From a virus (lineage: Duplodnaviria; Caudoviricetes): a stretch of DNA of 58,688 bases. How positions within the stretch are numbered: position 1 is the first letter of the stretch; every line of letters starts with the position of its first letter. The DNA is taken from positions 1 to 58,688 of IMG/VR virus record IMGVR_UViG_3300037041_002703. The stretch is one strand, 5' to 3'. Under the pieces are notes generated by a model. The model worked only from the letters and a program-made list of their open reading frames with translations, had not been told where the DNA came from and made no database searches. Made by a program: the position numbers and the translations under genes. Below are positions 1-58,688 of this stretch, one piece after another.

Positions 1-1666
1 CTTCAGTGGTCAAACACTCGGGGTCTTGTTGGTAAGTAATGTCCGACAATTCTGCTGGACAAGTACCAGAAAAAGTTAAATTATCTTTTAATCCTTGAGT
101 ACCACCCCCCACTGAAATATTAAAGGGCACACCTACCTGTCTTTCCTTAAAGGTATTAAGAGGTCTTGGAATTATTTCCTCAAAATCCTCACAAACCATA
201 AAGAGTTTACCATTAACAAAAATCTTTAATGTTCCTTTTCTGAATTCTTTTTGCTCCAACCATAAATCAGTAATCTTAACTTGAGTAGTTTTGGCTGGAA
301 TATATTCGGAATATCCTTCTTCATGAGTAATTGGTGGCATAACCAAACTAACACTGTTATTTGCAGGTGTTGCTGTAAAAATTAAAGCTTCGACCTGACC
401 CAAACCTCCTAGGTAATAAAGGTCACCACAATCAAAAAATGCGTTTCTTTCAAATACTGCGTCTATTTGTACCCAGTGTTCTAATTCCGGATAAAGTGTG
501 TTTACGCAACTATCGAATATTCCTTTTGTTGAACACCACTCGACAGTAGTTACCCCAGTAACATAAGTAGTTCCAGTTAGACAAGTTCCAGATGGAACAC
601 AACTTCCAGTAATAAGATATTCTTTGACACAAACTCTTGGATTTCCAGTATCCCCGCTAAATCTGATTGACATGGCATTTGAAACACCATCATACAAAGG
701 GTCTAATTCCTTTATCGAGGCTTCTGTTGAACAACTACAAGGACAACCACAACCACAATTGGATGAAGTTACACCTGATGGTTGGTACACAGGGATACAA
801 TCCGCACCCGTTCCACCACTAATAGAACAACCACAGGTGTGCATACAAGTGAGTCCTGAGGTTACTCGAGTATAACCTGTGTCTGAAGAAGGACTACCAT
901 CGGCATAGTGGTAAAACTTATTTTCAGCCCTGCTTCCCATAAAGAAGAAGGTTCCCTTATTTTCCGGATATCTGGCATTAAGTCCAATATTTGTATCACC
1001 AGTAAATTGGTATTTGAGAAGCATCTCAACAGACCAACCCTGGCTTACTCTTGTCGGAAAAACTTCATAGTCATAACCCTGTAGCTTATAAAAACCCTGG
1101 TAAAATCCGCCATTTAGTTTAGCAACGGTTCCAATATCTCCTCCAACATCAACGTAAGATAAACCATATGAATAAGAATTGTCGTTCCACAATCTATTTT
1201 CGGGTGTTGTGTTACCCGAAATAGGGTGCATTTTGAAACGTCGGTCGTAAATATATCTATTATAAGTTTGGGCGGTTGTTGTATACAAGCCAGTGTATGC
1301 TGTCATAGTTATACCAGACATTTCTTTGGTAAGACCATTGTCAATTCCTGTTAAGCCAACATCACAAATTTCTGTTGTCACCGGACAAAAATTTGGGTCT
1401 ATATCATCTGGATTATAATAGTTTTCAGAAACAATCGTATCATAAAGAAAATCATTAACTAGAGGAGAAATGGTAGTTCCTGAGGAATTAAAATCAAATT
1501 TGAATGGCATACGATTTCCATCATCTTCAGCAATAAGAAGTGGTGAAAAAATAACCTCTTGGTTGAAGTCTCGTGCGTCATCTGCCAAACAGAAATCTAA
1601 GATTTCGTTAACCGGTTTCAGACCAATTTTCCGATAATTGTATTGATTGATATTTTGATATGCCAT
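1..1666 (-). CDS. Putative virion structural protein, Cys/Thr/Gly-rich, runs off the window edge (absent from the ORF track)
   Basis: Manual translation from ATG 1666: MAYQNINQYNYRKIGLKPVNEILDFC...CMHTCGC...NCGCGCPCSCS...ECLTTE. The segments checked are in one frame down to position 1. TATTTAT motif 9 nt upstream. Confidence 0.75.
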   Translation of the reverse strand, partial: MAYQNINQYNYRKIGLKPVNEILDFCLADDARDFNQEVIFSPLLIAEDDGNRMPFKFDFNSSGTTISPLVNDFLYDTIVSENYYNPDDIDPNFCPVTTEICDVGLTGIDNGLTKEMSGITMTAYTGLYTTTAQTYNRYIYDRRFKMHPISGNTTPENRLWNDNSYSYGLSYVDVGGDIGTVAKLNGGFYQGFYKLQGYDYEVFPTRVSQGWSVEMLLKYQFTGDTNIGLNARYPENKGTFFFMGSRAENKFYHYADGSPSSDTGYTRVTSGLTCMHTCGCSISGGTGADCIPVYQPSGVTSSNCGCGCPCSCSTEASIKELDPLYDGVSNAMSIRFSGDTGNPRVCVKEYLITGSCVPSGTCLTGTTYVTGVTTVEWCSTKGIFDSCVNTLYPELEHWVQIDAVFERNAFFDCGDLYYLGGLGQVEALIFTATPANNSVSLVMPPITHEEGYSEYIPAKTTQVKITDLWLEQKEFRKGTLKIFVNGKLFMVCEDFEEIIPRPLNTFKERQVGVPFNISVGGGTQGLKDNLTFSGTCPAELSDITYQQDPECLTTE

Positions 1667-1675
1667 AAACTACAG

Positions 1676-1702
1676 ATAAATACCTTTCTTTTGAGTATTT
1701 AT
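1676..1702. promoter_or_regulatory. Back-to-back TATTTAT putative late promoters for divergent genes
   Basis: ATAAATA at 1676-1682 (TATTTAT on minus) and TATTTAT at 1696-1702 on plus, each just upstream of an ATG. Confidence 0.6.
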
Positions 1703-1714
1703 AGTAAAAAAAGT

Positions 1715-2515
1715 ATGCTGAAATTAAACGAGGAATATTTTGGTTCAAACTATTACTTCCTCCTTCGTGAAAAGAAGGATGGTGGACACTTATGGTTTTC
1801 TGTCGCTAATACTATAGTAGAAGCCAGAAAAAAGGATGAGTATGTGAAAGTTCCCAAGGAAAAAATTGAAGCTTTGAGAAAACATTTGGAAAAAATTATT
1901 AGTGGAAAAAAGAAAAAATCTACAAAAGAAATAAAAGGAGAGGTGGACGAAATCGTGAACTCGGACGGTACCTTATCAACCTCTAACGTACCAATACTAG
2001 ACCCCAAGGTCACTCCGCGTAAAACTATGGACCAAACAGTTCAAGCCACCACCCAACCAGGAAATTATTTGGCCTGGTCGTACAGGGGGGGGAGAACATA
2101 TTATTCAGAATCAGAAATGAAAGAAGAAGATATGTCATCTGCTTTTGGTTATGAAGAAACAAAAGATTTGCCACCAGAGGAAACTATAGAAAAACTTGAA
2201 GATATGGGTGTTGACAATCCTGTTGAAAGAGCAATTGAATTTGGTAAAGACCCAAGTATTTCCCAGAAAAAAAAGGAAAAAGGAAGTATCATGAGAATTC
2301 GTCTCCAGGAAAAAGAAGTTATAAAAAAAAATCAAAAGGACCAATTAAAAAAAATTATTGAAGATATACTTGTAGGAAAAAAGAAAAAAAAAGATTTTGT
2401 AAGTAATCAAAATAAAAAAGAACTTTTAACCAAAGGAGAAATTATTGATTTAATAACTAAAAAAAACTTACCAATTGGTGATAACAAAGTAATCAACTCT
2501 TCAAGTGAACAGTAA
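1715..2515 (+). CDS. Hypothetical K/E-rich phage protein
   Basis: ORF 1643..2515. ATG 1715 (MLKLNEEYF) is preferred because it follows TATTTAT and an A-rich tract. Confidence 0.7.
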   Translation: MLKLNEEYFGSNYYFLLREKKDGGHLWFSVANTIVEARKKDEYVKVPKEKIEALRKHLEKIISGKKKKSTKEIKGEVDEIVNSDGTLSTSNVPILDPKVTPRKTMDQTVQATTQPGNYLAWSYRGGRTYYSESEMKEEDMSSAFGYEETKDLPPEETIEKLEDMGVDNPVERAIEFGKDPSISQKKKEKGSIMRIRLQEKEVIKKNQKDQLKKIIEDILVGKKKKKDFVSNQNKKELLTKGEIIDLITKKNLPIGDNKVINSSSEQ

Positions 2516-2993
2516 TTTATACAATACAACAACAGGAGAAGTGTTAATTCCAAAAGAAATTAAACAACACTTAAAAAATTCTTTTGCGCAAGCTAGAGGT
2601 GCTGACCAAAATACTGAGGGATTTAGACGAAATCAAGAACTACAAGGGCAGGAGAAAATAACTTATAAACAACTCAAAAGGATTAAAAATTTTTTTGACA
2701 ATTTTAAAGGTCAACAAAACGAATTGTCATTTTTATTAAACGGTGGTGTTCTTATGAAGAATTGGGTCAACAACACTCTTAATCAAATGAGAAATAACAC
2801 TCAAAATAATCAACAAAACACACAACCAGAAGACCCAACAATTAATTCAAACGAACTGAAAACAGATGTTAGAAACTTGGGAAGACCTTCTCAAGAACAC
2901 AAAAAAACAAGCCAAAAACATCCCACAGCAACCTACGAGCATACTGTGGTGGAAAGTTTAAAAAGAATAAACCAATTAATTTCAAAAATTTAA
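2505..2993 (+). CDS. Hypothetical phage protein
   Basis: 162 aa ORF packed between neighbours. Confidence 0.7.
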   Translation: MNSNLYNTTTGEVLIPKEIKQHLKNSFAQARGADQNTEGFRRNQELQGQEKITYKQLKRIKNFFDNFKGQQNELSFLLNGGVLMKNWVNNTLNQMRNNTQNNQQNTQPEDPTINSNELKTDVRNLGRPSQEHKKTSQKHPTATYEHTVVESLKRINQLISKI

Positions 2994-2994
2994 A

Positions 2995-3300
2995 ATGGCA
3001 AACAACCCAAAAGTATATGAACCATTGGATTTAGCGCAGACGGAATCCAATAATTTGACAGTTATTGCAGATGCGGAAAGAAAAAGACTTATCACAAGAA
3101 ACGACTTCCAACAAGGAGCCGATGAATATGGTGTAACAAATTCACAAGCTATCGCAGATGGTGATGACATGGGACGAGGTACAGGTGTTTATCTAGATGT
3201 TTACAACACAAGTGCCGGTACGAATCTGGACATTGCAGAAAGACAAGATGATATCAAAATTAACAAATATAATAGATTTAAAACTTACCCAAATTTTTAA
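2995..3300 (+). CDS. Hypothetical phage protein
   Basis: 101 aa ORF, translationally coupled to the next gene (TAATG). Confidence 0.7.
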   Translation: MANNPKVYEPLDLAQTESNNLTVIADAERKRLITRNDFQQGADEYGVTNSQAIADGDDMGRGTGVYLDVYNTSAGTNLDIAERQDDIKINKYNRFKTYPNF

Positions 3301-3680
3301 TGAAACTTACATCTGTTTTTAAATCTTTGATTTTAGAAATTGCGTCAGTTGACTCAGTGAGAAAATCTATTGAAGATAAACAGAAGATTATCATGTACTA
3401 TGATGGTGACGAACCTGGAGGTAAGGGTCTAAGATTAATCGAACCTGTTGCTTTGGGAAGAAGTAAAAGGGGGAATTTGGTGGTTAGAGCTTGGGACGAG
3501 GAAGGAGCGTCACACAGAGGTTATCTTGGTACAAGACCAATGCCTGGTTGGCGTTTATTTAAACTTGATAAAATTGTTTCTTACAAACCTTCTGGACAAA
3601 ATTTTGATACACCAAGACCAAATTTTAATTCAAATGGTGACAAAGACATGACAAGCATTATTATTATAGCAAAATTCTAA
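3300..3680 (+). CDS. Stand-alone WYL-domain-like protein
   Basis: IIMYY...RLIEPVALG...VVRAW...GWRLFKLDKI matches the WYL pattern (R.I.P...W...R.F+LDRI). Confidence 0.65.
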   Translation: MKLTSVFKSLILEIASVDSVRKSIEDKQKIIMYYDGDEPGGKGLRLIEPVALGRSKRGNLVVRAWDEEGASHRGYLGTRPMPGWRLFKLDKIVSYKPSGQNFDTPRPNFNSNGDKDMTSIIIIAKF

Positions 3681-3683
3681 GTT

Positions 3684-4268
3684 ATGGACTTACAAAAAAT
3701 TATGATGTCAAAAGCCATTATGGATAGACATAATCAAATGGATAAAGGAGCGGCGCCAAAAGCTAAGAATAATCCAGTCATGGAAAATTTTGATTTGCCG
3801 AATGTAAAATATAATATTCCCCAAGATTTATTGGGTGAAAGTACAACTTCGCCACAATTTACACAGCAACCTGTTGCACAATCTAGTCAGTTTATGAACA
3901 AACCTTACCCTGTTGCATCTAATGAAGCAATTAAAAATTCAAAACTCCCAGACGCAATTAAAAAATTGATGATGGAACATCCGATTGAACAACCAACTTC
4001 GATGGGAGGTTCTGTTACACTTTCTGATGAGTTAATTGAAAAAGCTTCCCGATTAATGGGACAAAACAAAAAACAAGTTGTAGAACAACAAACAGTTACA
4101 AATTCACAAGAAAATCTTAAAAGTGTTGTGAAAGAAATGTTAAAAGAAGTTTTGGCAGAAAATGGTTTGATTGTTGAGAGTGTGGAAAAATCTAACGACA
4201 ATTTCAGATTTCAAGTTGGCAAACACGTTTTTGAAGGAAAACTGACCAAAATCAAAAAGTTGTCCTAG
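3684..4268 (+). CDS. Hypothetical phage protein
   Basis: 194 aa ORF in the same operon. Confidence 0.7.
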   Translation: MDLQKIMMSKAIMDRHNQMDKGAAPKAKNNPVMENFDLPNVKYNIPQDLLGESTTSPQFTQQPVAQSSQFMNKPYPVASNEAIKNSKLPDAIKKLMMEHPIEQPTSMGGSVTLSDELIEKASRLMGQNKKQVVEQQTVTNSQENLKSVVKEMLKEVLAENGLIVESVEKSNDNFRFQVGKHVFEGKLTKIKKLS

Positions 4269-4322
4269 ACCTTTTTTTTTACCCTATAAGTTCTTATATT
4301 TTATAGAACTAAAATAGGGCTC

Positions 4323-5537
4323 ATGTCAAAAATACAAATATTAGTTGTCCCTTCGGACAGATTCGGTGTAGGAAAATTTCGTTCAATAGAACCACATATA
4401 TTTTTACAAAATAAATTTCCTGAAGATTTTCACGTGGAAATTGATTTAAATCCCCCAATGGAGGATTTGAATTTTTATAAAAAATTTCAAATTGTAGTAT
4501 ACCATCGAAGTATTACCAATGATTTTGAAAAATCGTATGCATTAGTTGAGCTGCTAAAGAAAGAAGGGATTATTTGTGTCTGTGACATGGATGACTACTG
4601 GAATCCCACAAAAGACCATCCAATTCATGATATTATTATGTTTAATAAAATTAACGAAAAAATTGTTAACAGTATTAAACAAGCTAGTTATGTTACAACA
4701 ACAACAACACTTTTTGCTGACGAAATAAGAAAGTACAACAAAAATGTTTTTGTACTTCCTAATTCTATTAATCCAGACGAAGCACAGTTCAAAGAAGTTA
4801 CGCAACAATCAGATAAACTAAGAATTGGTTGGTTAGGTGGTTCATCTCACTTATCAGACATAAAAATCTTAGACAACTCATTTGCAAAACTTGGAATGGA
4901 CTATAAAGATTTACAATTTGTTCTTTGTGGTTTTGATACTAGAGGTAGTATCACAGAAATTAATTCCCAAACTGGTGAACATAAAAAAAGAAATATCAAA
5001 CCTGAAGAAACAGTTTGGGCAATGTATGAGAAAGTATTCACGCAAAATTACAAGTACGTTTCACCAGAATATGAGAAAACTCTTAAAAAGTATGCACAGG
5101 AAGAGTATCCAGAATACTCGAATGAATCCTATAGAAGAGTTTGGACACTACCTGTTACTTCGTATGCTAGGAATTATGCTAAGTTTGACGTATCTTTGGC
5201 ACCGATTAAGAACCATATGTTTAACAAAATGAAATCACAACTTAAGGTTATTGAAGCTGGCTTTTATAAAAAAGCACTGATTGCTAGCGATTTGGGTCCA
5301 TATACTCTGGATTTAAAACATTGTTTGAAAAATGGTGAGTTTGTTGACGGAAACGCTTTATTAGTTGATGAAAGTAGAAACCACGGAGATTGGGCCAAAT
5401 ACATTCTGAAACTTTTGAAAAACCCGAACTTAGTTACTGACATGGGAGAACGACTCTATGAAACTGTTAGTAAAAAATATGATTTGAATATCGTAACAAT
5501 TGACAGAGCTGAAATTTACAAAAGTTTAATTAAATAA
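4323..5537 (+). CDS. GT-B fold glycosyltransferase (GT4-like)
   Basis: DMDDYW, IGWLGGSSH..D, DVSLAPI..FN.MKSQLKVIEAG...LIASD. Confidence 0.85.
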   Translation: MSKIQILVVPSDRFGVGKFRSIEPHIFLQNKFPEDFHVEIDLNPPMEDLNFYKKFQIVVYHRSITNDFEKSYALVELLKKEGIICVCDMDDYWNPTKDHPIHDIIMFNKINEKIVNSIKQASYVTTTTTLFADEIRKYNKNVFVLPNSINPDEAQFKEVTQQSDKLRIGWLGGSSHLSDIKILDNSFAKLGMDYKDLQFVLCGFDTRGSITEINSQTGEHKKRNIKPEETVWAMYEKVFTQNYKYVSPEYEKTLKKYAQEEYPEYSNESYRRVWTLPVTSYARNYAKFDVSLAPIKNHMFNKMKSQLKVIEAGFYKKALIASDLGPYTLDLKHCLKNGEFVDGNALLVDESRNHGDWAKYILKLLKNPNLVTDMGERLYETVSKKYDLNIVTIDRAEIYKSLIK

Positions 5538-5546
5538 CAAAAAAAA

Positions 5547-6257
5547 ATGATTACAATACCAACAAATAAGATTTTATTCTTAGACATAGAAACAGTTGGA
5601 TTAGAAAAAAATTATGATGATTTAGTTAAAAATCATCCTAGAATTTCTGACCAGTTTGATAAATACTTTGATTGGTTTCTCAAACGTTTTCCGGAAGATA
5701 AGGAAATTCAGGAAGACCAAAAAAATATTGTTTTTGCAACTAGAGCTGCCTTGGTCCCTGAATTTGCAAAAATTGTTTGTGTAAGTGTTGCTTTTGTCAC
5801 TGACAACGGAAATATCAAACGGCAAACTTTTGCTGATGATGACGAACATAAGTTATTGCGTGAAGTTCAAGTTTTGCTTGATAGGACGGGTAAGCTAGAT
5901 TTTTGGTTGTGTGGACATAACTTAAAAAATTTCGATATACCAATGCTAGCCAAGCGAATGTTAATACAAAATATTTTACCACCCTCAATTCTACCGGCTT
6001 TTAATACAAAACCCTGGGAAATTCGTGCAATTGATACTAAAGAAGTTTGGCAATTTGGGGCGTATACTGCTATTGGGTCTTTAGATTTGCTTTGTGCTTG
6101 TATGGATGTCCCTTCTCCAAAAGAAGGCGAAGTTGTAGGTTCAAAAGTACATGATTCTTATTGGAATAAAGGTATGTTAAAAGAAATTGCGGAATATTGC
6201 GAGCGAGATGTGCAGGTACTTGTAGACGTAATTTTAAAATTAAAATCATTGAAATGA
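5547..6257 (+). CDS. PolB-like DEDD 3'-5' exonuclease
   Basis: FLDIET (ExoI), GHNLKNFDIP (ExoII), YCERDV (ExoIII). Confidence 0.85.
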   Translation: MITIPTNKILFLDIETVGLEKNYDDLVKNHPRISDQFDKYFDWFLKRFPEDKEIQEDQKNIVFATRAALVPEFAKIVCVSVAFVTDNGNIKRQTFADDDEHKLLREVQVLLDRTGKLDFWLCGHNLKNFDIPMLAKRMLIQNILPPSILPAFNTKPWEIRAIDTKEVWQFGAYTAIGSLDLLCACMDVPSPKEGEVVGSKVHDSYWNKGMLKEIAEYCERDVQVLVDVILKLKSLK

Positions 6258-6877
6258 GTAATCAAATAGAAAACGAAGAAGAGTTCAACAAACAGTTTGA
6301 TGTTGAATTGAATAAATTATTGGAAGAAATTGAAAAATTAACTTTTTCGCCTGATGATTTAGATGAAGATGCTGATACAAATGAAATCGAAAAAAATTTA
6401 ACAGAGCTTGATGAATATATGAATCAAGAATTGTTAAAGGTAGAACTCCCATTCAAAAAATTACACGCGGATGCACTAATTCCAAATTATGCGTATGAAT
6501 TGGATTCTGGATTCGATTTTTACAGCATTGAAGAAATTCAAATACCGGCATTCGGCAGAGCATTAGTTCCGACAGGTTTAGCGTTTGAAGTTCCAGACGG
6601 CACTGAGTTACAAGTCCGCAGTAAAAGTGGGCTTGCCATCAACCAAGGTTTAATGGTTCTGAATAGTCCTGGGACTGTTGATTGTGGTTATTTAGGTGAA
6701 ATTAAGGTGATTGTAATGAACATGAACAATCATCCTATTAGGATAGAAAAATTTCAGAAAGTAGCACAAGGAGTATTATGTCCTGTATTTAACGGTAAGA
6801 AAGTTAAGTTGTCCGAAAAAAATAATCTAGGAAAATCAGATAGAGGTGAAAATGGATTTGGGTCAACAGGAATATAA
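6254..6877 (+). CDS. dut: Trimeric dUTPase with acidic N-terminal extension
   Basis: SGFD, RSKSGLA, GTVDCGYLGE, KVAQGV, RGENGFGSTG motifs. ATG at 6254 overlaps the upstream stop. Confidence 0.92.
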   Translation: MSNQIENEEEFNKQFDVELNKLLEEIEKLTFSPDDLDEDADTNEIEKNLTELDEYMNQELLKVELPFKKLHADALIPNYAYELDSGFDFYSIEEIQIPAFGRALVPTGLAFEVPDGTELQVRSKSGLAINQGLMVLNSPGTVDCGYLGEIKVIVMNMNNHPIRIEKFQKVAQGVLCPVFNGKKVKLSEKNNLGKSDRGENGFGSTGI

Positions 6878-7265
6878 TGGTAATGCAATCAGTCCAGTTT
6901 TACCGGATGGTCTAAAAAACTATCTAATTGATATTGATGGTACAATAACTGACGATGTGCCAAATGAAGAACCTTGGAGGATGAGCACCTGTCTACCTTA
7001 TGAGGGCTCTATAGAGCTTATAAATGCTTGGTACAATGAAGGGCACATAATCACTTTTTTTACTTCGAGAACAGAAGCTCATAGAGAAGTAACAGAAACA
7101 TGGTTAAATAAATATGGATACAAGTATCACGGGATACTAATGAATAAACCCCGAGGAGGGCAATATCATATTATTGATAATCATGTAATAAAAGCAACCA
7201 GGTTTAATGGAACTTGGAGTAAATTGATAAAAAAAAATCATACAATAGAAGTTTTTGAAAAATGA
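6846..7265 (+). CDS. Small HAD-superfamily phosphatase
   Basis: LIDIDGTI motif I, FFTSR motif II, MNKPRGG..IIDN. Confidence 0.75.
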   Translation: MKMDLGQQEYNGNAISPVLPDGLKNYLIDIDGTITDDVPNEEPWRMSTCLPYEGSIELINAWYNEGHIITFFTSRTEAHREVTETWLNKYGYKYHGILMNKPRGGQYHIIDNHVIKATRFNGTWSKLIKKNHTIEVFEK

Positions 7266-8896
7266 TAACAATCGGATACTCTACAAGAAAACACGACCCA
7301 GAATTTATTGAATATCTCAAAAAGTCATCTGGTAATTATAAGTACGTTGAAGTTATTGAGAAGATAAACAATGGTGAAAAATCCCTCTCAGAAGTTTATA
7401 ACGAAATTCTTTCAGAATCTAAAAGTGAAATTGTAATCCTGTGTCACGACGACATTTATTTTGATACCAATGCCTGGTATTCAAAAGTTTTGAAAAACTT
7501 TGAAAAAAACAATTTTGGTATCATTGGAGTTGCTGGGACAACCAGTCTTCCAAAATCAGGAATGTGGTGGGAGGACAGACGAAAAATGATTGGAATTGTA
7601 AATCATGAAAGTAATGGAAAAAAGTGGGAGTCAAAATATTCGGGTCCCCAAGGAAATGAAATTCGAGAAGTCGCTTTAGTAGATGGTCTTTTCATTTGTA
7701 TTCACAAAAAAAGAATTAAGAAAAATTTTGTAGAAGAATTTGAAGGGTTTCATTTTTATGATTTACCATTCTGTGTAGAAAATTATTTAAACGGTGTTAA
7801 AATAGGTGTCTGCACTAATATAAGAATAACACACAAGTCAATTGGACAAACAAACCAACAATGGGAAGATAACAAAAAATTATTTGTTGAAAGGTATGCA
7901 AATAATTTACCGATAAAAGTCCCATTTGACCAAAAACGTCAAATGAAAGTTTTATTGGCTTGCATGTTTTTTAGAACTTTTACAGGGTCTGAAGTTTATG
8001 TTTATGAACTTGCAAAAGAACTACAGAAATTAAACTGCCAAGTAACAGTACTTTCTCAAATTGGCGGACCTCTTACTGATTTAGCAAAAAAAGAAGGTAT
8101 AAAATGCCTATCATTCGAAGAAGCTCCCGGATTCAAAATGGGTGATGGTAAATGGTTGGTGATGGGTCCAGATAACAAACCTCAAGTTTCAAACCCAACA
8201 ACATTATACAAAGTCGCTGAAGTTGATTTTGACATTATTCATATTCAACACAAACCAGTTGCTGAAAGAATAGTTAATCTTTACCCGAATATTGATAAGA
8301 TTGCTTCAATACATTCAGAAGTTATAGAACTTGAAGACCCAGTAATCCACGATTCGATTAAGCATTACATTGCAATACGTCCTGAAATCAAAGACCATAT
8401 TGTTGAAAAGTTTGGTATTTTGGAAGAGAATATTTCTGTGATTTATAATCCTATTAACAAAAACAGATTCCCTACGTTACCAAAAAATGAAAAAGGATAT
8501 ATTTTGTTTGTTGGAACTGTAGACTATCTAAGAGAGCTAGCAATTAAAGATGCTGGAGAATATGCAATATCCTTAGGAAAGGAACTATGGTTAATTGGTG
8601 AAGATAAATCAATTTATTTGAAAAGTTATTTGAATAACCCAAGCATTAAACATTTCCCATCTACTTGGAATCTCAAACCATTTATTGAAGGTGCTTATGA
8701 AACCGCAGGTATTCAATTAGGTAGAACAACTATTGAAAGCTGGATGAGTGGAAAAGATAGTTGGATTTATAAAGTAAATGAAAATGGTGATATTCTTTCT
8801 AAAGAAAAAACTTCACCCCCAGAGGATATCGAAAAGTTTTACGCTGATAATGTTGCAAAACAAATAAAAGAACAATATATCAAGATTTTGTCATGA
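7262..8896 (+). CDS. Two-domain glycosyltransferase (GT-A/GT2-like plus GT-B-like)
   Basis: N-half has ILCHDD and FHFYD. C-half has TGSEVYVYELAKEL and GRTTIESW. Confidence 0.8.
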   Translation: MITIGYSTRKHDPEFIEYLKKSSGNYKYVEVIEKINNGEKSLSEVYNEILSESKSEIVILCHDDIYFDTNAWYSKVLKNFEKNNFGIIGVAGTTSLPKSGMWWEDRRKMIGIVNHESNGKKWESKYSGPQGNEIREVALVDGLFICIHKKRIKKNFVEEFEGFHFYDLPFCVENYLNGVKIGVCTNIRITHKSIGQTNQQWEDNKKLFVERYANNLPIKVPFDQKRQMKVLLACMFFRTFTGSEVYVYELAKELQKLNCQVTVLSQIGGPLTDLAKKEGIKCLSFEEAPGFKMGDGKWLVMGPDNKPQVSNPTTLYKVAEVDFDIIHIQHKPVAERIVNLYPNIDKIASIHSEVIELEDPVIHDSIKHYIAIRPEIKDHIVEKFGILEENISVIYNPINKNRFPTLPKNEKGYILFVGTVDYLRELAIKDAGEYAISLGKELWLIGEDKSIYLKSYLNNPSIKHFPSTWNLKPFIEGAYETAGIQLGRTTIESWMSGKDSWIYKVNENGDILSKEKTSPPEDIEKFYADNVAKQIKEQYIKILS

Positions 8897-9621
8897 TTAA
8901 GGTTGTAAGCTGTTTTTGGAATGCTGAAAAATATATTGGAAAATGTATTGAATCGTTGCAAATGCAAAAGTTTAAGGACTTTAAAGTTTACCTTATAGAT
9001 GATATGTCTACGGACAATTCAGTTTCCAAAATAGAAAAACTGATAGAGGAGGATATGAGATTTGAGTTGATTATAAATAAAGAAAAAAAATTTAAACTAA
9101 GAAACTTAGATGAACTCATACGGACTTTTGATGACGATGATGTTGTTGTCGAACTCGATGGAGACGATTGGTTATATTTACCAACAGTACTTGAGGAGAT
9201 TAACAAAACGTATCAAGACTCATCAGTTTGGATTACTAATGGTTCTTTTATGTATTCAAATGGTTCCAGAGGATTTTCTGCAAAATGTAACGCTTTAACC
9301 ATAAGAAAAGACGCTTTTCAATTTTCACACTTGAGAACTTGGAAAGCATTCCTGTGGAAAAGTATTCCTATTGAAAATTTCAAAGAAACCAACGGAGAAT
9401 ATTTCAAATCAGGTGCTGACGTTGCATATACCTTTCCTTTATTAGAGTTGGCTGGTGAAAAACACTACAAATTTATTTCTAGTATACTATATGTTTATAA
9501 TGCAAACTCCCCTTACAATGACCATAAAGAAGGTAGCGCAAGTGGTGGTTTAAATGAACAGTCCAGAGTAGCCAATATTATAAGAAAAAAAACACCCTTA
9601 AAACAACTTTTTATAGAATGA
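8893..9621 (+). CDS. GT2 glycosyltransferase
   Basis: NAEKYI.KCIESL..Q, IDDMSTDNS, ELDGDDW. Confidence 0.88.
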   Translation: MIKVVSCFWNAEKYIGKCIESLQMQKFKDFKVYLIDDMSTDNSVSKIEKLIEEDMRFELIINKEKKFKLRNLDELIRTFDDDDVVVELDGDDWLYLPTVLEEINKTYQDSSVWITNGSFMYSNGSRGFSAKCNALTIRKDAFQFSHLRTWKAFLWKSIPIENFKETNGEYFKSGADVAYTFPLLELAGEKHYKFISSILYVYNANSPYNDHKEGSASGGLNEQSRVANIIRKKTPLKQLFIE

Positions 9622-10367
9622 AAATGAAACAACACGAAAGAATATCTGAATGGGTAAAATCTTATGCTGAAAAAAATAAAATAAAATCATTGGTTGTTGG
9701 AGTTTCGGGGGGTATAGATTCTGCTGTTGTTTCCACCTTATGCGCTATGACAGGTTTACCCACGCATTGCGTTCTAATGCCAATTCATCAAAATCCTGAA
9801 CACACCAAAAGGGGTTCGAACCATATTAATTGGTTACAAACTAAATTTGAAAGGGTTGATTCACATGAGTTCAATTTATCGGAAGTTTATGATATCTTTG
9901 TTGATACTATGTCTTACGCAAAAAGTGAATTAGGGTTTGCAAATTCTCGTTCAAGATTAAGAATGACTGCATTATATCAACTAGCTTCGAGTACTAATGG
10001 TATTGTTGTGGGTACCGGAAATAAAATCGAGGATTTTGGTGTTGGTTTTTTTACCAAGTATGGAGATGGTGGTGTAGATATTTCACCAATAGCAGATTTC
10101 ACAAAAACTGAAGTATACGAAATCGCTAAACATTTAGGTATAAATCAAGAAATTATTGATGCAACACCAACAGATGGTTTATGGGGCGATGATAGAAATG
10201 ACGAAAGCCAAATTGGGGCGACTTACCCTGAGTTAGAATGGGCTATGGAATTTAAAAACAATAGAAATATTACGGAAAGAGAACAAGAAGTTTTATCAAT
10301 TTACAAAAAATTAAATTCTCAAAATAAACATAAAATGTTACCAATACCCATTTATAAAAAATCATGA
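9618..10367 (+). CDS. nadE: NH3-dependent NAD+ synthetase
   Basis: VSGGIDSAV PP-loop, NSRSRLRM, GTGNKIE, FFTKYGDGGVD, PTDGLW, DESQIG. Confidence 0.93.
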   Translation: MKMKQHERISEWVKSYAEKNKIKSLVVGVSGGIDSAVVSTLCAMTGLPTHCVLMPIHQNPEHTKRGSNHINWLQTKFERVDSHEFNLSEVYDIFVDTMSYAKSELGFANSRSRLRMTALYQLASSTNGIVVGTGNKIEDFGVGFFTKYGDGGVDISPIADFTKTEVYEIAKHLGINQEIIDATPTDGLWGDDRNDESQIGATYPELEWAMEFKNNRNITEREQEVLSIYKKLNSQNKHKMLPIPIYKKS

Positions 10368-11533
10368 AAATAGGTGTAATAGGCGCTGGAAGACTAGGAA
10401 TTACGTTTGCATTATTGTGTGAAAAAGCGGGTTATGATGTTATTGTTTCAGATATTAGACAGGAATACATAGAAAAACTCAATAATAAGACTATTGATAC
10501 AGCTGAGCCAGAAGTCTTATTGATGCTACAAAAATCCAAAAATTTAAAAGCAACTCAAAAAAACAGTGAAGTAATTTCAGAGTCAGATGTGATTTATACT
10601 TTTGTACAAACACCATCTCTCCCATCTGGAGAATATGACATTACTTATCTAATGGAAGTAGTCGAAGATTTTGAAAAATTTGAAAACCATCAACAAGAAA
10701 TTCAAAACAAACTTTTTGTGATTGGTTGTACAACAAATCCAGGAGATACAAAAACAATTGAAGAAAAATTAGAACCTCTTAGTGTGATTGTTGCCTACAA
10801 CCCAGAATTTATTGCTCAGGGAGAAATAGTTAAAGGTCTTGAATATGCAGATTTAGTTCTTGTTGGAACTGAAAACTTAGAAACAATAAATATTTTAAAA
10901 CAAATATACGAAAAAATTCAAAAAACAGATGTTAAAATGTGTCCAATGTCTCCCACAGCTGCTGAAATTACAAAAATAGGTATTAATTGTTTTTTGACAA
11001 CAAAAATAAGTTATGCCAATATGATTGGTGAAATTTTAGTATCCTCAAAATTACATAATGAAGTTGATAAAGTTTTGGACACAATTGGTAAAGATAGTAG
11101 AATTGGACATAAATATTTGAACTATGGTTTCGGTTTTGGAGGACCCTGCTTACCAAGAGATAATCGAGCTTTGGGCAATTATGCAAAAAAAGTGGGTCTT
11201 GAAACAAATCTTCCTTATACAATCGATAATTTCAATTTAGAACATTCAAATTTTTTAAAAAGTTATTTCATAGGTCAAAACCCAAACAAAGAAATACCTT
11301 TTGTTTTCAACTACATTTCTTACAAAAAAGGGACAGATATGTTAGTAGAGTCCCAACAACTAAAATTAGCAAAAGATTTACTAGATGAGGGATATTCTGT
11401 CAACATTATTGAAGAAGATTCCATTTTAAACAATTCACAATTTATTAATGAAATTGAATCTGACTATCCTAATCAAGTTAAATTTTATAAATTAGGTTCA
11501 AATCCGAAGGGATTTAAAATAAATATGAATTAA
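10364..11533 (+). CDS. UDP-glucose/GDP-mannose 6-dehydrogenase family protein
   Basis: GAGRLG Rossmann motif, VQTP, NPEF, AEITK...N, GFGGPCLPRD catalytic Cys. Confidence 0.9.
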   Translation: MKIGVIGAGRLGITFALLCEKAGYDVIVSDIRQEYIEKLNNKTIDTAEPEVLLMLQKSKNLKATQKNSEVISESDVIYTFVQTPSLPSGEYDITYLMEVVEDFEKFENHQQEIQNKLFVIGCTTNPGDTKTIEEKLEPLSVIVAYNPEFIAQGEIVKGLEYADLVLVGTENLETINILKQIYEKIQKTDVKMCPMSPTAAEITKIGINCFLTTKISYANMIGEILVSSKLHNEVDKVLDTIGKDSRIGHKYLNYGFGFGGPCLPRDNRALGNYAKKVGLETNLPYTIDNFNLEHSNFLKSYFIGQNPNKEIPFVFNYISYKKGTDMLVESQQLKLAKDLLDEGYSVNIIEEDSILNNSQFINEIESDYPNQVKFYKLGSNPKGFKINMN

Positions 11534-11538
11534 AAATT

Positions 11539-12363
11539 ATGAATACAAACAATATTTTTGGAACTTGTTATTTCATGGGCGGTCTAGGTAATCAAATGTT
11601 TCAAGCCGCACACGCATTATCGCAAGGATGGAAAAAAGGGGTTGAAACAAAATTTAAAGCAGTATCTTGGACACCAATGCAAGGTAGACAAACTGACAAC
11701 TATCGTAACAATATTTTTAGAAATTTAAATTTTGTTGAAGATTTTGGTCATGTTGGAAGAGTAAGCGAAGGTCCGTGGGAATACACTGAGTTAAATCCTC
11801 AGTGGGACCAACCCCAAGAATTTTATGGTTATTTTCAAAGTAGTAAAAATTTTTTAGGTTACGATAAAGAAATACAAAAAACATTCGAACCTACTGAGGA
11901 GTTTACTGACCGAATGATAAACAGGTATCCAGAACTTACTCAAGAAAACACATTATCTGTTCATATAAGACGTGGAGATTGTTTTATGAATCCGGACATA
12001 CACCCAATGGTCACGAAAGAATATGTTGAAAGAGCCCTTGAGTTGATACCAGAATATTCAAACATTTTTATTTTTTCCGATGACAAAATTTGGATAAAAG
12101 AAAATTTTAATTTACCAAACATTATAATTGTTGATGAGTTGGAGGATTACGAAGAAATGTGGTTGATGTCTCTTTGTAAAAATCACATAATATCAAACTC
12201 AACATTTTCTTGGTGGGGAACTTTCTTAAACAAAAAAGAAAATAAAAAAATTATTGCTCCTTCAATATGGTTTGGGCCAAGAGGTCCTCAAAATTTTAAA
12301 GATATTTACGAACCTTACTGGACCGTATTAGAGGTTACATATAAAGATGGTTGGTTATATTAA
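11539..12363 (+). CDS. GT11 alpha-1,2-fucosyltransferase-like
   Basis: GGLGNQMFQ, GYFQS, VHIRRGD, ISNSTFSWWG. Confidence 0.9.
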   Translation: MNTNNIFGTCYFMGGLGNQMFQAAHALSQGWKKGVETKFKAVSWTPMQGRQTDNYRNNIFRNLNFVEDFGHVGRVSEGPWEYTELNPQWDQPQEFYGYFQSSKNFLGYDKEIQKTFEPTEEFTDRMINRYPELTQENTLSVHIRRGDCFMNPDIHPMVTKEYVERALELIPEYSNIFIFSDDKIWIKENFNLPNIIIVDELEDYEEMWLMSLCKNHIISNSTFSWWGTFLNKKENKKIIAPSIWFGPRGPQNFKDIYEPYWTVLEVTYKDGWLY

Positions 12364-12367
12364 AGAT

Positions 12368-13177
12368 ATGGTTAAAATTAACATGTTATCAAGAAATTTT
12401 GCTCATGACAAAGGGTCAACAGCAAACAAAGCCCCCAAAAATATTGAGTGGGCATTCAATTCTTATGAAAATCCAATATCAGTATATTTGGATAATGACG
12501 CTATGCAAGGGGTACAAGATAAATCAAATGGCAAACTAAGTTTTTTGTGGCTAATAGAATCAAAAAAATTTGATGGAGGTGCAAGTGAGACGATAAAAAA
12601 TAATTTAGAAACTATCTTGGACACTTATGAACAAATTTGGACGCACAATGATGAGTTGTTAGCTTTAAACTCAAAATTTAAATGGGCACCAGCATATGGT
12701 AGTTACATTACCGATTTTGGTGTTCACCCAAAAAACAAACTTGCATCGATGATTGTGTCTAACAAACGTTGGACACGTCAACATGAAATTCGTCATGATT
12801 TTGCTATGGCAAACAAAACCAAGATTGATGTTTATGGTAGAGGCACTCATGAGATTGCAAAGAAAGAAGAGGGACTTAAAGATTATATGTTTTCATTTGC
12901 GGCAGAAAACGACACCTATGATACCTATTTTACTGAAAAGATTTTAGATTGTTTTGCTACTGGAACGATTCCTATCTACATGGGAACAAAAAAAATTGTT
13001 GAATATTTCAATCCAGAAGGTATTTTATTTTTTGATGGTACTTATGATTTGGACACTTTGACGCCTGACCTATATTACTCCAAAATGGATGCAATAAAAG
13101 ACAATTATGAAAGAGTTCAAAAATATAGTATTTTGGATGATTGGTTATATGAAAATTATTTGATTCATTATGTCTAA
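12368..13177 (+). CDS. GT10 alpha-1,3-fucosyltransferase-like
   Basis: YMFSFAAEN...YFTEKILDCFATGTIPIYMG is the GT10 donor-binding motif. The start is either 12347 or 12368. Confidence 0.8.
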   Translation: MVKINMLSRNFAHDKGSTANKAPKNIEWAFNSYENPISVYLDNDAMQGVQDKSNGKLSFLWLIESKKFDGGASETIKNNLETILDTYEQIWTHNDELLALNSKFKWAPAYGSYITDFGVHPKNKLASMIVSNKRWTRQHEIRHDFAMANKTKIDVYGRGTHEIAKKEEGLKDYMFSFAAENDTYDTYFTEKILDCFATGTIPIYMGTKKIVEYFNPEGILFFDGTYDLDTLTPDLYYSKMDAIKDNYERVQKYSILDDWLYENYLIHYV

Positions 13178-13877
13178 AATTTGTTTGATACAACAGCCAG
13201 CTGGGATAGGAGATATTTTTTTTATACAAAAGATTGCTAACCACTTCATAAACAAAGATTATGATGTGTGGATTCCAGTAATACCGCAATTTGAATATAT
13301 CAAAGATTATATTAAAATACCGAGGCTTCATTTAATTTCAGAACTTGAAGATTTCCCCTATAAAAATCTATATGGCACTGGAAGTTCAGTCCCAGTGAAA
13401 TTTGATAATGAAGATGTTTTTCTTCCAATTCAAAATTTTGATAGAAATTTCCCTGGAATGTCAGTCATGATTGCAAAATACAAAATGTTAGGTATAGACC
13501 ATTCTGATTGGGTAAACTTTTTTGATTTTGAAAGAGATTTGGAAAGAGAAGAAAAATTGTTCCAATTTAAAAATCCCGAAAACAAAGAATACATTTTTGT
13601 AAATCGAAATTTTGGCTCCCCTCCAGATTCAAAATCATGTCCTCACATGGGTGATTATAACAACTCTATTGAAATGGAATATTTAGGTTGGGATAACTTA
13701 TTCGATTGGATTGGATTGGCCCTTAAAGCTAAAGAAATTCATACTGTTGAGACTTCTCTTTTGTATATTCTATACAAATTAGGTGTTGAAAATGTTACCG
13801 TCTATTCAAGACATAATCCACCTTCTTTTGCCCAAGTAGAAGGATTTTTTAACAAAAATTGGGTATACAAATTATGA
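13170..13877 (+). CDS. Putative glycosyltransferase-like protein
   Basis: AGIGDIFF N-terminus, AKEIHTVETS, and position inside the glycan cluster. Confidence 0.5.
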   Translation: MSKICLIQQPAGIGDIFFIQKIANHFINKDYDVWIPVIPQFEYIKDYIKIPRLHLISELEDFPYKNLYGTGSSVPVKFDNEDVFLPIQNFDRNFPGMSVMIAKYKMLGIDHSDWVNFFDFERDLEREEKLFQFKNPENKEYIFVNRNFGSPPDSKSCPHMGDYNNSIEMEYLGWDNLFDWIGLALKAKEIHTVETSLLYILYKLGVENVTVYSRHNPPSFAQVEGFFNKNWVYKL

Positions 13878-14524
13878 ATACAAATTTAAAAAACCAACTG
13901 AAAAATTATTTTGAAAATGAAAGCCTGAGTTATGAAACTGGATATCCTGAAAGGGACGTTAATTGGATGCAATCAAATTTAATTCCAAAAATTGAGAATA
14001 TTATTAATACAAGCGTGCATAAAAATTGTTTGGACGTCGGTTGTGCTTTTGGATATTTTACAAAAATATTAAATAACACTTTTGAAAATTGCTATGGAAT
14101 AGACTTGTCCGAAAACAGAATTAATTATGCAAAGCAATATGAAACAAACACTTTGAAGTTTGTGCAAGCAGATTTAACTGAAAGTTTCAAAGATAAATTT
14201 GACATCAAATTTGATTTCATGTTTACTAACGCGGTATTACCACACATACCATTAGAATTCAAAGCATCTGTTTTCAAAAACTTAGCGGAAATCGCAAAAC
14301 CGGGATGCTTACTTGTTATGTATGACGGAATGTTGAATGATGATAATACTCATAAACATGATAACAAACAACAAGCGAATTTTGATGGTTGGAATAATTC
14401 AGAACTTATCAGAGTTGTTTTTATAAGTGAAAAATGGTTAAAAGAAAATGCTGAGGATTGGGAAATAATTAGCATTACAAATGTTGGTTTTGCAACGGAA
14501 GAAATAATATTAAAAAGAAAATAA
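13874..14524 (+). CDS. Class I SAM-dependent methyltransferase
   Basis: CLDVGCAFG, YGIDLS, FDFMFTNAVLPHI, KPGC. Confidence 0.88.
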   Translation: MNTNLKNQLKNYFENESLSYETGYPERDVNWMQSNLIPKIENIINTSVHKNCLDVGCAFGYFTKILNNTFENCYGIDLSENRINYAKQYETNTLKFVQADLTESFKDKFDIKFDFMFTNAVLPHIPLEFKASVFKNLAEIAKPGCLLVMYDGMLNDDNTHKHDNKQQANFDGWNNSELIRVVFISEKWLKENAEDWEIISITNVGFATEEIILKRK

Positions 14525-14526
14525 TT

Positions 14527-15183
14527 ATGAGTCTATTTGGTGCATTTTGGGACAAAGACCCAAATCCTGTTGGCGAAGAACAATTTGGTAATAATAAAGG
14601 ATTATTTTACAATTTAAATTGGTACCCAAAAGGGGTTTTGCACATTGGGGCTTGGGATGCTTGGGAAGCAAAGCAATATGCTAATTATTGCGGAAATAAT
14701 TCTGTGTTTATAGAAGCAAATCCACAATCGTTCGAAAGATTTAGAAATGAAATCGAGCAATTTGGACAAAAGATTTATAATTTTGCTGCTTGGAATATTG
14801 ATGATATAGAAATGAATTTATATTGTCCTAGTGGTAATGAAGATTCAAGTTCTTTGCTAGAACAAAAAGGGTATGTTCTTAAAACAAAAACAATTACTAT
14901 CAAAACTCTTTTTGAAAGAGAAGCTCTACAATTCGAAAATTTTGATTTACTTAACATTGACACTGAAGGTGCTGAATTACAAGTACTCGAAGGAATCGGT
15001 GATAACATTAAAAATTTTACATACATAATCATCGAAGTCAGTGATATTGGAAGTGAATTCGATAAAAACGTGAACCAATATATTATTGAAAAAGGTTTTG
15101 AATTTATTCGTGATAGTACACATCACAGAAGTAGCATAAACGAAAAAATATTTTGCGACAAACTTTATAAAAAAATTGCATGA
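14527..15183 (+). CDS. FkbM-family methyltransferase
   Basis: LHIGAW, FIEANP, LLNIDTEGAELQVLEG. Confidence 0.88.
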   Translation: MSLFGAFWDKDPNPVGEEQFGNNKGLFYNLNWYPKGVLHIGAWDAWEAKQYANYCGNNSVFIEANPQSFERFRNEIEQFGQKIYNFAAWNIDDIEMNLYCPSGNEDSSSLLEQKGYVLKTKTITIKTLFEREALQFENFDLLNIDTEGAELQVLEGIGDNIKNFTYIIIEVSDIGSEFDKNVNQYIIEKGFEFIRDSTHHRSSINEKIFCDKLYKKIA

Positions 15184-16010
15184 AAAGTTCTATTGTTGTT
15201 TTAGCAAAAAATGATAATTACGGAAATAATTTAACCCATCGGGCAAAGATGTCTATCAACTCTATGGTTGAAAACTTTGATGAGGTTATTGTTGTAGATT
15301 GGAAAACAAGAAACAGAAACACCTTGTTATCAACGATAATTGACGATGTACCTCACCTGGGTAAAATAAAAAGTATTGAGGTAAGTAACAAACTTCTCAG
15401 AGAAAAATACCCCAACTTGTATCAATGGAATATTTTAGAGGCTATTGGACGGAACATTGGTATCAGAAGAGCAACAGGAGATTGGGTAGCATCCTCAAAT
15501 ATTGATATTGTAACAACCCCATTAGATATATCGCAGCTTAATATTTCAGAATTTTACACAACATCAAGAAAAGATATTGAAGAAAATTTCCATTTAGGGC
15601 AAATGGATTATGAGGTTTTAAAAAATCACCTTTGGGAAAATCAAAATAATTACTCGGGTAAACCACAAATTGATAGTCCAACCGACAAATGGTCTTTGGT
15701 TGTTTGCTGTGGAGATTTTCAAATAGGATACAGAGACATTTGGCACAAAATCAAAGGATTTGAAGAATCTGTTTTGTATGGATGTGGTATTGACACTAAT
15801 ATAATGAAGAAAGCATCCAGTTATGCGCAACTTAAAATTCTACCCTACAATGTTTTTCATTTAAATCATGGAAAAGTGGGAGAAAGATTCGATGGGGAAG
15901 TTACACCCCCCATGTCAAATCAACATACTATAATCCAAGATTTTGACCAGACAACAAACAGTGAAAACTGGGGCTTGGCTGACGAAGAATTAATAATTGA
16001 AACTATATGA
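15180..16010 (+). CDS. Putative GT-A fold glycosyltransferase
   Basis: NDNYG, EVIVVDW, RNIGIRRATGDWV..SNID, GFEES, FHLNH. Confidence 0.65.
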   Translation: MKSSIVVLAKNDNYGNNLTHRAKMSINSMVENFDEVIVVDWKTRNRNTLLSTIIDDVPHLGKIKSIEVSNKLLREKYPNLYQWNILEAIGRNIGIRRATGDWVASSNIDIVTTPLDISQLNISEFYTTSRKDIEENFHLGQMDYEVLKNHLWENQNNYSGKPQIDSPTDKWSLVVCCGDFQIGYRDIWHKIKGFEESVLYGCGIDTNIMKKASSYAQLKILPYNVFHLNHGKVGERFDGEVTPPMSNQHTIIQDFDQTTNSENWGLADEELIIETI

Positions 16011-16642
16011 AAATAATAATTGTCGGTGGAAATGCCGGAGCTAAAATTGCTGCAGAAATCTTTGCGATGAATTTTCCTCATTGTGAGATTTTTTATGCGG
16101 AAACTTACTTAGAACAAGAAAAAGTAAATCAACTGGTTGATGATTATAAAAAAGTCCCGGAACTCCTTAGAGAGGGTAGTTACGAATATTTCATCGCAAC
16201 TGGTGATAATTTCCAAAGAGCAGAGATTTACAAATACATCTGGACTAATACGGTGATAGAACCTTTGAATTGCATTCATGCATCAGCAATAATCTCTTCT
16301 TCTGCTAAAATAGGTTATGGCAATTTGGTTTGCCCAACAGCTGTAATTCACACCGATGCCGAGATTGAGAACTGCACCATTATCAACACTGGGGCGATAA
16401 TCGAACACGATTGTAAGGTTAAAAACTTTGCTCAGGTTTCACCCAATGCAACCCTATGTGGTAGGGTAGGCATCGGGGAATATTGTTTTATAGGTGCTGG
16501 CTCAACTATAATCCCCAACAAGCAAGTAAGTAATAAATCTGTTGTCGCTGCTGGAAGTGTAGTCATTGAGTACATCCCACAGAATGTAATGGTTGCAGGT
16601 ACCCCCGCAAAAATCAAAAAGAAAGATTATTATGCAATTTAA
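16007..16642 (+). CDS. NeuD/PglD-family sugar acetyltransferase (left-handed beta-helix)
   Basis: IATGDN..R, IINTGAIIEHDC, hexapeptide repeats, VAGTPAK. Confidence 0.9.
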   Translation: MKIIIVGGNAGAKIAAEIFAMNFPHCEIFYAETYLEQEKVNQLVDDYKKVPELLREGSYEYFIATGDNFQRAEIYKYIWTNTVIEPLNCIHASAIISSSAKIGYGNLVCPTAVIHTDAEIENCTIINTGAIIEHDCKVKNFAQVSPNATLCGRVGIGEYCFIGAGSTIIPNKQVSNKSVVAAGSVVIEYIPQNVMVAGTPAKIKKKDYYAI

Positions 16643-17762
16643 TATACCCATTTTCCGATTAAAGTTTTCTCTTGGGTTCAAATTAAAGTTCCTTCGTGGA
16701 GCTTGGGACATCCTTTCCTCTGATAGACCTCTTGGTGAATCCAAATACGTAAAAGAGTTTGAAACAAAGTTTGCGAATCTTGTCGGAAGCAAATATGCTG
16801 TTGCCTGCAGCAACGGAACCACGGCAATTGAGCTGGCCCTTAAAACAATAGATGTTGCAGGAAAAAAAGTCCTATGTCCCAGCAATACATTTTTCGCAAC
16901 AACTGTTGCAATAAATAATGCAGGTGCCGAGGTAGTATTAGCTGATTGCGAAAAAGAAACTTTTTCCATTTCTTATAACCACCTTAAAAAAATTATCTCT
17001 GAGGACAAAATCGCAGCAGTGGTGATTGTTCATATTGGTGGTATAATCTCTAAAGACATCGCCAAGATTGTTAGCCTTTGCAAGAAACACAACATCCCCC
17101 TTATTGAAGATGCGGCTCACGCACAAGGTTCACAAACCTTGAATTTTACAGCCGGAACAATAGGTGATATTGCATGTTTCTCATTTTTCCCCACAAAAGT
17201 TATGACAACTGGAGAGGGTGGAATGGTTACCACAAATAACAAAGAATACTTCGAAAAAATCAAATCCCTAAAAAACTTTGGTAGAGATAATCAAAACGCT
17301 GGGATTATTATAAATTCCCAGGGTAACAACTTCAAAGTTCATGAGTTTACCGGACTAATGGGTTCCTTGGAATGCGATAGAGTTCTAGGTAGGGTAGCTA
17401 AAAGAACCTCTTTGCTGGATAGATATATGCAAAACCTGGAAGGGACAAGTTTCAAAGTAATTAACCAAAAAGAGGGTAGATGTTCCTACTACAAATGTAT
17501 TCTACTTTCTCCCTATAATACTGATGACCTTAAACAATACTGCAAGGACCATTCAATTTCTTTAACTGGGGAAGTGTACAAAATACCCGTGCACAAACAA
17601 CCCCTATATGCAGATAGTTTTGATGCTACACAACTAAAAAACACTAACTATATTGCAAATAAACACATTTGCCCCCCACTTTATCCGGAGCTATCCCTTA
17701 AAGAGGTGGATTACATCTGTGAGGTTTTGAAAAAATTTGATGATGAAAAACAGAGTCGCTAA
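16632..17762 (+). CDS. DegT/DnrJ/EryC1/StrS PLP-dependent sugar aminotransferase
   Basis: SNGTTA, IEDAAHA, FSFFPTKVMTTGEGG with the PLP lysine. Confidence 0.92.
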   Translation: MQFNIPIFRLKFSLGFKLKFLRGAWDILSSDRPLGESKYVKEFETKFANLVGSKYAVACSNGTTAIELALKTIDVAGKKVLCPSNTFFATTVAINNAGAEVVLADCEKETFSISYNHLKKIISEDKIAAVVIVHIGGIISKDIAKIVSLCKKHNIPLIEDAAHAQGSQTLNFTAGTIGDIACFSFFPTKVMTTGEGGMVTTNNKEYFEKIKSLKNFGRDNQNAGIIINSQGNNFKVHEFTGLMGSLECDRVLGRVAKRTSLLDRYMQNLEGTSFKVINQKEGRCSYYKCILLSPYNTDDLKQYCKDHSISLTGEVYKIPVHKQPLYADSFDATQLKNTNYIANKHICPPLYPELSLKEVDYICEVLKKFDDEKQSR

Positions 17763-18774
17763 GCTGGTAGAAATTCAAAAAATAGAAATATTTGAGGAAG
17801 ACCTACCCAAATTACAACCGGGACAAATTTTAGTTGCAATGAAATCGGTGGGTATCTGTGGTTCAGATATGCACTACTTTAAAGAGGGGGGTCTTGGTTC
17901 ATTTAAGAACCCACTGCCCATGTACATGGGTCATGAACCAGCAGGACAGGTTATTGATGCAAACGGCTCAGTCAAATTCAAGGATGGTGACCGAGTAGCA
18001 GTAGAACCAGGTATGCCTTGTATTACGAGTTACTGGTCACTTAAAGGTAAACACAACCTATGTGATAAAGGAACTTTTATGGGTGCAAATGCTCAAGGAG
18101 CGTTTGCTGATTATGTAATTGTTGATGAATTACAACTTGTAAAAATTCCGGAATCAATGTCTTATGATTTGGCATCTCTTATGGAACCTTTAGGCGTTTG
18201 TCTTCATACAGCAAATTTAATTGAACCAAAATTTACTGAAAGTGCCACAATATTTGGTGCCGGACCAATCGGTTTATCTATGTTTTCGATACTAAAAAAG
18301 ATGGGTTTGAAAAACATATTTATGGTGGATAAACTCAAATATCGAGTTGAGTTTGCCAAAAGTTTCGGTGCAACAGATGCTTTTTTGCTTAGTGATGATT
18401 GGATAAAAAAAATTAAGAATCAAACAGAAAACTTGGGAACAACTCTAGCAATTGACACTGGTGGAACAACAGATTCAATCGATGGTTGTATTAACGTTGC
18501 TGCTGTAAATGGTCGGGTTGCTTTAATTGGTATTCCAGAAGCTGATTGGGTCAGTTATAATCCGCATCGTATGAGAACTAAAGAACTAACAATTAAAAAT
18601 GTTAGAAGGTCAAATCAAACTTTAGACGATTGTATTATGAATTACACAAACGACCAGGATATGGAAAAGATAATCACGCACAGATATGAGTTTGAAAATA
18701 TCCAAAAAGCATTTGAACTCGTAGCTCAATATGGAGATAATGTTTTAAAAGCAATCATAACCAATCATGAGTAA
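17737..18774 (+). CDS. Zn-dependent medium-chain polyol/sugar dehydrogenase (sorbitol dehydrogenase-like)
   Basis: GICGSD, GHE, GDRV.VEP, GAGPIG. Confidence 0.88.
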   Translation: MMMKNRVAKLVEIQKIEIFEEDLPKLQPGQILVAMKSVGICGSDMHYFKEGGLGSFKNPLPMYMGHEPAGQVIDANGSVKFKDGDRVAVEPGMPCITSYWSLKGKHNLCDKGTFMGANAQGAFADYVIVDELQLVKIPESMSYDLASLMEPLGVCLHTANLIEPKFTESATIFGAGPIGLSMFSILKKMGLKNIFMVDKLKYRVEFAKSFGATDAFLLSDDWIKKIKNQTENLGTTLAIDTGGTTDSIDGCINVAAVNGRVALIGIPEADWVSYNPHRMRTKELTIKNVRRSNQTLDDCIMNYTNDQDMEKIITHRYEFENIQKAFELVAQYGDNVLKAIITNHE

Positions 18775-19501
18775 GATTCAAATCATCGATGGTTACAAAT
18801 ACCGGACACTAGAGAGAAGTCAGGAAATCTTCAACACCATAAAATGGAATTCAAAAATCTTTGATAAGATTTTTATAATTTGTGAAAACCAAGAGTATTA
18901 CGAACACTATAGCTTTTTGCAAGATGACGTTGTTAGGGTTATTAATACGGGTAAGAATGAGTTTTTGTCCATGCAAGAAATGTTTGATTTCGTCAACAAA
19001 AATTCACTTCCAGAGGATATAAAGTTTCTAACAAACCTCGACTCAATTTTTACTGACCAGTTTCATTCGTTGGAGGTGGAGGAAGATTACGTTTATTCCT
19101 TCACAAATCGTTCTATGCGCAATCCGAACGTAAATGAAGGTCGTGACCACCACTCTTATGTAAGAGCTGAAAATGATGGATTAGTTCTTTTCAATAGAGA
19201 CGGTATCGTAGACCCAAATTGGTTTATGCGAGATGAAGAAATATCTTATAGATACTGGCAAAATGCCGTTTGTGGATGGGCTTGGAAAACAGTTAAATCC
19301 TTAAGCTTTGAAAAAAGTTGTTTCCAATGTTATCCACAAGCAGAACAATGTATGATGCATACATTTCGAAATAGCGGCTACAAACTAAAATCCGCAGCAA
19401 TAAAATTTCCAACGTACCATAACCACGGGTCAAATGAAAAAACCGCAAATAATATCCATGGAGGTATGGGTTTTGGGGGTCAAATAGAAGAATTATTATG
19501 A
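18767..19501 (+). CDS. Hypothetical protein, possibly GT-A-like
   Basis: LTNLDSIF, C-terminal YHNH, cluster context. Confidence 0.5.
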   Translation: MSKIQIIDGYKYRTLERSQEIFNTIKWNSKIFDKIFIICENQEYYEHYSFLQDDVVRVINTGKNEFLSMQEMFDFVNKNSLPEDIKFLTNLDSIFTDQFHSLEVEEDYVYSFTNRSMRNPNVNEGRDHHSYVRAENDGLVLFNRDGIVDPNWFMRDEEISYRYWQNAVCGWAWKTVKSLSFEKSCFQCYPQAEQCMMHTFRNSGYKLKSAAIKFPTYHNHGSNEKTANNIHGGMGFGGQIEELL

Positions 19502-20433
19502 AAAAATTTATTATTACAACAACAATCAATAGCCCAACAGAAGCTACAATCAAATTTTGTGAAATAGCTGATAAAAAAGATTTTACATTTGTGATTATTG
19601 GTGACACCAAAACACCACACGAAGAATATAGATTACTCGAAAAAAAATATAATAATGTAATTTATCTTGCTCCGGAAAATCAAGAATTTCTTTATCCAGA
19701 CCTTTCAGAAATAATCGGATGGAAAACAATTCAAAGAAGGAACATTGGATTTGTTTATGCATATCAGCGAGGAGCAGACGTTGTAGCCACGGTAGATGAC
19801 GACAATATTCCATACGATACTTGGGGTGATAATATCATGGTTGGTAAAGAAATGGTTGTTGACCTATACGAAAATATTTCATGCCCGTATTTTGACGCAA
19901 TTTCAACAACTGAACACAATGATTTGTGGCATAGAGGATTTCCTATCGAATATCTGCAAGTAAAAAATGATATTGAATACAAAGGTCAAATAACAATCAC
20001 ACCTTTAGTTCAGGCAGAGTTTTGGGATGGTGACCCAGATATTGATGCAATTTGTAGGTTGAGTAAAAAACCTATCGTGAAATTCAATAAATTTACACCG
20101 TTTACCACAACTCAACTCACCCCGTTCAATTCACAAAACACATTTCTTCATCGAAATGTTTTGAAAAATTATTCCGTATTCCCATACACAGGAAGAATGG
20201 ATGATATATGGGGAGCATACGTAATGCAACACTACCACCCTAATTCAGTTGTTTTCACTAGTGCTTCTGTTTACCAAGCAAGAAACCCACAAGATTTGGT
20301 TAAGAATTTGGAGAACGAAGTGATTGGCTACAGAAATACTTTAAAATTGCTTGAAAACATAAACGAATATGAAACTATCTTACCGGAACAAACCGTGAAG
20401 TATTTCGAAATATACCAAAAACATTTTGACTAA
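19498..20433 (+). CDS. STELLO/GT75 (reversibly glycosylated polypeptide)-like protein
   Basis: ITTTIN.PT, IGDTKTP, RRNIGFVYAY..GA...VDDDN, HRGFP, DPDIDAI, PFNSQNT, RMDDIW. Confidence 0.75.
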   Translation: MKKFIITTTINSPTEATIKFCEIADKKDFTFVIIGDTKTPHEEYRLLEKKYNNVIYLAPENQEFLYPDLSEIIGWKTIQRRNIGFVYAYQRGADVVATVDDDNIPYDTWGDNIMVGKEMVVDLYENISCPYFDAISTTEHNDLWHRGFPIEYLQVKNDIEYKGQITITPLVQAEFWDGDPDIDAICRLSKKPIVKFNKFTPFTTTQLTPFNSQNTFLHRNVLKNYSVFPYTGRMDDIWGAYVMQHYHPNSVVFTSASVYQARNPQDLVKNLENEVIGYRNTLKLLENINEYETILPEQTVKYFEIYQKHFD

Positions 20434-21060
20434 ATGAAACTTATCTTTGACATTGGTGCAAATAGAGGACGTACCGCAGAAATTTTTCTAAACCACGCAG
20501 AAAAAGTTATTAGCTTTGAACCAAATCCTGGGTTGGTAAATTACCTTAAGAGTCGTTTTCCTAAACCTAAACTTCATGTGGATAATCGAGCAATTTCCCA
20601 CGAGAAAGGAACTCAAGAATTTAAACTAGCTAATGTTGATACAATATCTACCTTATCAACCGACTGGGTAGAAAACTCAAGATTCACTGGCGAATACCGC
20701 TGGGACAATTCAATTATGGTTGAAACACTTACTTTGTCGGATGCAATTGCTGAATATGGGATTCCTGATTACATTAAAATCGATACCGAGGGTTATGAAT
20801 ATGAAATTTTAACAAATTTCCACGAGTTGTTACCCGATACTTTGATTGCCTTCGAATGGGCTGAAGAGCAAAAAGAAAAAATTTCTTTAATCTTGAAACA
20901 TTTAAACAATCTAGGTTATGACAACTTTGCATATACTGAAGGTGACCCAGTGTTATTTGAAAATCAAATCAGTTGGTCAGCATTTGATGATTTCAAATTA
21001 ATTGACATTTTGGATTCAAGTAGAAAGGCCTTATGGGGGATGATTTACTTCAAAAAATAA
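20434..21060 (+). CDS. FkbM-family methyltransferase
   Basis: FDIGANRG, FEPNP, IKIDTEGYE. Confidence 0.9.
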   Translation: MKLIFDIGANRGRTAEIFLNHAEKVISFEPNPGLVNYLKSRFPKPKLHVDNRAISHEKGTQEFKLANVDTISTLSTDWVENSRFTGEYRWDNSIMVETLTLSDAIAEYGIPDYIKIDTEGYEYEILTNFHELLPDTLIAFEWAEEQKEKISLILKHLNNLGYDNFAYTEGDPVLFENQISWSAFDDFKLIDILDSSRKALWGMIYFKK

Positions 21061-21090
21061 AAACTTATGATTTTTGTAAAATAGATTAAA

Positions 21091-22218
21091 ATGAAAAAAA
21101 TTGTTGTTCTTGGTGGTGGTGGTTTTATTGGAGGTCACCTCGCTCACAGACTGAAAAATGAAGGACATTGGGTTCGTATTTGTGACATTGAACGACATGA
21201 ATATTGGAACCATGAAGACATTTGTCATGAATTCATTGTTGGTGACCTGCGTAATCCTGAGGTAGTTTCATTAGTAATTGACGACACTATTGATGAAGTG
21301 TATCAACTTGCTGCTGACATGGGTGGCGCTGGTTACATTTTTACCGGTGATAATGATGCAAATGTGATGCACAATTCTGCTTTGATTAACTTGAACGTTG
21401 TTCACGAATGTGCGAAGAAAAAAGTTGGCAAGGTGTTTTACTCATCTTCAGCTTGCATGTATCCCGAACACAATCAACTTGACCCTAACAATCCTAACTG
21501 TGAGGAGTCTTCGGCATATCCTGCTAATCCGGACTCAGAATATGGTTGGGAAAAACTTTTCTCTGAAAGATTGTTTTTGGCTTTCAATAGAAACTACGGA
21601 CTGAATGTAAGAGTTGCTCGCTTCCATAATATTTTTGGTCCTATGGGAACTTGGACTGGTGGTAAAGAAAAAGCTCCAGCTGCTATGTGTAGAAAAGCCG
21701 CAGAAATCGATGATACCTCTAAAGTTCCAGGAGAGGCAATACGCAATCATGAATTAGAAGTATGGGGTGACGGACAGCAAACCCGTTCCTTCCTCTATGT
21801 TGATGAATGTGTAGAAGCTGTTTTGAGAATGATGGAATCTGATTTTATTGGTCCGGTGAATATTGGTTCAGAAGAAATGGTGACTATCAACCAATTAGCT
21901 GAAATGGCTATCAACATTTCTAGAAAAGAAATTACCGTAAAAAACATCGCAGGTGAAGAATTCAAAGGTAAATATGGATTTAATTGCCCGGTTGGTGTTC
22001 GTGGTAGAAACTCAGACAACAAATTGTTTAGAGAAAAGATTGGTTGGGAAGTTTCACAACCATTACGTGAGGGAATGGAAAAAACTTATGCTTGGATTAA
22101 CCAGCAAGTTGAAAAGAAAAAATCTGAGCAGGTTTACATTTATGAATCTCCCGATGGTGGTAAAACAGTTTATCGCAGAGAATTCGGAGAGCCACATTCT
22201 AAAAGAGAAATTGTGTGA
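21091..22218 (+). CDS. GDP-mannose 3,5-epimerase-like extended SDR
   Basis: GGGGFIG, LAADMGGAGYI, SSSACMYPE, YGWEK, GGKEKAPAAMCRK, WGDGQQTRSF, GVRGRNSDN. Confidence 0.88.
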   Translation: MKKIVVLGGGGFIGGHLAHRLKNEGHWVRICDIERHEYWNHEDICHEFIVGDLRNPEVVSLVIDDTIDEVYQLAADMGGAGYIFTGDNDANVMHNSALINLNVVHECAKKKVGKVFYSSSACMYPEHNQLDPNNPNCEESSAYPANPDSEYGWEKLFSERLFLAFNRNYGLNVRVARFHNIFGPMGTWTGGKEKAPAAMCRKAAEIDDTSKVPGEAIRNHELEVWGDGQQTRSFLYVDECVEAVLRMMESDFIGPVNIGSEEMVTINQLAEMAINISRKEITVKNIAGEEFKGKYGFNCPVGVRGRNSDNKLFREKIGWEVSQPLREGMEKTYAWINQQVEKKKSEQVYIYESPDGGKTVYRREFGEPHSKREIV

Positions 22219-22655
22219 TAAAACATTACATTTCACATCGAGGAAACGTCGATGGTAAAATTAAAAACATAGAGAACTCTCCAGATTATGTCCAAAGAGC
22301 TTTGTCTTTGGGATACGAAGTTGAAATAGACGTGTGGTTCGTTGATGACTCATTTTATTTGGGTCACGACGAACCGCTTTATTTGGTACAAGAATCGTTT
22401 CTGGAAAACGAAAATTTTTGGTGTCATGCAAAGAACGAAGAGGCTTTTAATAAAATGATGATAAACTCTAATATTCATTGTTTCTGGCATCAGACGGATG
22501 ATTATACTTTGACATCCAAAGGCATCCCCTGGGTCTTCCCCGGCAAAAAAGTTTATAATAATGGTATTTGGGTTTTACCTGAAAACACAATTTATAAAAA
22601 CATTATGTTGGATTGTTTGGGAATATGTTCTGATTATATTTCGAATTACAAATGA
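22215..22655 (+). CDS. Minimal GDPD/PLC-like phosphodiesterase-fold protein
   Basis: ISHRGN, ENS, EIDVW, LGHD, GICSD. Confidence 0.7.
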   Translation: MIKHYISHRGNVDGKIKNIENSPDYVQRALSLGYEVEIDVWFVDDSFYLGHDEPLYLVQESFLENENFWCHAKNEEAFNKMMINSNIHCFWHQTDDYTLTSKGIPWVFPGKKVYNNGIWVLPENTIYKNIMLDCLGICSDYISNYK

Positions 22656-24016
22656 TTAAATTAGTGGTTTTTGATTTAGATGGTGTTTTAGTTGAAGCAA
22701 AACAACTACACTATGAAGCTTTAAATGAAGCATTAACCAAACATGCACCCGAGTGTGTTATTACCTGGACTGAACACCTATCAAAATACGATGGTTTAAA
22801 AACAAAACAAAAACTCGAACTACTGTCCCTTGAAAAAGGTTTAAACAATAATATGTACTCCGAAATTTGGGAAGAAAAACAAAAGATTACAAATGAAAAA
22901 TTAAGAACAATAACCCCCCATTCTAATCTAATTACTCTATTAAAAAAACTATCTGAGGATGGATTTAAGATAGCTTGCTGCAGCAATTCAATAAGAAAGA
23001 CTGTTTTGACAGTATTATCAAAACTAAACATTATTGAATATTTCGACCAAATTCTTTCAAACGAGGATGTAAAAAATAGCAAACCACACCCGGAGATTTA
23101 TTGGAAGGTAATTTCAGAGATGGGCGTTATTGCAGAAGAAACATTAATAATTGAGGATTCACCTTATGGACTTTTGGCGGCATCAAGAACTCATGCTCCT
23201 ATACTAAGAGTTTCGTCACCAAAGGAAGTTACCATAGAAAATCTCTATGGAAAATTAAAAGAATTAAATGCAAAGTTTAAAATGAAGAAACCTAAATGGA
23301 CTGATGAAAAACTTAACGTTTTGATTCCAATGGCGGGAGCTGGTTCGAGATTTGAAAAAGCTGGTTATACATTTCCTAAACCACTTATTGATATTGAAGG
23401 GGACCCTATGATTAAATTGGTTACTGAGAACTTAAATCTACGGGCAAACTTTATTTACATAGTTCAAAAATCCCACCGGGAAAAATATAACCTAGACACA
23501 TTGCTTAATTTAATATCGCCCAACTGTAAAATTGTTGAGGTTGATGGTCTTACAGAAGGTGCTGCTTGCACAACCCTATTGGCTAAAGAATTTATTGATA
23601 ACGAAAATCCGCTAATAATGGCAAACTCAGACCAGTATATTGAATGGGACTCCAATGAGTTTATGTATAAGATGACAGAAACCAATTGTGATGGAGGAAT
23701 AGTCACTTTCAAATCTACGCACCCTAAATGGTCTTTTGCTAAGGTTAATGAAAATGGTCTAGTAAGTGAAGTAGCTGAAAAAAAACCCATCTCTGATATT
23801 GCCACAGTCGGGATATACTATTGGAAGAAAGGTGCGGAATATGTAAAATATGCTGAGCAAATGATTGAAAAAAATATAAGGGTAAATAATGAGTTTTATG
23901 TGTGTCCAGTTTTTAACGAAGCTATAGAGGACGGAAAAGAAATTAGGACCTTTGAAATAAAAAAAATGATGGGTTTGGGAACACCAGAGGATTTATCTAC
24001 CTATTTGAGACGATAA
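22652..24016 (+). CDS. HAD phosphatase fused to a sugar-phosphate nucleotidyltransferase-like domain
   Basis: FDLDGVL, KPHPEIY, IEDS in the N-half. IPMAGAGSRF...PKPLI, ANSDQ, AEKK, GLGTPED in the C-half. Confidence 0.88.
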   Translation: MIKLVVFDLDGVLVEAKQLHYEALNEALTKHAPECVITWTEHLSKYDGLKTKQKLELLSLEKGLNNNMYSEIWEEKQKITNEKLRTITPHSNLITLLKKLSEDGFKIACCSNSIRKTVLTVLSKLNIIEYFDQILSNEDVKNSKPHPEIYWKVISEMGVIAEETLIIEDSPYGLLAASRTHAPILRVSSPKEVTIENLYGKLKELNAKFKMKKPKWTDEKLNVLIPMAGAGSRFEKAGYTFPKPLIDIEGDPMIKLVTENLNLRANFIYIVQKSHREKYNLDTLLNLISPNCKIVEVDGLTEGAACTTLLAKEFIDNENPLIMANSDQYIEWDSNEFMYKMTETNCDGGIVTFKSTHPKWSFAKVNENGLVSEVAEKKPISDIATVGIYYWKKGAEYVKYAEQMIEKNIRVNNEFYVCPVFNEAIEDGKEIRTFEIKKMMGLGTPEDLSTYLRR

Positions 24017-24062
24017 TTGTTTTTTTTCTAAATAAAATACCTATTTTCTTAAAAAAACATCA

Positions 24063-24449
24063 ATGATATCAATTCCAGTAAGTGTAGGCGAACTTCTAGA
24101 CAAATTGTCAATTTTACACATTAAAAAGTTAAAAATACAAAACCCAAATAAATTAGAAAAAGTAGCAATCGAATACAAGTTGTTGTACGAAATTTCGGAG
24201 AATTATTTAGGAATCAAAGAATATTTTAATCTTTATGATGATTTAATTCAAACTAATTCTATACTTTGGGAAGTTGAAGACAGGTTAAGAATTTTAGAAA
24301 AAAATAAAACTTTCAATGAAGAGTTTGTCGAATTAGCCCGAAAAGTTTATTACACCAATGATGAACGGTTCGAATTGAAAAACAAAATTAATCTTATTTC
24401 TAATTCAGAAATACAAGAACAAAAAAGCTACGAAGATTATAAAAATTAA
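24063..24449 (+). CDS. DUF6165-like protein
   Basis: PVSVGELLDKLSIL.IK...LWEVED..R...FVELARKVY.TNDERF..K..IN...EQKSY. Confidence 0.75.
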   Translation: MISIPVSVGELLDKLSILHIKKLKIQNPNKLEKVAIEYKLLYEISENYLGIKEYFNLYDDLIQTNSILWEVEDRLRILEKNKTFNEEFVELARKVYYTNDERFELKNKINLISNSEIQEQKSYEDYKN

Positions 24450-24452
24450 AAT

Positions 24453-25178
24453 ATGAGAAAAAAACCGTCTCCAACACCTTCTTACCTGGTGCAGGAAAGT
24501 CCAAGAAACAAAAAGGAAATTATTCAATCTATATTGAAGAAAAAAACTAAGGAAAAGTTCTTGTCTGAAAGTCAAAAAGAATATTACAACAAACTTCAGG
24601 AAGCTCAAATCACCATATGTTCCGGACCTGCGGGTGTTGGGAAAAGTTATATTGCGATGAAAGCTGCAATCGATTTGTTGGTTGACCCCGACACTCCTTA
24701 TGAAAAAATTATCATTGTAAGACCGGCAGTAGAAGCTGAAGAAAAATTGGGCTCTCTTCCAGGCAACGTCGAAGAAAAGTTAGACCCTTATATTTTCCCA
24801 ACCTATTATCTGTTGAACAAAATTATTGGTAAGGACGCTAGAGAAAAACTAAAAGAAATGGAAGTTATTGAAGTGTTTGCTTTAGCATATATGCGAGGAA
24901 TGAACATTGATAATTCAATTCTAATATTTGAAGAAGCTCAAAACTCTACACCAAACCAAATGAAATTGTTGTTAACAAGAATTGGTTTTAATTCTAAATT
25001 CTTTATATCTGGAGATTTGGAACAAACCGATAGATACAAAGATAAAACCCACTCAGGGCTTTATGATGCGATTAATAGATTCAACAACGTAAAACAAATT
25101 ATGTGTCATGAATTTTCTCAAGGTGACGTTGTACGTAATCCCTTAATCACAAAAATTCTAGAGAAATACGACGAATGA
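24453..25178 (+). CDS. phoH: PhoH-family ATPase
   Basis: GPAGVGKS Walker A, RPAVE, LG.LPG, AYMRG, EEAQN, GDLEQTD, VVRNPL. Confidence 0.93.
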   Translation: MRKKPSPTPSYLVQESPRNKKEIIQSILKKKTKEKFLSESQKEYYNKLQEAQITICSGPAGVGKSYIAMKAAIDLLVDPDTPYEKIIIVRPAVEAEEKLGSLPGNVEEKLDPYIFPTYYLLNKIIGKDAREKLKEMEVIEVFALAYMRGMNIDNSILIFEEAQNSTPNQMKLLLTRIGFNSKFFISGDLEQTDRYKDKTHSGLYDAINRFNNVKQIMCHEFSQGDVVRNPLITKILEKYDE

Positions 25179-25774
25179 AAATTGCTATAGAAATAAACGG
25201 AGTGCTTCGAGATACAGTAAAGAAAATTGAACAGGTATACGAGAAGTTTTATGTTGAAAATATTCTTAATGAAGAAAGAGATTTTGTTTATGAAAAAATT
25301 TCTGATATTACAACTTTAAAGTTACAAGACCATTTAAAGTTTAAAGATGACGATGAACTATATGATTTTTTATACACAGAGCACTGTATGGAAGTTTTTG
25401 GTCACGCACCATCTGCTGAATATAATAGCTTTATTGATTTAAATGATTTTTATGTTGACCACAGAGACAATCATGAAATTTTATTAATTTCTGACGAAAT
25501 TGGTAAGTCCAAACCCGCAACTTTATTTTTCTTATCTAAGTTTGGGTGTCAAATAGAAAAAATAGTTTTTTACAACCAAATTACACTAAATTCTGTTTGG
25601 AATGAAATTGACCTTTTACTTACTGCTAATCCTGATTTATTATTAAATCATCCGGAGGGAAAAAAAGTTATAAAATATAATACGTCGTATAATAGTGAAA
25701 TAACACAAATAACAAGTATAGAAAAAATAAAAGAACTTAAAAACTTAATTAAAAATGATACCAATTTGGGATGA
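25175..25774 (+). CDS. 5'(3')-deoxyribonucleotidase-like HAD protein with degenerate catalytic motif
   Basis: MKIAIEINGVLRD in place of I.IDIDGVL.D, and a C-terminal YN...I motif. Confidence 0.55.
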   Translation: MKIAIEINGVLRDTVKKIEQVYEKFYVENILNEERDFVYEKISDITTLKLQDHLKFKDDDELYDFLYTEHCMEVFGHAPSAEYNSFIDLNDFYVDHRDNHEILLISDEIGKSKPATLFFLSKFGCQIEKIVFYNQITLNSVWNEIDLLLTANPDLLLNHPEGKKVIKYNTSYNSEITQITSIEKIKELKNLIKNDTNLG

Positions 25775-26033
25775 GAATTATTTTATTGACCTAGACAAAG
25801 TTGAAGAATTTATTGACTTAACTTCGGTTGTAAATGAAGAACTTAGTGGAAATACTAGTGAACAAAAAATTAATCTAGTAAAATTTGAAATGGTAAAATT
25901 GATGCTAGATGTTATTATGAGTGAACAATCAGAATCGGATGAAAAACTTGGTCTGAAAAATTCTGAGTTGTCAATCCCATTTAGATTGGCATTTAATTCA
26001 TTACTTTATAAAAAAATTATAACAAGTTATTAA
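25755..26033 (+). CDS. Hypothetical protein
   Basis: 92 aa ORF overlapping its upstream neighbour. Confidence 0.7.
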   Translation: MIPIWDENYFIDLDKVEEFIDLTSVVNEELSGNTSEQKINLVKFEMVKLMLDVIMSEQSESDEKLGLKNSELSIPFRLAFNSLLYKKIITSY

Positions 26034-26036
26034 AAA

Positions 26037-27092
26037 ATGGAACAACAACAAATAGATAAAGTTAAAAGTTCAATCCAAAATCTTAAGGAAAGAAACTCGA
26101 AGGTGTATTTTTTTGTGCACGATACAAAGGGAAATGCAAAAGCTTCAATAAAATACATTTATGATATTGCATTATCATTAAAAAAGTCTGGATTCAACTC
26201 AATAATCCTACATGAAAAAACGGATTATACTGGAGTTGCAAGTTGGCTAGGGGAAAATTACATGACGGAATTACCTCACCAAGCTATTGAAGGTCAGAAT
26301 CTTGAGATTGCCCCCGAAGATTTCTTGGTAGTACCTGAAATTTTTGGTTTTATGATGGAACAACTCAAAAATTTGCCTTGTGGAAAAATTGTCTTAGCAC
26401 AATCTTATGCCTACATGCTCGAAACCTTACAACCCGGTCAAACATGGAATCAATTTGGTTTTTTGAAAACTATCACAACATCAGAAGCTCAAAAAGAACA
26501 AATTGCTAAAGTAATGCGAGGCCAAAGCTATGATGTTTTGGAACCAGCTATTTCTGACGTTTTTGAAAAAAGAGAACTACCTCCACTACCAATTATTGGA
26601 GTTCACACTAAAGAACAATCAGATACTATAAATTTGATTAAAACTTTTTATTTAAGATTTCCCCAATACCGATGGTTTACTTTCAGAGACCTCAGAGGGT
26701 TATCTCAAGAAGAATTTGCTGATGCAATATCTCAATGTTTTGTTTCAGTTTGGATGGACCGAGAAAGTGGTTATGGAACATATCCGCTAGAATCAATGAA
26801 AGTGGGTGTTCCGGTAATTGGTTTAACGCCAAACTTAATTCCAGAGTGGATGAACGAAACCAATGGAATTTGGATTAAAGACCAATTGCTTTTACCTGAT
26901 GTCATTGCAGATTGGACACAAAATTGGCTTGAAGATAATATTTCACCCGAAATATACAAAAGCATGGAAGAAACTTTGAGTAAACTACCAAGTCAAGAAA
27001 CATTTAATAAAAAAGTGGTTGAGTTGTTTTCAGAATATTTGGATATGAGAGCACAAGCCATGGAAGAACAAATTTCAAAAATTTCAGAGTAA
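26037..27092 (+). CDS. Putative GT-B glycosyltransferase
   Basis: LVVPEI, ESGYGTYPLESMKVGVPVIG (E-x7-E-like GT4 motif). Confidence 0.7.
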   Translation: MEQQQIDKVKSSIQNLKERNSKVYFFVHDTKGNAKASIKYIYDIALSLKKSGFNSIILHEKTDYTGVASWLGENYMTELPHQAIEGQNLEIAPEDFLVVPEIFGFMMEQLKNLPCGKIVLAQSYAYMLETLQPGQTWNQFGFLKTITTSEAQKEQIAKVMRGQSYDVLEPAISDVFEKRELPPLPIIGVHTKEQSDTINLIKTFYLRFPQYRWFTFRDLRGLSQEEFADAISQCFVSVWMDRESGYGTYPLESMKVGVPVIGLTPNLIPEWMNETNGIWIKDQLLLPDVIADWTQNWLEDNISPEIYKSMEETLSKLPSQETFNKKVVELFSEYLDMRAQAMEEQISKISE

Positions 27093-27094
27093 TT

Positions 27095-27901
27095 ATGGAA
27101 AACATTTTAGATATAACAATTATTTTACCAATTAAATCAGCGGTAGCTAAAGATTTCGAAGAGTTATTCGATAAAGCTGTTCAATCAGTAAAAAATCAAA
27201 AAGTAAAAGTTAAGGAACTTCTTATTGTAACCACAGCAGAAGAAAAACTTAATGCACACGTTGATTCATACGATTTTGGGGACTTGTCACACAGAAAAAT
27301 TGTATGGGATAAAGAACCTACTTTTTCCGCACAAATAAATTTTGGTGTTGAAAACTCAAATTCTAAATGGGTTTCTTTTTTTGAGTTTGATGATGAATAT
27401 GCAAATATTTGGTTCGATAATGTCAAAAAGTACATGGAATACTATCCGATGGTTCAAGCATTTTTACCAGTAGTTGTTGATACTGATGAAAAGGGGGCTT
27501 TTGCCGGATTTACTAATGAAGCGGTTTTTGCCGCAAATTTTGCTCAAGAAGTTGGCTATTTAACAAACGATATTTTGCAAGACTATCAAAACTTTCAAAC
27601 ATCAGGTATGGTTATTCGTAAGGATGTCATCGAAGATTTTGGTGGATTTAAACCATCACTTAAATTGACGTTTGTATATGAATTTTTGTTACGACTTACT
27701 TACAATTCAACATCAATTATGACAATTCCTAGAATTGGCTACAAGCATACAAATATGAGAGAAGGTTCAATTTTTTGGAACTATAAATTTGGAACAGACA
27801 AGATGGTAGATGATGAAGTAAAGTTCTGGGTTCAAACAGCAAAAAAGGAATATTTCTTCAAAGAAGACCGAACCATAAATTATCAATTACAAAATGATTA
27901 A
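27095..27901 (+). CDS. GT2-like glycosyltransferase
   Basis: ITIILPI, SVKNQ, INFGV, FFEFDDE, FGGFK, EFLLR. Confidence 0.75.
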   Translation: MENILDITIILPIKSAVAKDFEELFDKAVQSVKNQKVKVKELLIVTTAEEKLNAHVDSYDFGDLSHRKIVWDKEPTFSAQINFGVENSNSKWVSFFEFDDEYANIWFDNVKKYMEYYPMVQAFLPVVVDTDEKGAFAGFTNEAVFAANFAQEVGYLTNDILQDYQNFQTSGMVIRKDVIEDFGGFKPSLKLTFVYEFLLRLTYNSTSIMTIPRIGYKHTNMREGSIFWNYKFGTDKMVDDEVKFWVQTAKKEYFFKEDRTINYQLQND

Positions 27902-28647
27902 TGTTAGAAACATTAACGGCGACTACCGAGGATGTTTCGTCAAAAAAAAGGGGCCGTAAGGCAACCACAACAAACTATTTTGACGTCCGCGAGGAGGAAG
28001 CTGTAAGAGCATTCCTCCTTGCAGAATCATATGAGGAAAAAAACAAAATTTATAATGAATATCTAAGGGCTCCTTTAGATAAAATGATTTCGTCAATTAT
28101 CCGAAGGTATAAATTGTATCGTAAAGACATGGATTTCAGAGAAACTCATGTTGATACTCATTCATTTTTAATGACCAAAGTAGATAAGTTTAAGCCTGCA
28201 AAGAATAAAAAAGCTTACTCTTATTTTGGAACGATTTGTAAAAACTATTTGATGGGTCAAATAATCAAGGACCAAAAAGATTTAAATAGAAAAGTATCTT
28301 ACGAAGACATATCGATGTCTTTAGAACAACGTCCTGATATGATTTACACCATAGAAAATGATAACATAGAAATGGAAGTTGTTATACAAAAATATTTGGA
28401 GGAATTAAAAGAATACATAAACACAGAAAATCTCTCGGACAATGAAACTAAACTAGGATTTGCGTTAGTAGATTTATTTGAAAATTATGATACAATATTC
28501 AGCGGAGCGGATAATAATAAGTTCAATAAAAACATAATTTTGTTGTCTCTTCGGGAGATGACAAATCTTTCAACAAAAGAAATAAGAAATTCAATGAAAA
28601 AATTTAAAAAATTATATTCTGTTGTTCAGGCAACAATGAAATATTAA
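27901..28647 (+). CDS. Phage sigma factor (T4 gp55-like late sigma)
   Basis: Sigma region 2-like KVDKFKPAKNKKAYSYFGTICKNYL. Lies immediately before the structural genes. Confidence 0.7.
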   Translation: MLETLTATTEDVSSKKRGRKATTTNYFDVREEEAVRAFLLAESYEEKNKIYNEYLRAPLDKMISSIIRRYKLYRKDMDFRETHVDTHSFLMTKVDKFKPAKNKKAYSYFGTICKNYLMGQIIKDQKDLNRKVSYEDISMSLEQRPDMIYTIENDNIEMEVVIQKYLEELKEYINTENLSDNETKLGFALVDLFENYDTIFSGADNNKFNKNIILLSLREMTNLSTKEIRNSMKKFKKLYSVVQATMKY

Positions 28648-28693
28648 CTTTTGAATAATTCAACTGATATTTCATTTATAGGTATTTATAATT

Positions 28694-29059
28694 ATGCCAC
28701 GTCCACAACGAAAAGAAATTAATTTCAGTAAAGAATCAATCTTATCATTGATGCAAGAAATCTACAATGAAATTGTAGAACAAAGGAATACTGCTCTCAG
28801 AATTCAAAATAAATTGATTGCCATGATGAGAGAACCAGAAGATATGAGTAAAATAAGCTCAGTTCTTGAAAAACAACAAAAAATTATAAATGATTGTGTT
28901 GAGAAAAAATTGAGCTTATCTAGACTACAAAGTTCCATCTGGGAAAAAACAACAAACAACCAGGAAAGTTTTACTTTGTCAGATATGGATGAAGATTTAA
29001 TGGAAAAATTACTTGATAAAGATTCTGAAATTGAGGACAATTCAAATTACAGAATGTAA
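28694..29059 (+). CDS. Hypothetical helical protein
   Basis: 121 aa ORF with TATTTAT at 28683. Confidence 0.7.
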   Translation: MPRPQRKEINFSKESILSLMQEIYNEIVEQRNTALRIQNKLIAMMREPEDMSKISSVLEKQQKIINDCVEKKLSLSRLQSSIWEKTTNNQESFTLSDMDEDLMEKLLDKDSEIEDNSNYRM

Positions 29060-29064
29060 GTCAA

Positions 29065-31218
29065 ATGCCAATTTTTAATTCCCAATCACTAGATGCCGCC
29101 GGAGGTTTTGAAGCAATTTCAAATAGAATTGCTGCTTTACAGGCATATAATGACTCCAGAGAATTAACTCAAGAAAGCGACAAAAAAAGGGGTGATAGTC
29201 TTGCACAATCTTTAAGATTATTAGCGGGACAAAAATCCTCAGTAGAAACAAATCAAAGCAGAGACAAAAGAAATCAACCTACCAGTTTTGACAGACTGAT
29301 ACAGCTAATTGGACAATCAAATCCAAATTCTAGATTTCCGAACACTGAAAAAGAGATTAGAAAAAATCTACTTCAGTTAGTTTTCCAAATGAAGGGTGAA
29401 ATAAAACAAATTGTCCAAGAAGAAGCATTCAGAGTTTTAAACTGCGCCCAACAGCAAACATATAAAGGACTTTCTGCAAACGCAATCCAGACTATTGGAA
29501 ATTTATCTTTACTTGATGACCAACAAGGGATATATGTCCGAGTTAGTGACATAGATTTTAATAAAAATTTGACGATAAGTGCTCAAACACAAATTGGTAG
29601 ACTTTATTACGAAACAACTGGCATAACATCATTGGCAGTTTATAACAACTATTCGGGTCGTAGACCTTTCCCAATGAACTTTGAATTAAATGAGCGTATA
29701 AATCAAGAAGGTAGAACTTTTAAAGATGAATATAACGTAAGTTATAATGGAAGGAGTAGACAAGGAATTTTTGATTTTGAATACAAAACAGTAAACGGAC
29801 TTGGTGTTTCTGGCAATTTTCTTAGAGTATTTTTGCTTGACAGAGAAGGTTCTCCATCGTCAACAAACCCTAACCAATCTACTTTACAGTTTTCCGCAAA
29901 CACCATTCAAAACGCTTTGGGAGATTATTATGATTCCATTGACATATATGAACCAAAAGTATTTTTAGCCAATTTATTAAAGCTTGCCACTGGTTTGCTA
30001 GCAAATAGTGTTTCAATACAACAATTAGAATCGCAAAACAAATTCACAACAATACTATACAGAATTATGGGTATTTGTGAATCTGGGTCTTCTGAAATTG
30101 ATGTTTCCGGGAATGCTAAAGTTTCTGAATTGGATAATCTTGACGAAAGCTTTTTCACCTTTACAGAGACAGAATTAAATGATATAAATTTAGAATCAAA
30201 TAATCAAAAAAGAGGCGTAGTTCAATTTATTGACTGTGATAATATTGATTTACCGGTCAATAATGAACTCTTATTACAAGAGTTAGATACTCTATCAAAT
30301 ACAATAGATTCATTGCCAATTGAAGCCCAGGTTGCTGAAATAGAAAGAATATTAGATTCAATTCCTCAAGCATGGAGTCAACAAGGGTTTGGTGGTATAG
30401 GTTTTGATTTGCAAAGCCCATTTAATCAAGGTATTTACAGAAAAATAATTCTCGCGTTACTTTCTTCAGTTTTTACACCCAAGGTATTATTTCCTCTTTT
30501 TATATTCAAAGAGTATCTACAAAATCAACTTGTTGGGTTTACTAATAATTTATTGGAAGCTCCGCAAACATTAATCACACAAGCGAACGCTCTTATAAAT
30601 TCAGCAAATACAATTAATGCTCTAACTACAACATTTATAAATGATGGTGTAGATTTTACCAAAAAATACAAAAAATTTGTATTCAGAGTTGTTGGAAGAA
30701 TTATGAATAGATTTTTAGAATTGCTATTCACAATGCTCAAAAAAAATATTTTGAAACTTATTAAAACCATTCTCAAAGACATTGCCAGAACCAGTAAAAA
30801 TGCAAAATTGAGAGCAATAAATGCAATTTTAGATTATGCCGAACCTTTGATACAAGGATTCCTAAACTATAGGGAATGTAAAAGTTTAATTAAACAAATA
30901 CAAAGAATTTTGGATTTGATTCGTGGAGAACCACGAACACCACCTAATCCGTTATCTAACGCACTTCTTGTTTTATCAGAATTTTTGCCCGGAATGTCAC
31001 CGGAAAGGGGTGTTCTAAACAGTATCGAATACATGCAAAGATATGGATTAAAAACAGGTCCTAATCCAGATGGTAGTCCGAATAGAATGGTAGCTTTCAC
31101 CACAGCCCTTCAAAAGGGAGGTTATGATGAATTTATACAGAATGGTAAAGTAGAAGGTACAGTATTTGTTCCTCCTCTTACAGGGGGGGTATTAAAAGTA
31201 TGGGCTAAAGGAAAATAA
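29065..31218 (+). CDS. Large hypothetical protein, probably tail/baseplate-associated
   Basis: 717 aa ORF upstream of the gp5-like gene. Confidence 0.65.
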   Translation: MPIFNSQSLDAAGGFEAISNRIAALQAYNDSRELTQESDKKRGDSLAQSLRLLAGQKSSVETNQSRDKRNQPTSFDRLIQLIGQSNPNSRFPNTEKEIRKNLLQLVFQMKGEIKQIVQEEAFRVLNCAQQQTYKGLSANAIQTIGNLSLLDDQQGIYVRVSDIDFNKNLTISAQTQIGRLYYETTGITSLAVYNNYSGRRPFPMNFELNERINQEGRTFKDEYNVSYNGRSRQGIFDFEYKTVNGLGVSGNFLRVFLLDREGSPSSTNPNQSTLQFSANTIQNALGDYYDSIDIYEPKVFLANLLKLATGLLANSVSIQQLESQNKFTTILYRIMGICESGSSEIDVSGNAKVSELDNLDESFFTFTETELNDINLESNNQKRGVVQFIDCDNIDLPVNNELLLQELDTLSNTIDSLPIEAQVAEIERILDSIPQAWSQQGFGGIGFDLQSPFNQGIYRKIILALLSSVFTPKVLFPLFIFKEYLQNQLVGFTNNLLEAPQTLITQANALINSANTINALTTTFINDGVDFTKKYKKFVFRVVGRIMNRFLELLFTMLKKNILKLIKTILKDIARTSKNAKLRAINAILDYAEPLIQGFLNYRECKSLIKQIQRILDLIRGEPRTPPNPLSNALLVLSEFLPGMSPERGVLNSIEYMQRYGLKTGPNPDGSPNRMVAFTTALQKGGYDEFIQNGKVEGTVFVPPLTGGVLKVWAKGK

Positions 31219-31219
31219 T

Positions 31220-31429
31220 ATGACACAAGAAGAATTTAAAGTATTCATAGAAGTAGCCAAAGATGCTAAAAATGTCCCAAATGTTCGTCTTGAGCAAACT
31301 ATGGATAAACTAGCGCAAGAATTTGAAGTTACAAAACAAAGTGTTCTAGGTTTGAGTGTTTACTTAGATAAAATTGAAGAATTGTACAATACAATCTTAA
31401 AAGAATATCAAAATAGAAATGCCGGGTAG
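31220..31429 (+). CDS. Small coiled-coil hypothetical protein
   Basis: 69 aa ORF between coupled neighbours. Confidence 0.65.
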   Translation: MTQEEFKVFIEVAKDAKNVPNVRLEQTMDKLAQEFEVTKQSVLGLSVYLDKIEELYNTILKEYQNRNAG

Positions 31430-32918
31430 GATTTGGTTTTACGCTGTTGTCGTCGACAATCAAGACCCACTCAACCTTGGTAGGGTGAGGGCACAGTTAT
31501 TAACAGACGATAATACTGCGATTAAAAAAAGTTATGAAGGTTTTGGTCCTGCAGATTATTGGACTGAAAAAGACCCCTTTGTATTTAATTCTTTGTTACC
31601 TCTTTATGTCTGGGCAGTCCCAAAGATAGATGAATTAATACAAATATATTATCACGAACCTGACACGGCGCAGTTCTTAAATGCCTACTATATTCAAGGG
31701 CCATTCAATAGAATTCAGAATATTGTTCAAGAAAATTATAATGAGTCCCAGAAATTTACGGACATTTCAGGTGTGCAAATTGTTGGTTCCAAAAATTTAC
31801 GTAATCCGAACGGAACTTACAAAAACCCAGACCCCGATGGTGTTTTTCCGGACCCTGGTGACGTAGCATTGTTAGGGAGAGGGAGTACAGATATTGTACT
31901 AAAAGAAAATACGACGCTTCTAAGAGCTGGTAAATATAATGGAGAACTTGTATCCGATAGAGACCCAGTTGGCAATAAAAACCGAGCTTTTATTCAATTA
32001 AGTAAATTTACAAACAAGACAACTATTGGGGCACAGGTAAAACAAGCCGATATTAAAGTTCAAAACTTACAGGTAAATTATTTGGTTGAGTATGATATAA
32101 CAAATCCTGAAAACAATTTCAATTTGTACAATGGTTCTGTTAGATTGTTTAAATTGTTACCAGCGCTTGCTACAACCTCCGAAAATCTAAAAGTAGATTC
32201 CAATGTTGAACAATATAAATTTATTAAGGCTTCTCAATCGTTCAATGTACTGACTCTACAACAAGTTATTGATTACATTAACACGTTTATTCAGGAATGT
32301 AACTCAGCCCAAAAAACCGCCACAGGTACAGCTTTATTTAGTGTTTTAGATGAAAGATTTCCAATATACTTTAGACCTGCCAATAGTTTCTATGACTTGA
32401 TGAAAACCTCAACAAACAATAATGTGAGGTTATCATTAACAACGGTTTTTTCTAAAATTAAATTAAACTTTAATGATAAAATTGGTGGTTATGGTTTAAT
32501 CTACCAGCAAAATCTAGTGGGTGACCCTATTAAAATTACCCCAAAAAGTTTCAGAAAAATTGAGACAAATGCTCTTCCTGAAACTTATGGTGCATTAGGA
32601 GCACAACACATTTACTTACTTTCACAACTTTCTCAAATACCAGGTAAAAAGAAAATTAATTTTGCAAATTCTTTATATGGTATTGATGAACAAACCTTTG
32701 CTCTTCAGATTCAACCAAACACCTCAAGTGCTGTAAGAGGTGAGGAGCTGTTAGAATTGCTTAACGTTATTGTTAGATTTCTTGTTTCACACACGCATGG
32801 ATTCCCTGGAGAACCCCCCATTCCAATAACTGAAGACGGTTCAAGCGTTAATAATCTTATCCAACAGCTAAATGAGGCTTATACTAAGGTGTTGAATCAA
32901 TATATTCGATTGAATTGA
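31419..32918 (+). CDS. Baseplate hub/spike protein with gp5/VgrG-like N-terminal OB fold
   Basis: AVVVDNQDPLNLGRVRA...VPKIDELIQI, and C-terminal HTH (SHTHG) typical of spike tips. Confidence 0.7.
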   Translation: MPGRIWFYAVVVDNQDPLNLGRVRAQLLTDDNTAIKKSYEGFGPADYWTEKDPFVFNSLLPLYVWAVPKIDELIQIYYHEPDTAQFLNAYYIQGPFNRIQNIVQENYNESQKFTDISGVQIVGSKNLRNPNGTYKNPDPDGVFPDPGDVALLGRGSTDIVLKENTTLLRAGKYNGELVSDRDPVGNKNRAFIQLSKFTNKTTIGAQVKQADIKVQNLQVNYLVEYDITNPENNFNLYNGSVRLFKLLPALATTSENLKVDSNVEQYKFIKASQSFNVLTLQQVIDYINTFIQECNSAQKTATGTALFSVLDERFPIYFRPANSFYDLMKTSTNNNVRLSLTTVFSKIKLNFNDKIGGYGLIYQQNLVGDPIKITPKSFRKIETNALPETYGALGAQHIYLLSQLSQIPGKKKINFANSLYGIDEQTFALQIQPNTSSAVRGEELLELLNVIVRFLVSHTHGFPGEPPIPITEDGSSVNNLIQQLNEAYTKVLNQYIRLN

Positions 32919-32939
32919 TATTTATTAAGAAAAAGTATA

Positions 32940-34454
32940 ATGTCAATTTACAGGTCGTATTTTAGTAGAAACAATACACTTATTTCCAATTTATTTACAA
33001 ACACAGCCAGAAACCCAGTGGTTGAGCTTAATTTTGGTAGCTCAGACCTAATCACCCCCAATTTCGGATTCACTCGTTTTATTTTTGACTTAGACCTTGA
33101 TGGTCTTAGACAAATGTATCTAGACAAATACATCTCAACAGGATGTACCACAGCCATCACCCATACCCTTTTGATGACAAACACATCATCATTTGACGAC
33201 GACCTTATCAATACCAATATGAATAATGGGAGAAAGAGAGCAACATCTTTTGACCTTATACTTTTTAGAATACCAAAATTCTCAGGCACAACCGGAATCC
33301 CCCAAGCTTGGGATGAAGGTGTTGGATACGATTACAATGATTTTGGGACCACCGTCAATGGAGTCTCAGGTTCACAAACAGCAATTGAGCAATACAACAA
33401 CAAAAGCTTCTCTCTAAGGCCTTCAAACTGGTATCAGACAACAACTGTTGCAAACTGGTCTCAACCTGGCATATACGACAACAAAAACACCTTAACGGGG
33501 CTAACTGGATTGAACTACTCATCCATAACAATTGTCGATGAACAACATTTTGAACTTGGGAACGAAGATATTCAGTTTGACATGACAAATGAAATTACTG
33601 GAATCCTAAACGGAACAATCACAGGTGTAACAGGATGGGGTGTTGCTTACAAACCAGACATTGAAAACCTAAGTGGTTTAACCGATGCCTACTCTGTTGG
33701 TTTCTTTGGAAAATATACCCAAACATTCTACCAGCCATATCTTCTTACCGATTATAATGACTTAATCCAAGATGACAGAAACGTATTCCTAAAAAACCAA
33801 ACTAACAAACTGTACCTTTACGTTTACCAGAATGGAGACTTTGTCAATCTAGATAATCTACCTGGGGTAAACATCGAAGACCAAAATGGTGATGTTGTTC
33901 CTGGTGGTTCAGGATTAACAACCTGTCTGGCTACAAGGGGGGTTTATGAAGTTACCGTGCCAAATATTTTTACAAATCAGCCCGTACCTTGTTTATTCTA
34001 CGACGTGTGGACAGGACTGACAGTCAATGGACAGTCCCTACCAAATGTTACAAACCAATTTGTTCTGCAGAACTACTCTGCCGGAATACAAATCGGTAGC
34101 TTATCTAAAGAGCCAAGTAAATATGGATTTAGTTTCTACGGCATCTTACAGAATGAAAAGATACTTAACACGGAAGTTCGTAAAGTAGGTGTTGTTGTAA
34201 AAAAAGAGTGGACTTCGCAACATCAGTTAGAAAATGTTGATGTTTATTATAGAATATATGTGACCGAGGGGACAACTGAAGTTCAAGTTCAGGATTGGAC
34301 ATCAGTAAATCGAACTCCAAATGAATATTATTTTATGTTTGATATGAGAGACAAAATCCCCAATGAATACTATGTTGATATTAGGGTAAACACAAGTGGT
34401 GAGAAAGATATTTATAAAGATACCCTAAGATTTCAAATCGTTAACAAAAAATGA
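32940..34454 (+). CDS. Putative virion structural protein (beta-rich)
   Basis: 504 aa, T/N/G-rich, WDEG.G motif, TATTTAT at 32919. Confidence 0.65.
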   Translation: MSIYRSYFSRNNTLISNLFTNTARNPVVELNFGSSDLITPNFGFTRFIFDLDLDGLRQMYLDKYISTGCTTAITHTLLMTNTSSFDDDLINTNMNNGRKRATSFDLILFRIPKFSGTTGIPQAWDEGVGYDYNDFGTTVNGVSGSQTAIEQYNNKSFSLRPSNWYQTTTVANWSQPGIYDNKNTLTGLTGLNYSSITIVDEQHFELGNEDIQFDMTNEITGILNGTITGVTGWGVAYKPDIENLSGLTDAYSVGFFGKYTQTFYQPYLLTDYNDLIQDDRNVFLKNQTNKLYLYVYQNGDFVNLDNLPGVNIEDQNGDVVPGGSGLTTCLATRGVYEVTVPNIFTNQPVPCLFYDVWTGLTVNGQSLPNVTNQFVLQNYSAGIQIGSLSKEPSKYGFSFYGILQNEKILNTEVRKVGVVVKKEWTSQHQLENVDVYYRIYVTEGTTEVQVQDWTSVNRTPNEYYFMFDMRDKIPNEYYVDIRVNTSGEKDIYKDTLRFQIVNKK

Positions 34455-34930
34455 AAAAAGTAATCAAAATGTCGGAAACAAATTTAAAAAACATCATTCG
34501 TAGAGCTTTACATGAAGCTGAACACGAACATAATCGTTATATGTTTTTTAGTAATCTTGAACAAATCAAAAGACAAGCAGAGTTACTTTTAAATTTAGAC
34601 CATGACCAAATCCATTCTATTTTAGAGGATGGACATGATTGGGCTGATGACCATATTACCGTTGCTAAAGAAAATTTAGACCAGGTATTTGATTTCATGA
34701 TGAATGAAATTAATCAAGAAAGTGATGAGGGTATGATGATGGGTGATATCACTGTAGTGGAGGGTAAAAAGAAAACAGGCACAGAACTTTGCGCTAGAGG
34801 CAAAGCGGCTGCAAAAGCTAAGTATAAAGTTTACCCTTCTGCTTTTGCAAATGGTTATGCCGTGCAAGTTTGTCAAGGAACCCAACCTGGTCTTGATGGT
34901 CAGAAAAAATGTTCAGGAGCATATTGCTAG
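34451..34930 (+). CDS. Hypothetical protein with shared N-terminal leader and a KYKVYPSAxANG domain
   Basis: MKKVIKMSETNLKNIIRRALHE...CARGKAAAKAKYKVYPSAFANGYAVQVC. Confidence 0.7.
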   Translation: MKKVIKMSETNLKNIIRRALHEAEHEHNRYMFFSNLEQIKRQAELLLNLDHDQIHSILEDGHDWADDHITVAKENLDQVFDFMMNEINQESDEGMMMGDITVVEGKKKTGTELCARGKAAAKAKYKVYPSAFANGYAVQVCQGTQPGLDGQKKCSGAYC

Positions 34931-34954
34931 ATTGAAAAATTTGTTTTACCTTTG
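34924..34954 (+). promoter_or_regulatory. Bacteroidota-type sigmaA promoter
   Basis: TTG at 34924-34926, 20 nt spacer, TACCTTTG (TAnnTTTG) at 34947-34954, 9 nt before ATG 34964. Confidence 0.6.
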
Positions 34955-34963
34955 TAGTCAAAG

Positions 34964-35377
34964 ATGAAGGTAATGAAAAATCTAAACCACACTTTTCGTC
35001 GTTTCGTTCAGAAACAGATGATTTACGTTTTTCGGTATGTCAGTACCGAACAGGAAAAGTCCATATATGAGCGCGACTGTATTGCCGTATGTAAGAAGTT
35101 TATTAATCAGCCAGATTCAATTATGCTTCTTACACCAATTAGTGGTAAACGCTATATTAGAAGTGAAAAAAATGAAATTTTTATTATTTTGGACTCACAT
35201 AGAGTAAAAATCATTAATCATGTTTACGCTTATGATGTGCACATTAACGATAAATCATGGAATCAAATTATTTCACTATTTGACAATGAAGTTGAAAAAC
35301 GTAGAGAGGAATTTGAATTTCAAATAACATCTAATATTAAATCGTCACTTCAAAAAATTGCTAGGGAAAATTTATGA
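34964..35377 (+). CDS. Hypothetical protein, probably early-expressed
   Basis: 137 aa ORF behind a host-type promoter. Confidence 0.7.
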   Translation: MKVMKNLNHTFRRFVQKQMIYVFRYVSTEQEKSIYERDCIAVCKKFINQPDSIMLLTPISGKRYIRSEKNEIFIILDSHRVKIINHVYAYDVHINDKSWNQIISLFDNEVEKRREEFEFQITSNIKSSLQKIARENL

Positions 35378-35715
35378 AAAACATTTTTAATATTCTTTTT
35401 TATGCCGGAATGGGCGTAATAGTTTCAATTTTAATGATAATTGGTTTGTTCGCAATAAATTTGCAAAATATTTTAAACACGTTCAGTAAAAATCAACCCG
35501 AAGTTAGTTCATTTGTAAAGGACAGTTCGGCTTATGTGATAAAAGATGACAATCACAACAATCAGGTAACTATAGAAAAATTACAACCTAAAGTTGAAGT
35601 TACAAAAAAAGTTGTCGCAAAACCCGTAGAATTAAAAAGCCAACCAATAATTGATTCTCAATCTGTAGCTATTATCAAAGACACTACAACTATTTCACCG
35701 GATTCTGCCCGGTAG
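35374..35715 (+). CDS. Hypothetical membrane-anchored protein
   Basis: N-terminal hydrophobic stretch ILFYAGMGVIVSILMIIGLFAI. Confidence 0.65.
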   Translation: MKNIFNILFYAGMGVIVSILMIIGLFAINLQNILNTFSKNQPEVSSFVKDSSAYVIKDDNHNNQVTIEKLQPKVEVTKKVVAKPVELKSQPIIDSQSVAIIKDTTTISPDSAR

Positions 35716-36328
35716 ATTCTCTCAGAACTTTCGAGATTAAATCTCGTAAACTCTCATTTTTCTTTTTGGGCTTGTAAGATACCATGGTAGGTTTGTTACC
35801 CTTACCTACCTTGGGATTCTTTTTTTCGGCAGCTCTTTTTTGAGCACAAGCTGATTTTTTTTGAGCGTCAGTCATTTTAGCGGCAACACCTGCGGCTCTA
35901 CATTTCGGGTATCCTTTAGAATCTGCTTCAGGTCTACCACAAGGTGGGTGACCTCCACCTTCTTTTTTACGGCAAATATTTACCCAAGGACCTTTAGGTT
36001 GCTTACTTCCTTTAGGTTTTTTTTTGGTTCCAAACCAAACGGCCAAATCTTCTTTCAATATATCTTCTTTGAAAATTTTTTTTCTCATCTTTTCAACTTT
36101 ATTAATGTTTAACTTAACTTTTTTTTCATCATTTGAAATTTGGTCCTTATTTTTTTTTATTTCACCATCATAAGAATCAAAGGCTGTTTCATTATTTAAA
36201 TATTTTGAAACTTTTTCAGTAAAAGGGCGAAGTTGTTCTGTAGTCCAAATTCTAGGAGTAATATTTAATTTTCCCTTATATGCACCATCACTTGAAGATG
36301 TTGTTCCTTCGTTGATTTTTTTGTTCAT
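35690..36328 (-). CDS. Basic hypothetical protein with LxxWF...WVNIC...CGR...YPKC domain
   Basis: 212 aa ORF with TATTTAT at 36343-36349 on the minus strand. Confidence 0.7.
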   Translation of the reverse strand: MNKKINEGTTSSSDGAYKGKLNITPRIWTTEQLRPFTEKVSKYLNNETAFDSYDGEIKKNKDQISNDEKKVKLNINKVEKMRKKIFKEDILKEDLAVWFGTKKKPKGSKQPKGPWVNICRKKEGGGHPPCGRPEADSKGYPKCRAAGVAAKMTDAQKKSACAQKRAAEKKNPKVGKGNKPTMVSYKPKKKNESLRDLISKVLRESTGQNPVK

Positions 36329-36359
36329 AATATTATTATTCTATAAATATTATTTTTTT

Positions 36360-36581
36360 ATGCAAGAGTTTGTACCATTCCCATTGTTTGACAGAATTAA
36401 CATTCAAAATTCAGAAGATTTCGAAAAACTTATTGAGGACCTCAATAATGAACAATCAACTTTCATAATTCAGATTGCATTGGAAAAAGCTTACAATTCT
36501 GGGATATTTAGTTTAAGTGAATCTGAGATTTTATCAAAAGCTTTACGTTTGAATAATAAAAAGGAAAATAATCAAATCTAA
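36360..36581 (+). CDS. Small hypothetical protein
   Basis: MQEFVPFPLFDRI...GIFSLSESEILSKALR, ATG at 36360. Confidence 0.65.
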   Translation: MQEFVPFPLFDRINIQNSEDFEKLIEDLNNEQSTFIIQIALEKAYNSGIFSLSESEILSKALRLNNKKENNQI

Positions 36582-36628
36582 GCGTAGATTTATCCGAAAT
36601 AAGTAAAAGTATTGTTGAAGGTGAATTA

Positions 36629-36769
36629 ATGTTAACACAAGCCGTGAGAAAAGGCCACAAGCCCTATTATGGAGACGAACTAGAAAATGTAAGAACTGAA
36701 GTTGGTGTTTTACGGTGTTTATACTTTGGTAATGAATCAAAGTTTTGTAATCCAAGATATAATAAATAA
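36629..36769 (+). CDS. Possible 46 aa ORF not in the track
   Basis: MLTQAVRKGHKPYYGDELENVRTEVGVLRCLYFGNESKFCNPRYNK fills the gap up to the terminator. Confidence 0.4.
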   Translation: MLTQAVRKGHKPYYGDELENVRTEVGVLRCLYFGNESKFCNPRYNK

Positions 36770-36799
36770 AAAAAGGGGACCGAAGTCCCCTTTCTTTTT
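36768..36799. terminator. Bidirectional intrinsic terminator after the major capsid gene, with C(UUCG)G loop on the minus strand
   Basis: Minus strand reads GGGGAC-TTCG-GTCCCC-TTTTTTT. A T-rich tail is also present on plus. Confidence 0.9.
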
Positions 36800-36812
36800 G
36801 TAGTTTGAGATA

Positions 36813-38609
36813 TTATCTCAATTCTCTCAAGTCGAACGTTCTAACACCATCAACTGTGATTCTACCATAGAACCTGTTATTTACAACCTTCTTAGCGTAT
36901 CTAGTCATGATACCCTTGATAGGTGTAAAGTTGAATGGGTTATACATCGTAGGAGTGAGTTGTAAAGGTACGTATGGAGCGTAGATGTATCCAGTGTCAA
37001 GTAACGAAGTACCTTTGTGTCCTAACAACACCTGGTTTGCAGGGAAGTAAGGGTCACGGTAAACTTGATATCTACCAGCCAAAGTACCAACTCTCTCGAT
37101 ACCCATGTTGTATTGGTCTTGCTCAGGAGCTGCGTTTGATACGTGGAAGTACTCCAAGTCATCAAAGATTGCAGAAACCTCAGAAGATACAACAATCCAG
37201 TTTGCGCCACCTCTTAGAGTTGATTTGTGGATTTGTGCAGAGATTTGGTTGATTGCAGTGATAAGCGTCTGGTTCCAGTCCTTCTGAGTGTAAGGAGTAG
37301 TTCCAGCTGAGAATCTCTTCCATCCGTTGTAGTCCCAACGAAGGTTCCAAGATGCAGCTTTTCTCAAGTCTCTCAAAATCTCACGGTCAATTTCAGCAGC
37401 TACTTGCTCAGACAACAACGCAGTCAATTCTGCTTCAGCGTCGATGTTGTGGAATGCAGCTACGTCTTGAGCCATTTCAGGAGACCATTGTGCTCTAAGT
37501 TTTCTTTCAGTAACCGAAACAGTCACAGACTGAAGGTCGAAAGAAACTTCACCAATTTTATCTTCGAATTCAAGATTCTTGTAGATTCTGTAAGTTGCAG
37601 TGAATGCCTGGTTTACTGTGGTAATTTCTGATGCAAATGTAGAACCAGTGTAACCGTCAAGTGATGAATCACCACATGAAAGACAAACAGGAACTTGCAA
37701 GTCAACTTCAAGGTAGATTTTACCCTCTTGGTCACAAACGTCGTAGTATGTACCACCATCAGTTTTAGAGTTAGGGAACACAAGAGTGTCATTTTGTCCG
37801 TATTGTACAATACCCTTACCGTATTTTTGAGTTACAACTCTGAATAGGTAGTTATTTTGAGTATTTGCAGAAGTATACAAGTTTCCAGCAGCACCACGGA
37901 TTTGAAGGTCAGTCAAGAATTCTTCTGTGTCCATAGGTTGACCGTTAGGTCCGATAAGTTGTCCAGCACCAGCTGTAGCAAATCCAGACATCACAATCAG
38001 AACCTTTCTGTAGTTACCCACAGTGTAAGCCGAAGGAATAAGTTGGTCAGCTAACCAAGCAACAGTAGTTACATCAGCTGAAATAGCTGAGAAAGAACCT
38101 TTAGAGTAGTCGTAAAGTCCTGGTGGGTCCAAAGCTGGTTCGTTACCTTCGTAGAATCTATCGTAAAGGTCTTTTTGAGTGTTATAGTCATAACCACTGT
38201 TAGGAGTTTGACCCGCAGCTGCATTAGGTGCTCCGTAAGGTGCCCAGTGCTCGTTTAAACCAGCTCCAGTGTAAGACTGAATGTTTGGTACGAAGTAGAA
38301 CAACTTACCGATAGGAAGGTTCATCGCTTGTACAGAAACGATATCGTTAGCCAAAAGCTTAGAGAATACTCTACGTACAATTGGGAAAACAACGGTTTCG
38401 AATGAACCTGAGTCTGCTGTAGACGATGCTTCGTTTATCAAATGTGACGCTTGGTTTTCATACAACTGCGCGATATTTTCTTTAAGGTGACCGTTAAGTC
38501 CTTCGAGGAAACCTAACTTGTCCCATTTGTTGATTGTATCTTCTTTGATAACTTTAAGGTGCTTAAGACCGATGTTACCAACAAGACCACTTTCTAATAA
38601 TGCTCCCAT
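36813..38609 (-). CDS. gp23: Major capsid protein (T4 gp23-like)
   Basis: FPIVRRVF..L.A.DIVSVQAM..P.G, RKLRAQWSPEMAQD..AFH.IDAEAEL, EIDREI, YAPYVPL, P..GIMTRY. Confidence 0.95.
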   Translation of the reverse strand: MGALLESGLVGNIGLKHLKVIKEDTINKWDKLGFLEGLNGHLKENIAQLYENQASHLINEASSTADSGSFETVVFPIVRRVFSKLLANDIVSVQAMNLPIGKLFYFVPNIQSYTGAGLNEHWAPYGAPNAAAGQTPNSGYDYNTQKDLYDRFYEGNEPALDPPGLYDYSKGSFSAISADVTTVAWLADQLIPSAYTVGNYRKVLIVMSGFATAGAGQLIGPNGQPMDTEEFLTDLQIRGAAGNLYTSANTQNNYLFRVVTQKYGKGIVQYGQNDTLVFPNSKTDGGTYYDVCDQEGKIYLEVDLQVPVCLSCGDSSLDGYTGSTFASEITTVNQAFTATYRIYKNLEFEDKIGEVSFDLQSVTVSVTERKLRAQWSPEMAQDVAAFHNIDAEAELTALLSEQVAAEIDREILRDLRKAASWNLRWDYNGWKRFSAGTTPYTQKDWNQTLITAINQISAQIHKSTLRGGANWIVVSSEVSAIFDDLEYFHVSNAAPEQDQYNMGIERVGTLAGRYQVYRDPYFPANQVLLGHKGTSLLDTGYIYAPYVPLQLTPTMYNPFNFTPIKGIMTRYAKKVVNNRFYGRITVDGVRTFDLRELR

Positions 38610-38643
38610 TTTTTTTGTTTTTTTTTAGTATTTTATTTGTTTT

Positions 38644-40215
38644 TTACAATTTAGACATCAAATCTTTAATTCTTAAGAATTGTGGATTTTCATATGTCTT
38701 TGACTCGATAAGATTAGCAGCTGAACCAGAAGTTTTTGTTGTGTTCAACTGTCTCTCAACACTTTCAGAAATATTTCTAGTATCCACTGTTGAGAGTTCG
38801 TCCTTAACGGTCTTGTAGAGTTGTTTTGATTCTTTTAAATTTTCTACAGAATCAAATCTTCTCAAAATATTTATTTTTTCTTTTTTGGTAGTGGAGTGTT
38901 CTGTGAACAATCTTGTAGCATATGCTAAATTTGAATTGAATACAGCAACTTCATTAAGTTTTTCTCTGAAAACATTTAATGCTTTTCTATATTCTTCGTT
39001 TTTCTCTCTAAGCATTTTCAACTCAGATTCAACGGATTCAACTTTAACACCATTATTACTATAAACATAATTTCTATTGTTAGTAATACCTTTTCTTAAT
39101 CCTCTACCTTCTTTAGAACCCATACCATACGTTCTAGCAGCTTCTTTTGTTTCTTCCTTGGTTTCATAGTCTTTTTTACCAGGATGGGTCTTAGATTTAT
39201 CACCTTTGTTACCACCAACTTTTCCTTCGTAGTCTTTAAAGTGTCCATCTTTACCCTCACCAGCTTTCTTTTCAACACCATCTACTTTCTTACGTCTGTA
39301 TTCGCGTTTCTTAGAATCTTCTTCTATTTCACCCTCTTTGAATTCAAATTTTGCTTTACCAGTTCCCATAGTTTTAGGTCCAGCCTTTTTGTGGTCATCA
39401 AACCCTTTCTTAGGTAAAGTACTATCGTACTTAAACTTAGGGTTACCCATTCCAACGCCTTTTGGTTTTACAGTCATTTTAGCTTCGGTAAGGTCGTAAT
39501 CCTCTGAGTAGTCACTATAATCCATCATTTCATCTAGTTCCTCATCCATGTCTTCCTCATCCATTTCGATTTCATACATAATTTCATCCGCATCAGATTC
39601 TTTTTTCTTTCCAGAATACAAAGCTTCTATCATTGCGTCTAAATCTGTATCTTCTTGCATGTCTAATTCAGAAAAATCCATTTCATCTTCCATACCTTCA
39701 GTATCGTAATCCATCATATCACTTTCTTCATCCATTTCGGACTCATCAAGTTTTACAATATACTCAACGTCTTCATTTTCATCGGATAGATGAATTTCAT
39801 CATTATCTTTCACAACAATAATTCCATCTTCTGAGCCCATTGCTTTAAAAACTTTGACAATTTTATCAAAATCTTTTTCACCGGTCATATCGATAGTTTC
39901 TTCTGAATCTTCGAAGTCCATAGTATCCATATCGTCCATATCGTCCATGTCACCCATATCCAATACAGACATATCCAATTCCTCAGAATCTTCCATACCC
40001 TCAGCATCGTCATCCATGTCTAATTCCATTCCGACTTCTGCATCGAGCTCAACCTCATCATCATCAGCTTGTTCAGATAGAGATTCCTTTACTAATTGAC
40101 TGATTTCTTCCTTCATAGTAGAAGCAAGTATTCCTTTTGCGTTTTCGGCAATTACCTCCTCAACATTTTTCATTTGAATGAGTGCCTCTTCAACTAAATT
40201 TTTAGTTTCTTGCAT
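38644..40215 (-). CDS. Prohead core/scaffold protein (gp22-like)
   Basis: Very acidic D/E/M-rich region plus C-terminal coiled coil, located between protease and capsid genes. Confidence 0.75.
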   Translation of the reverse strand: MQETKNLVEEALIQMKNVEEVIAENAKGILASTMKEEISQLVKESLSEQADDDEVELDAEVGMELDMDDDAEGMEDSEELDMSVLDMGDMDDMDDMDTMDFEDSEETIDMTGEKDFDKIVKVFKAMGSEDGIIVVKDNDEIHLSDENEDVEYIVKLDESEMDEESDMMDYDTEGMEDEMDFSELDMQEDTDLDAMIEALYSGKKKESDADEIMYEIEMDEEDMDEELDEMMDYSDYSEDYDLTEAKMTVKPKGVGMGNPKFKYDSTLPKKGFDDHKKAGPKTMGTGKAKFEFKEGEIEEDSKKREYRRKKVDGVEKKAGEGKDGHFKDYEGKVGGNKGDKSKTHPGKKDYETKEETKEAARTYGMGSKEGRGLRKGITNNRNYVYSNNGVKVESVESELKMLREKNEEYRKALNVFREKLNEVAVFNSNLAYATRLFTEHSTTKKEKINILRRFDSVENLKESKQLYKTVKDELSTVDTRNISESVERQLNTTKTSGSAANLIESKTYENPQFLRIKDLMSKL

Positions 40216-40249
40216 GTAAATTGTTTTCCTAATAAATAGTTAATAAAAT

Positions 40250-40325
40250 AAAAAAATCCGTTTGTACCCCTTTTTATTAAAAAAGGTACGAACGGAAATA
40301 AAAAAGGTGGGTCACCCCACCTTTA
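40250..40325 (-). terminator. Two tandem hairpin terminators upstream of the scaffold gene
   Basis: Minus strand: AAAGGTGGG-GTGA-CCCACCTTTTTT (40303-40324) then TCCGTTCGTACC...GGTACAAACGGA-TTTTTT (40257-40296). Confidence 0.7.
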
Positions 40326-40329
40326 AAAA

Positions 40330-40539
40330 TCAATCAATCACTTCATCAATTTTACTTTCCACTACCGAGATAATTCGCCAATCGTGCTGGAAGCCAGTGT
40401 ATTTTTTAGTTACTTTAGCTTCGACATCAGTCACCGAAAACCCATTAACGAGTTTTTCTTCTCTGATTTTTTTAACACGTCCAGAGTTTTCATCCGGCAA
40501 ATCATAAACGATTTTTGCAATAAAGAATTTTTCTTCCAT
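40330..40539 (-). CDS. DUF4494-like small protein
   Basis: FIAKIVYD...GRVKKIREEKLVNGFSVTDVEAKV...ISVVESKIDEV resembles Bacteroidota DUF4494. Confidence 0.6.
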   Translation of the reverse strand: MEEKFFIAKIVYDLPDENSGRVKKIREEKLVNGFSVTDVEAKVTKKYTGFQHDWRIISVVESKIDEVID

Positions 40540-40549
40540 AATAAATAAA

Positions 40550-41266
40550 TTAACGATTCAAATAATCGGTTAATTTTTTCATTAAATCAACTGACTTACC
40601 CATTCCAGAGTCAGAAATTTTTTGTTTTTTTTCTTCTTCTAGATTTTCTTCATACGTACTTCTTTCCTCAGGACTACCAAAAAGGTATGCACCTGGAGTT
40701 GATGGTGAGGAAACTAAGTCAAAGCAAATCAACTCAAAATCTTCTTGAACTTCATTTTGGTCACCTTTTTTTGCTAGCGAACCAACACCTCTCGACGACA
40801 CACCCATAGTCACTCCCTGACGCATTAAATTAGCCGCGATATCACCCTTAGTAGAAACTATTCCACTTTCATGAAATCCTGGTGATGTTAACAATTTTAA
40901 TTTACCCATTAAAATATTTCCATCCCACCAAACGTCGGTAATTATATGTGAAACTCGGTCCAAATCAATTAAAGAAGATTCTGGATGGTTCAACTCTGAA
41001 GTTGATAATCCTTTTTTAATAGCTGTTTTATACCTTTCAGCTTCTCTTTTTAAAATTTTTTCCGGATACACTCTGCCGTTTCTGTTTGGAACACCGTATT
41101 TCTGTAGTACAGCAAAAAATTCAAATGGATTTCTATAGTCAATTTCTTTGGTTTCCCTGAGAATGGCTTCATTTAAAGGGTCTCTTGGTGATACATATCC
41201 AGCATCCATTTCTACTAGAATGCCTCTGCCACTATCTTTAGGACCCAAAACTGGTAAATCTTTCAT
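40550..41266 (-). CDS. gp21: Prohead maturation protease (T4 gp21-like)
   Basis: NRNGRVYP, ELNHP, RVSH, GVSSRGVGS, FDLVSSPSTPGAY. Confidence 0.93.
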   Translation of the reverse strand: MKDLPVLGPKDSGRGILVEMDAGYVSPRDPLNEAILRETKEIDYRNPFEFFAVLQKYGVPNRNGRVYPEKILKREAERYKTAIKKGLSTSELNHPESSLIDLDRVSHIITDVWWDGNILMGKLKLLTSPGFHESGIVSTKGDIAANLMRQGVTMGVSSRGVGSLAKKGDQNEVQEDFELICFDLVSSPSTPGAYLFGSPEERSTYEENLEEEKKQKISDSGMGKSVDLMKKLTDYLNR

Positions 41267-41292
41267 TATATCTTTTAAAGATAAATATTCTA

Positions 41293-41745
41293 TTATAGCG
41301 TAGTTTTTATTTTTAGTTTTTCTTTACTTGAACTAAACGTAAAATATTCATTTCTTATAATGCAATCCTTGTAAATTTCTTTGATAATTTTACGAATTAG
41401 CTCTTTTAGTTGCGACCCTTTAAAATCCAATTCTATTTTAGTATAAAGATTAATTTCAAGATTCATAAATGATTTTTTATTAAGTTGAATACCACTAGTT
41501 CTCAGGTCTAAGTCAACTATAAATTTTTCTGAAAATATTTCTCGATTAATACTGTGATAAACTGAATGTTTTATGTCTCGAGACAAATTTGCAACAACTC
41601 GTTGCCAATTTTCGCTTTCTTTCTTTGGACAAACCCACGTTTGGATGTTTATGTACATCGACTTTAGGTTTTTAGAATCCACGGTACCAAATGATGTTTT
41701 TAAAGATTCATATTGATTTAATTTTACCGTCTTACCTTTCTTCAT
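41293..41745 (-). CDS. Hypothetical head-module protein
   Basis: Likely start MKKGKTVKL at 41745. Confidence 0.7.
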   Translation of the reverse strand: MKKGKTVKLNQYESLKTSFGTVDSKNLKSMYINIQTWVCPKKESENWQRVVANLSRDIKHSVYHSINREIFSEKFIVDLDLRTSGIQLNKKSFMNLEINLYTKIELDFKGSQLKELIRKIIKEIYKDCIIRNEYFTFSSSKEKLKIKTTL

Positions 41746-41822
41746 TAATATTAAAGTTGAAAATAGATTATTTATATTCAAAGAATAAGAAACTTTTTAA
41801 CAATTCCAAATATTTCTAGAAT

Positions 41823-42008
41823 ATGTTAATAGTTGAAGTAGATAAGAATATCGAAAAAGCGCTTAAGATACTGAAGTCAAAAGTTATTAAAACTAGACAA
41901 AATCAGTTGTTAAACGCCAAAAAAGAATTTGTAAAAAAATCTGTATTAAAAAGAAACAAGATAACCAAAGCGGTCTATGTTCAACAAATTAGGAATCAAG
42001 TAGAATAG
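41823..42008 (+). CDS. rpsU: Phage-encoded 30S ribosomal protein bS21
   Basis: MLIVEV..NIEKALK.LK.KV.KT.....L..KKEFVKKSV.KR....KAVYVQ matches Bacteroidota-type bS21. Confidence 0.88.
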   Translation: MLIVEVDKNIEKALKILKSKVIKTRQNQLLNAKKEFVKKSVLKRNKITKAVYVQQIRNQVE

Positions 42009-42696
42009 ATTTTTCCAAATTCTTTAGTTTGACATAACTAATTTGACTGTACTTTTCATTACCAATTTTTCCGATTGTTTCGGAAATTTTTCCTTTAAGT
42101 TCTTCATCACCTTCTTTTTCTGAAAGAAGTTGTAATTTGTTCATAGCAGACTCCTTAAGGGTGTTAAATTCTGTTTCCAAATCAACATTATTGGATGCAA
42201 TGACATGGAAAATTTCTTTTCTAGAATTTTCATCCAAATTTTCTATGTATTTTGATAATGTTTGATTAGCAATCGAAACCATGGACTTTAAAGGAATTTT
42301 AGGAGAATCAATAGGTTTTTTTATTGATTCCATTAACTTACTAATAATCTCTTTTTTTGAAATCAATCGTTCTCTAATATCTACTTTATTAAAGTAAACT
42401 AAGTTATCAATATTTTCATATAAATTATGAACCTTTTCACCATTTTTAGGTAACTGAGTTATTTCCAATAAGTGTCTTACAACATTTAGCGCTTCTTCAA
42501 AAAACTCTTTTGCTTCATTTTCAGACAACCCTTGTGGTTTGGATAAGTCATCGTAAATTGAATATATTTTTGAAAAAGATTTGTTTGATAAAACATTATG
42601 TCTAAATTCTCTCAATGTTTGCTTGAAAGTTGAGGTGTCCTTGTAGGACTCTACTAGGTTTTTTTCTATAATAGATTTAATTTGTCCGAAAGTCAT
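41989..42696 (-). CDS. Hypothetical helical protein in the head module
   Basis: 235 aa ORF with TATTTAT at 42717-42723. Confidence 0.7.
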   Translation of the reverse strand: MTFGQIKSIIEKNLVESYKDTSTFKQTLREFRHNVLSNKSFSKIYSIYDDLSKPQGLSENEAKEFFEEALNVVRHLLEITQLPKNGEKVHNLYENIDNLVYFNKVDIRERLISKKEIISKLMESIKKPIDSPKIPLKSMVSIANQTLSKYIENLDENSRKEIFHVIASNNVDLETEFNTLKESAMNKLQLLSEKEGDEELKGKISETIGKIGNEKYSQISYVKLKNLEKSILLDS

Positions 42697-42723
42697 GAGG
42701 TCGTAATTAATCTCTTATAAATA

Positions 42724-45570
42724 TTACGAATTTAATAACTTATCTAGTTCATCATTTAATTTACCTAAACTTTGCTGACCAACACCTAAATTTAAATATT
42801 TTTTACCATATAAATTAGATTCAATCAATAAATTCAAATCTTTACCCCTTATTGATTCTGGGGTTATTTCAGCTTCTTCGGGAGCTGGTGTTTCAGGTGT
42901 TTCGGGAACTCCAGGTATACCACCAGTATCCCCACCACCAAAATCTTCTCCGCCTAAAGCACCACCTAAGTCAGGAATACTTCCTCCACCCCCACCTAAT
43001 GAAGCGGCTGCAGGTTCAGAAGTTTCTCCTGGAGGAGCAGCTGGAGCTCCCTCTCCAGGTTTGTTGCCGTATAAAGCATCAATCTGGTCAAATATACCAG
43101 TTTTAGAAATTACTGTTGGGGTATTTTTAAGTTCTTCACCAATTGCCCTTTCCATTCTTTGCTGTAGCAGGTCAGTCTTAATTTCGTCATCAGACCAATT
43201 AAAAATGTGTTTTTTAGCCCATGTAGAAGATGCTGGTTGAATGCCATTTCCTGGGTCAGAAACCAAATCACGATAAAGTAATACTTTTTCCTTCCATATA
43301 TCAACTTTAAGCAAATCTGCCTGTGTTGAGGGGTTTGTGAGCCCCAAAGTAAAATTAGAAATTTCTTCTTCGAATCCTAAAATAAATAAATGCACTATGG
43401 CAATTTTATTTAATTCTTGAATCATCGATTTTTGAATTCGATTAATAGTACGGGCAAAACGAATATCCTGTAAAGCTAAACTTTTACCATCACCAACAAC
43501 TTCTTCAAATCCAAGAAACGCCTTCGGAATACGTAGAGCGGTTACCAGTTTTTTCTGGATATATTCAATGTCCGCAATTTCAGAAAGATTTTGGGCACCG
43601 GGCAAAGTATCAATAGGACTAGGTTGCGCTGGGTCTCTTACAGGTATAAAATAATCCTGGTCAACAGCCATCTGATTGAATCGCATATCAACATTACCTG
43701 TTTTCGAATCGACAATTTGTTCTCTTTTGAATTTGTTGGCAACACGTTGTACATAAGCTTCAACATCATCATCATTCATGTTTCCAACATAAACCTTAAA
43801 AATTCTTCTTTCTGGCGCACGAGATGTACGATAAATTAACATGGCATCCTCAGATAGCAACAATTGTTTCCAAATTCTTCTTGATTTTTCAAGCATAGAA
43901 GTACCATAAGGAAGTTTTCTATCGTCCCCAAGCAATCTAAAATGTGCGATTTCCCATGGTTGGAATTCCATGTTTTGGGGTTTCCAAGTAAATCTCAATC
44001 CTTTGTCATCCGTATTTTGAGGGACACCGATTGATGAATTTCTAGTTGCAAGCCCTTGTTCAAATCTTTCGATTTCTATATTGGGCAACTGCTGGCAACC
44101 TATAACCCCTTTTTCAGGGTCTAATCTCATGTAAACAAAATTATCACCATACTTACAGGTGTTTCTTGTCCACATTGCAAGGTTAGTATTAATGTCTAGT
44201 GCGTTATTGAATAAATCAACTAGTACTGACTTAATTCTTTTTGACTCTGAATAAACCTGAAGAATTAGACCATCCTCATTGGGTGTAGTAGATTCCTCGG
44301 CATAAATGTCCAACGCAGCAGAAATTTCTGGAGTGTTGTGTGAAAAAATAGTGTCTGTGGCAAAATTCTTATAGCCAGGAACTGTTAAGTCGTACACAGG
44401 AATAATGCCAAAAGGTTCAATAGATTCAATTTTGTGATTTAAATTGATTACATCACCTTTTGATTTTGCTGTGGAATATTTTGACTTTTCAATACCATAA
44501 GCTTCTAAAAATGTTTGCCAATCAGAATATCCTGAATTAACAACCTCTCTTTGTATTTTCCTATATGAAACATTTAATTTTGTTGCTGTTTTTTTGAGAG
44601 TTTTTTCACCTCTAGCTGCTTCAATAATATTGTCAAAACCAATTGTGAAATACGATGGATTGTTTACACCAGAACGCTTACCATCCCAAGACATTTTACC
44701 CTTTCTTTTTGCAACCTCAGACATTTTTTCCCTAAACTTAGGATTGGACCATAATTTTTCGTTGTTCAATTTTGCGTGATAAGCCCTATGTTCAGAAATT
44801 TTCATTATTTGAAGATTTTCTGGTTGATTATTCTTACCATTAAAATCAATATGATGAACTTCTTCGTCTTTTTCTATCGAGATGTTGTAAAACCACTGTG
44901 CAATTAAATTATGTTCGGAAATCCAGCCATTATGGCCTTCACTAGAATTACAAGTATAAATCCAATTATACTTTTCATTATTGAAAAAAGATTTACGATA
45001 AAAGGGCATCATAGAATCTCCTTTTTGTAAATTCATTACTCTTTCAAAAGAACCATCCCGTTTCATTAATTGATGTTCCCATGTTGCAATTATAAATGAA
45101 CCATCATCAAAGGTGACTTTATATGTCATTTCATCCCTTGTGTAGTGAGCATTTCTTGCTTTTGCTGGCACAACCTTTTTTAAATTGTGGTCATAAGAGT
45201 ATGTTATAAATTCGTAGTTTGGCCCTTTATCTGCGAGCTCTTTAATGGTAATAAATCCATCAGGTGTTGCTATTTTAGTATCACCATGAATACAATACTC
45301 CATAGATTCGTAATCGTAGTAGGACGCTAATCTGTTTGGCTCATAATAGACTGCTTGGGTATAAAGATTATTCTCAACCTTAGCAAACTGATTAGCTAAA
45401 TAAAACGATTGTTTGGCTTGAAGTTTTTCTCTTTCATATTCTGCCTTGTCAGTTGTTCTAAGAAGTTCTTTCTTATCTAACTTATAGACAGGAAAATCCT
45501 GATTTAACAAAGCGTCAGGGCCCAAAGCTCTACTTAATCTTTGCCAAACCGTAAAATTTCTATTTTCCAT
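42724..45570 (-). CDS. gp20: Portal protein (T4 gp20-like) containing an intein
   Basis: YESME..PEISAALDIYAEE, EDAMLIYRTSRAPERRIF.V.VGN, DYFIPVR, IDTLPGAQNL, DIRFARTINRIQ. Confidence 0.92.
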   Translation of the reverse strand: MENRNFTVWQRLSRALGPDALLNQDFPVYKLDKKELLRTTDKAEYEREKLQAKQSFYLANQFAKVENNLYTQAVYYEPNRLASYYDYESMEYCIHGDTKIATPDGFITIKELADKGPNYEFITYSYDHNLKKVVPAKARNAHYTRDEMTYKVTFDDGSFIIATWEHQLMKRDGSFERVMNLQKGDSMMPFYRKSFFNNEKYNWIYTCNSSEGHNGWISEHNLIAQWFYNISIEKDEEVHHIDFNGKNNQPENLQIMKISEHRAYHAKLNNEKLWSNPKFREKMSEVAKRKGKMSWDGKRSGVNNPSYFTIGFDNIIEAARGEKTLKKTATKLNVSYRKIQREVVNSGYSDWQTFLEAYGIEKSKYSTAKSKGDVINLNHKIESIEPFGIIPVYDLTVPGYKNFATDTIFSHNTPEISAALDIYAEESTTPNEDGLILQVYSESKRIKSVLVDLFNNALDINTNLAMWTRNTCKYGDNFVYMRLDPEKGVIGCQQLPNIEIERFEQGLATRNSSIGVPQNTDDKGLRFTWKPQNMEFQPWEIAHFRLLGDDRKLPYGTSMLEKSRRIWKQLLLSEDAMLIYRTSRAPERRIFKVYVGNMNDDDVEAYVQRVANKFKREQIVDSKTGNVDMRFNQMAVDQDYFIPVRDPAQPSPIDTLPGAQNLSEIADIEYIQKKLVTALRIPKAFLGFEEVVGDGKSLALQDIRFARTINRIQKSMIQELNKIAIVHLFILGFEEEISNFTLGLTNPSTQADLLKVDIWKEKVLLYRDLVSDPGNGIQPASSTWAKKHIFNWSDDEIKTDLLQQRMERAIGEELKNTPTVISKTGIFDQIDALYGNKPGEGAPAAPPGETSEPAAASLGGGGGSIPDLGGALGGEDFGGGDTGGIPGVPETPETPAPEEAEITPESIRGKDLNLLIESNLYGKKYLNLGVGQQSLGKLNDELDKLLNS
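44335..45294 (-). mobile_element. Intein (320 aa) with HNH homing endonuclease inside the portal gene
   Basis: Starts CIHGDTKIATPDG and ends VYDLTVPGYKNFATDTIFSHN/T. Block B ATWEH. EVHHIDFNGKNNQPENL is the HNH motif. Confidence 0.92.
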
Positions 45571-45610
45571 TGTCCTAAACTTAAACTATCTGAGTTTAAT
45601 ATAAATAGTT

Positions 45611-47371
45611 TTACCTACCAAATAACCAACCATATTTTTCATAGTCAGCCCTTGACGCTGAGTAATTTTTTTGGTTGGGCATACCTTGCTGAGAAAATTG
45701 AGGTAAAGCCGGATTAAAATATTCGGATTTATCTTTGTTTTCAGTTATTACTGTGTTCCATGAATTTAACATCGCTTTAGTATGGTTGACTACCTTAACT
45801 AATGAAGGGAAAGCAGCTTCTGCAACATATAAAGCCATGGAAATCGCCATGATACAGTCATCGTGATGACCTCTTTGGTGGTCAGGTCTACCATTCATGT
45901 AAATAAAAGTTCCCATTTCGTTAATCAATCTATTAGACTTTATTTTAAATTCATGTCTGATAGCTTCTTCAAATGAAGCGATAATTTGAACTCTTTTATT
46001 ATTAAAATTTATCCCGGGAATTTTTTCTTTTATTTTTGGGTCATACTTCCATTTATTATTCATATCAACACCGTCGTAATAAAAATTTTCGTACCCTAGC
46101 TCTTGTAATTTCCTGGCTGTAGCAACCCCCATGCCACCAGTCAAATCAATAACACACAAAGCACTATACATTATTCCCCATTTATAAGCAATTTCTGCGA
46201 GAGTGTCTGGAGGTAGTTTACCAACAAACTCTAATACTTGTTCGCGAGAATCGAAATCAATAATTTCAATACAAGAAAAATCTTCCGAATCACCTCTGGA
46301 AACGTCAATTCCCATTACATATTTATGTTCATTTTCTGGCTCTTTCCAAATCCAGAGTTGGCCCCCAACTAATTTGGCTTCGGGTTCTCTAACATCGTTC
46401 TTAACAATTGTCTGCAACATTTGAGCGTCAAACACATTGTCTCCAGAACCCAGAAAATTACATTCCAATTCCTGTGCTACCTTCCTTCGGTCGTATTTTA
46501 ATTTTTTAACCATGCTCTCGAACCAGGATGAGCATGGTTTGTAACCATCATTGATGTATTGATGTAAGATTGAAAGTTGCCTTTCTCTTCTGTTTTCAGC
46601 AGATAAATCTAGAATAACATCCTTTGGGTATTCTTCTTTGTTAAGCAAATAATGTACAAGGTCGTTAGTTTTGACCATGTATAAATCTTTTGTGTATCTA
46701 GGGTCTCTGTACCAATACATTTCCGTAATCTTGAAATCATTCATATTACGTAATGCTTGGTCATAAATTTCATAATAAATGGGGTCAAAACCATTAGGTG
46801 TAGAAATCACAATAACTTTACCCCCAGTTGAGAGCGAAGCCATACATGCTGCCCAGAAGTCACTATCAGCTTCGATAAAGGCTGCTTCGTCAAAAATAAG
46901 TGTTGTTGGCGTGTATCCTCTAAGGGCGTCTTTTGAAGTTGCTACAGCTTTTACTTCACAACCATTTGAAAGTTTAAAATGTCTAGCAGAATTTTTTTCC
47001 GGTGCAAAACTTATGCCTACCCAAGGGGGCCATTGTTCTGTAAAACCCCGAATTTTGTTAGCAAATTCAACTGAAGTGTCAAGTTTATTTGCAATAATCA
47101 AAACTTTTTCGGGTTTTTCTTTTCTCGCAAAAGCTAATCTTTTACTCGCCCAAGCAGCTGTTACAGTGGAAACACCTGCTTGACGATACTTCAAAGCAAT
47201 ATTTTCATTGAAATTTTCATAATCCTCAACCAATTGAACTTGGTCTTGGAAAAGCTCCAAAGGGACATACCTTGAAACGGTATTGTCGTAAGTTTGAAGA
47301 TAAGCTTTAAGAGCATAAGGAGTGCTTTTCATACACTTCTTATACTCAATGATTACTTGTTCTTTTGTCAT
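45611..47371 (-). CDS. terL: Large terminase subunit (T4 gp17-like)
   Basis: KYRQAGVST Walker A, LIFDEAAF Walker B, ISTPNG, QELECNF, GIDVSRG, HDDCIMA. Confidence 0.95.
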   Translation of the reverse strand: MTKEQVIIEYKKCMKSTPYALKAYLQTYDNTVSRYVPLELFQDQVQLVEDYENFNENIALKYRQAGVSTVTAAWASKRLAFARKEKPEKVLIIANKLDTSVEFANKIRGFTEQWPPWVGISFAPEKNSARHFKLSNGCEVKAVATSKDALRGYTPTTLIFDEAAFIEADSDFWAACMASLSTGGKVIVISTPNGFDPIYYEIYDQALRNMNDFKITEMYWYRDPRYTKDLYMVKTNDLVHYLLNKEEYPKDVILDLSAENRRERQLSILHQYINDGYKPCSSWFESMVKKLKYDRRKVAQELECNFLGSGDNVFDAQMLQTIVKNDVREPEAKLVGGQLWIWKEPENEHKYVMGIDVSRGDSEDFSCIEIIDFDSREQVLEFVGKLPPDTLAEIAYKWGIMYSALCVIDLTGGMGVATARKLQELGYENFYYDGVDMNNKWKYDPKIKEKIPGINFNNKRVQIIASFEEAIRHEFKIKSNRLINEMGTFIYMNGRPDHQRGHHDDCIMAISMALYVAEAAFPSLVKVVNHTKAMLNSWNTVITENKDKSEYFNPALPQFSQQGMPNQKNYSASRADYEKYGWLFGR

Positions 47372-47377
47372 AAATTC

Positions 47378-48667
47378 TTAGTCAGGACGGGAAATCCCCA
47401 AACCTGCCAAGAAATCCAATCCATCATCTTCCATGTCTTCACTGGAGTCAAAACTTTCATACTCTTCCTTATTCTTTTTGGCAATTTTAATAAGTTCTTT
47501 AAACTTATTAGTTGCTTTTGAATTTTTGTTTGTATCATCGGAAATTGCATTCCCTATGATTTTAAGGAATTCCTCGGCAGGAAGTTTATAAAGTTCCATT
47601 TGAAACCAGTTAATAAGCCCCTTATTTTCTTCATCAAATATTTCATTAGGTAAAGCAAAACGAATTTTTTCAACTACTTGAGGACCAATTCTAAGTGACC
47701 ATGCTTCCATTGGTAATGTATCTGTCTGACCCATAACTTTTGCTCTAGTTTCCGGGTCTTCAGGTAAACCATATCTACCTTTGGCTTCTTCAATACCTTT
47801 AAGAATTTCGTGGCACAACATAGGGAAAATTAAACCATAAGCTTTGATTACAGTGTCTGCAGATTCCTCACCACCACCTTCTTCTCCACCATCTTCACCG
47901 TCGGCGTCGCCCAATTCCACCATGGCGGCAACACCTTGGCCAGTAGAACTCATCTGGTCAATTAAATCCTCCATAGTAAAATACATAAAATCATTTATAG
48001 CCATAAGCGTAGCATACATTCTATACAATCTAGGGTCTATGGCATCAAGTTTGGCTTTTATCTCAGGTTTTTGAAAGAAAAAATGACCTTTTTTTGCAGT
48101 ACCTTGTATAATTGCATTGATTATATTACGTTTGTGGGTTTCAAGTTCTATAATTTCTTTAGAAGTAAGGTCTTCAATGTCAAATCCAGAATCAATCATT
48201 AATTTTTTAATTTCTTCCTCGTTCTCATCATCAAGTTCTTCAGCTGCCAATCTAAAATTACTAGTATCAATAGGCTGACGATTTAAATAAGCCTCAATTA
48301 AAAACCAATCTTTAGGAACTTGAGCCTCGTCCAATGACGATTCGATTGCAAGATTTTCTAATTCATCTTTGTGACGTGATTCGATATTGACAATTTGAGG
48401 TACTAATCCCATCATCTCAGAAACCAGCGTTCTAGCAAGCATTGGGCTATTAATTGTTTGATTACCCGTAACCTCTCTAACCTTATCAACAACTTCTTTG
48501 AAACGTCTAGTTGCAAGTTTTTGAACTTGTTCAGAACCCTCCTTAAAAGCAGGATTTTTAGCAAAAGGGCTCTCTGGGTCCCTTAACTTACGCTCCAAAC
48601 TTGGGTCCATCCGTTCTGGATAATCCCCATAATCAATATCCTCACTAATTTTCTTACTTTTTGCCAT
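47378..48667 (-). CDS. Hypothetical head-module protein
   Basis: About 429 aa ORF co-directional with terL. Contains HEILKGIEE. Confidence 0.7.
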   Translation of the reverse strand: MAKSKKISEDIDYGDYPERMDPSLERKLRDPESPFAKNPAFKEGSEQVQKLATRRFKEVVDKVREVTGNQTINSPMLARTLVSEMMGLVPQIVNIESRHKDELENLAIESSLDEAQVPKDWFLIEAYLNRQPIDTSNFRLAAEELDDENEEEIKKLMIDSGFDIEDLTSKEIIELETHKRNIINAIIQGTAKKGHFFFQKPEIKAKLDAIDPRLYRMYATLMAINDFMYFTMEDLIDQMSSTGQGVAAMVELGDADGEDGGEEGGGEESADTVIKAYGLIFPMLCHEILKGIEEAKGRYGLPEDPETRAKVMGQTDTLPMEAWSLRIGPQVVEKIRFALPNEIFDEENKGLINWFQMELYKLPAEEFLKIIGNAISDDTNKNSKATNKFKELIKIAKKNKEEYESFDSSEDMEDDGLDFLAGLGISRPD

Positions 48668-49529
48668 CACCAAGAATACTTTGAATTAATTTTAAAACGT
48701 CATTTTTAGCCCTTTCGATTTCCTTTTTTGATGCTTTAGGAGCTGGGTTAGGTCCTTCAAAAGGTTTTCTTCCTGGATGAGAAGGTCTGGTAGTAGGTTT
48801 GGTATTCGGTTTTGTTGTAGGTTTGACCGGCGCTGTTTCAGTATCAGCCTCACTCATGGACTTTAACATACTTATATTACCAATAGGTTTACTCATTTTG
48901 ATTGACTTACCCTTTTTTGACTTAGGTTTGTATATCGAACGACGAACCACACCTTGTTCGGCAATAGTTTCAAGAAATTCTGCTTTTGTCATTTTTGGTT
49001 GTAAATAATTTTCCACCAAAGATACAATTTTTTCTTCAACAAAAAAATCCATCGGAGATTTACCCTCCTTTAAACTTTTCTTAACCGCCCTAACACATCT
49101 TTCAAATTTAGGGGTTTTTTTAGGTCCGAGTTGTGCGTGACATATTGCATAAGGGTTGTTTTCCTCATTTTCAGCTTCAGACATGTCTACTTTTTTGTCA
49201 ATTTCGGTGTCACCCAAATCGTCCATACCGTCTGGAGCTTGTACTTGGTGGGGTGCTTGAGTAGTTGCACCACCTTGAGCACTACCCATGTAATCTACGT
49301 TGTCTTCAGCTACCTCACCCTCAATTTTAACATCAATACCTCTCGAAGTTAAATCTTTAAGTTTCTGCGGGTCTCCAGTCGCTTTGTCAGCAGAAATCAT
49401 TACAGAACCTTGTTCAGTTAAAGAAATTTTTCTGAACAAAACATTAATTTGATTTTCGTTTAATTTAGAAATAGTTTCGGGTGATAAGCCCATTTCAACT
49501 AGTTGAATAATTTTATCTTTAGTTTTCAT
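48654..49529 (-). CDS. Hypothetical protein
   Basis: Likely start MKTKDKII. Contains NPYAIC...FERCV and a P/T/K-rich segment. Confidence 0.7.
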   Translation of the reverse strand: MKTKDKIIQLVEMGLSPETISKLNENQINVLFRKISLTEQGSVMISADKATGDPQKLKDLTSRGIDVKIEGEVAEDNVDYMGSAQGGATTQAPHQVQAPDGMDDLGDTEIDKKVDMSEAENEENNPYAICHAQLGPKKTPKFERCVRAVKKSLKEGKSPMDFFVEEKIVSLVENYLQPKMTKAEFLETIAEQGVVRRSIYKPKSKKGKSIKMSKPIGNISMLKSMSEADTETAPVKPTTKPNTKPTTRPSHPGRKPFEGPNPAPKASKKEIERAKNDVLKLIQSILGDGKK

Positions 49530-49914
49530 AAACCACATTTTTTTCAAATTCGAGAATTAAATCTTTCTCGTATAATTTATCTTTTACCGAATCTTCTTCT
49601 TGTCCAAAACGAAAAACTAATCTATTATCCTCGTCATATTCACCAACTTCCCAACCTAAAGCGATAACTCCGTCCATGGCATCGGACAAGCTAAAGTAAT
49701 CAGAATTTTGTATTAATTCGAGTTTAATATTTGATTTTCTTAATACTCCTACTTTACTGATATGCTCTAGTTCTGGAGGGGAAGGATATCCATTAGCCGG
49801 AGACGAATCCCAAGAATCACCCCATACTTCCAGATTATCAGAAAAAATAAATTCATAGAGATTATCTCCCTTATAGTCAGGACCTAGTCCGTTAATATAA
49901 GTTAGATATTTCAT
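49519..49914 (-). CDS. Hypothetical protein
   Basis: 131 aa coupled ORF. Confidence 0.7.
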   Translation of the reverse strand: MKYLTYINGLGPDYKGDNLYEFIFSDNLEVWGDSWDSSPANGYPSPPELEHISKVGVLRKSNIKLELIQNSDYFSLSDAMDGVIALGWEVGEYDEDNRLVFRFGQEEDSVKDKLYEKDLILEFEKNVVYEN

Positions 49915-51095
49915 AGAACAATTCCTTCAGCAGAAATTTTTACTTGTTTATTTTTACTTTCAAAAACCAAATTCTTCTTGTTGGTTCTCCCAACAAAATC
50001 AAAATTTTTGTTTTCCTCTAAAAATTTCTTACCAGCCAATTCTTGTTCAATTGTTTCAGACAAATTTTCAATTTTATCAATCATAAAACCTAGTTTGGAT
50101 TTAGACGAACTTTGTCTTTCTTCAAACAATTTTTTTGCATGCTCAACCTCTGAGGAGCTTACCTCGAAATACTTGCTTAGAACTTTATCTATTTTGCTTT
50201 CATTCATCGACATGTTGAAATTGTAATCTTCAGAACCCATACCTTCCATAGGTTCCTCTGGTGAGATTTCAGCATCAAAGTCCAAATCCATTTCAGTGTC
50301 GGGTTCATCCATGCCAAAATCAGAATCCATCTCAGCGTCAGCTTCAACATCTTCAAACTTAGCCATAATATCCTCCATGTCTTCTGGTTCCAGTTTGGTC
50401 AAGTCAACCGCTGAAAGAACCATATTAACTACATATTTGATATCTTCAGAGGTCATCCCTTCCTGTGTTTCCAAGGCTCGCACTTTTTGAGTGAGTTTAC
50501 CTGTCAATTTTTGAATTAATTTAAAAGAAACTTTCTCTTCCACATCTTGTCCCATATCAGCAGGTTCTTCCATAGAAGTATCCGCATCCATATCAACATC
50601 CATATCTAAATTCATATCCATTTCATCTGCGGCACCACCCTCAGCAGAAGGTAATTCTGGTTCAGGTAATGGAGCTGGTTCAGCTGGAACCGGTGGAATT
50701 TCTGCAACTGGTGCAGGTGGGGTTGGAGTTCTTAAAACAAATTTCTTTTGTTCCCCAAATAATTTTACTTCCTCATTTTGACCATTAAGTTCATTACTTT
50801 CCTTAATAACCAAATTAAGTTTTCTTAATGCTTGAGCATATGAAGAAAAGTATTTTCTATTTTTCATTGGCTCCATGTAATCTAGCGAAGATTCATTAAT
50901 ACCTTTTTTAATAATGTATCCCTGCTTTTCTTTTACAATGTGATAATCCATTCCATCAGCCAAGTTGATGGAATACTCAGAGTTACCCTCATTAATGCTT
51001 GTTGAAGGCATTCTGTAGGTAGCAATCTCCATAATTCTTTTTAGTTTATCGGCTCCTTCGAGTTTTTCGCTGCCAATTGCTTTTAATTTTGCCAT
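49911..51095 (-). CDS. Acidic hypothetical protein, possibly a prohead core component
   Basis: D/E/M-rich low-complexity tracts like those in the scaffold. Confidence 0.65.
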   Translation of the reverse strand: MAKLKAIGSEKLEGADKLKRIMEIATYRMPSTSINEGNSEYSINLADGMDYHIVKEKQGYIIKKGINESSLDYMEPMKNRKYFSSYAQALRKLNLVIKESNELNGQNEEVKLFGEQKKFVLRTPTPPAPVAEIPPVPAEPAPLPEPELPSAEGGAADEMDMNLDMDVDMDADTSMEEPADMGQDVEEKVSFKLIQKLTGKLTQKVRALETQEGMTSEDIKYVVNMVLSAVDLTKLEPEDMEDIMAKFEDVEADAEMDSDFGMDEPDTEMDLDFDAEISPEEPMEGMGSEDYNFNMSMNESKIDKVLSKYFEVSSSEVEHAKKLFEERQSSSKSKLGFMIDKIENLSETIEQELAGKKFLEENKNFDFVGRTNKKNLVFESKNKQVKISAEGIVL

Positions 51096-51115
51096 GGTTT
51101 TTTTTTGATTAATTT

Positions 51116-51994
51116 TTAATTGTTAAGGCCGTTTACTCCCCCGAGAAGCACCGCACTTAAGTCGATTACAGTTCCTTGTTTTTGTCCGTCAGGACCGACA
51201 GGTACCCAGTCAGCTGGGTGAGGATATTCTGCGGTGTAGGTTACACCACTACAAGTTATGCAAGCTTCGGCTTCATACTGAACATTCACATCGAACACTC
51301 CAAATGGAGTTGCTGACGGAGTAGGGGTCATTGTTTGCGTTTGAGTCTGCGTAGGGGTAGCAGTATTTGTTGCGGTTTGTGTTGGCGTTGCAGTTTTTGT
51401 TGGTGTTTGTGTGGGGGTTGCTGTATTAGTTGTTGTTTGTGTTGGTGTTTGTGTTTGAGTATTAGTTGGTGTTACGGTAGGTGATGGTGTATTAGTTGGT
51501 GTTGACGTATTTGTTGCGGTAATACTTGGTGTTGGTGTGTTTGTTGCGGTATTAGTTGGTGTTTGAGTTTGAGTTGCTGTGTTTGTTGGTGTTTGTGTCT
51601 GAGTTTGGGTTGTAGTGTTTGTAGGCGTTTGTGTTTGTGTTGGGGTTTGGGTTTGTGTAACTGTTGGTGTTGGTGTTGGAGTTGCAGTATTTGTTGGGGT
51701 TTGAGTTTGGGTTGCCGTGTTTGAAGGTGTGTTGGTGGGTGTTGAAGTTGGCGATTCGGTAGGAGTTGGTGTCAAGTCTCCAAGGCACTCAACACAAGAA
51801 AGCCATGGTCCGTTAAATACTGTTACAACTTGTGCTAATGGAGTTTCCTCAAAAAAATTAAGGGTCCAACAACCAATGTTTGTTGACCCGTCTAGTAATT
51901 CGTAAATTCTACCAGAAACTATGGTAGCTTCAGTAGCAAAAAATCTTGAAGGTTGCCCAACACAAGAAGTTCCAATAAAATAATTCAATGCCAT
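51116..51994 (-). CDS. Mucin-like Thr/Pro-repeat protein with Cys-containing end domains
   Basis: About 156 aa of TPT/TQT/TNT repeats between small domains with CxxC motifs. TATTTAT at 52009-52015. Confidence 0.8.
51305..51772 (-). repeat. Degenerate coding repeat (T-x dipeptide periodicity; [10 protein letters not shown]-like units)
   Basis: GTTGGT/GTTTGT/GTTTGA-rich hexamer periodicity on the plus strand. Confidence 0.9.
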
Positions 51995-52061
51995 GGACTT
52001 TTTTTTCTATAAATATTGCTCGTTTAATAATAAACTTAATTAATAAATATCAAACAAATGT

Positions 52062-52814
52062 TTAATCCAACATTTTTACTTCAACTGATAGCTCCTTATC
52101 CGTTTGTCGATTAACTGTATCATAAAGTTTTTCTAATAGACCTGCTCGTCTAAGGTATTTAAAAACCAAATTTTCATAGGAAAATTCCCCTGTTTTTTCT
52201 AAACCTGACTTCCGATAATCCTTCAATCTTTCTTTAAGTTTTTCAATGTTTTTTTCGTTGGCTATTAACCCTTCTTTTTTAACACTTGTAATGAGGGTTT
52301 CGATTTTTTCTACCCAAGTATCAATTTTTTTATTCAGTACTGAATATTCTATTTGTGGTTTTTCTTTTGATGGCTTAGTTAACCATTCATCATTTTCAAC
52401 AGAATAAACCCCAGAAGCAAAGTGGGTTTCTTCTGCATCCTGAGGATAAAGCTCAACTTCATAGCCATAAATCTTTATATTCCTTTTTTGGTTGTAAACT
52501 TGTTTTTTCAAACCAAATAAATCTCTATAGAGTTGGGCTTGTTTACCAAACTGCTCGTAATCAATTATTAAGTGTAAATCAAAATCTGAAAATTGCGACC
52601 AATTATAGTTCGAAAGACTGCCCGTAAGAACAACATCTTCTACTTTAACTTCTTCACCTAAACTCTCACCAAAATCTTCAGCAATTTTCAATAAAGCTTC
52701 TCTAACCTTTGGTTTTAAAAAGGATTCTTTAACATTGTTAGGATTTTCCCAAATTTTTGGATTCAAAGAATCTTTTACAGAAAAACTTTTTAAAATTGTG
52801 GATTGTTGAGCCAT
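52062..52814 (-). CDS. Pol-beta-superfamily nucleotidyltransferase
   Basis: VVLTGSLSNYNWSQFSDFDLHL (hGS...DxD) plus a third acidic residue in EVELY. Confidence 0.8.
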   Translation of the reverse strand: MAQQSTILKSFSVKDSLNPKIWENPNNVKESFLKPKVREALLKIAEDFGESLGEEVKVEDVVLTGSLSNYNWSQFSDFDLHLIIDYEQFGKQAQLYRDLFGLKKQVYNQKRNIKIYGYEVELYPQDAEETHFASGVYSVENDEWLTKPSKEKPQIEYSVLNKKIDTWVEKIETLITSVKKEGLIANEKNIEKLKERLKDYRKSGLEKTGEFSYENLVFKYLRRAGLLEKLYDTVNRQTDKELSVEVKMLD

Positions 52815-52834
52815 ACCGAATAAATACCCTTATA

Positions 52835-53077
52835 TTATAGTTTAGTGTACTTAAACTTTTTTGCAATCTCGTTTGAAAAGTACTTACCTTGCGATTCAGC
52901 CATTCTGAATTTAGTGTAAGTTGCGTGAGGAACCTCATTGTATTGGTAACGTGTTCCGTTTTTAAATTCGACAATCATGTCCTTGTTTTCGGTGTCGTAC
53001 TGTGAGCGCACAATTGTTCCAGATTCAATTTCGTTAAGGATAACCGTCCCTTTTATTTCTTCTCTTTTTACTCCCAT
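52835..53077 (-). CDS. KTSC-domain protein
   Basis: SGTI....YD....MIVEFKNG..YQY..VP...Y..F..AESQGKYF...I. ATG at 53077. Confidence 0.88.
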   Translation of the reverse strand: MGVKREEIKGTVILNEIESGTIVRSQYDTENKDMIVEFKNGTRYQYNEVPHATYTKFRMAESQGKYFSNEIAKKFKYTKL

Positions 53078-53115
53078 AATAATAAAGTTTAAATTAAGCT
53101 TATAATAGATAAATA

Positions 53116-53145
53116 CAAAAAACCCCCAACTTTCGCCAGGGGTCA
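53116..53145 (-). terminator. Intrinsic terminator after the UVR gene
   Basis: Minus strand: ACCCCTGGCGAAAGTTGGGGG-TTTTTTG. Confidence 0.7.
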
Positions 53146-53165
53146 AAAAATCATGGGTTTTTTAA

Positions 53166-53591
53166 CTATTTTAATTTTTTTATTTCATCCCTAATTTCAA
53201 TAGCTTTTTCAAAATCTTGTTTATTGATTGCTTCCTTAAGGTCATTTTCCAAACCGTTAATTTTTTCCTTATTTGCCTCAAGTTTTTTAATGCGGTCACG
53301 CAATTCCACTGCCATTTCAAATTCTTGTTCCTCAATAGCCTTTTGCAAAAGATTTTGAAGTTTGTTAATATCGGAATTGTTTTCCGATGGTTGTGGATTA
53401 CTCGAGTTTCTATAAATGGTTGTAAATTGTATCATACCATCTTCTGATGTGAAAGTTTCCTTGGACCAATTACCAAGGTCGTCTTTACCTGTTTCAGTTT
53501 TAGTTGACCGTATTACAAACGGGTCGAATTGATTTCTTAAGAAAGAGTTTAGAATGGAATCTAAATCTTCGAAAATTCTTTTTTTTGCCAT
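53166..53591 (-). CDS. Protein with two tandem UvrB/UvrC (UVR) motifs
   Basis: LQKAIEEQEFEMAVELRDRIKKL and LKEAINKQDFEKAIEIRDEIKKL. Confidence 0.85.
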   Translation of the reverse strand: MAKKRIFEDLDSILNSFLRNQFDPFVIRSTKTETGKDDLGNWSKETFTSEDGMIQFTTIYRNSSNPQPSENNSDINKLQNLLQKAIEEQEFEMAVELRDRIKKLEANKEKINGLENDLKEAINKQDFEKAIEIRDEIKKLK

Positions 53592-53628
53592 TTTTGTGTT
53601 TGTTAATTTTTATTTGCCATTACAATAC

Positions 53629-53644
53629 GCAATGCAAATGCCAA
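53629..53644 (-). promoter_or_regulatory. Sigma54 (RpoN)-like -24/-12 promoter for the UVR gene
   Basis: Minus strand TTGGCATTTGCATTGC has exact GG-N10-GC spacing, 37 nt before the ATG. Confidence 0.55.
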
Positions 53645-53655
53645 AACAAGAGTTA

Positions 53656-53710
53656 TGACACTTTGTCAGGTAATTTTAGTTTAGGTAACCTAATACATGA
53701 CAAACTGTCA
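53656..53710. promoter_or_regulatory. Paired palindromic boxes TGACA-N3-TGTCA
   Basis: TGACACTTTGTCA (53656-53668) and TGACAAACTGTCA (53698-53710), 42 bp apart. TTAGGTAACCTAA (53681-53693) lies between them. Confidence 0.65.
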
Positions 53711-53788
53711 ATTAATAAATATTTTTTACAGTGCGTTTGGAAATGTCCGTTTTTTGTTTAACCTTTGTACAAATCAAATTATAAAACC

Positions 53789-55792
53789 ATGAGCGAAACT
53801 ATGGACGACGACGACGATAAGGCCCTCGGTAGGAAGAAACCCTCTTCTGATTCTAGAACTCCTGTTCTGGATAATTTTTCCCGTGACCTTAATAAACTTG
53901 CTGAGCAAGGAAAGCTCGACCCAGTAATTGGTCGAGAAAAAGAAATCGTGCGCATTGCACAGATTCTCTCTCGTAGAAAAAAGAACAACCCTATCATCCT
54001 AGGTGAACCCGGTTGTGGTAAGACCGCAATTGTGGAGGGTCTTGCGAGCTTGATTGTAAATGGAAGCTGTCCCAAGAACCTTCTTGATAAGCGCATCGTC
54101 ACCCTTGACCTTACAGCAGTTGTTGCTGGTACAAAATACCGTGGTCAGTTTGAGGAGCGTCTTAAGGTTATCTTGGAGGAACTTTCCCAAAACCCCAACA
54201 TCATCATCTTCATTGATGAAATTCATACCTTAATTGGTTCGGGTAACTCTTCCGGTAGCCTGGATGGTTCCAACATCTTTAAACCTGCTTTGGCTAGAGG
54301 GGAAATCCAGTGCATCGGTGCTACCACGTTGGATGAATACCGCAAATCATTTGAAAAGGACGGAGCTTTGGAGCGTCGCTTCCAAAAGGTAATGGTGGAC
54401 CCATCCACCGTTGCTGAGACCATTCAAATTCTCACCAACATCCGAGACCGCTACGAGGCATTTCACAAGGTATCGTACTCTGATGAAGTCATCGAGTTGT
54501 GTGTAAAGCTCGCTGACCGCTACATCACCGACCGAGAATTCCCTGACAAAGCATTTGATATCCTTGATGAAGTGGGGGCTCGCAGTCAGACCGAGCAGAA
54601 GATTCCAGAGATAATTGAGGAGCTTAAACATAAAGCTGCTGATATTAAGCTTCAGAAGATGGAAGTTGTCAAAAAGCAGAACTACGAAGAAGCTGCGGCC
54701 CTTCGTGATAAAGAACGGAATATTCTTGTAAAACTTCAAAATGAGAAGAAGAAGTTCGAACAAGAGTCCGCAACCCATCGTGTTCCAATTACCGTGGAAC
54801 AGGTATACGATGTCGTATCTAATATGACCAAAATTCCGGTGAGCAAAATGTCAATTGATGACACCAACGCTCTTATCAATATGGACAAGGTTCTTATGAG
54901 CAAGGTCATTGGTCAAGATGAAGCGGTCTCCAAGATTGTTAAATCAATTCGTAGAAACCGCATCGGCATTAAAGACCCCAACCGTCCGATTGGTTCGTTT
55001 ATATTCCTTGGTTCAACGGGTGTTGGTAAGACTCACCTAGCAAAGCAAATTGCAAAGGAGATGTTTGGTTCAGAAAGCGCTCTTATCCGCGTTGACATGA
55101 GCGAATACCAGGAGAAGCACACAATTTCCCGATTGGTTGGAGCGCCTCCGGGATATGTGGGTTACGAAGAAGGTGGACAGCTGACCGAGCAAGTCAAAAA
55201 CAAACCTTATGCTGTAATCCTATTCGATGAAGTTGAAAAGGCACACAAGGACATCTTTTCGATTTTGCTCCAGATTCTAGATGATGGTCACGCAACCGAT
55301 TCATTGGGACGCAAAATTAACTTCAAGAACACCTTGATTATCATGACCACAAACCTTGGGGTTAAGAAACTACAGGATTTTGGTTCCGGAATCGGTTTTT
55401 CTTCCAACAAGTATTCAAACGAGGAGGCAAAAAAACAAATTTTGATGAAGGAAATGAAGAACTTCTTCTCACCTGAATTCATCAACCGTATCGACGATAC
55501 GATTGTCTTTGAGACCCTGTCTCAGGATAACATCGAAAAAATCGTTGGTTTGGAACTTGAGAAGCTCTCCAAGCGATTGGGTGAGATGAAGTACAAGATT
55601 GTTATGGACAAAACCGTGACCGAATACATTGCTAAAATAGGATTCGACCAGGTTTATGGTGCACGCCCAATAAAGCGAGCCATCCAGGACAAAATCGAAG
55701 ATTTTCTTTCGGAGCTTATCTTGATTGGCAAACTCAAAGAGAACCGCAAATACACCATCAAGGTGGTGGATGAAGAGGTGAAAATCTCCTAG
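53789..55792 (+). CDS. clpC: ClpC-type AAA+ unfoldase lacking the N-terminal Clp-repeat domain
   Basis: Two AAA modules (GEPGCGKT / IFIDEIH and GSTGVGKT / LFDEVEKAH), UVR-type M-domain (QNYEEAAALRD), GIGF ClpP-docking loop. Confidence 0.9.
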   Translation: MSETMDDDDDKALGRKKPSSDSRTPVLDNFSRDLNKLAEQGKLDPVIGREKEIVRIAQILSRRKKNNPIILGEPGCGKTAIVEGLASLIVNGSCPKNLLDKRIVTLDLTAVVAGTKYRGQFEERLKVILEELSQNPNIIIFIDEIHTLIGSGNSSGSLDGSNIFKPALARGEIQCIGATTLDEYRKSFEKDGALERRFQKVMVDPSTVAETIQILTNIRDRYEAFHKVSYSDEVIELCVKLADRYITDREFPDKAFDILDEVGARSQTEQKIPEIIEELKHKAADIKLQKMEVVKKQNYEEAAALRDKERNILVKLQNEKKKFEQESATHRVPITVEQVYDVVSNMTKIPVSKMSIDDTNALINMDKVLMSKVIGQDEAVSKIVKSIRRNRIGIKDPNRPIGSFIFLGSTGVGKTHLAKQIAKEMFGSESALIRVDMSEYQEKHTISRLVGAPPGYVGYEEGGQLTEQVKNKPYAVILFDEVEKAHKDIFSILLQILDDGHATDSLGRKINFKNTLIIMTTNLGVKKLQDFGSGIGFSSNKYSNEEAKKQILMKEMKNFFSPEFINRIDDTIVFETLSQDNIEKIVGLELEKLSKRLGEMKYKIVMDKTVTEYIAKIGFDQVYGARPIKRAIQDKIEDFLSELILIGKLKENRKYTIKVVDEEVKIS

Positions 55793-55815
55793 AGTGGTTT
55801 TTGAATTGGTTTTTG

Positions 55816-55841
55816 AAAAGGGGGCTAATGCCCCCTTTTTT
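55816..55841 (+). terminator. Intrinsic terminator after clpC
   Basis: AAAAGGGGGC-TAAT-GCCCCCTTTTTT. Confidence 0.88.
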
Positions 55842-55876
55842 ATTAACAACCTTATATTTATCATAAAAAAACCCCA

Positions 55877-56218
55877 ATGACCAAAACTGTTAGATTAAAA
55901 GAATCTGATTTGGAAAAAATCATTCAAAAAGTTATTCAAGAACAGGAGCAACCTATTTCATTGCCATCAAAAGGACTCAAAACTGTTTTTGATTCTTCAA
56001 AAGTCGCACAAATAAAATCACAGGCAGATGTTTTATCAAAAGACACCGAGCTTATTAAACAAACTTTGGAAACATTGAAAAAATGGGACCCAGAAGCTTA
56101 TTATATGCTTACACGTGGTGATGACCCCATAAAAAAAACAGTACTAGGTGACCTTATCACCTATGGAACTATAATTGGTATGATTTACGGAATTGTGCAA
56201 GAACTAAGAGGAAGATAA
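55877..56218 (+). CDS. Hypothetical protein with shared N-terminal leader and hydrophobic C-terminus
   Basis: MTKTVRLKESDLEKIIQKVIQEQ. TATTTAT at 55855. Confidence 0.72.
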   Translation: MTKTVRLKESDLEKIIQKVIQEQEQPISLPSKGLKTVFDSSKVAQIKSQADVLSKDTELIKQTLETLKKWDPEAYYMLTRGDDPIKKTVLGDLITYGTIIGMIYGIVQELRGR

Positions 56219-56219
56219 A

Positions 56220-56699
56220 ATGAAAAAAGTTATTAGATTATCAGAAAATGATTTGGTTAGATTAATTGAAAGAGTTATCAATGAACAACCAACACCAACT
56301 AAAAGCCCTGAAGAGTGTACAAGGTTACGCAAAAAGATAGATATTGCAAAATCTCGCGCACAAAGCGTTATTGCAATGGCGCCAAGACAACTCCAGGATA
56401 TCCTGAAGAAAGCATTTGAAACCGGAGTAAACCAGGGTCCTGAGGCATTTAAGAATGCATTACCAAGAGAAGCAAGAGAAACCCTGGACAAAAAGATTAG
56501 AACAACCAGAATGCCAAAAACCAACTCTGAAATTGAATCTATGATGTCCCAAGCTCAGCAGGAAGTGGAGAACATTCAAGAACAAGTGAAATCTTGGCTA
56601 GGTTTATTTATTAACATCGGAATGATATTGATGGTACTTTGGGTTTTATTAATCATTATTGGAAATACTGGTGGTGATATAGCCGGTTACTGCGGTTAA
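56220..56699 (+). CDS. Hypothetical protein with shared N-terminal leader and C-terminal transmembrane helix
   Basis: MKKVIRLSENDLVRLIERVINEQ...WLGLFINIGMILMVLWVLLIII. Confidence 0.72.
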   Translation: MKKVIRLSENDLVRLIERVINEQPTPTKSPEECTRLRKKIDIAKSRAQSVIAMAPRQLQDILKKAFETGVNQGPEAFKNALPREARETLDKKIRTTRMPKTNSEIESMMSQAQQEVENIQEQVKSWLGLFINIGMILMVLWVLLIIIGNTGGDIAGYCG

Positions 56700-56714
56700 A
56701 ATACCAACTAAAGC

Positions 56715-56749
56715 AATAAACCCCCACACTAAATGGGGGTTTATTTTTT
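56715..56749 (+). terminator. Intrinsic terminator
   Basis: AATAAACCCCCA-CACTAAA-TGGGGGTTTATT-TTTT. Confidence 0.82.
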
Positions 56750-56768
56750 CAAGCATATTTATAAACAG

Positions 56769-57494
56769 ATGAAAAATCTTATTTTAAAGATATTACACGA
56801 AGAAGTAAAAAACGGTAATGTTATCTGCAATAACTGTGGTTGGTCTTGGAGTTTAAAAGAGGGGGGTCACGACCCTTATATCTGCCATCAATGCAATCAT
56901 AATAATGAGCCGAAGAAAACCAAAACTATCAAAGAAAATACAGAAGAGTCTTCTAATTCTACTGAATCTAATCCTCCAGATTTCAAACAACAGTTATACA
57001 ATTTTTTGAAGAAAAAATGGGATGAAAATGGATTTAATCTTAAAGATGTAGTTAAACTTAAAAAAGTTTTAGGTAATTTCAACGAACATATCTATATTAC
57101 AAAATACTTTGGTGGTATTAAAAATATAATGAACAAATACGTAAAAAAACTACAGAGTTGTTTGGATTGTAGTTTTGGTAATTTATCTTTTGAGTTTGTT
57201 ATAGACTATTATGAACTAAATTCTAATTATAATTATACAGGTGTTATTGACTTATACGTTGACGTTTCCGAAGATGTGTTTGGTACGTTTTATAGTTATA
57301 ATGACAAAACAATTTCCGCCAGGAAAGTTATGCAAGACGATGATTATTCGGAATATTCAGATGACCTTGAAAGAGCAATAATCGACGCAATTGAAATCAA
57401 AATGAATAAATCACTAAATTCATATGGAGTTAGTGTTGAAGTTGTTGACCTAGTATTTGTTCCATCCAGACTTTTATCAAAAGACAAGATTTGA
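56769..57494 (+). CDS. Hypothetical protein with N-terminal Zn-ribbon
   Basis: MKNLILKILHEE...CNNCGWSW...PYICHQC. TATTTAT at 56756. Confidence 0.7.
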   Translation: MKNLILKILHEEVKNGNVICNNCGWSWSLKEGGHDPYICHQCNHNNEPKKTKTIKENTEESSNSTESNPPDFKQQLYNFLKKKWDENGFNLKDVVKLKKVLGNFNEHIYITKYFGGIKNIMNKYVKKLQSCLDCSFGNLSFEFVIDYYELNSNYNYTGVIDLYVDVSEDVFGTFYSYNDKTISARKVMQDDDYSEYSDDLERAIIDAIEIKMNKSLNSYGVSVEVVDLVFVPSRLLSKDKI

Positions 57495-58307
57495 GGAAAA
57501 ACGTGTACCACGCTTTTTGTAGTGCAGTTTATAACCCAACTCAGCAATCATTTTCTTCCCAATTTCAATTCCGTTAAAGACATCTTCAAGAACAACATAT
57601 TCGTTACGAGTGTGGTAATTATAATATCCGATGGATATGTTAATACAAGAAAAGTCAAACTTTCCGCGCAAAGAATAAACATCAGTATAAGGATGAACAA
57701 GATATTCCAAGCTTTCCCCAACATTTTCAACAAGAATTTTATCACAAGTTTCAAAAAACTCGGATTCCCGGTCAAATAGTTGTTGACCAAAACAATATTC
57801 TGTCACCATCCAATTTTCCGGACCATCGAATTGGATACCGTACCCGACGTTTTGAAAAAACTCAACATCAGCTTTAGCGGAACCATGGCATCCGGTTTCT
57901 TCAGCAACAAAAAATGCTGCTTTTACATTTGGAAGTTCTTCCAATACTTGCAAACAAGCAAAAACACCAGCCTTATCATCACCACCTATGCCAGTTGGGT
58001 TTCCGTGATTATCATAAGCTTTAAATGATGGTTTAAGTTCACCCTGGGCATTTTCATGCATTTCCTCACGGACATTAATTTCGTTCAATCCATGAACAGT
58101 ATCAGTATGAGCAATAACACAAGGAAAATATTCCACGTCCGCATCAGTTTGCTTTGTGGCATAGACATTTAGCATGTCATCAATATAATATTCAATATTG
58201 TTTTCTTTGAGCCAATCGCAAATAAATTCGACAAGCAAGCCCTCTCTATGAGTTGCTGTGGGAACCGATAGGACCTCTTTTAAAAGTTGAATTTTTTCGT
58301 GAAGCAT
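57477..58307 (-). CDS. M20/M28/M42-clan zinc peptidase-like protein
   Basis: AHTDTVH, GGDDKAG, AEETG, QFD, YHT..E metal-ligand motifs. ATG at 58307. Confidence 0.82.
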   Translation of the reverse strand: MLHEKIQLLKEVLSVPTATHREGLLVEFICDWLKENNIEYYIDDMLNVYATKQTDADVEYFPCVIAHTDTVHGLNEINVREEMHENAQGELKPSFKAYDNHGNPTGIGGDDKAGVFACLQVLEELPNVKAAFFVAEETGCHGSAKADVEFFQNVGYGIQFDGPENWMVTEYCFGQQLFDRESEFFETCDKILVENVGESLEYLVHPYTDVYSLRGKFDFSCINISIGYYNYHTRNEYVVLEDVFNGIEIGKKMIAELGYKLHYKKRGTRFSSNLVF

Positions 58308-58688
58308 CTTCAAGTATTTGTTGCAAAGATAATAAAATATTTTTACTTTCAAAATTAAATCTTGGGTGGTTATACCAATTTAAAAAATCTTCTCGCGACA
58401 TTTTGACTATCTTTCCCCAATTAGGCCCATTTGTTATCCTAAATTCAACAATATCGTCATCTATATCATAACCCAAAACAGAGAAAGCTTCTCCAGTGTG
58501 GGGATTTTCAGGCCAACGAAAGGTAGTTTTTAAGGATGCCAAAAAGTTTAAAAATGATTTTCTATCAGAAAAGTTAGAACTTTGCAATTTTTCCAAAATG
58601 TAATTTAAATCATCCTCGGTTTCGACACCCAAAGAATCATTATCCAAAAATTTTTCATCGAAAAAATTATACTTATTTTCTTCCCAGC
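58246..58688 (-). CDS. 3' part of a hypothetical protein entering from outside the window
   Basis: The frame is open to the window edge (..WEENKYNFFDEKFLDNDSLG..). Confidence 0.6.
   Translation of the reverse strand, partial: WEENKYNFFDEKFLDNDSLGVETEDDLNYILEKLQSSNFSDRKSFLNFLASLKTTFRWPENPHTGEAFSVLGYDIDDDIVEFRITNGPNWGKIVKMSREDFLNWYNHPRFNFESKNILLSLQQILEDASRKNSTFKRGPIGSHSNS
58324..58353 (-). promoter_or_regulatory. Bacteroidota-type sigmaA promoter
   Basis: Minus strand TTTG, 18 nt spacer, TATCTTTG(CA), 16 nt before ATG 58307. Confidence 0.72.

Follow-up and report, generated by a model that had tools for sequence, protein, structure and literature searches.

An [S/T]-G-x-T motif packed into unrelated tail proteins of uncultured giant phages: a candidate tag for sugar attachment

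In some uncultured giant phages, unrelated tail proteins carry the four-residue motif [S/T]-G-x-T at a density far above chance, and we propose this motif as a testable candidate tag for sugar attachment. The starting point was a single stretch of viral DNA of 58,688 nucleotides (the window), which is approximately 20% of the genome of an uncultured jumbo phage with a T4-like capsid. Comparison of the window with related genomes that either carry or lack the motif points to two phage-encoded glycosyltransferases (GTs) as the best candidates for the step in which the site would be read.

Enrichment of the motif in two proteins of the window

Protein A (positions 2-1666, minus strand, start codon at 1666) comprises 555 aa from the N-terminus of a larger virion-type protein and contains 11 copies of [ST]GxT (minus strand, 1472-1483, 1307-1318, 1208-1219, 992-1003, 869-880, 848-859, 809-820, 767-778, 647-658, 566-577, and 548-559), as compared to a mean of 0.84 in composition-preserving shuffles. 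Protein B (32940-34454, plus strand; 504 aa, complete, of no known family), encoded between a baseplate-hub-like gene and the capsid gene, contains 7 copies (plus strand, 33138-33149, 33282-33293, 33495-33506, 33621-33632, 33672-33683, 33909-33920, and 34011-34022) vs. 0.70 expected. All of the sites that an earlier note on this DNA had listed for both proteins are present; its description of the former as a roughly 555-aa open reading frame (ORF) does not extend to the full protein, as this minus-strand ORF runs off the window start and its C-terminus is therefore missing. Not one of 20,000 shuffles matched the observed count for A, nor did any of 20,000 for B, and the remaining 62 ORFs of the window (17,790 aa) hold 5 copies vs. 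7.3 expected, bearing out the earlier expectation of an enrichment over shuffles that is confined to virion-type proteins. The single copies reported previously were recovered, namely TGST in the capsid insertion, SGVT in the mucin-like protein, and TGIT in the 29065 protein, with two unlisted copies now added, TGGT in an ADH-like gene (17737-18774) and SGNT in a 92-aa ORF (25755-26033). The capsid protein itself (36813-38609) is not enriched; its one site is located away from the C-terminus, at residue 321 of 598.

The signal is specific to this arrangement of residues. In a scan of all residue-residue-x-residue patterns occurring at least three times, SGxT and TGxT alone qualified in both A and B (for SGxT in A, p = 9.6e-8 in a scan of 8000 patterns). 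Control patterns with a moved hydroxyl residue or glycine (T.G[ST], [ST].GT, and G[ST].T) are at expectation in A, and [ST]GxS does not occur (0 in A, 0 in B); overlapping or shortened variants rise above expectation in A, including TG.[ST] (4 vs. 0.86), [ST]GT (4 vs. 0.84), G.T, and [ST]G. As the earlier note had held, the known sequons are distinct from the enriched motif: D-[ST]-[AILMTV] is not enriched (1 vs. 1.92 expected in A, 1 vs. 2.05 in B), and neither, at a significant level, is N-x-[ST] (5 vs. 5.5 in A; 12 vs. 7.98 in B, a count reached by 7.8% of shuffles, p = 0.08). The Asp-box (BNR) repeat has the consensus S-x-D-x-G-x-T-W; the regular expression S.D.G.T[WYF] finds 0 instances in A and 0 in B, and there is no BNR Pfam match. 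The suggestion that the flanks are unrelated and that no repeat domain is involved agrees with self-BLAST (E <= 10) of A and of B, each of which returned the self-match alone and no internal repeat, and with profile-profile comparison of A and B by hhalign, which found no homology (probability 0.2%).

A chance, compositional, or DNA-level origin of the signal deserves mention, given that the motif was picked after viewing the sequences and that the proteins are rich in Ser, Thr, and Gly. Against it stand the shuffles, replication in B and in other genomes (G007, below), and the restriction of the enrichment to a subset of proteins. The codons used across the 18 sites of A and B are varied, drawing on the two Ser codon families and on every Gly and Thr codon, which places the signal at the protein level and rules out a DNA-level motif. 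By virtue of the shuffles and the replication we regard this reading as already refuted and leave it hardly any probability. As a further control, a set of 28 T4 proteins (25 virion or packaging proteins plus uvsW, gp52, and gp22) displays no such enrichment (18 observed vs. 13.3 expected).

Both proteins belong to large families. Protein A has 1948 relatives (506-954 aa among the matches listed), and its architecture is a LamG/ConA-like core, with conserved LamG-like blocks, bearing a Cys-rich insertion; the relatives extend into a Pro/Thr linker and then a variable C-terminus, and PF13385 is recorded on one of them. We infer a virion role for A. Protein B has 3017 relatives (529 representatives after clustering at 50%) and weakly matches tail fiber phrog_12321 (E = 3.2e-4). 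Its syntenic context, PhoH-GT-GT-...-B-...-capsid, is conserved in the 80 related loci that were examined, as far as their flanks extend. Neither protein matches a Pfam family or, by tblastn, any of 50,697 phage records, and an Atlas search with B returned its own viral clusters alone. Profile searches of the PDB gave matches at E > 0.1 alone for alignment A1 and a match confined to the C-terminal part beyond the window for alignment A2.

Motif grammar, carriers, and conservation of sites

The genomes compared comprise a motif-rich set (G001, G007, and G013, the last a record 58% complete, together with the motif-rich fragment G008, 32% complete) and a motif-free sister lineage of four records, including the complete 351-kb genome G010, which constitutes a single independent contrast in every lineage comparison. 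The grammar of the motif was derived from a pool of 26 enriched proteins, in which, since the pool was selected by the motif, only the comparison of one variant with another is informative. Position 1 is restricted to S/T (NG/DG/AG/GGxT occur at 0.6-1.3 times expectation), position 2 holds either G (6.9 times expectation) or A (3.6 times), and position 4 is T, the alternatives S, V/I, and N being found at 1.7, 1.0, and 0.66 times expectation, respectively. The variable position x is never occupied by K/R/H (0/249) and rarely by P (0.19 times expectation), and at position -1 W, F, V, and I are enriched and charged residues are scarce. In its extended form, hydrophobic-[S/T]-[G, less often A]-(not K/R/H/P)-T, the motif has the character of a short linear site for recognition on tail, baseplate, and fiber proteins of these uncultured jumbo phages, which have a T4-type capsid.

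Its carriers are diverse. The 10 enriched proteins of G001 display no BLAST similarity among them, and the carriers include the tail sheath, in which the conserved C-terminal sheath domains contain none of the 7 sites, as well as a long-tail-fiber-like protein in G007, a genome in which TGxT occurs 109 times (vs. 19.7 expected) and SGxT 85 times (vs. 16.8). One carrier in G001 has SprB repeats, which may themselves account for the sites of that protein; this repeat is also the sole hint of Bacteroidota that came from the data of this analysis.

Close relatives retain the sites, while x is free and S and T interchange. For 7 of the 11 sites of A, the motif is present in at least 117 of the 121 sequences aligned (the query and 120 close relatives), x and the choice of S or T varying; the conservation excess of motif residues is significant solely at position 1 in A (p = 0.001, for aligned sequences that are not independent). 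Among distant relatives the sites turn over, and several are located in clade-specific insertions. In A, 7 of the 11 sites fall in the poorly alignable Cys-rich insertion, and 5 of the 7 sites of B are at indel-prone alignment columns; like the placement of the sheath sites, these positions bear indirectly on the surface exposure that the earlier note predicted. The B family tree contains one clade of about 37 representatives with 0-1 motifs, most other clades having 2-8 and zeros being scattered.

These patterns have to be weighed against a purely structural reading, in which [ST]-G-x-T would be a turn or strand-cap element of beta-rich fiber or decoration domains, multiplied with insertions and repeats and with nothing attached. 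A hydrophobic residue at -1 and a strict beta-branched Thr at position 4 fit a beta-strand or turn, although the exclusion of K/R/H at x is not obviously required by a turn alone. Periodicity speaks for it as well, for the inter-site spacing in G007 has maxima at 16, 18, and 21 residues, and repeated units of the fibers contain some of the sites; on the other hand, the same four residues recur in proteins without detectable homology or repeats, and the T4 sheath, baseplate, and fiber proteins are not enriched as a set. Insertions bearing such an element could explain the lineage pattern, several sites being in lineage-specific insertions, yet 36 of 108 full-length relatives of B do without any motif. 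The one site of A that is alignable across all lineages bears on both sides: its Gly is invariant, and the motif-rich sequences read SGNT, TGFT, TGTT, or TGVT vs. NGNN or YGNN in the motif-free ones. Motif-free homologs retain the fold-defining blocks and the Gly, and not the S/T or the T. We consider the structural reading unlikely, although by no means negligible.

Lineage contrast and candidate enzymes

The excess is visible at the level of whole genomes. Observed vs. expected totals are 123 vs. 71.4 for G001, 257 vs. 80.8 for G007, and 111 vs. 42.3 for G013, as compared to 38 vs. 35.9 for G010 and 8 vs. 8.6 for G006 on the motif-free side. Ortholog-like pairs of G001 and G010 differ accordingly: 11 vs. 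0 sites for A, 8 vs. 0 for B, 7 vs. 1 for the sheath, and 5 vs. 0 for a 995-aa protein. No replacement sequon was apparent in the large proteins of G010, where no 3-residue pattern of any kind is strongly enriched. The earlier note had anticipated that related phages without the GTs would be free of enrichment, and G010, with its total at expectation and its A, B, and sheath homologs at 0, 0, and 1, conforms to this in one contrast. As the homologs of A, B, and the sheath are motif-free in the sister lineage, which is devoid of two GTs described below, a trans-acting reader appears more likely than a requirement of the fold. With a single independent motif-free lineage, the covariation with GTs could also be a coincidence of shared ancestry. 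An alignment-based scan for a second such lineage (alignment A4) covered the best 80 of 567 loci, and scans with P0246, P0289, and P0380 did not find one: the 24 loci counted, mostly of the superlineage of the window and with 2 further loci of one scan left out, have 3-8 motifs each.

Eight families are common to G001, G007, and G013, and neither blastp nor tblastn finds them in G010: two glycosyltransferases, a NUDIX protein, a thioredoxin, a thymidylate synthase, and three small unknowns. Matches to PF00535 number 4, 4, and 4 in the motif-rich genomes vs. 1 and 1 in the motif-free ones. The motif is thus found across unrelated proteins and tracks the presence of the candidate enzymes, as a sequon would, within the one independent contrast. 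Pro/Thr linkers were considered as a co-varying second target and rejected, being found in the lineage of the window alone (G001, G008, and the 51116-51994 protein of the window); G007 and G013 are without them.

A pattern that spans several proteins and holds throughout a lineage requires a trans-acting reader without saying which, and the site might serve another such factor, in phosphorylation, sulfation, acylation, binding of an assembly chaperone, or docking of a decoration protein. A sulfotransferase-family gene with a conserved neighbor is present in G001 and G007, in the latter inside the motif-rich fiber gene block, and absent from G010 and G011; three small families of unknown function, as noted, also track the motif. 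However, the sulfotransferase was not found in the motif-rich G013 (in a record 58% complete), there is no kinase-like family among the eight differential families, and the two GTs are the only enzymes of this set that could act on protein and adjoin a large sugar-synthesis cluster. We rate a factor of this other kind as fairly improbable.

Both GTs of the eight-family set lie in the window, and their products are the best candidates for the site-reading step. The first (4323-5537, plus strand; 404 aa), a putative GT-B-like glycosyltransferase and the leading candidate for a reader or initiating enzyme, is present in 8 of 8 motif-rich records with a completeness of 58% or more vs. none of the 4 motif-free records including G010; a search of the motif-rich fragment G008 (32% complete) did not recover it. 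Its relatives are labeled by their sources as "glycosyltransferase involved in cell wall biosynthesis," PF00534 being recorded on 3 of 120 among the matches listed, and the named Atlas clusters closest to it bear PF00534 or PF13692. For the window protein itself there is no Pfam match at E <= 0.001 and no PDB relative by profile search, and its G001 ortholog matches PF00534 at E = 0.0015 (18.5 bits, below the cut-off of 26.4). The second candidate (7262-8896, plus strand; 544 aa) is a two-domain glycosyltransferase combining Glyco_tranf_2_5 (PF13712, 105.5 bits, cut-off 27) and Glyco_transf_4 (PF13439, 49.2 bits, cut-off 28.5); PF13712 occurs in 3 of 3 motif-rich genomes (G001, G007, and G013) vs. 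0 of 2 motif-free ones (G010 and G011). NCBIfam models gave nothing above cut-off for the candidate enzymes.

A glycan and nucleotide-sugar cluster (8893-24016, plus strand), delineated by Pfam matches, follows. It encodes a GT2, a UDP-glucose/GDP-mannose dehydrogenase, GT11-like and GT10-like fucosyltransferases, and an epimerase/dehydratase; it further encodes an NAD synthase, a SAM methyltransferase, two FkbM methyltransferases, a hexapeptide acyltransferase, a DegT aminotransferase, a Zn-dehydrogenase, and a HAD and nucleotidyltransferase fusion. This cluster may feed protein glycosylation by supplying and elaborating the sugar; phage GT clusters may instead serve DNA modification or a change of the host surface, as put forward in PMC12619734. 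Closer to the structural module, which they adjoin, are a GT1-like gene (26037-27092) and a GT2 gene (27095-27901), both with weak Pfam matches (26037-27901, plus strand) and syntenic in all related loci whose flank reaches. Homologs of this pair are found in the same order, at 30% identity, in the motif-free contig L105. As the motif-free lineage keeps it, the pair is rejected as a sufficient reader, and it is not the adjacent cluster in its entirety that separates the lineages. The earlier attribution of glycosylation to the adjacent cluster is thereby upheld in part: the sister lineage does lack PF13712 and the GT-B-like homolog, whereas the nearest GT pair is retained there.

The mechanism we favor, while granting it somewhat under an even chance, is O-glycosylation by a phage enzyme in the host cytoplasm. 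The enzyme would recognize the motif on tail, baseplate, and fiber proteins, one of the two hydroxyl residues of the motif would receive a sugar, and the nucleotide-sugar and glycosyltransferase genes of the phage itself would make and extend that sugar. In this scheme we infer the sugar attachment itself, the enzyme, the residue used, and the identity of the glycan.

Relation to known glycosylation systems and significance

The general O-glycosylation sequon of Bacteroidota, D-(S/T)-(A/I/L/M/T/V), resembles the present motif as a 3- to 4-residue sequon distributed over many unrelated proteins, and differs in that it is not enriched here. The site of action of this host system is outside the cytoplasm, the compartment in which virion proteins assemble, and a phage-encoded reader would therefore be needed. 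Sequons of the N-x-S/T type are used by oligosaccharyltransferase and by cytoplasmic HMW1C-type N-glycosyltransferases, the latter acting on folded adhesins. They are likewise short, and their middle position is free apart from certain disallowed residues; unlike them, the motif described here is without Asn and needs hydroxyls at positions 1 and 4.

Among phages, the nearest parallel is with the mycobacteriophages, in whose virions glycans were located at the C-termini of capsid and tail-tube subunits (Freeman et al., 2023, as summarized in PMC12619734). By that summary, phage-encoded glycosyltransferases are proposed to decorate the structural proteins of the phage itself (PMC12619734), as we suggest here. 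In contrast, the capsid protein of the window has one, non-C-terminal site, the motif is scattered inside sheath, baseplate-region, and fiber-type proteins, a short sequon-like pattern is implied, and the host phylum and phage group differ. Giant viruses (chloroviruses and mimiviruses) encode their own glycosylation machinery (PMC9614988, PMC7019647, and PMC5408694); they share with the window phage a large viral genome with its own nucleotide-sugar pathways, methyltransferases, aminotransferase, and GTs, and differ in having eukaryotic hosts and capsid or fibril targets. The "moraphages" (PMC12619734), jumbo phages from fresh water that have genomes of 200-307 kbp and for which Bacteroidota hosts are predicted, may be likened to the window phage as large aquatic phages with GTs. 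Four of their near-core orthogroups are putative GTs, for which a role in DNA modification, host serotype, or the virion is left open, and the paper describes no motif (PMC12619734). Literature searches for SGXT, TGXT, and SHAEG as sequence motifs returned no description, and an [ST]GxT sequon was not found in print. As far as we have seen, phage particle self-glycosylation has so far been documented in mycobacteriophages, apparently with no sequon described for it.

Overall, and with a little less assurance than for the mechanism taken alone, we put forward the following broader proposal. Abundant freshwater jumbo phages may encode a cytoplasmic O-glycosyltransferase system with an undescribed sequon, hydrophobic-[S/T]-[G/A]-x-T, which would coat the sheath, baseplate region, and fibers and not the capsid; the sequon would have been gained many times in unrelated proteins and be absent from a sister lineage without the enzymes. 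Should the motif prove structural, it would still be an unusual lineage-specific signature of tail proteins, useful for annotation. If it tracks specific GTs, it would be possible to predict from sequence alone which phages have sugar-coated tails and which of their proteins are coated. A system of this kind, if true, would constitute a compact pair of enzyme and tag and would provide a role for the large glycan gene clusters of uncultured jumbo phages.

Enrichment of [ST]GxT in two proteins of the window

Counting of [ST]GxT in 64 translated, hand-picked long ORFs of the window yielded 11 copies in protein A (555 aa; LamG/ConA-like core with a Cys-rich insertion) against a shuffle mean of 0.84, 7 copies in protein B (504 aa; 32940-34454, plus strand) against 0.70, and 5 in all remaining ORFs pooled (17,790 aa) vs. 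7.3 expected from composition. The two high counts, already reported in an earlier note from reading of the sequence, were thereby confirmed, and chance is excluded as their source, since none of 20,000 composition shuffles per protein attains the observed number. The ORF of protein A, which that note had placed at 1-1666, lies on the minus strand at 2-1666 and is open at the window edge; the note's list of single-copy proteins stands, with two further single copies present in the window.

A scan of 8000 residue-residue-x-residue patterns returned SGxT and TGxT as the sole patterns with at least three occurrences in both A and B (p 9.6e-8 for SGxT in A). Overlapping or shortened variants (TG.[ST], [ST]GT, G.T, [ST]G) exceed expectation in A, reversed or shifted ones (hydroxyl or Gly displaced) are at expectation there, and [ST]GxS is found in neither A nor B. 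The 18 sites employ both TCN and AGY serine codons as well as every Gly and Thr codon; the signal therefore resides at the level of protein, not DNA. The suggestion that no repeat domain is involved was borne out, as self-BLAST (E<=10) revealed no internal repeat in A or B and profile-profile comparison no homology between them; the motif is likewise distinct, as proposed, from D-[ST]-[AILMTV] (the Bacteroidota sequon) and N-x-[ST], neither of which is enriched in A or B. A control set of 28 T4 proteins (25 virion or packaging proteins including sheath, baseplate and all fibres, plus uvsW, gp52 and gp22) gave 18 copies vs. 13.3 expected.

Conservation and distribution of the motif among relatives

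Neither A nor B has a match among 50,697 deposited phage records; metagenomic relatives at E<=0.001 number 1948 for A and 3017 for B (among 8000 scored candidates each) and sit on contigs of up to ~328 kb. Most sites are kept within sets of 120 close relatives of A and of B (identity of 67% or more), with x varying and S/T swapping, e.g., at site 115 of B (SGTT, SGDT, SGST, SGNT, SGAT, SGQT) and site 150 of A (TGFT, SGNT, TGST, SGQT). In A, S/T is retained in 99.7% of alignment cells at motif position 1, compared with 70% at S/T residues elsewhere (p 0.001), and the other motif positions show the same trend below significance; the sequences being related, this conservation is no more than suggestive. 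Among 108 distant full-length relatives of B (28-58% identity), the sites of the window are mostly not retained (site 115 lies within an insertion missing from 107 of 109 alignment rows), and a mean of 1.94 motifs per protein is observed vs. 0.32 expected, with 36 of the 108 carrying none. In the B tree, the motif-free members group into one clade of ~37 representatives, apart from a few tips dispersed elsewhere.

Five of the seven sites of B fall at indel-prone alignment columns, and seven of the 11 sites of A in its poorly alignable Cys-rich insertion (548-880, minus strand; residues 263-373); with the position of the sheath sites given below, these placements may hint, indirectly, at surface exposure. 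The insertion also holds a cluster of nine of the 21 Cys residues of A (residues 274-312; C-x3-C-x-C ... C-x-C-x-C-x-C-x-C), mostly invariant in 45 relatives, which may form a metal- or disulfide-stabilised knot.

Related records were fetched whole and analyzed as crude ORFs of at least 70 aa, longest first. Substantial excess is observed in G001 (309 kb, estimated complete, 67% identity in B; 123 motifs vs. 71.4 expected), G007 (371 kb, complete, ~31% identity in B; 257 vs. 80.8) and G013 (206 kb, 58% complete; 111 vs. 42.3), and none in two records of a motif-free lineage, G006 (68 kb; 8 vs. 8.6) and G010 (351 kb, complete; 38 vs. 35.9). No G010 protein is strongly enriched, not even its giant proteins of 2116 and 2033 aa (lowest per-ORF p 0.0024, uncorrected, among 427 ORFs), and an unbiased scan of 24,000 patterns over ten large G010 proteins found nothing comparable (best p 8e-6). 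In G001, the excess is confined to about ten large proteins without mutual BLAST similarity: the homologues of A and B, a 742-aa protein, the members of a six-gene block at 86-104 kb, and the tail sheath (7 motifs vs. 1.5 expected, all seven outside its conserved C-terminal domains). The A homologue of G007 carries 17 motifs vs. 1.4 expected, and giant fibre-type proteins encoded in one block, one of them matching long-tail-fibre families, have 13-31 copies each (p 3e-44 for TGxT in a pattern scan of this genome). Across 55 orthologue-like pairs, 47 motifs were counted in G001 (18.2 expected) against 16 in G010 (12.1 expected), among them 11/0 in A, 8/0 in B, 7/1 in the sheath, and 5/0 and 7/3 in proteins of 995 and 1581 aa.

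Two further features of these genomes were recorded. One member of the six-gene block of G001, a 711-aa protein (89104-91239, minus strand; L091:9104-11239), has three SprB repeats (PF13573, E 8.7e-25), a domain of Bacteroidota gliding adhesins and, hence, a hint at the host phylum. Three giants of G007 (2089, 2006 and 1258 aa; L121:3025-15340 and L124:4421-8197) contain 105 copies of S-H-A-E-G within repeats matching phrog_25468 (a family without assigned function); a long-tail-fibre-like domain forms the end of the 1258-aa protein, and the window, G001, G006, G008 and G010 all lack the repeat.

The shape of the motif was derived from a pool of 26 enriched proteins of G001, G007 and G013, selected by the motif itself, so that only comparison between variants counts. 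Relative to expectation, [ST]GxT is at 6.9x, [ST]AxT at 3.6x, [ST]GxS at 1.7x and [ST]Gx[VI] at 1.0x, and N/D/A/G in position 1 give 0.6-1.3x; x is K, R or H in 0 of 249 cases and P at 0.19x, and W, F, V and I are favoured at position -1, where charged residues are scarce. Both hydroxyls are therefore required, with a small residue at position 2 and positive charge excluded. The strict Thr at position 4 and the hydrophobic residue at -1, as well as the periodic spacing (16, 18 and 21 residues) in the G007 fibres, would also suit the main rival explanation, a structural element (turn or strand cap) that comes with insertions and repeats specific to a lineage. The same could be said of the invariant Gly at the single site of A alignable over all six lineage representatives; yet at this site the four motif-rich sequences have SGNT, TGFT, TGTT and TGVT and the two motif-free ones NGNN and YGNN, the latter keeping the structural Gly without the motif, and we consider a purely structural element less likely. 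That homologues dispense with the motif, and that in several lineages it has built up in tail proteins unrelated to one another, speaks for a reader acting in trans and against the need of any one fold.

Genes tracking the motif

Eight gene families shared by G001, G007 and G013 are missing from the complete G010 by blastp and tblastn (1e-3), a comparison that comprises one independent motif-free lineage. Two are glycosyltransferases (GTs), both encoded in the window: a GT-B-like protein (404 aa; 4323-5537, plus strand; E 3e-82 to its G007 and 8e-153 to its G013 homologue) and a two-domain Glyco_tranf_2_5/GT4 fusion (7262-8896, plus strand). The others are a NUDIX protein, a thioredoxin, a thymidylate synthase and three small unknowns. 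The GT-B-like gene occurs in 8/8 motif-rich records at least 58% complete and in 0/4 motif-free records, and was also not found in G008, a motif-rich 32% fragment. PF13712 is present in G001, G007 and G013 and not in the motif-free G010 and G011; PF00535 has four hits in each of the former vs. one in each of the latter. The expectation that relatives lacking the GT cluster would lack the enrichment holds for the two candidate GTs, and fails for a GT1-like (weak)/GT2 pair following PhoH (26037-27901, plus strand), part of a strictly conserved syntenic block adjoining structural genes; retained in the motif-free lineage, this pair is ruled out as a sufficient reader.

A different reader, whether a chaperone, a docking protein or some other modification, appears unlikely. 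One candidate for such a modification, rival or additional, is a sulfotransferase-family gene (PF13469) in G001 (79382-79981, minus strand) and G007 (95441-96052, plus strand) with a conserved neighbour (~291-304 aa, no known family, 39% identity between the two), located in G007 within the motif-rich fibre gene block; G010 and G011 lack the pair, as does G013, which is incomplete.

Gene content of the window and the favoured reading

The window (58,688 bases, estimated at ~20% of the virus genome; GC 29%-43% per 2-kb bin, mostly 31-39%) encodes on its minus strand a gp23-type major capsid protein (36813-38609, 598 aa) with one TGST site at residue 321, whose better of two gp23 Pfam stretches spans residues 330-583, the first ~300 residues being little covered; a 948-aa T4-type portal (42724-45570; portal match 412-800) split by an intein (splicing domain 107-412) containing an HNH endonuclease; and a T4-type large terminase (45611-47371). 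A 292-aa mucin-like protein (51116-51994, minus strand) has a ~150-residue T-x-T-P / T-Q-T repeat linker, of a kind confined to the lineage of the window and lacking in G007, G013 and G010, and matches phrog_15511 at residues 73-139, a family also matched by the C-terminal part of the G001 A homologue. A ClpB-like double-AAA ATPase (53765-55792, plus strand; phrog_4871, E 5.6e-240) occupies the GC maximum of the window (42.6% vs. about 29-39% elsewhere), which would be consistent with acquisition from a host not long ago.

A dense sugar-metabolism block on the plus strand (7262 to ~28647) encodes, by Pfam, beyond the GTs already described, a GT2, a UDP-glucose/GDP-mannose dehydrogenase, adjacent GT11-like and GT10-like proteins (11539-13177), three methyltransferases (two of FkbM type, 14527-15183 and 20434-21060), a hexapeptide acyltransferase, a DegT aminotransferase, a Zn-dehydrogenase, an epimerase/dehydratase and a HAD-nucleotidyltransferase fusion. 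The GT11/GT10-like genes, of the alpha-1,2- and alpha-1,3/4-fucosyltransferase families, and the two FkbM methyltransferases suggest a fucosylated, methylated glycan. An ORF with a TTG start (1643-2515, plus strand) runs antiparallel over the initial 24 bases of A. Its translation probably begins further downstream, in which case A and the plus-strand operon with both candidate GTs would be separated by a short divergent promoter region.

As summarised in PMC12619734, self-glycosylation of mycobacteriophages places glycans on the C-termini of capsid and tail-tube subunits, an architecture unlike the present motif layout; the same paper describes moraphages, jumbo phages of freshwater for which Bacteroidota hosts are predicted and in which four GT orthogroups, their function left open, are near-core. 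Full-text literature searches for SGXT, TGXT and SHAEG as sequence motifs returned nothing relevant. Glycosylation directed by a sequon is an established phenomenon, as is self-glycosylation of phages; no earlier account is known of this motif, these targets or this group of phages. Judged from sequence comparison, sequon-directed O-glycosylation of tail surfaces is tentatively favoured, because GTs are the only co-varying genes whose products could act on protein and because they adjoin the nucleotide-sugar cluster: a phage GT would read [ST]GxT on tail proteins, with the sugar supplied by that cluster.
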